From: Macrostomum lignano | Lineage: Eukaryota | Assembly: GCA_002269645.1 (NCBI GenBank) | Contig: NIVC01003280.1 | Location: forward strand, 1 to 64,000 | Length of the DNA: 64,000 nucleotides | Direction of reading: 5' to 3' | Part shown: positions 1-64,000 of the stretch, one piece after another | Layout: each line of letters starts with the position of its first letter | Numbering within the stretch: the stretch's first letter is position 1 | Program-made: the position numbers and the translations under genes | Notes under the pieces: model-generated | The model's input: only the letters and a program-made list of their open reading frames with translations | Databases searched by the model: none | What the model was told of the DNA's origin: nothing

Positions 1-235
1 AAAAACACCGTCTATGGTAAAAACACCGCCTATGGTAAAAACAACCGTCTATGGTAAAAACACCGTCTATGGTAAAAAACACCGTCTATGGTAAAAAAAC
101 ACCGTCTATGGTAAAAAACACCGTCTATGGTAAAAAACACGTCTATGGTAAAACACCGTCTATGGTAAAACACCCGCGTCTATGCTAAAAAAACGCGTCT
201 ATTGTCAAAAAACGCGTCTAAATGGTCAAAAACAA
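1..235. repeat. Minisatellite, ~19-21 bp unit AAAAACACCGTCTATGGTA, decaying towards 235
   Basis: About 11 tandem copies visible; array continues off the left edge. Confidence 0.9.
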
Positions 236-617
236 TCGTCTCTAAGGTATATGGCACAGGCAGAGGACTGAATTCAAGACACAAAGGCAGTTGATTCAGA
301 GCTAGAACTCAATCTACAGGATTGGCGCTCCATGGTACTGCAAGAGAATCGCGAAGATCGGCGTGAATGCCATCGCGTTGCCAAGAATGCAGCCTGGTTT
401 GCTCACACACTGCCGGGCTTCCTGATTCTACTGGCTTGGCCCGTGAAAACATGACTGCAAGCAATGACTTGTTCGCTATGTGCATCACAAAATGCGTGAT
501 TCACTTATCAATTGTTTGCTTTCTGTGTCACATAATTGACAATTTTTGTCTAAGGTTCCGAGCTTAGTCTGAATTCAACTGGCTCGATGTAGGTATACGT
601 GTACGGCTTTCATAAAA

Positions 618-830
618 GCGCCCGAGTGGCTGTCCATGGTAAGTGACTGGGGGCCGCATTGTCCCAGCGGCCCAGGCTCGATTCCAAATGCAGTCACATT
701 AATTTGGGGCTAAATTGGAATCTCGGCTTGGCTCTGATCCTGCAATTAACGCCCTTGAGGGCCAACCCCCAAGGCCAGTGAAGTGTACATGCCCAACGAT
801 TAAATAAAGCTAGGGCTGCTGTACACTGCC
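618..830 (+). mobile_element. Possible tRNA-derived SINE head and body
   Basis: A-box-like TGGCTGTCCATGG (~625) and B-box-like GGCTCGATTCC (~675) at tRNA-like spacing, followed by a GC-balanced body. No cloverleaf, TSD or second copy confirmed. Confidence 0.3.
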
Positions 831-1289
831 TGTGTGAGTGTGTGCCTGTGCGTGTGGACTTGCGTACGTATCCGCCGCGTTTTGTGCCTGCTCAGGGGAG
901 TCGGCTGAATGGGCAGCAATGCCTCTCGCCGGTTTGTGTGAGCAATGTCGCCTAAAGTGCGCTAGCCCCCCTGTTCTTGGCCGTTTTACTGTTGCTGAAA
1001 TGGATTTCGCCTGCAGGCTTGCTTCAATGTGTCAATGAGAATGAGCAACAATGAAAATATTGAGACATATTCATAAAATGCTATTTATCGATAATTAGAA
1101 AACCTTTCTGAGTAGTGTGAAAATTATCAATCAATCAACAATATTTATTGTCTGTTCAAAAGCATAAAACAACATAGACAGAGTATGTACTGTATTAAAA
1201 ATTATAAATTTATCGATTAACAAAGCTGGGAAGTAAAATTATTTACCAAGAAGATAATGATAACTCCAGAATCTCACTTTATAACCCGG

Positions 1290-1915
1290 CCCGGAATCTC
1301 ACTCTATGACTCCGGAATCTTACTCTAAGACCCTGGAATCTCACTCTATGACCCTGGAATCTCACTCTGTGACCCTGGAATCTCACTTTATGACCCTGGA
1401 ATCTCACTCTATGACCCTGGAATCTCACTTTATAACAGACCCGGAATCTCACTCTATGACTCCCGTAATTCTTACTCTAAGACCCCTGGAATCTCACTCT
1501 ATGACCCTGGAATCTCACTCTGTCACCCTGGAATCTCACTCTGTGACGCCTGGAATCTCACTTTATGACCCTGGAATCTCACTCTATGACTCGGAATCTC
1601 ACTTTATAACCCCGGAATCTCACTCTATGACTCCGGAATCTCACTCTATGACCCTGGAATCTCACTTTATGACCTCCTGAGGAATCTCACTCTGTGACCC
1701 TGGAATCTCACTGTGACCCTGGAATCTCACTCTGTGACCCTGGAATCTCACTCTATGACCCTGGAATCTCACTCTGTGACCCTGGAATCTCACTGTGACC
1801 CTGGAATCTCACTCTATGACCCTGGAATCTCACTCTATGACCCTGGAATCTCACTGTGACCCTGGAATCTCACTGTGACCCTGGAATCTCACTCTATGAC
1901 CCTGGAATCTCATGC
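1290..1915. repeat. Minisatellite, 21-bp unit GGAATCTCACTCTATGACCCT
   Basis: About 28 copies; source of the LESHSMT ORF at 1306-1680. Confidence 0.95.
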
Positions 1916-2394
1916 AAATCACTTCTATGACTCAGTCTTGTCACATTATAGAAATCTTTGCTAGAAAAAAGTTCTGATAAAATCATAATTCAGAAAGTTC
2001 TGTAATAGCATGACATAATAAGCCGAATAATTAATTAATTACTGAATAAAGTAAATTCTGAAAAATGAAAACTGAAGAGTTCAGCACAGAACAGCACATT
2101 TTTAGTTTATAAAACAATATTGTTCTAAAAAATATAGTCACAGACAAAATAAACAGTATATAAAATGAAACGAAAAATGAATACAAATCGTTAAAACTTG
2201 GATAAATTCTTCATTAAAAAACTTAAGTAGCACACCACTAGTAGTATATGTAGCACACTGTTAGTGAATTTCCTTTTGTAAATGACAAATAAAAAGTTTT
2301 TACTGGAATCAATAGTCAATAATCTGTAGTGAATATTAAGCTGGTGGAAGACAAACTAAAGGAAATGGGGTAGCCTTCTAAGAGGCACCATTTG

Positions 2395-2600
2395 ATTTTT
2401 AAAGGGCGCCATTTTATTTCTAAAGGGCGCCATTTCATTTTAAAGGCGCCATTTCATTTTAAAGGGCCCCATTTCCGTTTAAAGGGCCCCATTTCAGTTT
2501 AAAGGGCCCCATTTCAGTTTAAAGGGCGCCATTTCATTTTAAAGGGCCCCATTTCATTTTTATGGGCTCCATTTCATTCTTAAGGGACCCATTTGTATTT
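2395..2600. repeat. Minisatellite, 20-bp unit AAAGGGCGCCATTTCATTTT
   Basis: About 10 tandem copies. Confidence 0.9.
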
Positions 2601-2725
2601 TTAAGCAGCTTCGTACTAACCGCGGCCAGCTCTGCTTAACCCCCAGCTACGTAGGATGTGGGTATTCCATAGGTAAAAGGCGGGAGTAAATCTGACTTTA
2701 TTTTTCATAAACTAACGCCTCGTCA

Positions 2726-4008
<1,283 letters not shown>

Positions 4009-4119
4009 GAAGAGGGATATTGCTACAGTGAGTGGAAGGAGTGTTGAGTCATTTGTGGCACGGGTAGATGGGGACAGCCTAGAGAAGGCAGGAAGGGTGA
4101 AGCCTAGGGAAAATATAAA

Positions 4120-4462
4120 AGTGACAGCCTAGGGAAGGCATAGAAGTGACAGTCTAGGGAAGGCATTGAAGTGACAGCCTAGGGAAGGCATAGAAGTGAC
4201 AGTCTAGGGAAGGCATAGAAGTGACAGCCTAGGGAAGGCATAGAAGTGACAGCCTAGGGAAGTCATAGAAGTGACAGCCTAGGGAAGGCATAGAAGTGAC
4301 AGCCTAGGGAAGTCATAGAAGTGACAGCCTAGGGAAGGCATAGAAGTGACAGCCTAGGGAAGGCATAGAAGTGACAGTCTAGGGAAGGCATAGAAGTGAC
4401 AGCCTAGGGAAGGCATAGAAGTGACAGCCTAGGGAAGGCATAGAAGTGACAGTCTAGGGAAG
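4120..4462. repeat. Minisatellite, 25-bp unit AGTGACAGCCTAGGGAAGGCATAGA between the RPL7-like and ABI genes
   Basis: About 14 near-identical copies. Confidence 0.95.
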
Positions 4463-4657
4463 AGAGGACTGCTCTAACTTCTTACTAGAAACTATGCTTC
4501 AAACAGATAAAAAATAAACAAAACACTTCATTACGCACAATTTACCAGCCAGTCAACCAACGGGGTTATAGACAATGTCTTACCCAACAAATTATGATGG
4601 TTTATTAAAATAGACAGACTTGCGTCAATGCAATTTAGTACACAGAGCAATATCAAA

Positions 4658-6611
4658 TCAGATCATCTCCCTAAGCAGGCCGTTAATGTACTCGTCTCGA
4701 CTGCAACTAAGCGGCTGCCGCTTCCTAATCAATTCGGCTGACTCTCGTTGCCCTAAATCTGGCCTCGGCCTTGGCCCAGCCGCCTAGCGGTGCTTTCAGC
4801 CGCATCGGAGCCAGATAGCTGGCCGCCTGTACAAATGCCGGGCCGCAGGTGGCCAGCTCGTGCACCAGATCCTCAATGCACAATAGGCCGTATTTGCCCA
4901 GTGCGGCTTCGATAGCGGCATTATCCGTGATGGGAACTGGCCGCTGCTGATTGCCGGCCTCTGATTGGCTGCCGCTGGCCCGGCCGCGCTTGTACACAAG
5001 CTCGCGTACCGAGCGCATATCCGGAGCGCCCCAGGCTACAAACGGATCCAATAGGCGCAGCACAGATAGGCAGGCGGGCGTGGGCTTAGCAAACACGGCT
5101 GTGTTTAGCCGGGTCAGGCGGAACAGGCGCAGAGCTTTCACAATGCGCGGGTCCATGCCGGCCGAGCGGCCCCGACAGCGGACAATCAGGATTGGCCGCT
5201 CAGCTGACGACTGCGGCGCCTCCTCGGCTGCTGTCGGCAGCAGGGTAACCACAGGAGCCATCGGCTCTGCCGCTGCTGGCCTGCGCGCCAGTCGGTTCAA
5301 CCTGTTGGTGTCGCGGTCCTGGAATGAGTTGAACAAACTGACTCGTAGTTGATGGAGAAAGCTCATTACATGACTTCCTGACATTCCCTCCTGACACATC
5401 TGCGAGTAGCTTATCTGACATTCCCTCCTGACACATCTGCGAGTAGCTTATCTGACATTCCCTCTGACCATCTGCGAGTAGCTTATCTGACATTCCCTCT
5501 GACCATCTGCGAGTAGCTTATCTGACATTCCCTCTGATACATCTGCGAGTAGCTTATCTGACATTCCCTCTGATACATCTGCGAGTAGCTTATCTGACAT
5601 TCCCTCTGATACATCTGCGAGTAGCTTATCTGACATTCCCTCTGACACATCTAAGAGTAGCTTATCTGACATTCCCTCTGACACATCTAAGAGTAGCTTA
5701 TCTGACATTCCCTCTGACACATCTGCGAGTAGCTTATCTGACATTCCCTCTGACACATCTAAGAGTAGCTTATCTGACATCCCTCTGACACATCTAAGAG
5801 TAGCTTATCTGACATTCCCTCTGACACATCTAAGAGTAGCTTATCTGACATTCCCTCTGACACATCTGCGAGTAGCTTATCTGACATCCCTCTGATACAT
5901 CTGCGAGTAGCTTATCTGACATCCCTCTGACACATCTGCGAGTAGCTTATCTGACATTCCCTCTGATACATCTGCGAGTAGCTTATCTGACATTCCCTCT
6001 GACACATCTGCGAGTAGCTTATCTGACATTCCATCTGACACACCCAGCTCATCTGACATTCCCACCGACATACCCAGCTCATCTGACATCCCCTCTGACA
6101 CATCTAAGAGTAGCTTATCTGACATTCCCTCTGACACATCTGCGAGTAGCTTATCTGACATTCCATCTGACACACCCAGCTCATCTGACATTCCCACCGA
6201 CATACGCAGCTCATCTGACATTCCATCTGACACACCCAGCTCATCTGACATTCCACCGACATACCCAGCTCATCTGACATTCCCACCGACATACGCAGCT
6301 CATCTGACATTCCATCTGACACACCCAGCTCATCTGACATTCCCACCGACATACCCAGCTCATCTGACATTCCCACCGACATACCCAGCTCATCTGACAT
6401 TCCTTTACCTTCAGCCTGCCCAGTTTCACCAGCCGTTCAACCCTAACAAAAGCTTCTTTGGTCTTCTTAACCCGCTGTCGCCTGGCCAGCCGCCTGTCCG
6501 CCGCCTGCTGCCGAGCCCGCGTCGACCGGGCCTCCATGGCGGCCTTGCGGCGTTTTAACATCGTCTCCTGAACTGTGGCAGAGCGCCCGCGCGTCTCTTG
6601 GTGCCGGCCAT
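4658..6611 (-). CDS. uL30/RPL7-family protein, divergent, possibly the RPL7L1/Rlp7 ribosome-biogenesis paralog; exons ~6611-6409 and 5318-4658
   Basis: Exon 1 ...TVQETMLKRRK...VRVERLVKLGRLK|GTAAAG (donor after 6409); acceptor TTCCAG|GAC at 5318; core LFRLTRLNTAVF, PFVAWGAPDMRSVRELVYKRG, ITDNAAIEAALGKYGLLCIEDLVHEL. The conserved C-terminus RDEYINGLLREMI* (stop 4658) needs a frame change near 4750; ATG 6611 needs a 1-nt correction. AATAAA on minus at 4601-4606. Confidence 0.85.
5376..6402. repeat. Intronic minisatellite (35-36 bp CTGACATTCCCTCTGACACATCTGCGAGTAGCTTAT plus a 21-bp variant) filling the RPL7-like intron
   Basis: Tandem copies occupy nearly all of intron 5319-6408. Confidence 0.95.
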
Positions 6612-7324
6612 TGTCTGTTGTCCCTGGGTGACTATTGTTTGTATCAAGTCGAAATTTAGTCAGCTGATGACTGGCTGCAAACAAAAAACGAATAGCATTG
6701 ATGCAGAAACAGGGGGGGGGGGGTTTGAGGTACTTATTAAATTTGTTAAAATACACTGAATACACTGAATTAAATTTCCCGGCCGGGTACCCTGGTACAA
6801 CGAGGCAATTCTGCCTATTCAACTTATATATAATGTATATATCCCGATATATAATTTATCAGAAACTAATCACAGAAATTAAATATAAAAAAATATAAAA
6901 TAAATATAAGCACTATTATTCTTAGAAATCAACCATTCAAAGTTGCGGCGGTACATAACAATTTCGTATTATTATTCAATATTAACACGCATTTCATTTA
7001 GAAAAAAATAATAATGACTATAAGCAGAGTAGACTTCACTTTTATTCATACATCTATGCAGCTGGATAGGTAGGTAAGCGATTCAGCAATGCTCTTCTAC
7101 TTAACAATGTTGCGTTCAAGAATTGATCATATTGATTTTATAAGTCTATACAAAGGTATATTCCTTAAATATAATTGGAGAAAGCATTGGAAAATAAATT
7201 GGTATTACAGCCGACACCATCTACTTAGCTAGGGGAACAGGGGAGAAAGTGGGTAGACAGAGGATTTAGAAATATACCTGTCTCAGTAGACATGGGGATC
7301 TGGAGACTTGGTAGAAATTGGCAT

Positions 7325-8020
7325 CTAGAGACTCGGTGTGTATCTAGAGACCCGGTAGGGATCTAGAGACTTGGTAGGAATCTAGAGACTCAGTGGGAAT
7401 CTAGAGACTCAGTAGGGATCTAGAGACTCGGTAGCAGATCTAGAGACTGGATAGACAGAGGGATCTAGAGACTCGGTAGGGATCTAGAGACTCGGTATGG
7501 ATCTAGAGACTCGGTAGGGATCTAGAGACTCGGTATGGATCTAGAGACTCGGTATGGATCTAGAGACTCGGTAGGGATCTAGAGACTCGGAAGGGATCTA
7601 GAGACTCGGAAGGGATCTAGAGACTCGGTAGGGATCTAGAGACTCGGTAGGGATCTAGAGACTCGGTAGAGATCTAGAGACTCGGTAGGAATCTAGAGAC
7701 TCAGTAGGGATCTAGAGACTGTAGACATAGGGATCTAGATGGTAGATATAGGGATCTAGAGACTCGATAGACAGAGGGATTTAGAGACTCAGTAGGGATC
7801 TAGAGACTGTAGACATAGGGATATAGATGGTAGATATAGGGATCTAGAGACTCGATAGACAGAGGGATTTAGAGACTCAGTAGGGATCTAGAGACTCGAT
7901 AGGAGATCTAGAGACTCGATAGACAGAGGGATCTAGAGACTCGGTAGGGATCTAGAGACTATGTAGACATAGGGATCTAGATACTCAGTAACTATAGGGA
8001 TCTAGAGACTCGGTAAGGGT
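7325..8020. repeat. Minisatellite, ~19-bp unit GGATCTAGAGACTCGGTAG, probably in the YIPF6 3' UTR
   Basis: About 30 copies between the YIPF6 stop (8156) and a minus-strand AATAAA at 7041-7046. Confidence 0.9.
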
Positions 8021-8155
8021 TCTAGAGAACAAAAAGAAACGACACCCAAACCGTACAGAAGTATTAAAAGCCCATCCAAATAGATAGATCAGGTGAAAAG
8101 GCATCAGAATATAAATTCTTAAACAGTACAAGCCGCAAGAGCCGTAGCCCTGCAG

Positions 8156-11100
8156 TCAGCCAGAATGCGACAGAATCATCCAGCTGATCACAAAATAGAA
8201 CAGGCACACCGGGTACACGGCCAGAGCTTTCCTATTGGGCGGTTGGCTGGATGCCAGAAACGCTGTAGAGGCAAACACGGACCAGGATAGGCCTAGCAGG
8301 ACCAGACAGCAGCGGACAATGAACAGCACCAGACTGCGGCTTGCCAGCAGAATTATTCGGCAACCAATTAGCGATAGAAGCAGAGGCAGTACGCAGTAGC
8401 CAAGTACGCAGATAGCCTGCGGTTTAGAGATGCAGTTGCGTGTGAGACACTGACACTATTAGTGGTATCCTTCCCTGACACTATTAGTGGTATCCTTCCC
8501 TGACACTATTAGTAGTATCCTTCCCTGACACTATTAGTGGTATCCTTCCCTGACACTATTAGTGGTATCCTTCCCTGACACTATTAGTGGTATCCTTCCC
8601 TGACACTATTAGTGGTATCCTTCCCTGACACTATTAGTGGTATCCTTCCCTGACACTATTAGTGGCATCTACCTGACACTGTTAATGGAATCTACCTGAC
8701 ACTATTAGTGGTATCCTTCCCTGACACTATTAGTGGTATCCTTCCCTGACACTATTAGTGGCATCTACCTGACACTGTTAATGGAATCTACCTGACACTA
8801 TTAGTGGTATCCTTCCCTGACACTATTAGTGGCATCTACCTGACACTGTTAATGGAATCTACCTGACACTATTAGTGGTATCCTTCCCTGACACTATTAG
8901 TGGTATCCTTCCCTGACACTATTAGTGGTATCCTTCCCTGACACTATTAGTGGTATCCTTCCCTGACACTATTAGTGGTATCCTTCCCTGACACTATTAG
9001 TGGTATCCTTCCCTGACACTATTAGTGGTATCCTTCCCTGACACTATTAGTGGTATCCTTCCCTGACACTATTAGTGGTATCCTTCCCTGACACTATTAG
9101 TGGCATCTACCTGACACTGTTAATGGAATCTACCTGACACTATTAGTGGTATCCTTCCCTGACACTATTAGTGGCATCTACCTGACACTGTTAATGGAAT
9201 CTACCTGACACTATTAGTGGTATCCTTCCCTGACACTATTAGTGGTATCCTTCCCTGACACTATTAGTGGCATCTACCTGACACTGTTAATGGAATCTAC
9301 CTGACACTATTAGTGGTATCCTTCCCTGACACTATTACTGGCATCTACCTGACACTGTTAATGGAATCTACCTGACACTATTAGTGGTATCCTTCCCTGA
9401 CACTATTAGTGGTATCCTTCCCTGACACTATTAGTGGTATCCTTCCCTGACACTATTAGTGGTATCCTTCCCTGACACTATTAGTGGTTTCCTTCCCTGA
9501 CACTATTAGTGGTTTCCTTCCCTGACACTATTAGTGGTTTCCTTCCCTGACACTATTAGTGGTTTCTTTCCCTGACACTATTAGTGGCATCTACCTGACA
9601 CTGTTAATGGAATCTACCTGACACTATTAGTGGTATCCTTCCCTGACACTATTACTGGCATCTACCTGACACTGTTAATGGAATCTACCTGACACTATTA
9701 GTGGTATCCTTCCCTGACACTATTAGTGGTATCCTTCCCTGACACTATTAGTGGTATCCTTCCCTGACACTATTAGTGGTTTCCTTCCCTGACACTATTA
9801 GTGGTTTCCTTCCCTGACACTATTAGTGGTTTCCTTCCCTGACACTATTAGTGGTTTCTTTCCCTGACACTATTAGTGGCATCTACCTGACACTGTTAAT
9901 GGAATCTACCTGACACTATTAATGACATCTACCTGACACTATTAATGGCATCTACCTGACACTATTAATGGAATCTACCTGACACTATTAGTGGCATCTA
10001 CCTGACACTATTAATGGAATCTAACTGACACTATTAGTGGCATCTACCTGACACTATTAATGGAATCTAACTGACACTGTTAATGGAATCTACCTGACAC
10101 TATTAGTGGCATCTACCTGACACTATTAATGGAATCTAACTGACACTGTTAGTGGCTTCTACCTGACACTATTAGTGGTTTCCTTCCCTGACACTATTAG
10201 TGGTTTCCTTCCCTGACACTATTAGTGGTTTCTTTCCCTGACACTATTAATGGCATCTACCTGACACTGTTAATGGAATCTACCTGACACTATTAATGAC
10301 ATCTACCTGACACTATTAATGGCATCTACCTGACACTATTAATGGAATCTACCTGACACTATTAGTGGCATCTACCTGACACTGTTAATGGAATCTACCT
10401 GACACTATTAGTGGCATCTACCTGACACTATTAATGGAATCTAACTGACACTATTAGTGGCATCTACCTGACACTGTTAATGGAATCTACCTGACACTAT
10501 TAGTGACATCTACCTGACACTATTAATGGAATCTACCTGACACTATTAATGGAATCTACCTGACACTGTTAATGGCATCTACCTGACACTATTACTGGCA
10601 TCTACCTGACACTATTAATGGCATATAACTGACACTATTAATGGTATCTACCTGACACTATTAATGGCATCTACCTGACACTGTTAATGGAATCTATCTG
10701 ACACTATTAGTGGTATCCTTCCCTGACACTATTAGTGGCATCTACCTGACACTGTTAATGGAATCTACCTGACACTATTAGTGGTATCCTTCCCTGACAC
10801 TATTAGTGGTATCCTTCCCTGACACTATTAGTGGTTTCCTTCCCTGACACTATTAGTGGTTTCCTTCCCTGACACTATTAGTGGTTTCTTTCCCTGACAC
10901 TATTAGTGGCATCTACCTGACACTGTTAATGACATCTACCTGACACTATTAATGGCATCTACCTGACACTATTAATGGAATCTACCTGACACTATTAGTG
11001 GTATCCTTCCCTGACACTATTAGTGGTATCCTTCCCTGACACTATTAGTGGTATCCTTCCCTGACACTATTAGTGGTTTCCTTCCCTGACACTATTAGTG

Positions 11101-14100
11101 GTTTCCTTCCCTGACACTATTAGTGGTTTCCTTCCCTGACACTATTAGTGGTTTCCTTCCCTGACACTATTAGTGGTATCCTTCCCTGACACTATTAGTG
11201 GTTTCCTTCCCTGACACTATTAGTGGCATCTACCTGACACTATTAATGACATCTACCTGACACTATTAATGGCATCTACCTGACACTATTAATGGAATCT
11301 ACCTGACACTATTAGTGGCATCTACCTGACACTATTAATGGAATCTAACTGACACTATTAGTGGCATCTACCTGACACTATTAATGGCATCTACCTGACA
11401 CTATTAGTGGCATCTACCTGACACTATTAGTGGCATCTACCTGACACTATTAATGGAATCTACCTGACACTATTAGTGGCATCTACCTGACACTATTAGT
11501 GGCATCTACCTGACACTATTAATGGCATCTACCTGACACTATTAGTGGCATCTACCTGACACTATTAGTGGCATCTACCTGACACTATTAATGGCATCTA
11601 CCTGACACTATTAGTGGCATCTACCTGACACTATTAGTGGCATCTACCTGACACTATTAATGACATCTACCTGACACTGTTAATGGAATCTACCTGACAC
11701 TATTAATGACATCTACCTGACACTATTAATGGCATCTACCTGACACTATTAATGGAATCTACCTGACACTATTAGTGGCATCTACCTGACACTATTAATG
11801 GAATCTAACTGACACTGTTAATGGAATCTACCTGACACTATTAATGGCATCTACCTGACATTCTACCTGATGTCATTAATGGAATCTACCTGACACTGTT
11901 AATGGAATCTACCTGACACTGTTAATGGAATCTACCTGACACTATTAGTGGCATCTACCTGACACTATTAATGGCATCTACCTGACACTATTAATGGAAT
12001 CTAACTGACACTATTAGTGGCATCTACCTGACACTGTTAATGGAATCTACCTGACACTATTAATGACATCTACCTGACACTATTAATGGCATCTACCTGA
12101 CACTATTAATGGAATCTACCTGACACTATTAGTGGCATCTACCTGACACTATTAATGGAATCTACCTGACACTATTAATGACATCTACCTGACACTATTA
12201 ATGGCATCTACCTGACACTATTAATGGAATCTACCTGACACTATTAGTGGCATCTACCTGACACTATTAATGGAATCTACCTGACACTATTAATGACATC
12301 TACCTGACACTATTAATGGCATCTACCTGACACTATTAATGGAATCTACCTGACACTGTTAATGGAATCTACCTGACACTATTAGTGGCATCTACCTGAC
12401 ACTATTAATGGAATCTAACTGACACTATTAGTGGCATCTACCTGACACTATTAATGGAATCTAACTGACACTATTAATGGCATCTACCTGACACTATTAA
12501 TGGAATCTACCTGACACTATTAATGGCATCTACCTGACACTATTAGTGGCATCTACCTGACACTATTAATGGTATCTACCTGACACTATTAATGACATCT
12601 ACCTGACACTACCAACAATACCTACAAGCATATAAAAAGAGTACCAGAGCAAGCTCACCTGAAAGAAAGAAATATCACCGCCAAGAAGCTTGGCATTAAG
12701 CGTGACAGCGCAGGCTCCAACCCAGAACACGATGAACACCTGAGCAAACTGCGGACCTCCGTCGTTTGATCCGGCACTGGAGTGGCCTTGCAACAGGCTG
12801 CAAGTGTGTTTGGCGAACCACAGTTACTAAAGTACTATGATAGTGAAATTTTGTTTGCAGAGGAAAAAACAATAGGATTAAAACTTACGTTGCCAAAAAG
12901 GTGCAAAGGATCAACGGGCCCCAGAGGTCCCCTGGAAATAAAATGGAACATTGATTAATGCAAAATTTTGCATTTTCATTATCATAGATGCAAATTTCTC
13001 GTGTCTCACATCTCGCATTTCATCTCCCGGACGTTACATTAACCCTCAACTGTAGTCTCACATGTTTACCTGGCACCTCAACTAACACCTCCCGTATCTA
13101 CCTGACACCTGAACTGACATCTCCCGTATCTACCTGACACCTGAACTGACATCTCCCGTACCTACCTGACACCTCAACTAACACCTCCCGTATCTACCTG
13201 ACACCTGAACTGACATCTCCCGTATCTACCTGACACCTCAACTAACACCTCCCGTATCTACCTGACACCTGAACTGACATCTCCCGTATCTACCTGACAC
13301 CTCAACTGACATCTCCCGTATCTACCTGGCACCTCAACTAACACCTCCCGTATCTACCTGACACCTGAACTTACATCTCCTGTATCTACCTGACACCTGA
13401 ACTGACACCTCCCGTATCTACCTGACACCTGAACTGACATCTCCCGTATCTACCTGGCACCTGAACTGACATCTCCGGTATCTACCTGACACCTGAACTG
13501 ACATCTCCCGTATCTACTTGACACCTGAACTGACATCTCCCGTATCTACCTGACACCTGAACTGACATCTCCCGTGTCTACCTGACACCTGAACTGACAT
13601 CTCCCGAGTCTACCTGATACCTCAACTACAGTCTCACATGTTTACCTGACACCTCGGCTGACATCTACCGTGTCTACCAGACACATGAACTGACATCTCC
13701 CGTATCTACCTGACACATAAACTGACATCTCCCGAGTCTACCTGATACCTCAACTACAGTCTCACATGTTTACCTGACACCTGAACTGACATCTCCCGTA
13801 TCTACCTGACACCTGAACTGACATCTCCCGTGTCTACCAGACACCTGAACTGACATCTCCCGAGTCTACCTGATACCTCAACTACAGTCTCACATGTTTA
13901 CCTGACACCTCGGCTGACATCTACCGTGTCTACCAGACACATGAACTGACATCTCCCGTATCTACCTGACACATAAACTGACATCTCCCGAGTCTACCTG
14001 ATACCTCAACTACAGTCTCACATGTTTACCTGACACCTGAACTGACATCTCCCGTATCTACCTGACACCTGAACTGACATCTCCCGTGTCTACCAGACAC

Positions 14101-14886
14101 CTGAACTGACATCTCCCGAGTCTACCTGATACCTCAACTACAGTCTCACATGTTTACCTGACACCTCGGCTGACATCTACCGTGTCTACCAGACACATGA
14201 ACTGACATCTCCCGTATCTACCTGACACATAAACTGACATCTCCCGAGTCTACCTGATACCTCAACTACAGTCTCACATGTTTACCTGACACCTGAACTG
14301 ACATCTCCCGTATCTACCTGACACCTCAACTGACATCTCCCGCGTCTGACACCTCAAATGCAGTCTCACATTTTTACCTGACACCTGAACTGACATCTCC
14401 CGTGTCTACCTCACTCCTCAACTAAGATCTCCCGAGTCTACCTGGCACCTGAACTGATATCTCCCGTGTCTACCAGACACATGAACTGACATCTCCCGAG
14501 TCTACCTGGCACCTGAACTGATATCTCCCGTGTCTACCAGACACATGAACTGACATCTCCCGTGTCTACCTGACACCTCAACTGACATCTCCTGTGTCTC
14601 TTAAGTACTTAGCGTTCTACATGAGATATTTACACTAGCCTCTAATTAATATTGTCACTATAAACCACAGCCTACAGCAACAAAAAGAATAAGAATCGAA
14701 AAAAAGCTCACAATCTCTCAGCAGAGATTTGCTCGATCTTGGAATGAACACATGATAGAACTTAACACCAACTGCTTTCACATCTCTCAGTATAGTATCC
14801 TTAACAGGCTCGTCCAGGGTTGATGGATACAAGTTAGAGCCATTCAGTGGCACATTTGGCACATTGCTGGGCCCAGAGTTGGACAT
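8156..14886 (-). CDS. YIPF6: YIP1 family member 6; exons 14886-14712, 12931-12889, 12797-12659, 8416-8156; the original exon extends past a transposon insertion to ~18123
   Basis: STLDEPVKDTILRDVKAVGVKF...LLRD|WDLWGPLILCTFLAT|LLQ...DGGPQFAQVF...LNAKLLGGDISFFQ|AICVLGYCVLP...ASTAFLASSQPPNRKALAVYPVCLFYFVISWMIL. All GT-AG junctions are phase-consistent. The 43-nt and 261-nt exons are absent from the ORF track. Confidence 0.95.
8451..12610. repeat. 4.2-kb intronic minisatellite of interspersed 25-bp (CTGACACTATTAGTGGTATCCTTCC) and 23-bp (CTGACACTATTAGTGGCATCTAC / CTGACACTGTTAATGGAATCTAC) variants
   Basis: Fills YIPF6 intron 8417-12658. Confidence 0.97.
13055..14600. repeat. Intronic minisatellite, ~32-bp unit CTACCTGACACCTGAACTGACATCTCCCGTAT with higher-order variants
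   Basis: Fills YIPF6 intron 12932-14711; shares the CTACCTGACAC core with the 8451-12610 array. Confidence 0.95.
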
Positions 14887-14905
14887 ATCACCTTCTAATG
14901 GTGCC

Positions 14906-17900
14906 CACGGTTAGGCTGGGCACTGATATTGAGGAAAAAATTGCCACAAGACGGCACCTATGTGCCATCAAACTACTGCCTTTCTGCAGTTCGGAAAGCC
15001 CACTCATCAAAATTCATGTGCCTATCTTTGCTGTGTATGGCACTATATGTTTCGGTACACTTTAAAACAAAATATTTTATTGCTCTAATAGAATTTTTGC
15101 TAATCAGATGATAATTATGAATAGACCACAAAGGACTTTGGGAGTAAATATTGCCCCATATCTGCTTGAGCAATAAAACGCTGCACCACAGGTAGCTTAT
15201 GCCTTATAATTGCAGTCATAAAGAGGAATTTATCAATAGTAATAACACAGTAGTATCTTATCTATAATTGCTTTGTAATATTTCTGCCAGGTGCGTTAAC
15301 TTGGTTATCATACTGCTCAATTTACTTATAAAGGTTTGATCTAGTTCTATTTGATCTAAAACAAGCGAGTGCCTGAACTGAAAGAGCTGTTTGCATAGCT
15401 TGTACTGTCTACAATGCCAACGACAAAAAAAACTCATAACGAGAACAGGCAAAGTTTGTGCCTGCTCTGCTTGAGACGAGCTTCTGCGCTGATTTCTTCT
15501 TGCTCTAATTTCGAATCCGTGGCAGCCGACTTGTTCCAGGACTACGAGGCAGTGCGGCACTTTCTACCTGAAGGAGTTTGCCAGGGCTGCAGGCGCGTTT
15601 TATCGTCACTAAGAAGTCTGACGCCTCGTGCTCTGCCACCGCGACCAGATTACGAGAAGATAATAGCCGACATGAAGAGTCTGCCTCCAGCCACCAGAAG
15701 CAGACCGGATTGCAACTGCCAACTGTGCGAAATGGCTCGTGGCAATCACCACAAAGGCAGCGATCCAAAGACGCCTTACACAACAGGTCCTGCTCGAGCC
15801 CCACCTGGTCGACCACGCGAAAGATCCCCAGCACCAGCTGAAGGAGCAACGGCTGTGCTTTCCTGCTCATACTGTCATTCTCCAGTTGGGCGTGGCAAAC
15901 AGCACAAATGCAACTCGACAGCTAAGGTGACTAACATCGAGCAAACAGTCAGCCCAAGGACAAGGGAGATGCTGGCCAGCAACTGCATTGCCGAAAAGAC
16001 GGGTGGGTCGACGGCGGATTCGAATTCGATCACTCTGGCCAGACATCGAGGCGGCCATCCGATTCGAGTTGCTGTGCATGTTGCTCAAAACAGCAGTGCG
16101 AGCTTTCCTCCAACGAGGACGGACACTATGATGCACTTGAAAACAACTCTGAATCTGAGCAACAATCAAGTGCTACAGGCTGCTCAAGTGCTTCGTGCTG
16201 GCGCGAGCTCATCTCGTGCAGTCGAGTCAAACTTGAAGAAAATTTTGGTACAGCAAAATCGAGCATTAGAGGATTACTTCGACATCCAGAATCTCCAGTT
16301 CTCGGAGCTGACCTCGACTGCCGCAACAGCCGACACTATTTGCCGCCCGACTGTTGTCTGCAACGACTCGGTCAAACTCATTGCACATGTTGCTCAGCAA
16401 CGCAGTTTCAATGATTTTCACTGTCTGCTGGGTCTCGATGGTGGCGGCGGATTTTTTAAAGTTTGCGTTTCGATAATTGGCTCTAACGCAAAACCCGAAA
16501 TCGGAACTCGAGGAGCCAACAGCAGGAAATTCTGTGACACGGGTGTCAAGAAGATCCTGTTGCTTGCGATCGTCAACGACGTTCCTGAGACTTACGGAAA
16601 TATTCAGGCTCTGCTAGAGGCGATCGCTGTCAACGAACTTCAAATCCCAGTCACTGCAGATATGAAAGTTGCAAACATCATCTGCGGACTGCAACCTCAT
16701 TCCTGTACACATCCGTGCCCCTATTGCGAAGCTCTGGCTCCTCTTACAGAAAATGGTGTGCCAAGAACTCTTGGGAGAATTCGGCAGTTTGCTCAGCAGT
16801 TTCAAGCAGCTGGCCAAGTTCGTGCAAAGGCAAAGAACTTTAAAAACTGTGTCAACATGCCACTGCTACCAGGCGATGATGACAAAGAAGTTTTGATGCT
16901 TCTGCCGCCACCTGAGCTGCACCTGCTCCTTGGAGTCAGCAACCGACTGCTGGACAAGCTCAACGAAGCTTGGGGTGCGAATCGCGCGTTCGAGTGGGCT
17001 CATCAGCATGGCATTATTCGAGCTGATTACAGAGGTGGCATGATGGAAGGAAACGCCTGCCGCCAGCTGCTCCGCAAATCACCGCAGCTTCACGCTGATC
17101 TGCCTCCACCATTACAGCCGTACGGGGCGTGTCTGATGGCGTTCGATCGGCTGGTCAGCAGCGCCTTTGGAACCGAATTGGCGGCAGACTTTGAAGAGGC
17201 AATTGAGAATTTTCGACTGGCCTACATGAGCTTAAGCTTACCTGTCACCCCAAAAGTTCACGTTGTCTTTTGCCATGTTGGAGAGTTCTGCCGGCGGACA
17301 GGGCAAGCGCTTGGCAGCTGCAGCGAGCAAGCAGTGGAGAGTGTTCACTCTGATTTTGCCAAAACGTGGTCACGGTACAGCCTGCCAGCGCACCATGCTG
17401 AGTTTGGCCAAAATCTTTTGCGCGCCGTGGTTGCTTACAACAGCCACCACATTTAATCCCGGTAACTCGGTTTTCTGCTTTACTGGTAAAAGAAATGGCA
17501 GTGGTTGTTAGTCTTACAGTAAAGTAGTATTCAAAGGACCCTATAAATTTAAAATACTAAAATTTTTGCAAGCTCCCGTACTGTAGAAAGCTTTCATACT
17601 TTTGCTACTTTATATGCTAATACGAGCGTACCTTGCAATATTATTGCAGAAATGCATGTAGTTCTGGTTAATATTTGAGGAACTTGCTACACAAAAAGAA
17701 TATAGTTATTTCGAAATTTTTCTATAAAACCCATGCTGTTTCTGAGTATTTAAATGTAAACAATTTGTAATGTTAGAAATCGTAAAATTATTTAACTTAC
17801 TAACTTACAAGCTAGTTAACAAGTAAAACAAGCAATAATACTACACAAACATTAACCTAAATAAACTTCTTGTAATCTTGTACTCTTTTTTGTACAAGTA

Positions 17901-18111
17901 TACATTAAGTCTGTCACTTGCTAAAAATTTCTGCTTGTCTTATTAACGAGAGCAATTAATGAGAGCAATTGTACACAGATTGTACACAAAGATAGGCACA
18001 TGAATTTTAATGAGTGGGCTTTCCGAACTACAGAAAGGCAGTAGTTTAATGGTACACAGGTGCCATCTTGTGGCAATTTCCTCCCCAATATCAGTGCCCA
18101 GCCTAACCGTG
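14906..18111 (+). mobile_element. Full-length Chapaev-type (CMC superfamily) DNA transposon, 3206 bp
   Basis: 125-bp imperfect TIRs (14906-15030 and 17987-18111) starting CACGGTTAGG and ending CCTAACCGTG; 4-bp TSD TGCC at 14902-14905 and 18112-18115; one long ORF. Confidence 0.88.
15414..17456 (+). CDS. Intact 680-aa DDE transposase with an N-terminal Chapa/RAG1-like zinc finger
   Basis: H-x7-C-x2-C-x32-P-x3-C-x2-C finger, then CNCQLC; core motifs GLDGGGGFFKV, VTADMKVANIICGL...CPYC, PELHLLLG, MEGNACRQLL, TPKVHVVFCH, SEQAVESVH. Confidence 0.9.
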   Translation: MPTTKKTHNENRQSLCLLCLRRASALISSCSNFESVAADLFQDYEAVRHFLPEGVCQGCRRVLSSLRSLTPRALPPRPDYEKIIADMKSLPPATRSRPDCNCQLCEMARGNHHKGSDPKTPYTTGPARAPPGRPRERSPAPAEGATAVLSCSYCHSPVGRGKQHKCNSTAKVTNIEQTVSPRTREMLASNCIAEKTGGSTADSNSITLARHRGGHPIRVAVHVAQNSSASFPPTRTDTMMHLKTTLNLSNNQVLQAAQVLRAGASSSRAVESNLKKILVQQNRALEDYFDIQNLQFSELTSTAATADTICRPTVVCNDSVKLIAHVAQQRSFNDFHCLLGLDGGGGFFKVCVSIIGSNAKPEIGTRGANSRKFCDTGVKKILLLAIVNDVPETYGNIQALLEAIAVNELQIPVTADMKVANIICGLQPHSCTHPCPYCEALAPLTENGVPRTLGRIRQFAQQFQAAGQVRAKAKNFKNCVNMPLLPGDDDKEVLMLLPPPELHLLLGVSNRLLDKLNEAWGANRAFEWAHQHGIIRADYRGGMMEGNACRQLLRKSPQLHADLPPPLQPYGACLMAFDRLVSSAFGTELAADFEEAIENFRLAYMSLSLPVTPKVHVVFCHVGEFCRRTGQALGSCSEQAVESVHSDFAKTWSRYSLPAHHAEFGQNLLRAVVAYNSHHI

Positions 18112-18884
18112 TGCCGCTGATGCCTGTGTGGTGGCGTGGAGGCAGTGCACAAAGATTTATCTAAAAATATGGCTTCAGATATTGAAAGATATTGATGCAG
18201 ATACAGTTATGATTTCCCAAATCTAGTTTGAACTTTTAAAATTAGCATGGTCTATTCAAAAAGATGACCCTATAGAAATTTTATGACAGTATTTGTCTGC
18301 TGGATCGACTCACATTAAAATTTACAATCCTTTATTTACACACAGGTTTTTATGATTGCTGGTCTATAATCTAAGTATAAAATATAATTTCAGTAGTACA
18401 TGGGAGAAACTATTAATCTTTATAGATAATTTATCCACCTGACCAAAAATATTTGTCCTTTCAAAAACAATAAGTGTGCCAGTTGTGCCACAAGTATGCC
18501 CTTTGACAGAGTTATAACTATCTTTGTATGTGATATTTGGCACACTTTGCACAATTGTACCAGTTGTGCCATAGCTATGCCATTTGGCACAGTTGTAAAT
18601 GTCTTTGTCTGTCCTTTTTGGTATACTTGGCACAAATAATTTTATTATTGCTAATTACACAACGAAACCAACTGGCACACTTGGCATACTTGCTAAAATT
18701 GTACTAGTGGTGCCACAGCTATGCCGTTTGGCACAGTTATAAGTCTTTGTATATCTTTATTGTCAAAGTTAATAGCAGGGGATTCTCACATAGGAGTGAG
18801 ATATTATACATGAAAAAATGAATCTATTAGAACATCATAACTCTTTAAAGTAATCGTAAGACTATATTACTAGTTCTTTTTTAT

Positions 18885-19100
18885 TGACAAAATGTCTTTT
18901 GTAAAAGATTTCTCAGATCTAGGAAATGTATTGTGAAAATGGTATGTCTTTTGTAAAAGATTTCTTAGATCCAGGAAATGTATTATGAAAATGGTATGTC
19001 TTTTGTAAAAGATTTCTCAGATCCAGGAAATGTATTGTGAAGATAGTATGTCTTTTGTAAAAGATTTCTCAGATCCAGGAAATGTGTTGTGAAAATTGTA
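18885..19100. repeat. About 4 tandem copies of a ~55-bp unit (ATGTCTTTTGTAAAAGATTTCTCAGATCCAGGAAATGTATTGTGAAAATGGT)
   Basis: Direct inspection. Confidence 0.8.
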
Positions 19101-20616
19101 TGTCATATATTATGTTACAGGTAGGTGTTTGTCATATTGTATGTATATTTCTAAGAAGTATGGCCCCTTTTAAAATGTTTGTTTTGCATATAATATATGT
19201 AATATAAAATAGTATAAGGTTTAGGTTTAGTTGATGATAGCTGAATATCTGAATGTATGTATAGAGAGCTTGTTCCTGTGTAAATGCAATATATGTTCAT
19301 ATCTAATACAAAATAGGTTTATGCTTATCATCTCTATGTTCAGTTGATAAATTTTAATGACAAATGGATAAATATTATTTTATTATAAATATACAATTGT
19401 ATACAATAGTTTATTTTTGAAAATTTTAAGTCTTATTGAGTTGTTTATTAATTTGCATTTTGTTGAATAGCTAATTATGATATTATATTAGAATGTTAGC
19501 ATATTCAGACATATTAGGCCTAAGACTCCTAAGTTACAAAGTATAAATGGCAGAATGCTAATCTTTCTAATATATCAATATATACTAATAGTATATGAGG
19601 GCATCTTCATATTATTAGGGCATCTTTTGTCCTCATTTTAAATTCATTATTAATAGAAAATGTACAAAACTTACACTTGGTGAGTCATGAAACTCCATGA
19701 CAAATTGTTTATTGTCTGTAGCCATCTTTACCTTTTTGACAGACAAGATAGGCCTACCTTTAAATGTTAGACCTACTAGTAAATGTCAAATATGTGTGCA
19801 CTACTACTATGTCTTCTTTTCTTATGCCTTAAGCTTAACACTTATCTTCAGGGCAATGCTATTATTTAGCGAGTAGGTACTAGACAAAATTTTAACTGTA
19901 TATAATATGAATGCGACAATAATCAGCTGGCTGCTAGCTGTTACGATTTACAAACACCAAGTAAGGCCCTACCAACAATATATACTTGCCTAGTTCTTCA
20001 CAATCTCAAATATCATCTACTATGTCTTCTGAATTAAAATATACCAGAAGTCCAGAATAGAATTCTACCTGACAATTATGATGAGCAGCGGCGGCGGGGG
20101 CCGATTCAACGAACTCGTAATATAAAGTTTGAATTTGAACCAGATTTTTTAGAAAAATATAGTATTTTAAACAAATAGCTACTAGCGAACTTTTTAAAAT
20201 GAACAAATATGTTTTGTTGAATTTTTGATGTACAATTTTTCTCTTTACTTTGCATACTTTTTCTACGTGGTTTTAACATTTGGGTTTCAACGGCGCGACA
20301 TTATATGATTCGATTATTCAATTATGCCAATGGCATAATAAATGGAATAATACTCCTTTAGAAAAAGTCAGAACTTGTTAATGTCTAAAATACAACGCTC
20401 TATAAAAACAGCAGAGCAATGAGATAGTTAGAGCAATATGTGCAACCCTAAAAATATGCCCCTAAAAAGTGTCAGGAATTAGTGTCAGCGCATCACCGAG
20501 CAATTAGCAAGAGGACGAAGATCAATCCCAGTAGCAGTGCCCAGTGCCTCGGCGTCACAAAGCAGACCAGTCCAACGTGTCCGCTCCCCCCTTCCGTCTG
20601 AGCGGATCTACCGTCT

Positions 20617-21880
20617 GAGGGTTGTCTGGCGAAATATAGGACTAATGTGCTCATAATTGCTCATTTCTATTCATGTATATCATGACAATTCATACTGTAC
20701 TAGAAAGTGCAACTAATTAGTCTATGACTAAAGCCTCTGCTTAAAAACTAAAGGTCATATTCTACCCCTAATGAAACTTCTTGATCTGAGAAAATGGTTC
20801 AACAGCGAGATGTCGCGTTATCGTCATCTTTATCTTAAAAACTAAGTCGTTATCGATTGCTACAAAGCTGGAAAGTCTGCGATAGAGTGTCTTCGCCACC
20901 TGCAGGCAATCTACCAGGATGATGCCTTGTCTAGAAGCTAGGTCTATTACATCTATGACCAACTGCGCTCTGGCCACGACGGTTCGGTTCTGATGGACGT
21001 GGAAAGAACAAGGACCCGACTGTCAGGACCCCAGCAAAAATTGAGATTGTTGCTCGTCTGATTGAGGACAGGCGCCTCACTGTTAGGGAGCTCTCAGATA
21101 AATCTGGGATTCCCAAGACAACTATTCATGAGATTCTTGTCCATGACCTGCAGTCAAGCATGTGTCTGCCAGGTGGGTGCCTTACCTGCTCACGGAAGAA
21201 AACCGCAGGGAGTGCACACACTGTGCTCAGGACTTCTTTTGCATGAGCCGGGCTTTCAGCAGCAAATAATAACTGCTGATGAAACATGGCTTTACTACGT
21301 GACTCCGGAAACCAAGAACCAATCTAAGCAGTGGGTGCCAATGGTTGCCAATGCCCCGACAAAGGCCCGGGTGTCCCGCAGTGCCGTGACTCGCAGGGCC
21401 TTGCCTACACGTAGAGCAGGGCCAGACAGTCAACGCATACTTGACACTCTGAGGGACCACATTCGACGCAAGCGGCCAGAATGGATGGCAAGAACCAGGT
21501 TCACTGTTCTGCATGACAATGCCCGTCCACACACGTGTCAGCCCACACCAGGGAGTTTCTTACCAGGAGAGGCATTCCGGTGGTGCCGCATCCAACCTAC
21601 TCACCTGATTTGGCCCCTGGCTGCGGACTTCTGGCTATTTCCGCATGTCAAAAACTGCATTGCCGGTTGCCGGTTCGACACCTTGCTGGAGCTTTTGACA
21701 CCAACCCCATGGCTGCTTCCCAGTGCACTGAGGCCTTCAACAAGTGGCTGTTAGGGATGGCAGCGGTGCATTGAGAAGGATGGAGATTATGTTGAAAAAT
21801 GACAGTTATTGTTTCGTTTCAATTGTTTGTTTAAAATCGTATATGGCACCTGCTGTCCTATATTTCGCCGGACAACCCTC
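20617..21880 (+). mobile_element. Decayed mariner (DD34D-type) element with a frameshifted transposase pseudogene
   Basis: 26-bp TIRs at 20617-20642 and 21855-21880 (1 mismatch); fragments CYKAGKSAIECLRHLQAIYQDDALSR, DRRLTVREL, ITADETWLYYVTPETKNQSKQW, VLHDNARPH, HPTYSPDLAP, RCIEKDGDYVEK; no intact TA TSD. Confidence 0.9.
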
Positions 21881-22796
21881 TCCTGGTATTACAACATGAT
21901 CGAGAGTAAGCAGGAAGTCCTGTACGACTTTGGGCCAGGGGCAGAAGCGATCTCGGCCCGAATACGCGGTCCCCAATTCCATCGCCGGCGCAGTCTCTCG
22001 ATCGATCAGCCGATCCCGACGCTATCCCCGCAAATTTCTACATTAAAGATCTACAATTTCTACACGAACATGTGGAGCATGTACATCTGCAGCGGGCTGC
22101 AGCGCTGCAGCCAGGTATTCCGCGTCCGACCGTCTCGACCTGCCACAGCCGGGCAGCGGTAACGTACATGTACAACGTTACATGTACATACAACATACGC
22201 CGTACTGCTAGGCTGCATTGTACATGTACATAAATTAACATGTACATTTTGGGAATGTTTCTGAGGAGAAGGACATGTATATGCCCCCCCCCCTCGCCAC
22301 CCGAAAAATTACAATATTTTTATATTGTACTTGAAGTAAATGTAGTTTCTACATGCATATTTTGACTAATATCGAATATTCGGTTCGATTTTAGAATATG
22401 TGCAGTATTAACTACCCAATTTCGGTGAAATATACGCTCGCAGAATAGAAACTTAGGTATCGTGAACATATCGTCCTAACTTCTAATGCATTACTAAAAG
22501 TAGCAAATTTAGCGAATAATTACAATCAGATGAAGTCGCAACTCGTACTTACGCACTTTTTTTAACACAAAAAGGCATTGGCTGACCAATTGCTATTTGG
22601 CAAGCATAGTACGCAGATTGGGTATCAAAGTATGAAAATGTTGTATCTAAATAAAATTCAGACAAGAACGGTACGATTGTGCCGCAGTCTTCCGTAGTGT
22701 CCACACAGTTTTGCTGCTGGGCAAGTCTCTCTGCGAGTGCGTTTTGATCTTCGCTGTGCTATAGAAGAGTGAAGAAGGTCTGCTGCTGCACCGAAT

Positions 22797-25700
22797 ATGC
22801 CGTTGGTATTACGTGTTGTTATGCCACTGTTGCTGTGTGCATTGTGCTCCGACTGCCTGCCGGCTAGCAACAGCATGTACAGCCATCAGTCTGCGGACTG
22901 TGCCAGTGCCGACTTGGTGAGATGCTCGACATATTTTATCTATATTTGCGCGTATAAAACTATTCATGAAATTGGAAAAAATGATCAGCTGGTTCTACCA
23001 TAGATCCATAGATATCACTGGTTACATACATGTAGTGTTTGAGGTTAAAGAGGTTAAAGCAATATGTTGGAAGATACACTCCTCACTCCGTCACTCCCTC
23101 ACTCCGTCACTGCCGCACTCCGTCACTGCCTCACTCCGTCACTGCCTCACTCCGTCACTGCCTCACTCCGTCACTGCCTCACTCCGTCCCTGCCTCACTC
23201 CGTCACTCCCTCACTCCGTCACTGCCTCACTCCGTCACTGCCTCACTCCGTCCCTGCCTCACTCCGTCACTCCCTCACTCCGTCACTGCCGCACTCCGTC
23301 ACTGCCTCACTCCGTCACTGCCTCACTCCGTCACTGCCTCACTCCCTCACTCCGTCACTGCCTCACTCCGTCACTCCCTCACTCCGTCACTGCCGCACTC
23401 CGTCACTGCCTCACTCCGTCACTGCCTCATTCCCTCTCTCCGTCACTCCGTCCCTCAGTCATTCCGTCACTCCCCCAACCCGTCACTTCCTCACCCTGTC
23501 ACTCAGTCACTCCTTCATTCCCGCAAACTGTCACTGCCGAATATTGCTATAGCAAGACACAATCCCGAATGCAACTGCCCTGAGGCCTCGCATTGGTACT
23601 AAAAAAATATCCCAGAGCCGATTCTGGACTTCTCTGTTGGCGTACGAGGCTTAATTTTAATTGTCGTTACGCTAAAAACTTCGAAAATTACAGTTATTAA
23701 TTTAGCCTATCTTGATCTTTTTCTTTCGCTATATAAATTAGTTCGCTTCAATATACGCTCGCAGCAGTACAGTAGTCCTAGATGGTAGAAGCTTCATGCA
23801 GCTGTCATTCAATCATCGTCATTATAGTGCAGCAACATGTCATGGTCGCTAAAAAGTTTATCTACAGTAGTTGACTACAAAATTTCGTTAGCAGAAAACA
23901 GCTCGCGATTCAACTTAGTGGCTAAGCACTAAACACTGGGGGAGGGGGGTTCGGTCTTGTGTTTCCCACGTTCGGGCGAGCTGTGCCTGACAAAGAAGGC
24001 ATTATTTTATTCGGTGCAACAAACAAATGCATGTAAATGAAGACAAGGAACTGAGGAGGATATTTGGCGTCAGCCTGTCCCGCCGCCTCTCATCCCAGCA
24101 AAGATCCCAAGCAGAGATAGATTTCCCAATTGTCCCCACTCGCAACCAAGGGCTCCGGTTTTGTAGCTTCATGGACTGCTAATAAGGTACAATATGGATC
24201 GGAGGTCACTAGAGCAATTTTTGGGAACCATTCACAATGTATGAGTATTGAGTAAGTAAATAGGCAATGAATGGGATACTTTACAGCATTATAAATTATG
24301 TTTAGTAAGTAACTACTTTCACAACCCATGGACAAATAGAAGCTTAAAAATGCAGAAATTTCTCAGATTAAATAGTAGATTGTGTCTGTGGTTTTGGAGG
24401 CAGACAATGGTAGATTGTGTCGATGGTTTTGGAGGCAGACAATGGTAGATTGTGTCTATGGTTTTGGAGACAGACAATGGTAGATTGTGTCTATGGTTTT
24501 GGAGACAGACAATGGTAGATTGTGTCGATGGTTTTGGAGACAGACAATGGTAGATTGTGTCTATGGTTTTGGAGACAGACAATGGTAGATTGTGTCGATG
24601 GTTTTGGAGGCAGACAATGGTAGATTGTGTCTATGGTTTTGGAGACAGACAATGGTAGATTGTGTCTATGGTTTTGGAGACAGACAATGGTAGATTGTGT
24701 CTATGGTTTTGGAGACAGACAATGGTAGATTGTGTCTATGGTTTTGAGGCAGACAATGGTAGATTGTGTCTATGGTTTTGAGGCAGGCAATGGTAGATTG
24801 TGTCTATGGTTTTTGAGGCAGACAATGGTAGATTGTGTCTATGGTTTTGGAGACAGATAATGGTAGATTGTGTCTATGGTTTTGGAGACAGACAATGGTA
24901 GATTGTGTCTATGGTTTTGGAGGCAGACAATGGTAGATTGTGTCTATGGTTTTGGAGACAGACAATGGTAGATTGTGTCTATGGTTTTGAGGCAGGCAAT
25001 GGTAGATTGTGTCTATGGTTTTTGAGGCAGACAATGGTAGATTGTGTCTATGGTTTTGGAGACAGACAATGGTAGATTGTGTCTATGGTTTTGAGGCAGA
25101 CAATGGTAGATTGTGTCTATGGTTTTGGAGGCAGACAATGGTAGATTGTGTCTATGGTTTTTGAGGCAGACAATGGTAGATTGTGTCTATGGTTTTGGAG
25201 ACAGATAATGGTAGATTGTGTCTATGGTTTTGAGGCAGACAATGGTAGATTGTGTCTATGGTTTTGGAGGCAGACAATGGTAGATTGTGTCTATGGTTTT
25301 GGAGACAGACAATGGTAGATTGTGTCTATGGTTTTGAGGCAGACAATGGTATATTGTGTCTATGGTTTTGAGGCAGACAATGGTAGATTGTGTCTATGGT
25401 TTTGGAGGCAGACAATGGTAGATTGTGTCTATGGTTTTGGAGTCAGGCAATGGTAGATTGTGTCTATGGTTTTTGAGTCAGACAATGGTAGATTGTGTCT
25501 ATGGTTTTGGAGTCAGACAATGGTAGATTGTGTCTATGGTTTTGGAGTCAGACAATGGTAGATTGTGTCTATGGTTTTGGAGACAGACAATGGTAGATTG
25601 TGTCTATGGTTTTGGAGTCAGACAATGGTAGATTGTGTCTATGGTTTTGGAGACAGACAATGGTAGATTGTGTCTATGGTTTTGAGGCAGACAATGGTAG

Positions 25701-28700
25701 ATTGTGTCTATGGTTTTGAGGCAGACAATGGTAGATTGTGTCTATGGTTTTGGAGGCAGACAATGGTAGATTGTGTCTATGGTTTTGGAGTCAGACAATG
25801 GTAGATTGTGTCTATGGTTTTGGAGACAGACAATGGTAGATTGTGTCTATGGTTTTGGAGTCAGGCAATGGTAGATTGTGTCTATGGTTTTTGAGGCAGA
25901 CAATGGTAGATTGTGTCTATGGTTTTGGAGACAGACAAGGATTGATATTTCACGAGTAGAGAGAAGCCACTAATCTTGTCTATGACAAAACCATATACAC
26001 AAGCACATTGTCTCATGAATGTTGCGTTGAATAATGAGCCTAGATCCTAAGACAATGATCCATGCATGACAACATAAAATAAGTAATGAGTTGCTTTTTC
26101 TCAAAATTAAATATTAAATTAAATTCTACTAATATCCACCTTATTGTACCTGGTACATTGTTGACTGTTGCCTCCAGTCCAGATGCTTTGCGCCAGGAGT
26201 CCATGCTTCCTTTCCCACCGGACCGGATCCGGATATGACACTAATACTGCAGCAAAGCACACCCCATGTTATATTTCATATATAGTAAGCGAAGCCCTCA
26301 AAGTCTGTCTGTAAGCAGATTTTGAGACTAGTCTGAGAATTGATATTTAAAGAAGAATTAGTGCGACGATTACATTAGAAAGGGGCCGGTGTGTCTGACC
26401 CCCCCCCACCTTGACAAGCATGACAAGACAAATTAACAACATGTAGTCATGCCAGTCCTAGAGCAGACAGGGTGGAAGCGAGAGCAGAATCTGAGAAATG
26501 CTTAATACTCGCACAGTTTATATGGTGACGGTTGTTAAACAGTGAGGCAGTAAAATGAGTAATTTTGTACCGTAAAATCAATATCAAATTTTCATAAACT
26601 ATAAATTATCACAGACCTGAAATATCACAGACCTGAAATATCACAAACCTGAAATATCACAAACCTGAAATATCACAAACCTGAAATATCACAGACCTGA
26701 AATATCACAAACCTGAAATATCACAAACCTGAAATATCACAAACCTGAAATATCACAGACCTGAAATATCACAGACCTGAAATATCACAAACCTGAAATA
26801 TCACAAACCTGAAATATCACAAACCCGAAATATCACAAACCTGAAATATCACAAACCCGAAATATCACAAACCTGAAATATCACAAACCGGAAATATCAC
26901 GGACCTGAAATATCACAGACCTGAAATATCACAGACCTGAAATATCACAAACCTGAAATATCACAGACCTGAAATATCACAAACCCGAAATATCACAAAC
27001 CTGAAATATCACAAACCCGAAATATCACAGACCTGAAATATCACAGACCTGAAATATCACAAACCTGAAATATCACAGACCTGAAATATCACAGACCTGA
27101 AATATCACAAACCTGAAATATCACAGACCTGAAATATCACAAACCCGAAATATCACAGACCTGAAATATCACAAACCTGAAATATCACAGACCTGAATAT
27201 CACAGACCTGAAATATCACAGACCTGAAATATCACAAACCTGAAATATCACAAACCCGAAATATCACAGACCTGAAATATCACAGACCTGAAATATCACA
27301 GACCTGAAATATCACAAACCCGAAATATCACAGACCTGAAATATCACAGACCTGAAATATCACAGACCTGAAATATCACAAACCTGAAATATCACAAACC
27401 CGAAATATCACAAACCCGAAATATCACAAACCCGAAACATCTCAAACCCGAAATGCGAGCTATCATAACTCCGAAAAGCAAAATACCGTTGGGTGTTGCT
27501 GGAACTTTCGGAGTTATTTGAGCAAAAGACTGAAAAAAACAGAGCGAAAACACATATCAGCCACGTGTTGCATCGCAAGTTTTCCATTCTGAAGCAACTA
27601 CAATCTCTTTCTTGCACCCACATGCCACTGTCCCGGAAAAGATCGACAGTTATGGCGTGTTCTGCGCGTTATTTTGCATCACGTGCTCTAACTTAAAAGA
27701 AAGGTAAAAGTAAATTATGCTGCAGATTTTATGCTGCTGATTAAACAACAGATCAAACTCCGGTGTAAACTGCAGTTGACTCTTTAAGCACAGCACAGAT
27801 TTCATCGATTAGATCTGCTCCTACACAAACCTCAGCAGCGAACGGAAATGAATTCACGACAGATGCCCTAACCCCCAACCTTGCTCTCCTTCAGACCCAG
27901 CACGGGCTTGGCACAGTGTCCAGGCACGCGGAAATGTGCAGCGAAATGCCTGGTAAGCCAGCGCGATTTCAATAACATGATTTTTTGTATTGAGGGTCAA
28001 ATTTGTTAAAGGGAAAGTGGCTGGGGGTAGCCAGCAGCAGCACTTCAATGCGTTAATCCAGGTTTTAAGCATCGGATTATGCCTGACTTTATCGATAAGC
28101 TCGATCTAAAAGTAATCTAGGCAAGGGTCAGCACTCTCCACAGCTTCACTGTATAACTGCTCAGAGCCAGCTGCTCAAATGCACAGCTCGAATGCACAGC
28201 TCAAAGGCACAGCTCAAAAGCACTCTCTCACAGCCTCCCTGTACAACTGCTCAGAGCCTGCTGCTCAAATGCACTCTCCCACAGCCTCCCTGTACAACTG
28301 CTCAGAGCCAGCTGCTCAAATGCACTCTCCCACAGCCTCCCTGTACAACTGCTCAGAGCCAGCTGCTCAAATGCACTCTCCCACAGCCTCTCTGTACAAC
28401 TGCTCAGAGCCAGCTGCTCAAATGCACTCTCCCACAGCCTCCCTGTACAACCGCTCAGAGCCAGCTGCTCAAATGCACTCTCCCACAGCCTCTCTGTACA
28501 GCTGCTCAGAGCCAGCTGCTCAAATGCACTCTCCCACAGCCTCCCTGTACAACTGCTCAGAGCCAGCTGCTCAAATGCACTCTCCCACAGCCTCTCTGTA
28601 CAACTGCTCAGAGCCAGCTGCTCAAATGCACTCTCCCACAGCCTCCCTGTACAACCGCTCAGAGCCAGCTGCTCAAATGCACTCTCCCACAGCCTCTCTG

Positions 28701-30953
28701 TACAGCTGCTCAGAGCCAGCTGCTCAAATGCACTCTCCCACAGCCTCCCTGTACAACTGCTCAGAGCCAGCTGCTCAAATGCACTCTCCCACAGCCTCCC
28801 TGTACAACCGCTCAGAGCCAGCTGCTCAAATGCACTCTCCCACAGCCTCTCTGTACAGCTGCTCAGAGCCAGCTGCTCAAATGCACTCTCCCACAGCCTC
28901 CCTGTACAACTGCTCAGAGCCAGCTGCTCAAATGCACTCTCCCACAGCCTCCCTGTACAACTACAGCGTGCAGACGGCTCAGTCAGCTGACAGCCTTCAG
29001 AGCACCGAGTTCTCAGACACTGCCAGCGGCCTTATTATCGGCTCCTTCGAGCTGGAGCACTGCCTGACTCCGTCAGACTCGCTGCTCATCGTTCTGGGCG
29101 AAGCCTCCGACTCGATGGGCGCCTCTGAGCACAGATGTCGGAGGCTGACCATCTGCAACCAGATGGCCGACGGGAAGCGGCGACGACTGCGGCTTCAACT
29201 GAGCCTCCATCCGACCAGATCCTACACGATGAAGGTCTTCAAGCTGGCCAGCGGGTCCAGGCTGTGCGAGCAGCCCCGAGTTCGATTCTTCTTCACCAGG
29301 TCGGCGGGCGACGACCGGCCGCTGGTGCAGCTGGCGGCGCGACGCTGCGGCGCCTGCGGTGACGATGGCAGCGACTTCCGCTGCAACATGACGGCCTACC
29401 TGCGGAGCGGCTGGGTTGGCGGGCTGCTGCTAAAGCTGACCGGAGTTTTAGGCGATCAAAGTGACTGGATCAAATTTCCGGCCAATCAGAGTCAGCGGGT
29501 GTCGGTGAGCTCACGGAGACCGTTTTGGGCGAGCAAACGGCGGGAGTAATGATTTAGTACGACTCACGTAGAATACTATAGCATTAAAATACTGTATTTT
29601 TTGCTTAAGGCAGCCTTCCAGTTTCGCAAAACTGCCGGATCGAGACGGACGATTTCCAGTGCAAGGCGAAGCATCTTTTCATTAGGATTCAATGGTAATC
29701 CACTCTGTGATTGACCTCATTGACACTGTGATTGACATCACCGACACTTTGATTGACCTCACCGACACTGTGATTGACTTCACCGACACTCTGATTGACC
29801 TCACCGACACTCTGTGATTGACCTCACCGACACTCTGATTGACCTCACCGACACTCTGTGATTGACCTCACCGACACTCTGTGATTGACCTCACCGACCC
29901 TTTGATTGACCTTAACGACACTGTGATTGGCCTCACCGACACTCTGTGATTGACCTCACCGACACTCTGATTGACCTCACCGACACTCTGATTGACCTCA
30001 CCGACACTCTGATTGACCTCACCGACACTCTGATTGACCTTAACGGTGATTGACCTCACCGACACTCTGTGATTGATCTCAATGACACTCCAAATTCCTC
30101 TGACTAATTATTTACAGACAAGTCGCTCCGCTCGCCGACCCTCTGTCAGCCCTCTGAGCCGCTGGCAGTCTGCCCGAGGCCGCTGTTGCCGCCGACAGTG
30201 GGCCAGTGGAGCGCGCCTTCGCCCTCCCAGTCGGCCAGAGGGTCTGTCAATCGATCAACAATCAGCGACACAGCGCCCGCAGTTTTAAGCTGGGCGCTTC
30301 CTCCGGCGCTAGTCCTGGCGCTCTTCCTGGCGCTCTACCGGGCGCTCTATGCTCAGCGCAATTGCGGCGCCTGCGGCGATAGCAACACGAGAAAACTTGT
30401 CCTGCTAGTGCTTCCAGAAGCCGGAAATCCAACGACCCGTCAGCTTATTCGCCGGCTGCCAGCGGCCCCGGCCGGAGTCGAGATACGTCAGGTGGTCGGC
30501 CTGAGCAAGCTCAACCGACAGCTAATTGGCAGCTCGTGCCTCGTCATCTTCCTGAGCTGGGACTCAAAGTTCGACAGCTTCCAAGCTGGCAGCCTGTCGG
30601 ATGCAGCCAGGCGGAGTCTGAGAACGGCGCTGCTGACTGAGAAGCACCGGATGCTGGGAGCCTTCATCAACTCGGGAGCCGGACCGCCTGCTGACTCGAT
30701 CTGGTCCGGCCTCGATGCCAGGATGCTGAGACTGGACGATGAAGCGGCTTGGAGAGATCTGCTGCTGGAGTTATTTGAGCAAAAGACTGAAAAAAACAGA
30801 GCGAAAACACATATCAGCCACGTGTTGCATCGCAAGTTTTCCATTCTGAAGCAACTACAATCTCTTTCTTGCACCCACATGCCACTGTCCCGGAAAAGAT
30901 CGACAGTTATGGCGTGTTCTGCGCGTTATTTTGCATCACGTGCTCTAACTTAA
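22797..30953 (+). CDS. Type I membrane receptor-like protein with TIR/SEFIR-like tail (IL-17-receptor-like architecture), copy A; exons 22797-22916, ~28974-29504, 29622-29694, 30118-30953
   Basis: Signal-peptide-like exon (MPLVLRVVMPLLLCALC, donor TTG|GTGAGA); Cys-containing ectodomain exon; phase 0/0/1 junctions consistent; TM LSWALPPALVLALFLALY; tail RKLVLLVLP...GVEIRQV...RQLIGSSCLVIFLS resembles the SEFIR betaA-alphaA-betaB-betaC pattern. Linkage of exon 1 and the domain identity are inferred. Confidence 0.6.
23080..23530. repeat. Low-complexity 8/16-bp repeat CTCACTCCGTCACTGC
   Basis: Source of three overlapping repeat ORFs. Confidence 0.9.
24375..25940. repeat. Minisatellite, 34-35 bp unit GGAGACAGACAATGGTAGATTGTGTCTATGGTTTT
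   Basis: About 45 copies. Confidence 0.97.
26610..27450. repeat. Minisatellite, 16-bp unit GAAATATCACA(A/G)ACCT
   Basis: About 50 copies. Confidence 0.97.
28140..28965. repeat. 42-bp minisatellite (CTGCTCAGAGCCAGCTGCTCAAATGCACTCTCCCACAGCCTC-type) abutting the ectodomain exon; duplicated at ~31396-32221
   Basis: About 19 copies, open in frame with the following exon. Confidence 0.95.
29705..30090. repeat. Intronic 19-21 bp minisatellite GATTGACCTCACCGACACTCT; duplicated at ~33285-33670
   Basis: Fills the intron between exons 3 and 4 of the receptor. Confidence 0.92.
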
Positions 30954-32229
30954 AAGAAAGGTAAAAGTAAATTATGCTGCAGATTTTATGCTGCTGATTA
31001 AACAACAGATCAAACTCCGGTGTAAACTGCAGTTGACTCTTTAAGCACAGCACAGATTTCATCGATTAGATCTGCTCCTACACAAACCTCAGCAGCGAAC
31101 GGAAATGAATTCACGACAGATGCCCTAACCCCCAACCTTGCTCTCCTTCAGACCCAGCACGGGCTTGGCACAGTGTCCAGGCACGCGGAAATGTGCAGCG
31201 AAATGCCTGGTAAGCCAGCGCGATTTCAATAACATGATTTTTTGTATTGAGGGTCAAATTTGTTAAAGGGAAAGTGGCTGGGGTAGCCAGCAGCAGCACT
31301 TCAATGCGTTAATCCAGGTTTTAAGCATCGGATTATGCCTGACTTTATCGATAAGCTCGATCTAAAAGTAATCTAGGCAAGGGTCAGCACTCTCCACAGC
31401 TTCACTGTATAACTGCTCAGAGCCAGCTGCTCAAATGCACAGCTCGAATGCACAGCTCAAAGGCACAGCTCAAAAGCACTCTCTCACAGCCTCCCTGTAC
31501 AACTGCTCAGAGCCTGCTGCTCAAATGCACTCTCCCACAGCCTCCCTGTACAACTGCTCAGAGCCAGCTGCTCAAATGCACTCTCCCACAGCCTCCCTGT
31601 ACAACTGCTCAGAGCCAGCTGCTCAAATGCACTCTCCCACAGCCTCTCTGTACAACTGCTCAGAGCCAGCTGCTCAAATGCACTCTCCCACAGCCTCCCT
31701 GTACAACCGCTCAGAGCCAGCTGCTCAAATGCACTCTCCCACAGCCTCTCTGTACAGCTGCTCAGAGCCAGCTGCTCAAATGCACTCTCCCACAGCCTCC
31801 CTGTACAACTGCTCAGAGCCAGCTGCTCAAATGCACTCTCCCACAGCCTCTCTGTACAACTGCTCAGAGCCAGCTGCTCAAATGCACTCTCCCACAGCCT
31901 CCCTGTACAACCGCTCAGAGCCAGCTGCTCAAATGCACTCTCCCACAGCCTCTCTGTACAGCTGCTCAGAGCCAGCTGCTCAAATGCACTCTCCCACAGC
32001 CTCCCTGTACAACTGCTCAGAGCCAGCTGCTCAAATGCACTCTCCCACAGCCTCCCTGTACAACCGCTCAGAGCCAGCTGCTCAAATGCACTCTCCCACA
32101 GCCTCTCTGTACAGCTGCTCAGAGCCAGCTGCTCAAATGCACTCTCCCACAGCCTCCCTGTACAACTGCTCAGAGCCAGCTGCTCAAATGCACTCTCCCA
32201 CAGCCTCCCTGTACAACTACAGCGTGCAG

Positions 32230-34359
32230 ACGGCTCAGTCAGCTGACAGCCTTCAGAGCACCGAGTTCTCAGACACTGCCAGCGGCCTTATTATCGGCTC
32301 CTTCGAGCTGGAGCACTGCCTGACTCCGTCAGACTCGCTGCTCATCGTTCTGGGCGAAGCCTCCGACTCGATGGGCGCCTCTGAGCACAGATGTCGGAGG
32401 CTGACCATCTGCAACCAGATGGCCGACGGGAAGCGGCGACGACTGCGGCTTCAACTGAGCCTCCATCCGACCAGATCCTACACGATGAAGGTCTTCAAGC
32501 TGGCCAGCGGGTCCAGGCTGTGCGAGCAGCCCCGAGTTCGATTCTTCTTCACCAGGTCGGCGGGCGACGACCGGCCGCTGGTGCAGCTGGCGGCGCGACG
32601 CTGCGGCGCCTGCGGTGACGATGGCAGCGACTTCCGCTGCAACATGACGGCCTACCTGCGGAGCGGCTGGGTTGGCGGGCTGCTGCTAAAGCTGACCGGA
32701 GTTTTAGGCGATCAAAGTGACTGGATCAAATTTCCGGCCAATCAGAGTCAGCGGGTGTCGGTGAGCTCACGGAGACCGTTTTGGGCGAGCAAACGGCGGG
32801 AGTAATGATTTAGTACGACTCACGTAGAATACTATAGCATTAAAATACTGTATTTTTTGCTTAAGGCAGCCTTCAAAGATTCTAAGAAACGAAATATTCT
32901 AGCCTTCTAAGATTTTCTAAGACACTATATGTTGCAGTCTTGAAAATTTTTATAAGAAAATAAATGTTGCAGTCTTGAAATATTTTCTAAGAAACGAAAT
33001 GTTTTGACTCAAATGCAAATTTAAATTTAAACTAACTTCTTAAATTGCTGCAGAATTCAAACAGTTGGATTAAGGCAAACCTCTCCATGCAGATCCGAAG
33101 CTGGCAGCTCACCTATCATGTGAGTAATGTTTTTAATAATTTGTAACACAGCTGAGCATATTTCGTAGAACTCAGAGCCTTCCAATTTAATTTCAATCCA
33201 GTTTCGCAAAACTGCCGGATCGAGACGGACGATTTCCAGTGCAAGGCGAAGCATCTTTTCATTAGGATTCAATGGTAATCCACTCTGTGATTGACCTCAT
33301 TGACACTGTGATTGACATCACCGACACTTTGATTGACCTCACCGACACTGTGATTGACTTCACCGACACTCTGATTGACCTCACCGACACTCTGTGATTG
33401 ACCTCACCGACACTCTGATTGACCTCACCGACACTCTGTGATTGACCTCACCGACACTCTGTGATTGACCTCACCGACCCTTTGATTGACCTTAACGACA
33501 CTGTGATTGGCCTCACCGACACTCTGTGATTGACCTCACCGACACTCTGATTGACCTCACCGACACTCTGATTGACCTCACCGACACTCTGATTGACCTC
33601 ACCGACACTCTGATTGACCTTAACGGTGATTGACCTCACCGACACTCTGTGATTGATCTCAATGACACTCCAAATTCCTCTGACTAATTATTTACAGACA
33701 AGTCGCTCCGCTCGCCGACCCTCTGTCAGCCCTCTGAGCCGCTGGCAGTCTGCCCGAGGCCGCTGTTGCCGCCGACAGTGGGCCAGTGGAGCGCGCCTTC
33801 GCCCTCCCAGTCGGCCAGAGGGTCTGTCAATCGATCAACAATCAGCGACACAGCGCCCGCAGTTTTAAGCTGGGCGCTTCCTCCGGCGCTAGTCCTGGCG
33901 CTCTTCCTGGCGCTCTACCGGGCGCTCTATGCTCAGCGCAATTGCGGCGCCTGCGGCGATAGCAACACGAGAAAACTTGTCCTGCTAGTGCTTCCAGAAG
34001 CCGGAAATCCAACGACCCGTCAGCTTATTCGCCGGCTGCCAGCGGCCCCGGCCGGAGTCGAGATACGTCAGGTGGTCGGCCTGAGCAAGCTCAACCGACA
34101 GCTAATTGGCAGCTCGTGCCTCGTCATCTTCCTGAGCTGGGACTCAAAGTTCGACAGCTTCCAAGCTGGCAGCCTGTCGGATGCAGCCAGGCGGAGTCTG
34201 AGAACGGCGCTGCTGACTGAGAAGCACCGGATGCTGGGAGCCTTCATCAACTCGGGAGCCGGACCGCCTGCTGACTCGATCTGGTCCGGCCTCGATGCCA
34301 GGATGCTGAGACTGGACGATGAAGCGGCTTGGAGAGATCTGCTGCTCCAGGCTGCTTGA
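32230..34359 (+). CDS. Receptor copy B: duplicated exons ~32230-32760, 33202-33274, 33698-34359 with the original short C-terminus ...AAWRDLLLQAA*
   Basis: Exon sequences match copy A; intact acceptors and donors; no signal-peptide exon of its own within the duplicated unit. Confidence 0.6.
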
Positions 34360-34589
34360 GAACGGATGGTAGCTTTTGGTGGGTCTCAGGTTATTAGACG
34401 AGTGGGAATCGTTTTTAGAAATCATGGACCCGTGGGTTACGTTGCTCCCTAGCGTGTTTTAGCAACTTTAGATTTGTTTTTTATGGACTAAAAGTAAAAT
34501 AGTAAATGTCTTAATTTGGAAAATTCACGAGGTCCGACAAGCCCAATACGTCATGCCATGTACACTGGGAATCGCCCATGTACATTAAG

Positions 34590-35010
34590 AATCACCCATG
34601 TATATTGGGAATCGCCCCCCTTTGATGTACATTGGGAATCGCCCCCCTTTGATGTACATTGGGAATCGCCCCCCTTTGATGTACATTTGGAATCGCCCCC
34701 CTTTGATGTACATTGGGAATCGCCCCCCTTTGATGTACATTCGGAATCGCCCCCACCGACGTACACTGTGGGAATCGCCTCCCCCCGATATACATTGAGA
34801 ATCGCCCCCCTGCCCGATATACATTGAAAATCGCCCCCCTGCCCGATATACATTGAGAATCGCCCCCCTGCCCCGATATACATTGGGAATCGCCCCCCCC
34901 TGCGCCGATATACATTGAGAATCGCCCCCCCTGCCCCGATATACATTGAGAATCGCCCCTCTGCCCCGATATACATTTGGAATCGCCCCCCCACCGATGT
35001 ACATTGGGAA
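34590..35010. repeat. Minisatellite, ~26-28 bp unit (TGTACATTGGGAATCGCCCCCC.../GATATACATTGAGAATCGCCCCC...)
   Basis: About 15 copies in two subtypes. Confidence 0.9.
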
Positions 35011-35584
35011 TTGCTCCCCCCATTTATGCCTCTGCCTCCTGTCCAAACGGTGGCCTCAATTCGTCATTGATGTCAACCCTCAAATTAAATTTCAGAACAA
35101 GCTTGAAAAGTTTGGCAAACTTTTGCCCGGTCAACTGATCCCGCGAGCACTCACTGATGTACAAAGTTGACACCTGCAGCTATCATTATAAAATTTCATA
35201 CTAAGAATACGCATCGAGTTAAGATTTAGGTCAGGAGTTCAGCAAAGAACATTCATTAGTCAATTTCTGTGTTCAATTCCTATTTTGAAAAGCCATTATT
35301 ATTTCATAGTTTATTAGTCTGTCATTTTAAGCGTATTTTCGAATTGATTTCGCCAAATACTCTACTAGTAGTCACTGTACGTTCAGTGCCAAAATGTTAT
35401 TGAGAAGAAATTTGTAAATAAATTGAAATAAATTTTTTAATGCTTGATTTTTGTCCCTTGTTGGTTATTTAACCCAAGTTTGGGCAATGCAATAATAAAA
35501 TACAATGATTATTTATTTAAATTCTACGCTTGTAAATACTTGCTGTTAATCTGCAATAATGACCTCTAGGTACTTACAGTTTGA

Positions 35585-35865
35585 CACCCAGTTACTTTAT
35601 GGCTCACTCTGACACCCGGTTAGTGTACTTTTATAGTTTACTCTGACACCCGGTTAGTGTACTTTTATAGTTCACTCAGACACCCGGTTAGTGTACTTTT
35701 ATAGTTCACTCAGACACCCGGTTAGTGTACTTAATTATAGTTCACTCGGACACCCGGTTAGTGTACTTTTATAGCTTACTCTGACACCCGGTTAGTGTAC
35801 TTTTATAGTTCACTCAGACACCCGGTTAGTGTACTTTTATAGTTCACTCCGGACACCGGTTAGTG
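35585..35865. repeat. Minisatellite, 34-bp unit GACACCCGGTTAGTGTACTTTTATAGTTCACTCA
   Basis: About 8 copies. Confidence 0.9.
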
Positions 35866-37288
35866 CAGTATTCTTATGTATGTCTCACTCCAACACCAGT
35901 TATTATAACAATAATTATAACATATGAGGTAGTATATTGACCTAATCCATTACAGCGAAGGTGCAAATTAGGACCCAAAATAGTTCTTTTTAATTGTTCT
36001 GCACTTTAATCAGGGACAACTGATGCAGGACGCTTCCGTACATGTATTTCTTCAGAGCATATAGTATAGCCCATGTACGTGCATACTCGTAAATGTATAG
36101 ACAAACCTAAGGTCAGTGTTTTAGAGTCGCAAAAATTGAGTTATTTCGCTGCTATATGCTTCTGCTTTTCATGCATGTGGATCTAATTTGTTTCAGATCT
36201 TTAGCGGAAATCGCATCCCAACACGTGTATTCTGTTGTGTATTAAAAGGATTGACTGGAAAGTAAAACGGCCCTTTTCAGGGCCACCTTAAGCCACAGAT
36301 AATAGAGTACACTAACTAGATGAGCCACTCAGGCATATAGACCTATGTTATTAGCAATACAGCTTTCGACTTTCAGTTCAGTAGCAAAAGAAGAATACAT
36401 AAGCTATTCTTCTGTCTTCTGTTTAATAAATTAAAAAATTAATAATTAATAATTAAATTAATATTGCGTTAATATTATTAATATTAATATTGCATTAATA
36501 TTATTAATGAATTCTGTTAAAAAATAAGCCTTCTGTTTAATAAAGGCAGCTGAAATGACTGATAAGTTTAGAAGCCCAAGCTTGCAGGCGTAAACAGCTT
36601 GCTAATTGGTTCAGCCATGATCTACATTAGCCAGTCCAACTGAAATGTACATGGCAGCTTTAGGCTGGAATTCCGAGAAAGGCAATAAAAATTGGGACGG
36701 GTAGGGGTTAGTGATGAAAGGCGCGGTTGGAGGGTTTAAGCTACGCTGCTACGGGTAAGAGTCAATAAATGAGCTTTTGGTGTTAAAAATACATCAAAAT
36801 CCTTCTGTTTAACTTGCTACTGAACTGAAAGTAGCTGGCACGCAAATGTGCTGAGTGGCCCAAATCTATTTTATTCTAGTACATTATCTGTGCCCCAAAC
36901 GAACACAGCGGTTGAGGCTAAAAAGAGTGGGGGCACAAAGTATGCGAAATATGGAGAACACGACGATGCGGTTCAGTTTTTGAATGCTACACTCGTAAAA
37001 AAACGCGCGGAGTAAGAATATCTATCTCTCTGTTCCTACAGTGCCCGTCTGGCACCAACCAGCGTAAAACAGCCCTAGACTAGCTCTTAAGTCGTTTCCT
37101 TCGTGCAACAGATCATACTCTTCCAGTTCTCATAAAGGGCTGGCGCCACAGACCAATAGGTATGTAAGCTAAGTAAGCTATCAGCCACTTGTTCCTAATT
37201 TCCTTGTCCTTTGTTAGAAAGTCTGGAAGGACTCCGGGCATCCGGATACAGCGGGGAGGCATCGCGTCGCCGCTATGTAAGAAGGGAC

Positions 37289-37452
37289 TAGGGGTGTTCG
37301 GGTTTCCATTTTTTTCGGCTTCGGGGTAGAACCCGAACCCGAAGCTCTAACTCCGAACCCCGAACCCGACCCGAACGCCTACCCCGAACCCCGAACCCGG
37401 TGCCAAAGCCCGATCCGAAACCCGACCCGACCCCGAACCCCGAACACCCCTA
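37289..37452. mobile_element. hAT-like MITE, ~164 bp
   Basis: TIR TAGGGGTGTTCGGG...CCCGAACACCCCTA; internal CCCGAA(C) subterminal repeats; near-TSD GAAGGGAC / GGAGGGAC. Confidence 0.65.
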
Positions 37453-38414
37453 GGAGGGACTCCCGCCACCGCCAGAGGCATCGTTATCGCTGTCATGACT
37501 TCCTCTTCTTTTCCCGGCAATTTAGAAGATTCAGATTGTTCTTCCATTTCATTTTGAGTAATTATATTTCCAATAACTTTGCTTGGCACTTTAAAACTAG
37601 TATAGCATTGCTATTTTGGTCTCAGGCCACTTTAATGTACATGTTAATTTAAATTAGGGCAGACAGCTAAAGAAGGGCCAGGGCCAGTCTTCCCCAGGCC
37701 ACTGATATCGATCGTTTTGGGATGGAGTAGAGGGGACCATTTTTTGCTTGGTCATTTTTTACAAAAAACAGCCCCAGGCAAAGCACTGCTGGATGCGCAG
37801 TTTAGTTATACTTATTGTTCTGTGGCTGGCGCTGCCCTGCAACATCATTCCGAGAAGAACATTTCTTGGAAATAAACCCAAATACACTAAAAAAATTTTT
37901 TTCACTGCGCCATAGCAGCGTAGACTGAACCACGGACGGAGACAGTAAATGATTGTACATTTGCATGTACACACCGGACAGAAATGTATACGTACATCGA
38001 ACCATTCATTTCTAGTTTACTCGCCAATTAGAGTTTATAATTATAGCCGACAATTGGTTGAGGTCAGCATAAAATAACATACATATATTCGAATATTAGA
38101 AACCAAAATTTAATTATTACGAGCCTATCTATACTGATAAGCAATCCTCATTTTTCAGTAAGTTCCAGTTAACAAATTAAATCGAAAAGATTTTGCTCTT
38201 CGAAATGAGGCGAACGCGAAAGCAAGCCAAGAGAAAATCTGCCAATTCTTCTGGCAAGACTTCGTCTCAATCTCCATCATCGCTGCAGCTAGTGAGTTCC
38301 ATTGTATATGATATCCACTTGTACGATTTCCAGAAATTTTCCGAAAAATTACATGTACACTGTAATATGGGTCACTTTTCCACCCTTTGACACTCTTAAT
38401 CATCATTTGCCACC

Positions 38415-40460
38415 TTTTCCCACCCTCTCTCCCACTCTTTACTCACCCTCTCTCCCACTCTTTACTCACCCTCTCTCCCACTCTTTTCCCACACTCTCTC
38501 CCACTCTTTTCCCACCCTCTCTCCCACTCTTTTCCCACCCTCTCTCCCACTCTTTTCCCACCCTCTCTCCCACTCTTTTCCCACCCTCTGTCCCACTCTT
38601 TTCCCACCCTCTCTCCCACTCTTTTCCCACCCTCTCTCCCACTCTTTTCCCACCCTCTCTCCCACTCTTTTCCCACCCTCTCTCCCACTCTTTTCCCACC
38701 CTCTCTCCCACTCTTTTCCCACCCTCTCTCCCACTCTTTTCCCACCCTCTCTCCCACTCTTTACTCACCCTCTCTCCCACTCTTTTCCCACCCTCTCTCC
38801 CACTCTTTTCCCACCCTCTCTCCCACTCTTTTCCCACCCTCTCTCCCACTCTTTTCCCACCTCTCTCCCACTCTTTTCCCACCCTCTCTCCCACTCTTTA
38901 CTCACCCTCTCTCCCACTCTTTTCCCACCCTCTCTCCCACTCTTTTCCCACCCTCTCTCCCACTCTTTACTCACCCTCTCTCCCACTCTTTTCCCACCCT
39001 CTCTCCCACTCTTTTCCCACCCTCTCTCCCACTCTTTTCCCACCCTCTCTCCCACTCTTTTCCCACCCTCTCTCCCACTCTTTACTCACCCTCTCTCCCA
39101 CTCTTTTCCCACCCTCTCTCCCACTCTTTTCCCACCCTCTCTCCCACTCTTTTCCCACCCTCTCTCCCACTCTTTACTCACCCTCTCTCCCACTCTTTTC
39201 CCACCCTCTCTCCCACTCTTTTCCCACCCTCTCTCCCACTCTTTTCCCACCCTCTCTCCCACTCTTTTCCCACCCTCTCTCCCACTCTTTTCCCACCCTC
39301 TCTCCCACTCTTTACTCACCCTCTCTCCCACTCTTTACTCACCCTCTCTCCCACTCTTTACTCACCCTCTCTCCCACTCTTTTCCCACCCTCTCTCCCAC
39401 TCTTTTCCCACCCTCTCTCCCACTCTTTTCCCACCCTCTCTCCCACTCTTTTCCCACCCTCTCTCCCACTCTTTTCCCACCCTCTCTCCCACTCTTTTCC
39501 CACCCTCTCTCCCACTCTTTTCCCACCCTCTCTCCCACTCTTTTCCCACCCTCTCTCCCACTCTTTACTCACCCTCTCTCCCACTCTTTTCCCACCCTCT
39601 CTCCCACTCTTTTCCCACACTCTCTCCCACTCTTTTCCCACCCTCTCTCCCACTCTTTTCCCACCCTCTCTCCCACTCTTTTCCCACCCTCTCTCCCACT
39701 CTTTACTCACCCTCTCTCCCACTCTTTTCCCACCCTCTCTCCCACTCTTTTCCCACCCTCTCTCCCACTCTTTACTCACCCTCTCTCCCACTCTTTTCCC
39801 ACCCTCTCTCCCACTCTTTTCCCACCCTCTCTCCCACTCTTTACTCACCCTCTCTCCCACTCTTTTCCCACCCTCTCTCCCACTCTTTTCCCACCCTCTC
39901 TCCCACTCTTTTCCCACCCTCTCTCCACTCTTTTCCCACCCTCTCTCCCACTCTTTTCCCACCCTCTCTCCCACTCTTTTCCCACCCTCTCTCCCACTCT
40001 TTACTCACCCTCTCTCCAACTCTTTACTCACCCTCTCTCCCACTCTTTTCCCACCCTCTCTCCCACTCTTTTCCCACCCTCTCTCCCACTCTTTTCCCAC
40101 CCTCTCTCCCACTCTTTTCCCACCCTCTCTCCCACTCTTTTCCCACCCTCTCTCCCACTCTTTTCCCACCCTCTCTCCCACTCTTTTCCCACCCTCTCTC
40201 CCACTCTTTTCCCACCCTCTCTCCCACTCTTTACCCACCCTCTCTCCCACTCTTTTCCCACCCTCTCTCCCACTCTTTTCCCACCCTCTCCCACTCTTCT
40301 TACCGTCTCTCCCACTATTTTCCCACCTTCTAAAACTCTTTTCGCACCCTCTCTCCCACTCTTTTCCCACCCTCTCCCACTCTTCTTACCGTCTCTCCCA
40401 CTATTTTCCCACCTTTTTAAACTCTTTTCGCACCCTCTCTCCCACTCTTTTTCCCACTCT
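38415..40460. repeat. 2-kb polypyrimidine minisatellite, 23-bp unit CCACCCTCTCTCCCACTCTTTTC
   Basis: About 85 copies; source of the 792-aa and 648-aa ORFs and many KEWERG ORFs. Confidence 0.97.
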
Positions 40461-40574
40461 TTCCGTTCCTCTAAGTAATTCAAGACTTGCCATTTTTTTA
40501 AGAGTGGAGCATTTATTTCAGTCTTATTTCTTTTACTACAGGCGGAGACCACCGCTGCGCCACCTTCGAGCGAC

Positions 40575-45365
<4,791 letters not shown>

Positions 45366-45519
45366 ATGCCCTTAATGATGAGAGCGGAACAGAAAATACT
45401 GATCAAGGAGGCGAACGGAGTTGAAAAGTAAATTACAAAGAATAAAAATATCTGAGGAGACACGGACTTGAGACTGAGAGAGGAAAGACGACAGCGACAG
45501 AAGACGCGTATGCAGACAA

Positions 45520-46905
45520 GGATGAGTGAGGCAGAAGCGGACACAAAGCGAGTGGACACAAACGGGCAAAGAGTGAGGCAGAAGCGGACACAAGCGGTCA
45601 AGGAGTGAGGCAGAAGCGGACACAAACGGGCAAGGAGTGAGGCAGAAGCGGACACAAACGGTCAAGGAGTGAGGCACAAGCGGACACAAACGGGCAAGGA
45701 AGAGTGAGGCAGAAGCGGACACAAACGGGCAAGGACGAGTGAGGCAGAAGCGGACACAAACGGTCAAGGAGTGAGGCAGAAGCGGACACAAACGGGCAAG
45801 GAAGAGTGAGGCAGAAGCGGACACAAGCGGTCAAGGAGTGAGGCAGAAGCGGACACAAACGGGCAAGGAGTGAGGCAGAAGCGGACACAAACGGTCAAGG
45901 AGTGAGGCACAAGCGGACACAAACGGGCAAGGAGTGAGGCACAAGCGGACACAAACGGGCAAGGAGTGAGGCAGAAGCGGACACAAACGGTCAAGGAGTG
46001 AGGCAGAAGCGGACACAAACGGGCAAGGAGTGAGGCACAAGCGGACACAAACGGGCAAGGAGTGAGGCACAAGCGGACACAAACGGGCAAGGAGTGAGGC
46101 AGAAGCGGACACAAACGGTCAAGGAGTGAGGCACAAGCGGACACAAACGGGCAAGGAAGAGTGAGGCAGAAGCGGACACAAACGGGCAAGGACGAGTGAG
46201 GCAGAAGCGGACACAAACGGTCAAGGAGTGAGGCAGAATCGGACACAAACGGGCAAGGAAGAGTGAGGCAGAAGCGGACACAAACGGGCAAGGAGTGAGG
46301 CACAAGCGGACACAAACGGGCAAGGAGTGAGGCACAAGCGGACACAAACGGGCAAGGAGTGAGGCAGAAGCGGACACAAACGGTCAAGGAGTGAGGCACA
46401 AGCGGACACAAACGGGCAAGGAAGAGTGAGGCAGAAGCGGACACAAACGGTCAAGGAGTGAGGCACAAGCGGACACAAACGGGCAAGGAAGAGTGAGGCA
46501 GAAGCGGACACAAACGGGCAAGGAAAAGTGAGGCAGAAGCGGACACAAACGGGCAAGGAAGAGTGAGGCAGAAGCGGACACAAACGGGCAAGGAAGAGTG
46601 AGGCAGAAGCGGACACAAACGGTCAAGGAGTGAGGCAGAAGCGGACACAAACGGTCAAGGAGTGAGGCAGAAGCGGACACAAACGGTCAAGGAGTGAGGC
46701 AGAAGCGGACACAAACGGTCAAGGAGTGAGGCAGAAGCGGACACAAACGGTCAAGGAGTGAGGCAGAAGCGGACACAAACGGTCAAGGAGTGAGGCAGAA
46801 GCGGACACAAACGGTCAAGGAGTGAGGCAGAAGCGGACACAAACGGTCAAGGAGTGAGGCAGAAGCGGACACAAACGGTCAAGGAGTGAGGCAGAAGCGG
46901 ACACA
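45520..46905. repeat. Minisatellite, 32/35-bp unit GAGTGAGGCAGAAGCGGACACAAACGGTCAAG
   Basis: About 42 copies just downstream of the CCCH-gene stop. Confidence 0.96.
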
Positions 46906-47354
46906 ACACATCGAAATTTTCAAAGAAATCGACACTCAAATCGGCAAAAATTCCGCCACGGAGCAGCGGAGCATGGCAAAAAAATAACAAAGAACACTTG
47001 CTCTCCTACCGAAAATATTTTAATTGTATTGTTTTATATCAAACCAAATATATATTATACACTTAACGAATGCTGTGATGTAAAAAAACAAAATACTTTT
47101 ATATTTTTTATTTAAAGTTAAAAAGAACGTTACGGCGACAGTTCTCTATTTATGACAGTATAAATGAGTCAAATGACAGCTAGTGTGAGTGACAGCTATA
47201 ATGTCCGTGTATTGATAGCATCGCTAAAATAACGTGCAAGCCCATAAAGGTGTAAGACGTAATCATCATTCATACGTTAGCTTTTAGTTATGTTTAATAG
47301 CTGTCTACGACAGGCGATTGAATAAGGAGAAAAGACTGAGAAACATGAGGGAGA

Positions 47355-48150
47355 GGCTCTGAGACATGACGGGAGACTCTGAGACATGACGGGAGACTCT
47401 GAGACATGACGGGAGACTCTGAGACATGACGGGAGACTCTGAGACATGACGGGAAACTCTGAGACATGACGGGAGACTCTGAGACATGACGAGAAACTCT
47501 GAGACATGACGGGAGACTCTGAGACATGACGGGAGACTCTAAGACATGACGGGAGACTCTGAGACATGACGGGAGACTCTGAGACATGACGGGAGACTCT
47601 AAGACATGACGGGAGACTCTGAGACATGACGGGAGACTCTAAGACATGACGGGAGACTCTGAGACATGACGTGAGACTCTGAGACATGACGGGAGACTCT
47701 GAGACATGACGGGAGACTCTGAGACATGACGGGAGACTCTGAGACATGACGTGAGACTCTGAGACATGACGGGAAACTCTGAGACATGACGGGAAACTCT
47801 GAGACATGACAGGAGACTCTGAGACATGACGGGAGACTCTGAGACATGACGGGAGATTCTGAGACATGACGGGAAACTCTGAGACATGACGGGAGACTCT
47901 GAGACATGAGGAAGAGACGCTGAGACATGAGGAAGAGACGCTGAGACATGAGAAAGAGACTCTGAGGCATGAGGAAGAGACGCTGAGACATGAGAAAGAG
48001 ACTCTGAGACATGAGAAAGAGACTCTGAGACATGAGGAAGAGATTCTGAGACATGAGGAAGAGACGCTGAGACATAAGAAAGAGATTCTGAGACATGAGG
48101 AAGAGACGCTGAGACATGAGAAAGAGACTCTGAGACATGAGAAAGAGATT
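47355..48150. repeat. Minisatellite, 20-bp GAGACATGACGGGAGACTCT grading into 21-bp GAGACATGAGGAAGAGACGCT
   Basis: About 39 copies. Confidence 0.96.
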
Positions 48151-48639
48151 CTGAGAAATGAGGGAGATTTTGAGACAATACCGAGAGAGGAGCAACACAA
48201 TAAACAACAAATATAGGTTTTCAATTAAATATTTCACAAAGGCAAGCGACTATTCGTAATGTATAAGACTGTTTGAAAAAACACATAAATAAATACAAGT
48301 CCCGTATCAACAAACAAACAAAGCAAAGTTGAACAAAAATTAAGAGATTGTTTACGAAGAGATCTTCAATAAGATAGCCAGAGAATCAAGATGATATGAA
48401 CTCTTAGTTATCTGCTATACTTGAGATGGCTGCAACAACGTAAATACAAATTTCATGTCACTGCAAACAAAGTACAAACGGAAAATGGTTTCTTTTAAGG
48501 TGTAAATTTTGCTCTTTTCTTTGGAAATCCGATTGGGAAACCATCCTATCTCATCACTTACGCGATTTACCTTCGACTCAAAACCCTAGGTCACATATTC
48601 AAGATTTAAGATTCACAACTAACTACCCAATCTTTCACA

Positions 48640-48935
48640 ACCCTATAATCACCAATTCACAAACCTATATGTATAATCACCTATTCACAAACCTCACATG
48701 TAATCACCTATTCACAAACCTATAATCACCAATTCACAAACCTATAATCACTAATTCACAAACCTATAATCCCAATTCACAACCCTATAATCACCAATTC
48801 ACAAACCTATAATCACCTATTCACAAACCTATAATCACTAATTCACAAACCTATAATCCCAATTCACAACCCTATAATCACCAATTCACAAACCTATAAT
48901 CCCAATTCACAAACCTATAATCACCTATTTACAAA
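48640..48935. repeat. Minisatellite, ~21-22 bp unit TCACAAACCTATAATCACCAAT
   Basis: About 13 copies. Confidence 0.9.
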
Positions 48936-49308
48936 CTTCTAATATACGATTCACAACCAACTATCCAATCATTCATAACTCGATAATCACTTATTCACAG
49001 AGTAGCATACGATTCACACAACAACCTACCTATCTCCAATTCGCAACAAAAACACAACAAAAAATCCACACAACAAAAAACAGTTATAATGATATGATAG
49101 AAATTGATGAGAGCTATAGGATCAATATAAAAACTTTTGTTCGCAGAATACCTTACGAGTTGAGTAAAACGATTAATAAAATTTGTTGCCTAATAATAAT
49201 ATGTTATAATTTGAGACAATATCAGAGCAGACGAGGAATGAAGCGGCAATATGCCCGCTGAACTGTATAATATGTAGACAGTTAAAGAAGTTGTTACGCT
49301 TCGACCCG

Positions 49309-52300
49309 TCAGTGGCTCCCGTTAGCGAGCTTCTCAACGCAATCCACGGCGGCAAGAACCCAAGCCATGGGGCGGTCCCGCTTTGCCAGCAGTTCGTTGA
49401 GCTGCGTTGGAAGGCAATGTGTTGGATACTGTATGCCATTCTCTATCCTCTGAATCAGTGACTAGATCTTTAACATTAATTGACTAGATCAGCATGAGCG
49501 ATGACTAGATAAGCATGAGCAATGACTAGATCAGCATGAGCAGCATTAGCAATGACTAGATCAGCATGAGCAGCATTAGCAATGACTAGATCAGCATGAG
49601 CAATGACTAGATAAGCATGATCAATGACTAGATCAGCATGAGAAATGACTAGATCAGCATGAGAAATGACTAGATCAGCATGAGAAATGACTAGATCAGC
49701 ATGAGAAATGACTAGATCAGCATGATCAATTACTAGATCAGCATGAGCAATGACCAGATAAGTGTGAGCAGCATGAGCAATGACTAGATAAGCATGAGCA
49801 ATGACTAGATCAGCATGAACAATGACTAGATCAGCATGAGCAATGACTAGATCAGCATGATCAATGACTAGATCAGCATGAGCAATGACCAGATCAGCAA
49901 GAGAAATGAGCAGATCAGCATGAGCAATGACCAGATCAGCATGATTAATGACTAGATCAGCATGAGCAATGACTAGATCAGCATGAGCAATGACCAGATC
50001 AGCATGAGCAATGACCAGATCAGCATGAGCAATGACCAGATCAGCATGAGCAATGACCAGATCAGCATGAGCAATGACCAGATCAGCATGAGCAATGACC
50101 AGATCAGCATGAGCAATGACCAGATCAGCATGAGCAATGACCAGATCAGCATGAGCAATGACCAGATCAGCATGCCAGTCTTACCTGACCAGACCGGACC
50201 ACGACTCCGTGAGCGGCGGTCAGCTTGGCCTTAGTGGCGGCGATGCCATCCGGCATGACACCGCAGCAGGCGTCCTCAAGCAGCGCGGTGCGGTAGCCCA
50301 GCTCCTGGGCGTGGGCAGCCGTGGATCCGACGCAGACATCTGTGGCCAGGCCGCAGACGATGAGGTCAGAAATTCCCAGTTTGCTCAGTCTGTCGTGCAG
50401 GTCCGTCTTCTTCAGCTTGTTGTTGTCCCAGAATGCCGAGTAGCTGTCTATATCCGGGTCCGTGCCCTTGTACACCTTGGTGTGGTTGCCAGCCAGCTGC
50501 AGGAGGGACGAGACGGACAAAACTGTTCCAGGTGGACACAATCAGTTCCAAACAGACACAGTCAGTTCCAAACAGACACAATCAGTTCCAAACAGACACA
50601 GTCAGTTCCAACACAGACACAGTCAGTTCCAACACAGACACAGTCAGTTCCAACACAGACACAGTCAGTTCCAAACAGACACAGTCAGTTCTAAACAGAC
50701 ACAGTCAGTTCCAAACAGACACAGTCAGTTCCAAACAGACACAGTCAGTTCCAAACAGACACAGTCAGTTCCAACACAGACACAGTCAGTTCCAAACAGA
50801 CACAGTCAGTTCCAAACAGACACAGTCAGTTCCAAACAGACACAGTCAGTTCCAAACAGACACAGTCAGTTCCAAACAGACACAGTCAGTTCCAAACAGA
50901 CACAGTCAGTTCCAAACAGACACAGTCAGTTCCAAACAGACACAGTCAGTTCCAAACAGACACAGTCAGTTCCAAACAGACACAGTCAGTTCCAAACAGA
51001 CACACTTAGGTCTAAACAGACACATTTCCAAACAGACACAGTCAGTTCCAAACAGACACAGTCAGTTCCAAACAGACACAGTCAGTTTCAAACAGACACA
51101 CTTAGGTCTAAACAGACACATTTCCAAACAGACACAGTCAGTTCCAAACAGACACAGTCAGTTCCAAACAGACACAGTCAGTTCCAAACAGACACAGTCA
51201 GTTCCAAACAGACACAGTCAGTTCTAAACAGACACAGTCAGTTCCAAACAGACACAGTCAGTTCCAAACAGACACAGTCAGTTCCAAACAGACACAGTCA
51301 GTTCCAAACAGACACAGTCAGTTCCAAACAGACACAGTCAGTTCCAAACAGACACAGTCAGTTCCAAACAGACACAGTCAGTTCTAAACAGACACAGTCA
51401 GTTCCAAACAGACACAGTCAGTTCCAAACAGACACACTTAGGTCTAAACAGACACATTTCCAAACAGACACAGTCAGTTCCAAACAGACACAGTCAGATC
51501 CAAACAGACACAGTCAGATCCAAACAGACACACTTAGGTCTAAACAGACACACTTAGGTCTAAACAGACACATTTCCAAACAGACACAGTCAGTTCCAAA
51601 CAGACACAGTCAGTTCCAAACAGACACAGTCAGTTCCAAACAGACACAGTCAGTTCCAAACAGACACAGTCAGTTCCAAACAAACACAGTCAGTTCCAAA
51701 CAGACACAGTCAGTTACAAACAGACACAGTCAGTTCCAAACAGACACAGTCAGTTCCAAACAGACACAGTCAGTTCTAAACAGACACAGTCAGATCCAAA
51801 CAGACACAGTCAGTTCCAAACAGACACACTTAGGTCTAAACAGACACAGTTCCAAAGAGACACAGTTACAGATGGACACAATCAGTTCCAGACGAACATA
51901 ATCAGTTTCAGACGGACACAAACAGCTCCAGATGGACACAAACAGCTCCAGACGGACACAAACAGCTCCAGACGGACACAAAATATGAAATACACCAACC
52001 TTAAGCTCCGAGTGCAGTTCAGCGCCTGAAGAATTTTGCACGCAATGCCGAGGCCACATTATCTGCTCGATGGGTCCGTAGGCCTTCGTCTCCAGCACCA
52101 CAACATCGTTGAGGCCCACTTTGGCTGCGTCCTTGATCTGCAGAGTGGAGGCCGGCCTGGTTTGATGTAACTTTTAGATTAAAACTTTTTGATGCAAGAG
52201 AGGGACACTGAGACAAGATAAAGGCGGACACTGAGACAATATAGATAGGGATATTGAGACTAGATAGAGGGACACTGAGACAAGATAGAGACGGATACTG

Positions 52301-53398
52301 AGACAAGATAAAGGGACACTGAGACAAGATAGAGGGGGATACTGAGACAAGATAGAGAGGGACACTGAGACAAGATAGAGAGGGACACTGAGACAAGATA
52401 GATAGGGATATTGAGACAAGATAGATAGGGATATTGAGACAAGATAGATAGGGATACTGAGACAAGATAAAAATACACTGAGACAAGATAAAAATACACT
52501 GAGACAAGATAGTGACGGACACTGAGACAAGAAAGACATCTATCAGACTGATAAAAATCCCATTGTTGAGGCGCTCTCCCACCTTAGACTTGTCGCTTAG
52601 CTTCCGCTTAGCCAAGTTGTCCAAAAACGAGATGTGATCAGCTGGGTGCCAGTCGAGGGAATAGATGACTGTCTTGAAGGCGGCAGAGTGCTTGGCTATG
52701 ACGTCATTGATAACGGGTACAACGTTGGCACCATCCTCTTTGGCTGGATAGACTTTCAAAGCGAGGCTACCCGTGATGAAGTCGTTCTGCACGTCAACAA
52801 TCACCATGGCAACTGGGCCGGAGAAAATCACGCTCAGCCAGGGCAGAGCGCGAGCCGCCATGTCCGAGGGCGACACGAGGCCATCCTGGAGAAGAGGAGC
52901 ACTTTACTGCAGTCACCTGACCCCACCAATGGAATCAAAGGGTGTCACCTGACCCCACCAATGGAATCCCAGGGTGTCACCTGACCCCACCAATGGAATC
53001 CCAGGGTGTTACCTAACCCCACCAATGAAATCCCAAAGTGTATCATATGCTAAAAAAATTCTTAGCATTTCAAGACCATACCAACCTTGTCCTTGTCCAA
53101 GAAGGCATAGATTTTATCCAGCTCAGCTGTACTCAGTGAACCACTGGTTGCAATGGACTCAACCAAATTTTTTACCTCTGCTTTGTCTAATGCATTATCT
53201 CTAAAATAGATAAATTTTTTGAGACAATCAGAATAATTTATTTAAAACTGAAGTGCAAATTAAACATATATGTTAAACAAAAATCATAACTTACTTGTTT
53301 GCATCAAATGTCTGAAAGATCCTTTTTATATCAGCTTCTGTGATATCCTTGCCAGGATATTGGTTAAAAAACTTGCTATTGCCAAACATTTTGTGCAT
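49309..53398 (-). CDS. PNC1: Nicotinamidase (isochorismatase/cysteine hydrolase family; PNC1/Naam-like) with an N-terminal EF-hand; exons 53398-53295, 52885-52583, 52137-52000, 50496-50185, 49401-49309
   Basis: VIVDVQNDFITGSL, YSLDWHPADHISF, WPRHCVQNSSGAELH, KGTDPDIDSYSAF, VCGLATDVCV (catalytic Cys), ELGYRTALLEDAC; EF loop FDANK|DGLVSPSD (junction needs one extra G); last exon LNELLAKRDRP...* is not in the ORF track. Confidence 0.92.
49485..50172. repeat. Intronic 21-bp minisatellite CAGCATGAGCAATGAC(T/C)AGAT
   Basis: About 32 copies in nicotinamidase intron 49402-50184. Confidence 0.96.
50535..51980. repeat. Intronic 20-bp minisatellite GTCAGTTCCAAACAGACACA
   Basis: About 70 copies in intron 50497-51999. 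Confidence 0.96.
52195..52535. repeat. Intronic ~21-23 bp minisatellite GAGACAAGATAGAGGGACACT
   Basis: About 15 copies in intron 52138-52582. Confidence 0.92.
52912..53030. repeat. 32-bp repeat GTCACCTGACCCCACCAATGGAATCCCAGGGT, about 4 copies, intronic
   Basis: Direct inspection. Confidence 0.85.
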
Positions 53399-53700
53399 GA
53401 AGTAGTTGTAAGATTACACAACATAAGTTAAATCTATAAAAATAAATAGAAAGTCATGGTAATAGTTACTAAGGCTAATTTCAAATGTTAATATTTAATA
53501 AAATTGTAATAGTTGGCTTTATTATAATATATATTGCTTGTCATTAAATATGAATAAAGGTAAAACCTTATATCCTTGAATTGTCTTTTTGAAAAGCAAC
53601 TGTTTCAATTTTTTATAAAGACTAGCTATAAGTATAAAGGCTAATAAATACATAATACTATCAATACTGATATTCATAAACTAGAATACTAATAAAAATT

Positions 53701-53869
53701 CAGTGGCATATATAGGATTTTCTATTGGGGGTGGGGGTTGCTGACAAACCAGGGCCACAGGGAGTATCGTCTATCTGCACCAACAAGTTTGGACAATAAA
53801 GGACCTTTTTGGGGTTCTCTCTGGCTAGTCACCTCTGGCAAGCCCCCCCGCCCCCTGCATATGCCACTA
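53701..53869. mobile_element. Short MITE-like element
   Basis: 10-bp inverted termini AGTGGCATAT (53702) and ATATGCCACT (53859-53868) with internal G-runs and C-runs; TSD not resolved. Confidence 0.4.
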
Positions 53870-56788
53870 TAAACATTAGAAGTAAACATAGTTGTGACAT
53901 TGTCACTGGTAATAGATAAAAATTAGTTTTAATTTTCCAAATCAATGACAATAACTAGTAAACTAAGGGCCTAAATATAGCTGATTTTTTTAAGCTATAG
54001 ATTAAATTTTATTTCAATAGCATATACTTGTCTTAAGCTTAGTGCTAAATGACTACCTATTAATATTACTAAAGTTTTAATTTTAAATAAAAAATGAAAT
54101 GATTAATTAAAATTCATGTAGGGGCCTATATTACTGTGATCTCAGCAGACAGAAGTTAAAAAGTTGAAAGCACATGTACTAATGTATTTTTGTCTATGGC
54201 TGAAATCAGTGAAATGCTTGTTCGGTCAGGGAGGTTACTACACTTAAGTGAGCACAGCGAGCCAAAGAGCTTTGGAGTACAAGTGCCCATGTGATATCCG
54301 CACACCCGTCAAGTTTAGGACCTTTGAACCCAACTCATTAGTCAACAAAATTACAGAAATTGATTGCGTTTGGTTTGGTATCTAACTTGTCGAGTGATAA
54401 AAACAGTACACTTACAGCAGTTAAAATTTGCCAAACTACAGAGACACATAGGTAAGAAACGCAATCGTTTCTGTCACATGACAAGCTTTTAAAAGATAAA
54501 TAAAGTAAGTACAAAAAAAATAAAATAAGGTCAGTATTCTGCAAACCTACATAAAAATCGTTTGTTTTTAGTTAAAATGCAAAGCTTACTAAAAATAGTT
54601 TTCGCCTTTGAACACGACAATTGTTTCAGAACCAGAATATATATTTCCGATTCTTGAACCAGTATTGGTAGGAAAATTAAACTCATAATCATTCAAATTG
54701 TTTTAAGTGTTTCATTAGCTTTTACAAGCAATGGATTTCTTTCTCGATCAAAATTTTTGATCCTGCAGCTGACAACGGTTCTGGAATTGATTCTTGAATA
54801 CGGAACATTGAAGATGAAGCACAGTGCTGTTTTCGGAAGCAGTAATATGAAAACGCTATATTAAGTGATTCTGCGTACGCGGACACAAAATGCTAGCAGT
54901 GCAGTTTCTGGACGCAGGGCAATACAATTACATGCTAGAAAAAATCGGCGAATTTCTATCTTTTTTAATTGATTTAATGCGCGTCTGTAGCTGATCCCGT
55001 TGGCCTTTTTCTTACATGTATAGATTTTGTTGAGTTTATCGCGAAATTTTTTAGCGAAAACGGACCTCTTATGTTGTAATTTTTCTTTTAGGCCTTGCTG
55101 ACTTTTACCTAAGTATATAATTATTTTACCTGTTATAATTATTTACCTAAGCTATATTTGTCTTATTTTACATAATTCTGCTTGCTCTTTGCGGACTCGG
55201 CTTACTTTGTGTCTTATATCGGGCCTTTCCACTAGGCCTCTTCGGGTTAATTTACTTACTCGCATTTTTGTGTCAATTGGACTGATGACTGACTTCTCGG
55301 CCGATCTTCTGCTGGACCTCTAAGGGCCTCCTTTTTTAATAACTAATTAATAATAAATAACTAATAAATAATTTCTGACGGGGCAAATGCTAAGTACCCG
55401 AGGGTGCTGCGTCAGCAGGCCGCAGTGCCTCGAGCGGGCGTCGGTGTAGATTGGGTGAGAGAGACCAGAGAGATAAAAGAACTATTTTACCGCAGTGCGC
55501 CCTCATCCCGCTCGCTACGTGGGCCCTCTACCCCTAATGGTGTTCACCAGCTTGGACCTGCCATCCTGCTGGTCCTTGTGAGCGCTCTTTCTTGGTTCGG
55601 CCATCGCTCCTTGGTGTCTCCGGTGCTCGAAGTTGCTGTCGCGCGCTCTGTTGAATTTCCTTGCTGATTCTTGCTCTGAGGTACCCCTATGTAAATGTTC
55701 ATTCCTAGAGCTTTACGCTAATTTCTGGCGAATTTGCTAAATCGGAATCTTCTGTTGATAGCCTGCCGGTCCTGAATTCTTACACTAGTTTTCGTGCCTA
55801 TCTGGCACTGCAATAAATAGTTACGGTAAGCATGCATTTTTTTGTCCTTTTAAAAAGATTTTTCTCTGTTTTTGTTTGTTTTCTATAATTTCTTTGGTGC
55901 TCTTTTACAGCACCTTGTAAATGAGCAAATCAGGGAATTAAGCTGCACTCATCCTGTCCTTCAGTCCGCGCTCCTGCCTCCGCCGATGAAGTTACTCAGC
56001 CATACCGTGCGATCTCGTCAAGTTGAAATTTGTAGATGACTCCGAGGTCAGAGGGAACCACTTGTAAGTCTTCTTTTAGGCCTTGCTGACTTTTACCTAA
56101 GTCGGTCTCTTATGCACTTCCGTTCTAAATAATTCTTAAGCCTAAAAGATCTTACAACCGAGATCGTCAGCCGGTTGGCTACAAATTGAGCCTTTAGCAC
56201 AAAGGACAAAAGTCGCTTGGATTTAAATGAACTGCACAGGAGTTCTAGCTACCACTTAAGGTTCTTTTAAGGCCCATTTCGGGGCCGAGGCCGTGTCTAT
56301 TTTATAGATTTTTAGACACACGTCATCCCCCGCCTCTGATTAGCAACGGCGGGGTGCCAAAACAGACGCAGCAACATTAGATTAGCGCGTTGCTACGGGG
56401 CGACAGAGATAATTTAATATCTGTTAGTTGGTCGCCTCAGGCGATGGTTAAAGGTCAGTTCAGGGTTCATTATTCGAGTCGATTCGCACGTCAGACCACC
56501 CGTGCGTCCCTCGGTGAGTCGTGCTTTCGCTCCCTGGGCCGATCCACGTACGTCACCGCTGACCTTGGCCTGTTGACCATCGCTCTATCTCGCCCGCCAG
56601 TCGGGGTATCTTGCCGTATCGATTCTCCTGGCACCGCGCCGACTGACTCTGTCTGATGGCACCTCGACCAACTTTGAAGTCATCTCGTTTGGTCTGAAAT
56701 CTTGGGGGACAGTGACAGTTAAGTTCTTATCATATGTATGATTTATTTCGCTTTCTTGTCGTTCTTTTAATTTCTTTTACTTAAGTGT

Positions 56789-58216
56789 CAGGGACAACTT
56801 AAACTACCGGGACGCGAAACCAGCCAAATCATGGCGAAAAACGTTGGGGGCTCGTTCATTCTATGGTCCTATAGCTGAGACACTTTAATTAGATTGGAAA
56901 ATGAAATTAGAATTGGTGCAGAAATGTCGTGAAAATTTTTCTTATAAAACCAACAAGTCGTAGTTTAACCCCTGTACAGAGCCGAAATGTGTTTTATTAA
57001 AATCCTGAATAATACGCACAAAATGGCGTACAATACTCGCGACAAGCAGTCATAACAAAGTATAAGGGAAGGCATAACAAAAAGTAAAAACTTAAGGAAA
57101 AGTGGTGTGTGTGTAAACGAAAACGTGCATCGGGCCCGGTTGGAAAAGAAAATATTCTTGTTCGTTTAGTTTCAGAGTTGTAGTTTGATCTGCACGTTCG
57201 TGGCATGGCTTTCTCTCAACTACAGGCGCATGATTCTTAGAGCTCATTGAAAATTATAGAAGCCCCTCAGCAGTCGACTTACTTTAGTATAGGATTTTTA
57301 TTTTTTTTTTTACTTTATTATAGAATTCATAACTTTGCCACTTCATTTCGACATACCCAGTAGAAAGGCAACAGAAAAGTCGATGCGCTTGTCCAGTACA
57401 GAAAGAACTGTTAAAAACAAAAAGCTGTGTATTTAAGTCACATGAGGAAGTAGACAGTTGCAACAGTGAAATCAGTTATGTCCGCCAAAGTTAATGCTCG
57501 TTCGCTGCAACAAGCTACAAATTTCACATTATCTGCTGCTCATTGATGCACAGGGGCAGAAACCGCATCACATGTCGTTCCCAGGCAAGGCACTTCGCGG
57601 CGGAAATTTCCTCTCGTGCAACGTAGCCGCAGCGGAAAAGCACCATGAGTCTCCACTGCGTTAGGTTGATGCCATCAGGCGGATTGCTAAGTCACTTTCT
57701 AAGTCACTTTTAAGTCCGTCACTTTCTCACCCCTGTTCATTGCTTCAATGACAAGATGCCTTCTGTCGTTTCCAATGGACGCGTATGCAGCCATTTTTAG
57801 GCACACAAGGAAAGTGACTGTTGCCCAAGAAGAGGACACGTTCATATAGGCTTTTCATTTCTATGAGAGGTTTGGCCATAGATACTCACCCACTGATATC
57901 CCAGCCCCCTCTGGCAGTGTTTGAGTCACTCCGCGCGTCAAGTCGAAATGATGTGGCAAAGTTATGAATTCAATTGGAAAACAGCGCACTTTATTGCCAT
58001 AGACTCCATGGCCACTCTGCCAACTTCTATGGACGAAATCAAATGACAATTTTATGAAATCAAACGAAAAAACCTATACTATATAGAACGAAGAAGGCGC
58101 GTATCACAAAGCAAAACACATTAAATTGTCCACAGCCATAGACAAACAAACGAGCCCCCAACTTTTTTCGCCATGATTTGGCTTGTTTCGCGTCCCGGTA
58201 GTTTAAGTTGTCCCTG
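56789..58216 (-). mobile_element. Non-autonomous THAP/P-element-like DNA transposon derivative, 1428 bp
   Basis: ~65-bp TIRs CAGGGACAACTTAAACTACCGGGACGCGAAAC...; perfect 8-bp TSD TTAAGTGT (56781-88 and 58217-24); truncated THAP-like start MPRTC-RSNY...RIFSFP at 57206. Confidence 0.8.
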
Positions 58217-59694
58217 TTAAGTGTCTTATCTCTAAATTGAACTTTCGCCCCCTGATTTTTGCTTCTTACTTTGCCCTTTAGAGAACCTTTTTTATTTGCT
58301 CAGACTTTTCCTAATTTCTAATCCCTATATAAACTTTTAAAAATATTCGTAACTATATTAGACTACTGCATCGATCTTTTTTGCATTTGCAAAAAGAAAA
58401 ATTTGCTGAAAAGGCAATGCTGAGATCGATTCATTCATGCATCGAAGCATTTAGCAAAGTGAGATGTTATTCTGCTATTAGCTATACTACTGCTAGCATG
58501 TTATTCACTAGTATAGCGTCCTGACGTGTTAAGTCGTCCAATACAAACTTACAAAGAATAATAAGATTTAATTACATTTATATGATGGTCCAATATTGTT
58601 TTAAACTCATTTTTGCACGTGTGATGGCGTGTCAAAGGCAAAAATCCCAAAATTTGTCTACATGTAATGTAGCTCAGTTGACATGCAATGATCGAGGAAC
58701 CAAAAGCACGACTATACATGTATATTGAGTATATCTACTGTATGTACCATCTACTGTACATGTACGGGCGTGGTTGCATAAATTAATGAACCAGAAGTTC
58801 TCTGTTTGTCTGTCCGTGCATCTCAAGGCCCGTGCAACATTACCATCGATATAATTGCATTATATTGATACACGGAAACATATGTAGAGAAACGGTGTGA
58901 TACAATGTACGTGTACATGCAAGATGCACGGCTCCTCTTGAAGAGATCTCCAAGCTTAGCAGACTACTATAAAAGTAGTAAGATAAAAACATGAATAATC
59001 TATTTAAAAACTAACATGAGTCATACTCTAATTTCAGTAATGCCTGCAATATCACGTAAACAGCGAGTGATCATTACATAGTCCGAAAAACCGGCCGGTT
59101 TTCAACCGATATTTCCAAATATGGTAAATGTCAGTTTAAATGCGACCTAAGCTTCACCCCTTTTCTACGTAAAACCCCACCGGTCAATGGACAAAGTACA
59201 TTTCTTGATTGTTATCAATGAAACCGGTTTGGGGCTCAAGGTCGAATAAAAGTGTAAAAATACAAGCGAGAAATCCGAGCTGAAACCTCAGACTCAGAGC
59301 AGCCTTAAGAAATCTTGGGCTTAGCCAGAGCTACTAAGCAAGGCTATATCTCTGAGAGAGACAAACACAAATTGGTAAGCCTTTGTTAGAGTCTTTGTTA
59401 CTTGAGTCTTTGTTATTCGATTATTAAGAGCTGTGTCATTGCCGGCCGTTACTGATCAGTCGATTTATTAAGTTATTGAATTTGAGGCCGCCTATTCATA
59501 AGGGATTGGATAGGATCTGCGGACCGATTCCAATACTCTTAGTCGATTATTGATTGATTGATTTTGGTACCCTAGAGTAACCGATAGGAGCACACGACTC
59601 CGATTCCGTTATTTCTAGAAGAAGACCCCCTTTCGGAGGACTTCGTCATTGTTATAGAGTTGAATTTGTTATTAGGGCGCATCTCTGATCTCAG

Positions 59695-60577
59695 CACTCG
59701 AGGAAAATAATGGTTTCTGCACTCGAGGAATATATCGATTTCTGCACTCGAGCAATATATCGATTTCTGCACTCGAGGAATATATCGATTTCTGCACTCG
59801 AGCAATATATCGATTTCTGCACTCGAGGAAAATAATGGTTTCTGCACTCGAGGAAAATATCGATTTCTGCACTCGAGCAATATATCGATTTCTGCAATCG
59901 AGGAATATATCGATTTCTGCAATCGAGGAATATAATGGTTTCTGCACTCGAGCAATATATCGATTTCTGCAATCGAGGAATATATCGATTTCTGCAATCG
60001 AGCAATATATCGATTTCTGCACTCGAGGAATATATCGATTTCTGCACTCGAGCAATATATCGATTTCTGCAATCGAGCAATATATCGATTTCTGCACTCG
60101 AGGAATATATCGATTTCTGCACTCGAGCAATATATCGAGTTCTGCAATCGAGGAATATATCGATTTCTGCAATCGAGGAATATATCGATTTCTGCACTCG
60201 AGGAATATATCGATTTCTGCACTCGAGGAATATATCGATTTCTGCACTCGAGGAATATATCGATTTCTGCACTCGAGCAATATATCGAGTTCTGCAATCG
60301 AGGAATATATCGATTTCTGCAATCGAGCAATATATCGATTTCTGCACTCGAGCAATATATCGATTTCTGCAATCGAGGAATATATCGATTTCTGCAATCG
60401 AGGAATATATCGATTTCTGCAATCGAGGAATATATCGATTTCTGCAATCGAGGAATATATCGATTTCTGCACTCGAGCAATATATCGATTTCTTCACTCG
60501 AGGAATATATCGATTTCTGCATTCGAGCAATATATCGATTTCTGCAATCGAGGAATATAATGGTTTCTGCACTCGAG
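59695..60577. repeat. Minisatellite, 25-bp unit CTCGAGGAATATATCGATTTCTGCA
   Basis: About 35 copies; source of five repeat ORFs. Confidence 0.96.
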
Positions 60578-61777
60578 AAACATATTGTCGTCGACGGACT
60601 ATGTTACTAAGCTCTCTTATTCGGCCGATTTAGAATTCAAGAAGACTACTCCGGAGGAAGAAGATTCGAAGAGACGAGTTCGGAGAACCTGCCCGACAAA
60701 GAAGAGGAGCCCGCATCAGTAAGTGATTACTGAATTCTGTTACCAGGCTTAAGGTCTGGAAGTGGGAGTTTTCGAGTGACTGAATACTACTCTTAAACTC
60801 TTCACTCTTATCGTAGCAATGTCACATGTAGCTCGTATATAGACATTCGCGGTGTGCTACGCTATGCGCTACGCTACGCTATGCGCGTACGTGGTCTTAT
60901 AATTTTAGGCGGTGCAGCACTCGCAAGAGCGTCGAGCCAAGCAGTACATCCCCATTTGATTTTGATATACCTTTTACTATAGAGTAGGCTAGCGTACATG
61001 TGTAGCTAGGCTACATAAAATATGCACTAGGCTATACTATCACATGTCATGGACAACTAGTTGTCCATGTCACATGTACAGTGTGTACTTTTTGCCATAA
61101 AATTCAACTATTGTGATTGACCTGTACGAATGAATACTCGTACATGAATGTAAATCAATGTAAGAAATGAGAGTATATGTATACGAAATTAGCAATTGCA
61201 GTGTATTTGCTTTAAAATAAAAGAACATGAAGCACATGTACATTGAGTAAAGTATAAAATGTCACAGCGCTTAGTATAATGTTACAAGGACCACTAGCTA
61301 CCGGTAAAACACTACGACGACGATGGACATATCGCTTTCAAACTTTTTTCATGCATGTACATATAGTGTGAAAGTACATGCACGGAAAGTGTACATAAGG
61401 CTTGATGAATAAGGAAAAATGTATTACATTGATGCAGATTGGTTTGTATATTGTAGCGCATAAGTAGATTTTGCATTGTTTTAATTATCACAATAAATGT
61501 TTTACGTACTGAAATAAAAATTTCAAATAATACCAGTCATTGCAGACAACGAGGATAAATTTAATATATGTAAAATTATCGTTTAAAGTCTGCCAGTCAT
61601 AGATAAACCACATTAGCCAACAAAGGCATTTACACGTAGTAGTTGCTCGTTGAATATGTCATCGCTGTTGTTTTACTGCGAGCACGGAAGTTAAGAGAGT
61701 TTTTTACCATAAATTTATAGTTAAGTCTCATTTCCAACGAATTTAAACGTATAGTAACTCTTATAGCATAAAGGCTC

Positions 61778-64000
61778 TCACCGTGAAACATCCTCATTGA
61801 AAATCATATTAGCCAAATCGCTAGACAATATCTTTAGCGCTGCCTCGTCATCATCCAGCTTCTTGGCCTCGAAACCCGACCAGGCCAAGTTCGCTGGCAG
61901 ATCGTCAGTCTTCTCGTTGACGAAGATTCCTTGAAATCGATGCTTCTCAGTTAGCAAGAGGGTTGTCAAGCTGTGCCTGGATCCATCTGAGAGGGTGTCG
62001 ATCTGCAATAAGGGAAATAAAAACGATTACAGGTCTTTCTCGTTGTCCTTGTCTGTCATTTGCTATTGAAGTTTTCCATCCGACAGTACAAGGACCACTA
62101 GGAACACTTCGTTATATAAGGACGTTACACTCTCGATTCGTGTAAAAATAGTTGAAGGCCGATTTTCGTTCTCGTATACATTATTATAATATTAGAGGAG
62201 AAAGACTTTAAAGCATAAAGACCAAATTATGCGGGTTCTGTATATGATGTTCACTCTGATATATTTTCAGAAACGTCACAAAATTTTGCATTCACATAAA
62301 TGTGCGTAAGATTTTCAGCTACTTATTAATTTTACTTTCTAAACTTGAAGATTTGGATAGCTACCAGACGCCCAAAAATAGGGTGTCTCCATTGTACAGG
62401 ATTTTCTTGCATCTATACATCTAGTGGGAAACTAAACTAACTGGTTTACTTGGTAGTAGGGGACAAAAATCTGAACAATTTGGCGAAAAAATCAACATTC
62501 TACATGCAATCGATTCGGAGATACAGGCATTTAAACAATCGGCCTTCAACTGTTTTTGCACGATTTGCAAGTGTTTCAAGTCTAGTAGTCCTTGCGACGG
62601 TAACCATGAAGTACATGTAAGTTCCCTTTGAATTTGTTCTGAATCAGTTTCCCTGCTAGATAATTTGACATTATTTGAGTTTCCATGCCCGTACATGTAC
62701 ATCTGGGAAGAATCGATGCGAGAGAAAATTATAACACCCATGTACTTGCCCGAAAGCTATCAAAAGCCGAATCGGCGCTCATAAACACGACAAGATTCGA
62801 ACTTCCGACCAATTGTCGCGTCAGACTTTGCAGACCAACAACCTTTACCACCTCGACGCCAGCGGCAGCCGCTGTCAGCGCGTGCTGGAACCGCCGCACA
62901 GTTGTCCGGCTAATGGCGTTGACATTTTCCAGTTCGGGCAGCACTAGGAGAATGAGCTTCCGTGCATTTCTCAGCCGACGATGACAGTACACGATCAGCA
63001 TCAATACTGACACTGGCACTAGCAATACTGCGACAAACACCAGCAAAATTACGGTTGTAGCAAATGTTTCAACTCTGTCAGCATAATCAGTTTGGTCCAG
63101 GGACATCGGCTTAGCCGGACAAAGTTTGCAGCTATCGAATAGAGCCTCCTCAAGATGGCAAAGCTGCGGATGAAGCAGCTTCTCTGCCGAGCCGTCTGCG
63201 TTACGTTTGCAGGGGATTAGCGTTAATCCATTAGGTTGTATGAGTTGAAATATTGAATTCCTCCCACTAAAAGACTCACCTGACCCGCGGATTGCGAAAA
63301 ACATTCGCCTACTCGTACAGCATTTTCGACTGCTATTTGCAAACCTTGGACGAAACTGAAAATCAAAATTGGCAATGATTGGCATTCGAAAACCTACTCT
63401 AAAAGAACCATTTTTACGTGAAAGAAACGTGAGACAGGTACACACATCAATCCGAATGAGAAGGCCAGCGGCAGGTGATATTCGAACTACGACCGACTGT
63501 TTGACCCACAGATTGCGTCTCTGAAGCCAACATGAGTGCGATTGGATGTACAATCGGTTGGGTGGAATTGAAAAGCTTTTTTGAGCGAGATAATTTCCGA
63601 GTTAATACGCTCGTGCGAGCACTTACATAAAAAATATCTGAGACATTCTGGAGATACTGCACCAAATCAACGGTGCTACTATAAAAAGCTACCCGCACCA
63701 GGAGCCTTGATGGACTCACCATTTTGTCGCTGAACTCGTAGCTGTCAGCGCTCCAAACAGACGGTTCATTCAGAGTCAGGCGCAGCCCGCCAACCCAGCC
63801 GCTCCGCAGGTAGGCCGTCATGTTGCAGCGGAAGTCGCTGCCATCGTCACCGCAGGCGCCGCAGCGTCGCGCCGCCAGCTGCACCAGCGGCCGGTCGTCG
63901 CCCGCCGACCTGGTGAAGAAGAATCGAACTCGGGGCTGCTCGCACAGCCTGGACCCGCTGGCCAGCTTGAAGACCTTCATCGTGTAGGATCTGGTCGGAC
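61778..64000 (-). CDS. Diverged paralog of the TIR/SEFIR-like receptor, 5' part outside the window; exons >64000-63720, 63355-63280, 63195-62750, 62002-61778
   Basis: Same exon phases (0, 1) as copies A/B; FRPRF...SRRMFFAI exon matches FRKTA...ARRSIFSL; TM TVILLVFVAVLLVPVSVLMLIVY; tail RKLILLVLP...GVEVVKVVGLQSLTRQLVGSSNLVVFMS...LLTEKHRFQGIF aligns with copies A/B. Confidence 0.7.

What the first reader, a model, noticed from the sequence alone, without database searches (positions are those of the whole stretch)
14902..18123. Intact Chapaev transposon inserted inside a YIPF6 exon, just upstream of an in-frame ATG
Removing 14906-18111 and one TGCC copy rejoins, on the minus strand, ...CACACAG|GCA TCA GCG GCA CCA TTA GAA GGT GAT ATG TCC (ASAAPLEGDM-SNSG). 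PLEGD resembles the PVEGE motif of YIPF6 N-termini, and a plausible acceptor lies at 18124/18123. The element therefore splits the exon 12 nt in. The remaining ATG at 14886 could still give a nearly complete YIP1 domain, with transcripts starting in or spliced from the TIR. The uninterrupted 680-aa ORF and perfect TSD suggest a recent, possibly active and polymorphic insertion; the ~9 TIR mismatches may be intrinsic asymmetry.
Basis: partly seen in the sequence, partly recalled or inferred. Interest (0 to 1): 0.7.

Follow-up and report, generated by a model that had tools for sequence, protein, structure and literature searches.

The report
Chapaev transposon splitting a YIPF6 exon
A complete RAG1-like "Chapaev" jumping gene sits inside the second coding exon of one of three assembled copies of the Golgi gene YIPF6 in the flatworm Macrostomum lignano, and the other two copies keep the untouched target site, so this is a real and recent but ordinary transposon insertion.

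Summary
A 3206-bp element (14906-18111) has 125-nt inverted ends with 9 mismatches, CAC...GTG termini, a perfect 4-bp TGCC duplication and an intact 680-aa ORF. The window is Macrostomum lignano Mlig_3_7, contig NIVC01000105.1.

Two other contigs of the same assembly carry the same YIPF6 gene with the exact empty site, and their annotated 231-aa protein reads ...SPS|ASAAPLEGDMSNSG. Exon 1 (19725-19675) and the acceptor at 18124/18123 are present in the window. The element lies 12 nt into exon 2, between codons 21 and 22, one codon before an LEGD motif whose E and G are invariant in 16 animal YIPF6 proteins.

The transposase has the Chapaev hallmarks: DDE, C(2)C, LH and H(4)H. Its only PDB matches by profile, and its 11 significant matches by fold, are RAG1 and Transib. 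A sister family in the same genome has five copies, four with perfect 4-bp duplications.

Read-through gives a stop after 23 codons, so this copy is probably a null allele covered by the other two copies. That step, and the rescue from ATG 14886, are untested. It is a new member of a known kind, of moderate interest.

The parts
14902..14905 (.). Target-site duplication, copy 1 (TGCC on the + strand)
   Evidence: The empty sites in L002 and L003 hold a single GGCA on the gene strand.
14906..18111 (+). Full-length autonomous Chapaev-type DNA transposon, 3206 bp. It is antisense to the host gene.
   Evidence: Colinearity with L002 and L003 breaks exactly at 14905 and at 18111/18112.
14906..15030 (+). 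Left terminal inverted repeat, starting CACGGTTAGGCTGG
   Evidence: 125 nt with 9 mismatches to the right arm, and the first 26 nt identical. The terminal 14-mer and an A-rich block at about nt 30-40 are conserved in a sister family.
15414..17456 (+). Transposase ORF, 680 aa, single exon. It has an N-terminal Cys/His-rich region and a RAG1-like DDE core: D342, D416, E638/E642; C435-x2-C438; L502-H503; H616-x4-H621.
17987..18111 (-). Right terminal inverted repeat, ending CCAGCCTAACCGTG
18112..18115 (.). Target-site duplication, copy 2 (TGCC)
19675..19725 (-). YIPF6 exon 1 coding part (MATDNKQFVMEFHDSPS), followed by donor GTAAGT
   Evidence: identical to exon 1 of the annotated gene in L002 and L003.
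18124..19674 (-). YIPF6 intron 1, ending in the acceptor CACACAG
   Evidence: It holds a 52-bp tandem repeat.
18112..18123 (-). First 12 nt of YIPF6 exon 2 (GCATCAGCGGCA = ASAA), cut off from the rest by the element
14712..14905 (-). Rest of YIPF6 exon 2, including a TSD copy. It encodes PLEGDMSNSG...SLLRD and ends at donor GTGAGC. The in-frame ATG (Met27) is at 14886-14884.
12889..12931 (-). YIPF6 exon 3 ((W)DLWGPLILCTFLA)
12659..12797 (-). YIPF6 exon 4 (LLQGHSS...ISFFQ)
8156..8416 (-). YIPF6 exon 5 coding part with the stop codon (AICVLGYC...ILSHSG*)
   Evidence: Exon lengths 51+202+43+139+261 = 696 nt = 231 codons plus stop, which matches P0012.

Best explanation
The element is a full-length, autonomous cut-and-paste DNA transposon of the Chapaev type (CMC / Transib-related, with a RAG1-like DDE transposase).

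It has integrated in antisense orientation into coding exon 2 of one of the three assembled copies of YIPF6 in Macrostomum lignano, between codons 21 and 22, and duplicated the 4-bp target TGCC (shown). The insertion is younger than the divergence of the three gene copies, because two copies keep the exact, footprint-free empty site within nearly identical flanks (shown).

With the native acceptor at 18124 still in place, a transcript that runs into the element reads MATDNKQFVMEFHDSPSASAAHG-stop. This copy is therefore most likely a null or strongly reduced allele, and its loss is tolerated because the neopolyploid genome holds two intact copies encoding an identical protein (inferred).

The element itself looks competent to transpose (inferred). 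Its ORF is intact and keeps every residue that is invariant in a 59-sequence family alignment. Its outer 26 bp are identical at both ends. A sister family has five copies that encode identical proteins.
For: - Structure and TSD.
- Origin of the window: M. lignano Mlig_3_7, NIVC01000105.1.
- Empty sites: L002 (NIVC01001724.1) and L003 (NIVC01001003.1) hold the contiguous 33-mer. Colinearity breaks exactly at 14905 and at 18111/18112.
- Flank identity: with the element removed, the window differs from L002 by 1 substitution and one 52-bp repeat unit in 2491 bp, and from L003 by 3 substitutions. There is no difference within about 185 bp upstream or 306 bp downstream of the site. There is 1 mismatch in the 2294 bp downstream versus L002.
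- Host gene: the annotated protein P0012 (231 aa, Yip1 domain) contains ASAAPLEGDM. Exon 1 is present in the window, and the downstream exons and splice sites are intact.
- Read-through stop.
- Three subgenomes (S, L1, L2) in this assembly: PMC10733133.
- Chapaev hallmarks as listed in PMC4079192: a 4-bp TSD here and in 4 of 5 sister copies, with one mismatch in the fifth; CAC/GTG termini; D342, D416, E638/E642, C435, C438 and H503 invariant, and L502, H616 and H621 at least 90% conserved, in 59 relatives.
- Relation to RAG1: the only PDB sequence matches of the family profile are amphioxus RAG1L (E = 1.6e-4) and RAG1, aligned over the second D, C(2)C and H(4)H. All 11 significant fold matches are RAG1 or HzTransib.
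Against: - There are no RNA data, so the fate of transcripts from this copy is inference.
- The inverted repeats differ at 9 of 125 positions, against 1-2% in the sister family. That could mean weakened ends, although the terminal 26 nt are perfect.
- Only one exact copy of this transposase is on record in the assembly, so recent multiplication of this particular family is not shown.
- I could not decide whether the three loci are subgenome copies or uncollapsed haplotypes.
- The structural model is of medium quality (mean pLDDT 64) and the N-terminal 280 residues are poorly modelled.
Confidence: 0.85

Rival explanations
1. The interrupted copy still makes working YIPF6. Either the element is removed from the pre-mRNA as an intron, using the GT inside the terminal CACG|GTTAGG and an AG just downstream in the host exon, or translation starts at Met27 (ATG 14886) on transcripts that begin in or are spliced near the TIR.
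For: An exhaustive GT...AG enumeration found exactly two in-frame, stop-free ways to remove the element. Both use the donor in the TIR terminus. One gives ...ASAAHEGDMSNSG and keeps the invariant E and G. Exons 3-5 and all their splice sites are intact. From my own knowledge, maize Ds and dSpm elements in exons are known to be spliced out through sites in their termini.
Against: - The donor GTTAG departs from the M. lignano consensus GT[G/A]AG (PMC8629364). The acceptors TTAG|A and GAAG|G lack a pyrimidine tract.
- By my reading of the sequence, the better-looking acceptors inside the TIR (TTTTTTCCTCAATATCAG and CCCAG) give a stop or a frameshift when joined to exon 1 or to that donor.
- A Met27 start would drop 26 residues, including the invariant EG, and lies behind exon-1 AUGs.
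- No gene besides the transposase ORF is on record within 4 kb of the element in this contig, whereas the two empty copies are annotated.
Confidence: 0.12
2. The element is a dead relic, no longer mobile, that happens to keep an open frame. The 7% divergence between its arms reflects decay.
For: There are 9 mismatches in 125 nt of TIR, compared with 98-99% arm identity in the sister family. Three of the mismatches fall in or next to the A-rich block that is conserved between families. Only one exact copy is on record.
Against: - An element decaying in place long enough to gain 7% arm divergence should not keep a 2043-nt ORF with all family-invariant residues.
- Nor should it sit in flanks that differ by only 0.04-0.12% from the empty paralogues.
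- The arm asymmetry was therefore most likely inherited from the donor copy.
- Gene models P0003 and P0005 carry 94.6-98.4% identical transposase segments fused to genes that are not in this window. Other copies therefore exist elsewhere.
Confidence: 0.2
3. The insertion is an assembly artefact, such as a chimeric long read or a mis-join, and no chromosome carries it.
For: PMC10733133 reports that 36% of the Mlig_3_7 assembly length lies in scaffolds that are chimeric between subgenomes.
Against: The junctions are exact to the base at the element's own termini and carry a perfect 4-bp duplication of the target. That is the signature of transposition, not of a mis-join.
Confidence: 0.03

Closest known systems
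Chapaev DNA transposons (Kapitonov & Jurka 2007; placed in the CMC group by Yuan & Wessler 2011; hallmarks as summarised in PMC4079192)
   Same: 4-bp TSD, CAC...GTG termini, a single transposase with DDE plus the C(2)C, LH and H(4)H motifs, and a Cys-rich N-terminal region.
   Different: I found no Chapaev element of M. lignano described in the papers searched. Its TIRs are long (125 nt) and visibly asymmetric. It is not of the Chapaev3 subgroup, which makes 3-bp TWA duplications.
Transib transposases and RAG1 / ProtoRAG RAG1L (PDB 6pqn, 4wwx, 6dbo, 6b40)
   Same: They are the best, and the only significant, sequence-profile and fold matches. The second catalytic D, the C-x2-C pair, the H-x4-H pair and the region of the catalytic E align. 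Kapitonov & Koonin 2015 (PMC4411706) place Chapaev as a clade of the Transib superfamily.
   Different: From my own knowledge, Transib and RAG-like transposons make 5-bp duplications; this element makes 4-bp ones. Identity to RAG1 is only 10-14%. There is no RAG2-like second gene; the element has room for one ORF only.
Exon insertions of maize Ds / dSpm (CACTA) elements that are partly spliced out of the mRNA (from my own knowledge)
   Same: A cut-and-paste element of the same wider group sits inside a coding exon, with GT and AG dinucleotides at or next to its termini that could in principle restore the frame.
   Different: No transcript evidence exists here, and the candidate sites are weak.

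Membership tests
Chapaev (CMC / Transib-related DNA transposons) | Target-site duplication of 3-4 bp (4 bp for Chapaev proper) | tested here: met
   TGCC/TGCC here. The sister family shows atct, ttgc, aacc and ctcg as perfect duplications, and tata/aata with one mismatch. The empty sites hold one copy.
Chapaev (CMC / Transib-related DNA transposons) | Terminal inverted repeats with invariable 5'-CAC ... GTG-3' ends | tested here: met
   CACGGTTAGG...CCTAACCGTG. The termini are the same in the sister family.
Chapaev (CMC / Transib-related DNA transposons) | DDE catalytic triad in the transposase | tested here: met
   D342, D416 and E638/E642 are invariant in 59 relatives of 25-57% identity. D416 and the region of the catalytic E align with the corresponding parts of RAG1. 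Which of the two E residues is catalytic is inferred.
Chapaev (CMC / Transib-related DNA transposons) | C(2)C, LH and H(4)H motifs | tested here: met
   C435-PY-C438, L502-H503 and H616-VVFC-H621. C435, C438 and H503 are invariant; L502, H616 and H621 are at least 90% conserved. The motif list comes from PMC4079192.
Chapaev (CMC / Transib-related DNA transposons) | N-terminal 'Chapa' complex zinc-finger domain | tested here: inconclusive
   A conserved Cys/His pattern is present: H8, C16, C19, C56, C59, C100, C102, C105, C151, C154, H164, C166. No reference Chapa profile or structure was available for comparison, and this part of the model has pLDDT below 50.
Chapaev (CMC / Transib-related DNA transposons) | Clusters with reference (Repbase) Chapaev transposases in a phylogeny | not testable with these tools
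   No Repbase sequences are on hand. Indirect support: the only PDB relatives are RAG1 and Transib.
Transib proper | 5-bp target-site duplication | tested here: not met
   4 bp in 5 of 6 insertions examined, and 4 bp with one mismatch in the sixth. No 5-bp reading of the junction fits.
CACTA / En-Spm | CACTA termini, 3-bp TSD, Transposase_21-type domain | tested here: not met
   The termini are CACGG and the TSD is 4 bp. There is no Pfam hit at E <= 1 other than a chance-level Radical_SAM match.
YIPF6 (Yip1 domain family member 6), host gene | Yip1 domain and orthology to annotated YIPF6 | tested here: met
   The paralogue protein P0012 is identical over the 214 residues assembled from the window's rejoined exons 2-5, and exon 1 (17 codons) is base-identical. 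P0012 carries PF04893. The best non-Macrostomum hits are all annotated YIPF6 or YIPF6-like at 56-66% identity. The N-terminal LEGD motif is shared.

The most novel reading that the evidence does not exclude
The element is a currently active Chapaev transposon. To my knowledge no Chapaev transposon has been shown to move in an experiment, so it would be the first. Its ends are built like recombination signals: a CACGGTT 'heptamer', a 22-23-nt spacer, then a conserved A-rich block. Its terminal GT may also let the host splice it out of YIPF6 mRNA, leaving ...ASAAHEGDM... with the invariant EG motif intact.
Probability: 0.1. Interest if true: 0.6.

Novelty: new member of a known kind. Interest (0 to 1): 0.35.

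Why it matters
This is a clean natural example of a RAG1-related cut-and-paste element caught soon after integration. The filled site and two exact empty sites sit in one genome assembly, which fixes the target duplication at 4 bp and defines the element's ends to the base.

An intact Chapaev transposase with defined ends is a reasonable candidate for a transposition assay. Such an assay would add a third experimentally tractable branch, beside Transib and ProtoRAG, for studying how the RAG recombinase arose. It could also serve as an endogenous tool, or a caveat, for transgenesis in M. lignano, which is a regeneration model.

For the host, the case illustrates how a young polyploid can absorb a knock-out of one copy of a conserved Golgi gene. 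None of this is unexpected for a repeat-rich neopolyploid genome.

Tried and rejected
1. Spliced-leader idea. I considered that 18124/18123 was a trans-splice acceptor and that the M. lignano spliced leader, which ends in ATG (PMC8629364), supplied the start codon in frame (M-ASAAPLEGD...). I rejected this because an ordinary exon 1 with donor GTAAGT lies 1.55 kb upstream and is part of the annotated gene in the paralogues.
2. 5'-UTR insertion. I considered that ATG 14886 was the native start and that the element sat in the 5' UTR. The same evidence, plus the invariant EG motif upstream of Met27, rejects this.
3. Pfam scan of the transposase: nothing meaningful. Single-sequence search of PDB: nothing. 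Only the 59-sequence profile reached RAG1.
4. Exact look-up of the 83-aa ORF from ATG 14886: not on record.
5. Homology search with exon 2 alone: one 98-aa fragment from an unnamed ENA contig. The full-length query was needed to find the paralogues.
6. Acceptors inside the TIR joined to exon 1 or to the TIR donor give a stop or a frameshift (my reading of the sequence). Skipping exon 2 (202 nt) shifts the frame.
7. I could not assign the three loci to subgenomes S, L1 and L2.
Full report
**The observation**

- The element runs from CACGGTTAGG at 14906 to CCTAACCGTG at 18111, which is 3206 bp.
- TGCC lies directly outside each end, at 14902-14905 and 18112-18115.
- The arms form a 125-nt inverted repeat with 9 mismatches, and the outermost 26 nt are identical.
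- That 26-mer occurs only at these two places in the 64-kb window, against none in 100 shuffles.
- Between the arms lies one long ORF, 15414-17456 on the + strand, of 680 aa. There is no room for a second gene.

**Origin of the window**

The ORF's exact product is on record once, on contig NIVC01000105.1 of GCA_002269645.1. That is the Mlig_3_7 assembly of the flatworm Macrostomum lignano.

**The host gene**

A YIPF6 orthologue lies on the minus strand. Its parts in the window are:

| Part | Coordinates | Notes |
|---|---|---|
| Exon 1 | 19725-19675 | MATDNKQFVMEFHDSPS, donor GTAAGT |
| Intron 1 | 19674-18124 | acceptor CACACAG |
| Exon 2, first part | 18123-18112 | 12 nt, before the element |
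| Exon 2, second part | 14905-14712 | after the element |
| Exon 3 | 12931-12889 | |
| Exon 4 | 12797-12659 | |
| Exon 5 | 8416-8156 | includes the stop codon |

All splice sites are canonical. They fit the M. lignano consensus GT[G/A]AG and CAG reported in PMC8629364. The exon lengths add up to 231 codons plus a stop.

**The empty site**

A search with the protein assembled from the rejoined exon 2 and exons 3-5 returned an annotated M. lignano protein, BOX15_Mlig002884g1 (P0012, 231 aa, Yip1 domain). It is 100% identical over the whole query and reads MATDNKQFVMEFHDSPS-ASAAPLEGDM-SNSG....

It is encoded on two other contigs of the same assembly: NIVC01001724.1 (L002) and NIVC01001003.1 (L003). 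Both hold the uninterrupted CACACAG|GCATCAGCGGCACCATTAGAAGGTGATATGTCC. Colinearity with the window breaks exactly at 14905 and at 18111/18112, with the 4-bp target present once.

With the element and one TGCC removed, 2491 bp around the site were compared.
- Against L002 there is one substitution and one 52-bp repeat unit.
- Against L003 there are three substitutions.
- Nothing differs within about 185 bp upstream or 306 bp downstream of the site.

The exonic status of 18112-18123 rests on the annotated model of the paralogues and on an identical exon 1 in the window.

**Why three copies**

PMC10733133 reports that the Mlig_3_7 assembly of the inbred DV1 line holds three genetically isolated subgenomes (S, L1, L2). 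It gives typical SNP divergence of about 1.9-2.4% and negligible heterozygosity within a subgenome.

Three YIPF6 loci with conserved neighbours fit that picture. A 288-aa gene and an ABI gene lie downstream in both L002 and L003, and the window is colinear with them. I could not tell which locus belongs to which subgenome. I also could not exclude that two of them are uncollapsed haplotypes. This locus is more uniform than the genome average, apart from its tandem arrays.

**What the insertion does to the gene**

The element lies between codon 21 (GCA) and codon 22 (CCA). That is one codon before L-E-G-D. E24 and G25 are invariant in an alignment of 16 YIPF6 proteins from cnidarians, molluscs, annelids, insects and vertebrates.

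The native acceptor is untouched. A transcript spliced from exon 1 therefore reads ASAA, then HG, then a stop inside the TIR.

I listed every GT...AG pair that would remove the element and keep an open frame.
- There are only two. Both use the GT within the terminal CACG|GTTAGG and an AG in the host exon.
- One yields ASAAHEGDM.
- The donor departs from the species consensus, and neither acceptor has a pyrimidine tract.
- The more convincing acceptors inside the TIR give a stop or a frameshift (my reading of the sequence).
- Skipping exon 2 (202 nt) shifts the frame.

A start at Met27 (ATG 14886) would lose the invariant EG and lies behind the exon-1 AUGs. No gene besides the transposase ORF is on record within 4 kb of the element on this contig, whereas both empty copies are annotated.

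My best reading is that this copy is a null or near-null allele, buffered by two copies that encode the identical protein. This step is inference, because no transcript data were available.

**What the element is**

Pfam gives nothing for the ORF, and a single-sequence search of PDB gives nothing. The family is nevertheless large. A profile of eight relatives finds 8449 protein clusters at E <= 0.001 and 1245 at E <= 1e-30.

In 59 relatives of 25-57% identity, these positions are invariant or at least 90% conserved:
- D342, in GLDGGGG;
- D416;
- C435 and C438, the C(2)C pair;
- L502-H503, the LH motif;
- H616 and H621, the H(4)H pair;
- E638 and E642;
- a series of N-terminal Cys/His residues.

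These are the DDE, C(2)C, LH and H(4)H motifs that PMC4079192 lists as characteristic of Chapaev, together with a 3-4-bp TSD and invariable CAC...GTG ends.

The 59-sequence profile hits only four PDB sequences. They are amphioxus RAG1L (6b40, E = 1.6e-4) and three RAG1 sequences (E = 0.008-0.024). The alignment runs over the second D, the C-x2-C, the H-x4-H and the region of the catalytic E.

An AlphaFold model has mean pLDDT 64. The core, residues 280-680, is mostly at 70-97, and the N-terminus is poor. Its 11 significant PDB fold matches are all RAG1 or Helicoverpa Transib transposase (probability 1.00, TM 0.24-0.52). Hermes is next, at E = 2e-3.

This agrees with Kapitonov & Koonin 2015 (PMC4411706), who place Chapaev as a clade of the Transib superfamily with an N-terminal 'Chapa' zinc-finger domain. 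I could not test the Chapa domain against a reference, and I could not build a tree with Repbase sequences.

**A sister family fixes the TSD rule**

P0002 is 56% identical to the transposase and is also 680 aa. It is encoded by five loci on five contigs.
- Each element is 3457 bp with about 227-nt arms that are 98-99% identical.
- The termini are CACGGTTGGGCTGG...CCGTG.
- The 4-bp duplications are atct, ttgc, aacc, ctcg and tata/aata, the last with one mismatch.

Four base pairs is therefore the rule. This separates these elements from Transib (5 bp), CACTA (3 bp) and Chapaev3 (TWA).

Between the two families, the terminal 14 nt and an A-rich block at about nt 30-40 of the arm are conserved, and the rest is not.

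**Age and activity**

The insertion is younger than the divergence of the three loci.
- Precise loss from two copies is unlikely, because both empty sites are perfect.
- Decay in place cannot explain the 7% arm divergence, given the intact ORF and the nearly identical flanks. The asymmetry was therefore probably inherited.
- Gene models P0003 and P0005 contain 98.4% and 94.6% identical transposase segments fused to a peptidase M16 and a ubiquitin-conjugating enzyme. Neither gene is in this window. Other copies of this family therefore exist elsewhere in the genome.

Current mobility is plausible but not shown.

**Novelty**

In the searched literature, only one paper mentions both M. lignano and Chapaev, and it is about Tc1/mariner elements. 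The element is a new member of a known kind. The insertion is an ordinary, if unusually well documented, event in a repeat-rich neopolyploid.

Noticed in passing
window 8450-12611 and 13056-14599: Two YIPF6 introns are filled with large minisatellite arrays: a 23-nt unit over about 4.2 kb (about 180 copies; TRF rows report periods of 23, 46 and 69), and a 32-nt unit in about 48 copies. These arrays account for most of the divergence between the three gene copies.
   Followed up: partly
window 18892-19104: A 52-nt tandem repeat of 4.1 copies lies in YIPF6 intron 1. L002 has one unit fewer, and this is the only length difference near the insertion site.
   Followed up: yes
window 14906-14946, 18071-18111; L004 2417-2460: The arms of both Chapaev families share a bipartite layout: a conserved terminal CACGGTT(A/G)GGCTGG, about 22-23 nt of less conserved spacer counted from the 7th base, then a conserved (T)AAAAAA(T/A)TGCC block. 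This recalls the heptamer, 23-nt spacer and nonamer layout of recombination signals and Transib ends. In the window element the A-run is degraded on the right arm only (GGAGGAAATTGCC). The resemblance is recalled from memory and was not tested.
   Followed up: partly
L004-L008 (NIVC01000157.1, NIVC01000566.1, NIVC01001036.1, NIVC01002395.1, NIVC01000040.1): A sister Chapaev family has five 3457-bp copies that encode identical 680-aa proteins, which points to recent amplification in M. lignano. The copy in L007 lies about 200 bp upstream of a cytochrome P450 gene model.
   Followed up: partly
P0003, P0005 (not in the window): Database gene models fuse part of this transposase to a peptidase M16 or to a ubiquitin-conjugating enzyme. 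This suggests other copies inside or beside genes, or chimeric transcripts or gene models.
   Followed up: partly
window 21062-21754 (+) and 41654-42343 (+): These ORFs look like mariner/Tc1-type transposase remnants, with motifs such as 'DETW' and 'HDNARPH' in the first. The first lies about 1.3 kb upstream of YIPF6 exon 1, inside a stretch that aligns with both empty-site loci at 99.3-99.5%. The identification is by eye only.
   Followed up: no
window 28179-29549 and 31435-32805: A tandem segmental duplication with a period of 3256 bp contains identical 456-aa ORFs and identical 51-nt arrays. Both copies match a single stretch of L003.
   Followed up: no
window 38410-40457, 24371-25938, 45554-46906, 50535-51850 and others: The window is densely packed with minisatellite arrays: TRF reports 48 rows (some overlapping) with score >= 200. 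They include a strongly strand-biased 23-nt CT-rich array with GC skew of -0.88.
   Followed up: no
P0011 (ENA contig, 602 bp): A 98-aa YIPF6 N-terminal fragment comes from an unnamed ENA assembly. It is 51% identical to exon 2 and carries VLEGQ in place of PLEGD, and it was the only hit when exon 2 alone was searched.
   Followed up: no

Follow-up and report, generated by a model that had tools for sequence, protein, structure and literature searches.

Part of a gene of Macrostomum lignano is repeated head to tail, almost without a difference, in the window, by which we mean the whole 64,000-nucleotide stretch analysed here (contig NIVC01003280.1 of the Mlig_3_7 draft assembly). The duplication is confirmed as a sequence feature of the contig. 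Judging from the letters of the contig, it is best explained, with a probability that we put at roughly 0.55, as a real partial duplication with recruitment of very recent date, a type of event already known, at a lineage-restricted orphan M. lignano gene that would encode a single-pass type-I membrane protein. Self-BLAST and direct comparison of the window with itself delimit the two copies, and sequence comparison of the copies locates the other two elements:

27510..30766, forward strand: copy A of the block, proximal to exon 1 (3257 nt)
30767..34346, forward strand: copy B of the block (3580 nt)
30766..30767, forward strand: duplication junction, inside a Leu codon (CT/G)
32875..33198, forward strand: 324-nt segment found in B only, its placement ambiguous by the dinucleotide TC

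Once a homopolymer G and the 324-nt segment are removed, all aligned bases of the two copies match (3256/3256), and this identity extends through two internal minisatellite arrays (51-nt x14.7 and 21-nt x18). The only two differences are the length of the homopolymer (GGGGG in A, positions 28023-28027, vs GGGG in B) and the 324-nt segment, which is deleted in A and has 2-nt (TC) microhomology at its edges. The repeat unit comprises only part of the ancestral transcription unit: it excludes exon 1 (22797-22916) at one end and, at the other, everything from 34347 onward, namely the last codons, the stop and the 3' flank. Copy A is without a native stop codon and 3' end; copy B leads directly to the last native codons, followed by the stop and the 3' flank. 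The breakpoint splits the Leu codon between its second and third bases, four codons upstream of the TGA at 34357-34359, where ...GATCTGCTGCT is followed directly by GGAGTTATTTGAG... The join is blunt, with no microhomology and zero bases in common with the flanks on either side, and the unique sequence around it lies at least 258 nt from the nearest minisatellite at the right boundary and 55 nt at the left. The first-pass annotation had placed the breakpoint four codons before the stop and had described a block with the ectodomain, linker and TM-plus-tail exons and without the signal-peptide exon; direct comparison bears out the former, and self-BLAST and the exon model agree on the latter.

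The exons, and the stretch that copy A has acquired at its end, are as follows:

22797..22916, forward strand: exon 1, start codon and signal-peptide-like segment (MPLVLRVVMPLLLCALCSDC...ADL), from sequence and hydropathy
27895..27952, forward strand: exon 2 of copy A (58 nt, TQHGLGTVSRHAEMCSEMP), phase 0 to 1, identical to 31152-31209
31152..31209, forward strand: exon 2 of copy B, in which the deposited CDS P0001 begins at the internal ATG 31191
28948..29504, forward strand: exon 3 (ectodomain) of copy A, 557 nt, from the exon model
32204..32760, forward strand: exon 3 (ectodomain) of copy B, from the exon model, which reproduces P0001 exactly
33054..33119, forward strand: exon 4, a 66-nt in-frame cassette (NSNSWIKANLSMQIRSWQLTYH) in B only, present in P0001 and P0002
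29622..29694, forward strand: exon 5 (linker) of copy A (73 nt, FRKTAGSRRTISSARRSIFSLGFN), from the exon model
33202..33274, forward strand: exon 5 (linker) of copy B, from the exon model
30118..30953, forward strand: exon 6 of copy A, with TM, cytoplasmic alpha/beta domain and read-through tail, ending in TAA 30951-30953
33698..34359, forward strand: exon 6 of copy B, with TM and a cytoplasmic domain of ~130 aa, native end ...RDLLLQAA and TGA 34357-34359
30768..30950, forward strand: 61 recruited codons (ELFEQKTEKNRAK...RALT), the same sequence as intron-1 DNA 27511-27693

Exon 1 opens with the ATG at 22797 and ends in phase 0, its donor GTGAGA following position 22916. All exon phases in the model are compatible, and the splice sites fit the M. 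lignano consensus GT[G/A]AG / CAG (PMC8629364), except for the exon 5 donor (GTAAT). The exon 3 acceptor of copy A lies inside the last unit of the 51-nt minisatellite. Exon 4 sits within the 324-nt segment that copy A lacks, and the deletion reconstitutes the exon 5 acceptor of copy A as ccttccag.

The databases hold only two proteins of this locus, P0001, the model deposited on this contig, and P0002, both of the B type with the cassette exon; neither has the chimeric tail, and no protein or model without the cassette is found there. The deposited annotation places a gene on copy B only and leaves both exon 1 and copy A unannotated. P0002, whose source sequence differs from the window by 1-nt indels, is the only model that connects exon 1 with exon 2 and the remainder. 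The earlier gene model needs amending: it had missed the 58-nt exon 2 inside the block, which the deposited model has, as well as the 66-nt cassette exon. It had also started the ectodomain exon at 28974 and 32230, 26 nt downstream of the deposited starts (28948 and 32204), and the direct junctions from exon 1 to those positions give way in the deposited model to a path through exon 2 and the acceptor at 32204.

Because the breakpoint lies inside that Leu codon, upstream of the stop, the last exon of copy A is open for 61 further codons. The codon at the junction becomes CTG, still Leu, and the frame stays open from 30768 to 30950 until the TAA at 30951-30953, the whole of 30768-30953 repeating intron-1 positions 27511-27696. 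Thus the breakpoint is inside the terminal coding exon and the reading frame is completed from formerly non-coding DNA. Translation confirms the 61-aa basic tail reported by the first-pass annotation (pI 10.7; 12 K/R vs 3 D/E). The phrase "domain-tail formation" claims too much, for the tail is a short basic extension that matches no Pfam family and is not a domain. No protein with the chimeric tail occurs among 5.8 billion clustered sequences or 1.84 billion representatives. In the non-satellite DNA of the window, a frame would stay open for 61 codons or more by chance with a probability of ~0.03-0.04; the run is mildly lucky and unremarkable.

The 324-nt difference implies two physically distinct sequences in the sequenced DNA, most simply paralogues. 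Mlig_3_7 is, however, a Canu assembly of PacBio CLR data in which REAPR scored only 63.95% of bases as error-free and found 872 within-contig coverage errors (PMC5730564), and it was later judged error-prone, with variants wrongly expanded (PMC10733133). With these documented error rates, a same-molecule artefact deserves consideration: the genome would hold one copy, and the consensus or layout step would have appended the overlapping stretch twice, through an uncollapsed overlap or a mis-placed Canu read, with the 324-nt difference being a segregating or erroneous indel. Complete identity through two fast-mutating minisatellite arrays, a sole small difference of the homopolymer kind typical of PacBio consensus error, a blunt junction without microhomology and a ring of minisatellites, which disturb read placement, are all in keeping with this account, as are the single deposited gene model and the fact that P0002 passes through exons 1-6 once, with the B-type cassette. 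The deletion in A is clean, though, with 2-nt microhomology and a working acceptor kept, so that an artefact would need a second real variant despite an inbred line with negligible within-subgenome heterozygosity. Furthermore, the junction lies in unique sequence outside the repeats, and no N gap separates the copies (the window has no Ns at all), whereas such gaps are typical in false duplications (PMC9516828). We regard the artefact as less likely than a real duplication but quite possible.

Another way for an assembly to create such a pair is a mis-join of haplotypes or homeologues (heterotypes), in which A and B would be alleles, or haplovariants S, L1 and L2, placed in tandem. The DV1 line carries three haplovariants, variants were wrongly expanded in the assembly (PMC10733133), and one large indel tells the copies apart. 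The haplovariants differ by 1.39-2.41%, however, with negligible heterozygosity within subgenomes (PMC10733133), which would give 45-78 substitutions in 3256 nt where there are 0, and the copies adjoin without a gap. Given zero substitutions against that divergence, A and B are not mis-joined homeologues; the mis-join, named by the first-pass annotation as the scenario that would refute the duplication, is largely excluded and in our estimate highly improbable.

Under the preferred reading, that of a real partial duplication with recruitment, the 3.3-3.6 kb block (exons 2-6 minus the last four codons) would have been duplicated in tandem very recently by a blunt non-homologous join, and the 324-nt deletion, later or in the same event, would have taken the in-frame cassette exon from the proximal copy. 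Copy A would retain the promoter and exon 1; with its stop codon and 3' end gone, its terminal exon is completed in the DNA by 61 former intron-1 codons. Copy B would keep the native end at a distance of 8.2 kb from exon 1. The main mRNA is probably of the B type, exon 1 - 2 - 3 - 4 - 5 - 6B, and its exons 2 and 3 may derive from either copy because they are identical in A and B. Exon 6A, with its acceptor present and its native poly(A) context absent, would be skipped or enter a minor isoform in which the last helix of the cytoplasmic domain stays intact and is followed by the basic tail.

Whether both bodies are used is a separate matter. That the duplication is real and that, in addition, copy A is expressed from the shared exon 1 or forms an operon-like trans-splicing pair with B seems rather improbable from the sequence. 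If exon 1 were spliced to A, to B or to mixtures of both, receptor isoforms could result with or without the cassette and with the native or the new end. We consider such isoform use unlikely, and give the same low credence to the joint proposal that the 61-aa tail already modifies signalling. The frames would permit E1-A2-A3-A5-A6 as a 547-aa ORF beside the 511 aa of E1-B2..B6, and an A3 to B2 path as an in-frame double-ectodomain protein of 716 aa; the A5 to B2 and cryptic-donor paths, in contrast, run into premature stops. The hexamers AGTAAA and ATTAAA follow the new stop at 13 and 44 nt, yet both also stand in intron 1 (27709 and 27740), and there they evidently fail to end the transcript if exon 1 joins exon 2. 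A natural C-terminal extension exists in the diverged paralogue described below; against use of the new one, no database protein or model has the tail or lacks the cassette exon, and an allele at 0 substitutions is too young to have been shaped by selection, copy A having had no time for it.

A single primary transcript could also cover both copies in an operon-like manner, with A ended near its new stop and B SL trans-spliced; this strikes us as improbable, as does its corollary, an SL cap at the exon-2B acceptor and an SL-initiated product without signal peptide. SL trans-splicing affects 30-39% of the genes in M. lignano; the leader has ATG as its last three bases, and the acceptors used in trans follow the motif [T/C]TNCAG (PMC5730564, PMC8629364). 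The exon-2 acceptor CTTCAG/ACC is in phase 0, so that the ATG of the SL would be in frame, and the deposited CDS begins inside exon 2B with exon 1 absent. This 5' truncation is, however, equally well explained if reads multi-map between exons 2A and 2B, which are identical; exon 1 is connected to exon 2 in P0002, and a product lacking the signal peptide is implausible for a type-I protein with N-glycosylation sequons.

The predicted protein has the layout of a single-pass type-I molecule, with hydropathy peaks in the full model at aa 3-21 (signal peptide) and 346-364 (TM) and five N-x-S/T sequons, every one before the TM, the linkage of exon 1 coming from P0002 alone. The ectodomain contains Cys and is all-beta-looking (model pLDDT 39.7), and no LRR, Ig or FN3 signature was found. 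No relatives were found among 1.84 billion representatives. The 197-aa exon product has no Pfam match at E<=1, the isolated cytoplasmic domains of B and of the paralogue have none at E<=10 (TIR PF01582/PF13676 and SEFIR PF08357 included), and neither a single sequence nor a 2-sequence profile gave a sequence match in the PDB. The label "TIR/SEFIR-like" of the first-pass annotation thus finds no support from Pfam or PDB sequence matches, and what speaks for it is a low-confidence AlphaFold model of the cytoplasmic domain (mean pLDDT 56.5, pTM 0.49) with weak Foldseek matches (E 3e-3 to 5e-2, TM 0.5-0.57). The top ones are TIR domains (SPARTA, SpbK, RPS4/RRS1, MyD88, BtpA, SARM1), joined among the best by nucleoside deoxyribosyltransferases, CheY-like receivers and one SEFIR chain (9ot1_S of the IL-17RA/RB/ACT1 assembly, rank 16, E 2.3e-2, TM 0.54), the CheY-like receivers and deoxyribosyltransferases scoring like the rest. 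The model suggests that the cytoplasmic alpha/beta domain may be TIR-like.

A relative of the gene lies near the end of the window, where sequence comparison gives two features:

61780..64000, reverse strand: diverged inverted paralogue C, extending past the window end
63782..63999, reverse strand: 218-nt patch of paralogue C, 100% identical to 29210-29427 and 32466-32683

The exons of paralogue C are the 3' part of the ectodomain exon, the linker (homologous to exon 5, with the same phases), TM plus tail, and the last exon. Between C and B the cytoplasmic domain shows 56% identity, with dN/dS of about 0.13 at saturated dS, and by this comparison the domain is under purifying selection. It is a real coding domain, since it is conserved in C at that ratio. 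Paralogue C runs ~10 residues beyond the end point of B, so that some C-terminal extension is natural in the family. The 218-nt patch is bordered by a mismatch at base 64000 on one side and by diverged sequence on the other.

The locus thus defines an orphan, Macrostomum-restricted family of membrane proteins with a constrained cytoplasmic alpha/beta domain that is maybe TIR-like and, as such, relevant to the search for innate-immune receptors of flatworms. If real, the duplication is an unusually fresh case of partial duplication with recruitment, with no substitution yet, by the route behind fog-2 and Hun. If copy A is also expressed, the same orphan receptor would come with either of two cytoplasmic ends, its 22-aa extracellular cassette present or absent; under that reading, or the operon-like one, a new C-terminus would be caught at zero divergence while it is being recruited from an intron, in a model open to transgenesis. 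Transgenesis and RNAi are available in the host flatworm, making the splicing and polyadenylation of a just-duplicated exon block directly addressable. If the duplication is an artefact, it is a useful warning to check apparent gains of exon blocks in Mlig_3_7 at read level before interpreting them in evolutionary terms.

The TIR/SEFIR (STIR) receptors (TLR, IL-1R, IL-17R) have the same layout as this protein, with signal peptide, ectodomain, one TM and a ~130-aa cytoplasmic alpha/beta domain directly adjoining the membrane, and the predicted order of elements, b-a-b-a-b-a-b-b-a, counts as a further likeness; unlike those families, the protein is an orphan without a profile match even at E<=10. 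The false duplications in draft assemblies described by Ko et al. (2022), for which read depth and k-mers are the defining criteria (PMC9516828), resemble the present case: in an unphased draft built from long reads of a polyploid, a partial gene copy sits next to its near-identical counterpart and creates an apparent gene gain. Our case differs in having no gap, no haplotype-level divergence and one clean structural difference.

As in mutually exclusive exon systems, an exon block is here tandem-duplicated within one transcription unit, so that a choice is possible in principle. Such tandem duplication of exons or exon blocks is a source of alternative splicing, including mutually exclusive exons. 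Unlike in those systems, the copies are identical except for one cassette exon and the last codons, and the block contains the terminal exon, so that a choice would require alternative polyadenylation as well as splicing.

New gene ends are well known to arise by partial duplication. The class was defined by Katju and includes fog-2 from ftr-1 in C. elegans and Hun from Ballchen in Drosophila, with a recruited non-coding stretch of ~33 aa in Hun (PMC3449122). As in that class, the duplication is partial and ends in the terminal exon, the reading frame of the truncated copy is completed by neighbouring non-coding DNA (61 codons vs the ~33 aa of Hun), and the copies are tandem and very young. 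In contrast to fog-2 and Hun, the truncated copy is promoter-proximal and lies within the parent transcription unit, so that one exon 1 is common to both copies and there are no separate genes, and the added codons come from intron 1 of the same gene.

Self-alignment of the window revealed a head-to-tail duplication of an exon block, with the two copies directly abutting, downstream of an exon that the duplication does not include.

Features of the locus and examples of minisatellite arrays in the window
22797-22916 (+): signal-peptide-like exon 1, outside the duplicated block
27510-30766 (+): copy A, the proximal copy of the block
30767-34346 (+): copy B, the distal copy of the block
61780-64000 (-): paralogue C, a diverged, inverted paralogue of the same gene
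8450-12611, 13056-14599, 24371-25938, 26607-27454, 38410-40457, 45554-46906, 50535-51850: minisatellite arrays

Two differences separate the copies: a single G within the G-run 28023-28027 and a 324-nt segment (32875-33198) found in B only. With these set aside, direct comparison gives identity at 3256 of 3256 positions, including arrays of 51-nt (x14.7) and 21-nt (x18) units. The two copies meet at a blunt junction (...CTGCTGCT/GGAGTTATT...) with 0 shared bases, and the breakpoint falls inside a Leu codon, four codons ahead of the native TGA (34357-34359). Past the junction, the frame of copy A stays open over 30768-30950, adding 61 aa (ELFEQKTEKNRAK...RALT; pI 10.7; 12 K/R vs 3 D/E) before a TAA at 30951-30953. 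This tail is encoded by intron-1 DNA, the same as 27511-27693, and the chance probability of so long an open run is ~0.03-0.04 in the non-satellite DNA of the window. Self-alignment and frame reading thus bear out the duplication, breakpoint and read-through tail described in the first-pass annotation.

Because the junction lacks homology, NAHR between repeats was ruled out as the duplication mechanism. The 324-nt difference is most likely explained by a deletion in A, given that no target-site duplication flanks the segment and that both database gene models use an exon within it; on the same grounds, a transposon insertion in B was rejected. The segment missing from A has 2-nt microhomology at its edges, and without it the linker exon still has a good acceptor (ccttccag/).

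The first-pass annotation had itself contemplated a haplotype mis-join, in which A and B are haplovariants placed in tandem. The three M. lignano haplovariants differ by 1.39-2.41% SNPs, with negligible within-variant heterozygosity (PMC10733133), and this reading is nearly excluded because such divergence predicts 45-78 differences in the block, whereas 0 were seen. Furthermore, the copies adjoin without a gap, and false duplications typically show gaps (PMC9516828). A same-molecule consensus or layout artefact would fit the perfect identity, which extends to the minisatellite arrays, the homopolymer-length difference between the copies, the blunt junction and the minisatellite-rich surroundings in an assembly known as error-prone. 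GCA_002269645.1 is the Macrostomum lignano assembly Mlig_3_7 (several papers), for which PacBio CLR, Illumina and 454 data of the DV1 line were assembled using Canu and SSPACE, and REAPR scored 63.95% of its bases as error-free (PMC5730564). However, the clean difference of 324 nt means that the sequenced DNA contained two distinct sequences, which in an inbred line are more simply paralogues than alleles, and the sequence at the junction is unique; we regard such an artefact as less likely than a true duplication. From the sequence, we put the probability that the duplication is real at roughly 0.65.

Minisatellite arrays, with 16-51-nt units in up to about 180 copies, make up a large share of the window. 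They produce long spurious ORFs, such as 38302-40680, whose 792 aa consist of SLPLFSHPLSHSFPTLSPTLFPP repeats, and skew strand composition to an extreme degree, with a GC skew of -0.88 at 38-40 kb. Within or beside an annotated zf-CCCH gene (start 38205) lies a 229-aa ORF (41654-42343, +) with homeodomain-like/paired-box-type HTH matches (HTH_23, HTH_29, PAX; E 3e-7 to 8e-5) that resemble the N-terminus of Tc1/mariner-type transposases.

The copy B protein is recorded as gene 31191-34359 on NIVC01003280.1 (107,339 nt), GCA_002269645.1, the GenBank annotation of which is transcript-based (StringTie/TACO/TBONE; PMC5730564); positions in the window and on this contig are the same. This deposited protein, P0001, is reproduced exactly by exons 31191-31209, 32204-32760, 33054-33119, 33202-33274 and 33698-34359. 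Another database protein, P0002 (714 aa), which was traced to no contig, aligns to the window exon by exon, with exon 1 joined to the complete exon 2 of 58 nt (31152-31209 or 27895-27952) and then to the exons that follow. The 1-nt frame offsets relative to the window in its upstream exons indicate that P0002 derives from a slightly different sequence; upstream ORFs are also fused in, and it is therefore probably an ab initio model. At its 3' end, P0002 uses an alternative exon 0.9 kb downstream (donor 34283/34284, ATCTG/GTCCGG; acceptor 35179/35180), which swaps the last 25 aa for CYHYKISY and a stop. The same donor inside the last coding exon is present in copy A (30703).

Mapping of the two proteins shows that the exon set of the first-pass annotation was incomplete: it lacked exon 2, inside the duplicated block, and an in-frame 66-nt cassette exon (NSNSWIKANLSMQIRSWQLTYH) within the B-only segment. 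It also placed the acceptor of the ectodomain exon at 32230/28974, which is in frame with exon 1 yet used by neither deposited model; the exon starts at 32204/28948, in the last unit of a 51-nt minisatellite. The splice sites match the M. lignano consensus GT[G/A]AG / CAG, with the sole exception of the exon 5 donor (GTAAT). No in-frame ATG was found 5' of 31191 in unspliced DNA, so the start of P0001 is uninformative on the exact 5' end of the transcript. The ectodomain exon is preceded by the 51-nt minisatellite (28212-28962 and 31468-32218), which reads open in the frame of that exon; every unit encodes 17 aa (ASLYNCSEPAAQMHSPT) and supplies both a CAG acceptor and one N-C-S sequon. The acceptor annotated for the ectodomain is simply that of the last unit; the acceptors of other units, if used, would give ectodomains of variable length. 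On the opposite strand of B, a 71-aa ORF (33057-33272, -) with no known match, probably a chance occurrence, overlies cassette exon 4, the intron and the linker exon.

Splice paths were enumerated from the window sequence, with exons denoted by copy and number and exon 1 as E1. The path E1-A2-A3-A5-A6 is predicted to give a protein of 547 aa that ends in the new tail, and E1-B2...B6 the native protein of 511 aa; joining A3 to B2 would give an in-frame product of 716 aa with two ectodomains. Splicing to B2 from A5 or from the cryptic exon-6 donor (30703) leads to a premature stop, in the latter case an immediate TGA. The terminal exon of copy A is without the native poly(A) context; the hexamers AGTAAA and ATTAAA lie 13 and 44 nt past its new stop, and the same hexamers occur in intron 1 (27709 and 27740). 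The B-only exon 4 is present in both database proteins and the tail in neither, and no gene is annotated on exon 1 or copy A. We infer that B-type mRNA is the main product, with the A-tail isoform absent or minor, the annotation being weak evidence on isoform use because reads multi-map between identical exons.

In M. lignano, SL trans-splicing affects 38.8% of the genes (PMC5730564); ATG forms the end of the SL, and trans-acceptors resemble [T/C]TNCAG (PMC8629364). Because the exon 2 acceptor (CTTCAG/) is in phase 0, trans-splicing at this site would yield an in-frame, SL-capped copy-B mRNA, compatible with the start of P0001 inside exon 2B; we rate this reading low, however, since its product would be without a signal peptide. 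Rfam returned no match anywhere in the window, and no spliced-leader gene was found in it.

In the full B-type model, which is 511 aa long, hydropathy peaks at aa 3-21 and again at aa 346-364, and 5 N-glycosylation sequons all lie ahead of the TM segment; the layout is type-I single-pass. The motif CGACGD appears twice in this model, in the ectodomain (aa 193-198, RRCGACGDDGS) and on the cytoplasmic side, immediately past the membrane (aa 374-379, RNCGACGDSNT; window about 32590-32619 and 33931-33969, respectively).

By sequence comparison, the B-type protein is an orphan. Among 5.8 billion clustered proteins, it matched its own cluster (P0001 and P0002) only, and HMMER against 1.84 billion representatives recovered only the protein itself. 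Pfam yielded no family for the ectodomain, the tails or the new 61-aa tail, the sole exception being a sub-threshold DUF7767 match for paralogue C, and no meaningful match came from sequence searches of the PDB. Used as queries, the 2-sequence tail alignment and the paralogue-C exon returned no match, not even to P0001, which we read as word-index insensitivity and not as evidence of absence. The proposed TIR/SEFIR-like identity of the receptor thus failed at the sequence level, with neither a Pfam family nor a PDB sequence match. An AlphaFold model of the cytoplasmic domain, built on a 2-sequence alignment, has the order b-a-b-a-b-a-b-b-a at a mean pLDDT of 56.5. The best Foldseek matches of this low-confidence model are TIR domains (SPARTA, SpbK, RPS4/RRS1, MyD88, BtpA, SARM1), together with nucleoside deoxyribosyltransferases, one SEFIR-complex chain and CheY-like receivers (E 3e-3 to 5e-2, TM 0.5-0.57, none at E<=1e-3). 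The TIR/SEFIR-like assignment is a reasonable lead, with the CheY-like and deoxyribosyltransferase matches scoring alike. The ectodomain model (pLDDT 39.7) was unusable and hence left out of the fold search.

Paralogue C, which continues past the window end and was found in none of the protein collections searched, has the same linker exon as B, in the same phases, and its cytoplasmic domain shares 56% aa identity with that of B. Comparison of B with C gives a dN of 0.39, a saturated dS and a dN/dS of ~0.13; the cytoplasmic domain is therefore a genuine, constrained coding domain. A 218-nt patch of C (63782-63999) is 100% identical to A (29210-29427) and B (32466-32683) and stops abruptly mid-exon, base 64000 already being a mismatch; its appearance suggests a short tract of gene conversion, or else cross-polishing of one paralogue with another.

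The anatomy of this locus matches partial duplication with recruitment, in which the duplication ends in a terminal exon and the ORF of the truncated copy is completed from adjacent non-coding DNA; examples of the class are fog-2/ftr-1 and Hun/Ballchen (PMC3449122). If real, the duplication would be a further case of this known class, particular in its zero divergence between copies and in that the truncated copy lies within the parental transcription unit and shares exon 1.

Follow-up and report, generated by a model that had tools for sequence, protein, structure and literature searches.

Gene organization at the locus

The DNA stretch analysed, hereafter the window, comprises positions 1-64000 of contig NIVC01003280.1 in the Macrostomum lignano assembly GCA_002269645.1; the contig measures 107,339 bp and runs 43 kb further. 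A tblastn search of the 64-kb window showed that it contains three members of one gene family, designated A, B and C, and no further ones. Genes A and B lie on the forward strand and gene C on the reverse strand. Gene B is annotated in GenBank, and genes A and C are both missing from the annotation. The features of the locus are as follows.

22797..22916 (approximate), forward strand: candidate signal-peptide exon (MPLVLRVVMPLLLCALCSDC...), present in a single copy upstream of the duplication
27510..30766, forward strand: unit A of a 3.26-kb tandem duplication, containing gene A, which has no GenBank annotation call
29210..29427, forward strand: tract in gene A, the same 218 bp as in gene C
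29622-29694 and 33202-33274, forward strand: exon Y of A and B (annotated), counterpart of the small exon of C
30767..34346, forward strand: unit B of the duplication, with 0 substitutions relative to unit A
31191-34359, forward strand: annotated gene model P0001 (gene B), from the GenBank annotation
32466..32683, forward strand: tract in gene B, the same 218 bp as in gene C
32875-33196, forward strand: 322-bp segment specific to B, holding an annotated exon at about 33057-33122
33698..34359, forward strand: exon of gene B with the juxtamembrane segment, the transmembrane (TM) helix and the entire cytoplasmic domain; the equivalent in A begins at 30118
61778..62002, reverse strand: predicted last exon of gene C, with the second half of the cytoplasmic domain; stop codon at 61778-61780, acceptor at 62002 or 61986
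62738..63195, reverse strand: predicted exon of gene C, covering the juxtamembrane segment and TM helix together with the first half of the cytoplasmic domain; donor at 62738 or 62746
63280..63355, reverse strand: predicted small exon of gene C, 76 nt, encoding FRPRFANSSRKCCTSRRMFFAIRGS plus 1 nt; boundaries cag|...|gtgagt
63720..63781, reverse strand: remainder of the ectodomain exon of gene C, encoding RLTLNEPSVWSADSYEFSDKM and followed by the donor ATG|gtgagt
63782..63999, reverse strand: tract in gene C, part of the ectodomain exon, codons PTRSYT...GWVGGL; its membrane-proximal (3') end is at 63782

The comparison of units A and B showed no substitution, the only differences being one indel in a G homopolymer and the 322-bp indel. 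The junction of the duplication (30766/30767) is placed 9 nt ahead of the stop-codon position of B, so that the reading frame of A continues into unit B. In the first-pass annotation both A and B served as comparisons to C. Both copies do match the tract, but they are products of a tandem duplication with 0 substitutions and are therefore not independent of each other.

Behind the signal-peptide exon, the coding sequence has an ectodomain exon and then one or two small exons; the TM helix comes next, and a cytoplasmic domain of some 135 amino acids completes the protein. The link between the exon near 22.8 kb and those of A/B comes from P0002, an older UniRef model. The A/B sequence upstream of the tract also contains a 51-bp minisatellite. 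The features seen on inspection are those of a type I single-pass protein, namely the hydrophobic N-terminal exon and hydrophobic stretches of 20-25 amino acids followed by basic residues, and a weak Pfam match to the TM segment of Glycophorin_A was obtained. Judged by inspection only, A/B and C would thus encode a receptor-like protein in which one TM helix separates the ectodomain, preceded by a signal peptide, from an alpha/beta cytoplasmic domain. The ectodomain is apparently cysteine-containing and all-beta; its single-sequence AF2 model was all-beta with a pLDDT of 37, and as an unusable model it was left out of the fold search.

In gene C the ectodomain exon ends after SDKM at a good splice donor, the small exon at 63280-63355 restores the phase required by the TM exon, and the visible exon structure is intact. 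An intron inside the cytoplasmic domain is present in C and absent from A/B.

A further gene encodes a 610-amino acid zf-CCCH protein, for which the top model of a constrained splice enumeration coincided exactly with PAA52226.1; this protein forms a singleton cluster.

The identical tract and its surroundings

Exact search and BLAST in the 64-kb window showed that the reverse-strand segment 63782-63999 of gene C is identical to the forward-strand segments 29210-29427 and 32466-32683 of genes A and B at 218 of 218 nucleotides. All three copies share one reading frame (PTRSYTMKVFKL...RSGWVGGL), and the identity between A/B and C includes every third position (72/72) and every four-fold site (41/41), as the first-pass annotation had indicated for synonymous sites. 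Chance is excluded, the probability being 0.59^218 (about 1e-50) for all sites of the tract and (1/3)^41 (about 1e-20) for its four-fold sites.

The 3' edge of the tract is sharp and falls between 63782 and 63781 in C and between 29427 and 29428 in A, where the identity stops after GGL. The abrupt end within the exon, described earlier as following GWVGGL, was thus corroborated: the remainder of the ectodomain exon (RLTLNEPSVWSADSYEFSDKM in C, LLKLTGVLGDQSDWIKFPANQSQRVS in A) is just 24% identical in amino acids and 35% in nucleotides. On the other side, base 64000 (G), with which the window ends, already differs from the corresponding base of A (29209, A), and inside the window the exact match cannot be extended beyond 218 bp. 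This is the only base visible on the 5' side of the C tract, and one mismatch at an arbitrary window edge cannot place the 5' end, so the length is given as at least 218 bp. By reasoning, the mismatch would fit about equally well with the end of the tract and with a longer tract containing about 0.05-0.5% of differences.

Outside the tract A/B and C are strongly diverged, in agreement with the first-pass annotation of the linker, TM and tail exons. The amino acid identity is 33% in the small exon following the ectodomain exon, 38% in the juxtamembrane and TM segment and 55-62% in the cytoplasmic domain, the third positions of which are 32-48% identical. At the nucleotide level, the identity per segment falls from 100% in the tract to 35-61% directly after it. 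For the cytoplasmic domain, dN of 0.39 and dS of 2.9 were calculated (NG86, 130 aligned codons), and 14 of 42 four-fold sites are identical between A/B and C; dS and this last count indicate that the silent sites of this domain are saturated. The difference in intron content pointed out before was also found, C having the extra intron that splits the cytoplasmic domain and B the extra annotated exon in the 322-bp insertion. Beyond the tract, exact matches between C and the A/B unit reach 11 nt at most, and shuffled sequences gave a mean maximum of 11.05. With the background at the level of shuffles, the visible part of gene C carries one discrete tract, and a mosaic of several older tracts is ruled out for this part.

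The age of gene C could be deduced from its neighbourhood. The adjoining nicotinamidase gene is 100% identical to the UniRef nicotinamidase of M. lignano, and the nicotinamidase cluster led to two further contigs of assembly Mlig_3_7 that keep the gene order (loci L002 and L003). The second of these (NIVC01001003.1) contains a subgenome copy of C, designated C', beside the nicotinamidase gene. Its coverage of the locus ends at the window-equivalent position 63139, which leaves a gap of about 640 bp to the tract, and that of L002 ends at 59728. In the part compared, C and C' differ at 6 of 618 coding positions (5 nonsynonymous, 1 synonymous) and at 17 of 753 intronic positions. The genome of M. 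lignano comprises three subgenomes that differ by about 1.1% in their coding sequences and by 2.2% genome-wide (PMC10733133), and the values obtained for C and C' agree with these figures. The flanks of C group with C' (about 1% coding divergence, compared up to 63139), and the presence of C' in the same place beside the nicotinamidase gene shows that gene C is old and syntenic rather than a recent insertion. For the tract itself, 0 differences in 218 positions limit the divergence to about 1.4% at most (3/218, 95% bound), which dates the copying to about the time of the subgenome split or later.

Origin of the tract

The identity at silent sites in paralogs that are otherwise saturated is best explained by a recent exchange between paralogs that lie inverted to each other at a distance of about 31-34 kb, as was proposed in the first-pass annotation in terms of gene conversion or recombination. 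In our view the tract is probably the product of a recent homology-directed copy, i.e., of ectopic (non-allelic) gene conversion between the A/B lineage and its convergent paralog C. The convergent genes A/B and C are ancient paralogs of one lineage-restricted gene. We infer the mechanism of the copying as follows. The tract region may have been an earlier island of higher similarity that permitted strand invasion. In homology-directed repair or copying, one paralog would then have had 218 bp or more of its ectodomain exon overwritten by its partner's sequence, no earlier than roughly when the three subgenomes of M. lignano diverged. On the 3' side the copied segment would stop at 63782/63781, in frame and at an approximately homologous position, 21-26 codons ahead of the end of the exon. 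The position of the junction is consistent with this reading: the frame is kept, a phase-0 donor follows 21 codons further on in one gene and 26 in the other, and the homologous small exon and TM exon come next in both, the positions in A/B and C being collinear and homologous.

The base composition weakly favours copying in the direction from A/B to C. The GC content at third positions (GC3) is 64/72 (0.89) in the tract, 147/269 (0.55) in the other exons of C and 241/348 (0.69) in the other exons of A, the difference from the tract having p = 2e-8 for C and p = 4e-4 for A. Since the value of the tract exceeds those of both host genes, this direction is tentative, and a third donor may have been involved.

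Gene conversion usually requires substantial flanking homology. As the visible flank is essentially unalignable at the nucleotide level, a simple, single conversion event is hard to account for mechanistically unless further homology lies upstream. Either the homology extends upstream of the visible tract or the event was a template switch.

The second of these possibilities leads to a different history, in which the tract is the edge of a longer, recent inverted duplicate of the 5' part of A/B that became joined to the old 3' part of C when replication switched templates or through a non-homologous rearrangement. In that case C would be a chimera, possibly formed in the same burst as the zero-divergence duplication of A and B. 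The tract reaches within one base of the window end and its upstream length is therefore unbounded; the locus has undergone a very recent duplication (A/B with 0 substitutions in 3.26 kb and the novel junction 30766/30767); and the missing downstream homology suits a breakpoint better than the resolution of a heteroduplex. Moreover, two direct copies and one inverted copy resemble the products of template switching. Template-switch (MMBIR) complex rearrangements include the DUP-TRP/INV-DUP type, with which the locus shares two direct and one inverted zero-divergence copies at a freshly tandem-duplicated site. In contrast to this type, the inverted copy lies 30 kb off, in frame and at a homologous position within an old paralog, and neither junction microhomology nor a contiguous triplication is visible in the window. 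A random breakpoint would rarely give an in-frame junction at an approximately homologous exon position with the downstream exons of C intact, and base 64000 mismatches already. C' shows the 3' part of C to be old and in place, yet this is compatible with the chimeric origin too. Taken together, such an inverted duplicate is regarded as unlikely.

Quite unlikely, and slightly more so, is an artefact of assembly or polishing, in which A/B sequence was written into C by the consensus, by Pilon or by a local mis-assembly after reads of the two-copy, expressed A/B genes had been mis-assigned to C. Assembly Mlig_3_7 was built from early PacBio reads with Canu 1.4 and polished by Pilon with Illumina reads mapped by Bowtie2 and RNA-seq reads mapped by STAR (PMC5730564), and chimeric, collapsed or expanded sequences have been reported for the neopolyploid genome of M. 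lignano (PMC10733133). This history, including the polishing with RNA-seq, speaks for an artefact, as does the size of the tract, which corresponds to one to two short-read lengths. It also fits that B has an annotated model and C has none, the annotation being derived from a transcriptome assembly. However, best-hit mappers place A/B reads on C only if C matches equally well, and for this reason polishing cannot make 218 identical bases out of a saturated background. A repeat of 218 bp is also too short for a false Canu overlap. Furthermore, the edge is in frame, the adjoining C-specific sequence is intact and spliceable, and the flanks of C are confirmed up to the window-equivalent position 63139 by the independent subgenome copy. 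A chimeric join of contigs at the repeat was rejected, as 218 bp is below the overlap length of the assembler and a join cannot generate identity.

A more far-reaching interpretation, which is considered very doubtful, holds that a ligand-binding segment of the ectodomain is copied regularly, in a possibly programmed or selected, cassette-like manner, within a flatworm-specific receptor family that has a cryptic TIR-like tail and whose members have otherwise diverged too far for recombination. Such receptor editing in an invertebrate would be comparable in spirit to the diversification of FREPs and VLRs. The mosaic diversification suggested in the first-pass annotation did not find support, since there is only one tract and it is homogenising, rendering the copies more alike and not more different.

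The least probable of the explanations retained, and a very improbable one, is that a third, GC-rich family member converted both A/B and C, or that the tract is an island of recurrent GC-biased conversion. The GC3 of the tract (0.89 vs 0.69 and 0.55) and the fact that it forms a local GC peak in both A and C point in this direction, and recurrent homogenisation would explain how recombination could start between otherwise unalignable genes. Against it, no further family member was found in the window or among the annotated proteins (a sparse annotation), and 72 codons are a small sample whose G-, A- and R-rich composition also lifts the GC content.

Finally, selection at the protein level cannot hold 41 of 41 four-fold sites, and selection at the nucleotide level or an embedded RNA was rejected as the cause because an Rfam search of the window gave no match.

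Identity of the family and relation to known systems

The first-pass annotation had presented the genes as a possibly undescribed, diversified cluster of innate-immune receptors with TIR or SEFIR domains. No TIR (PF01582) or SEFIR (PF08357) match was obtained for A/B, C or P0002 in Pfam hmmscan searches at E<=1 and E<=10, nor in a search of NCBIfam and a profile search of PDB sequences. In the last of these, the Protein A matches were confined to one short helix (query 108-142) and were judged spurious. Two word-index searches of 5.8 billion proteins returned only the gene model of the window itself; when a profile was run exhaustively by HMMER against 1.84 billion representatives, the result was likewise that model and no homolog.

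The AF2 model of the cytoplasmic domain (pLDDT 52, pTM 0.47) shows the pattern b-a-b-a-b-a-b-b-a. When this low-confidence model was compared with the PDB by Foldseek, no match was found at E<=1e-3. The weak neighbours (E 5e-3 to 3e-2, TM about 0.5) included TIR (8spo, 7cm6) along with CheY-like, CpaE, SIS and riboflavin synthase folds, and the predicted fold may at best be described as generic flavodoxin-like. A resemblance to TIR/SEFIR (STIR) domains does exist in that a compact beta-alpha domain of about 135 amino acids follows directly after the TM helix and that SPARTA and SARM1 TIR are among the weak Foldseek neighbours; it is offset by the missing profile match at the thresholds tried and by CheY-like, CpaE and SIS folds scoring equally. 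The TIR/SEFIR label was therefore abandoned on the combined outcome of the Pfam, NCBIfam, PDB-sequence, exhaustive HMMER and Foldseek searches; the profile and structure-prediction check proposed for PF08357 and TIR yielded no profile match and a mixed set of flavodoxin-like neighbours. The description as a diversified cluster of innate-immune receptors was not upheld either, with just A, B and C in 64 kb and A/B a zero-divergence duplicate. The identity of these genes as immune receptors is not supported; A/B/C is a lineage-restricted (orphan) gene family.

Exchange of the gene-conversion type is a process already known. Human HBG1/HBG2, CYP21A2/CYP21A1P and the arms of the Y-chromosome palindromes are examples of ectopic gene conversion, and classical conversion partners are more than 90-95% identical over kilobases. 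The locus resembles such interlocus conversion in the block of complete identity including synonymous sites, the sharp edge, and the location of the paralogs in cis, inverted and tens of kilobases apart. It is unlike it in the saturated visible flank of A/B/C (dS of roughly 2.9 and exact matches of 11 nt at most) and in that one end of the tract is seen. The exchange of segments is also familiar from multigene families of immune receptors, such as KIR/LILR, MHC, Ly49, the FREPs of snails and the conversion of chicken Ig by pseudogenes. As in these, the piece concerned belongs to the ectodomain of a single-pass protein, with TM and tail exons keeping separate histories. In contrast to them, A/B/C are devoid of a recognisable Ig, LRR, FN3, TIR or SEFIR domain, the copies number only three, two being identical, and the exchange has a homogenising effect.

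For the study of M. lignano, the locus calls for care in paralog-aware read mapping and in the design of knock-outs, and a lineage-restricted family of receptor-like membrane proteins, of which A and C are unannotated, has been flagged in a model organism of regeneration. Should single molecules bear the tract out, sequence would have been copied between paralogs with flanks too diverged for ordinary homologous recombination. This would bear on the persistence of small islands of concerted evolution or, alternatively, on template-switch repair in a genome undergoing rapid rearrangement since its polyploidisation.

The A/B tandem duplication

The two plus-strand tandem copies, A and B, of the single-pass receptor-like membrane protein gene form a 3.26-kb tandem duplication at 27510-34346 in which no substitutions were found. 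The novel junction lies at 30766/30767, 9 nt short of the position of B's stop codon, and a 322-bp segment (32875-33196), inside which an exon is annotated, is present in B only and absent from A. Either the duplication is very recent, or the sequence was expanded during assembly.

A 51-bp minisatellite of about 16 copies was observed at 28131-28962 and 31387-32218, directly 5' of the ectodomain coding sequence. Its reading is open and in the frame of the ectodomain exon, with a 17-aa unit PTASLYNCSEPAAQMHS; in both database models the array is an intron and is spliced out.

Gene C and its subgenome copy

In gene C, the minus-strand paralog at the window end, the final ~20 nt of the tract identical to A and B are rich in G-runs (63782-63810, minus strand: GGCTGGGTTGGCGGGCTGC), and it may be speculated that replication or repair synthesis stalls at this edge.

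Gene C was compared with its subgenome copy C' (window 63139-61778 against positions 1-1371 of the C' locus on NIVC01001003.1). Five of the 6 coding differences were nonsynonymous, 4 of these 5 lying in the juxtamembrane/TM segment; the 6 differences gave no sign of purifying selection, their number being too small to test.

Neighbouring genes and repeats

Genes, repeat arrays and inverted repeats in the window
38205-45365, plus: zf-CCCH gene, PAA52226.1, 610 aa, model reconstructed exactly
38205-38291, 40542-41480, 43521-43772, 44387-44555, 44700-44883, 45164-45365, plus: its exons
49300-52876, minus: nicotinamidase gene, PAA52227.1, 273 aa
8449-12611, 38300-40500, 43850-44400, 45400-48200, 59687-60585: minisatellite arrays
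14906-15034 / 17984-18111: short inverted repeat pair, 129 bp, 92%
56789-56856 / 58149-58216: short inverted repeat pair, 68 bp, 97%

Exon 2 of the zf-CCCH gene contains a proline-rich coding repeat. For the copies of this gene in the other two subgenomes, products of 507 and 355 aa are called. Within an intron, candidate Tc1/mariner-type transposase-like ORFs (41654-42636, plus strand), followed by a triplicated fragment (~42500-42700), were recognised by eye.

The introns of the nicotinamidase gene consist almost throughout of minisatellite arrays. N-terminal EF-hand exons are annotated in the copies of the other two subgenomes (345-346 aa), and the model PAA52227.1 on NIVC01003280.1 is without them.

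Long minisatellite arrays, with units of ~21-75 bp, occupy much of the non-coding sequence of the window, and several give rise to long spurious ORFs on both strands. The two short inverted repeat pairs, spaced by 1.3-3 kb, could be the terminal repeats of small transposable elements.
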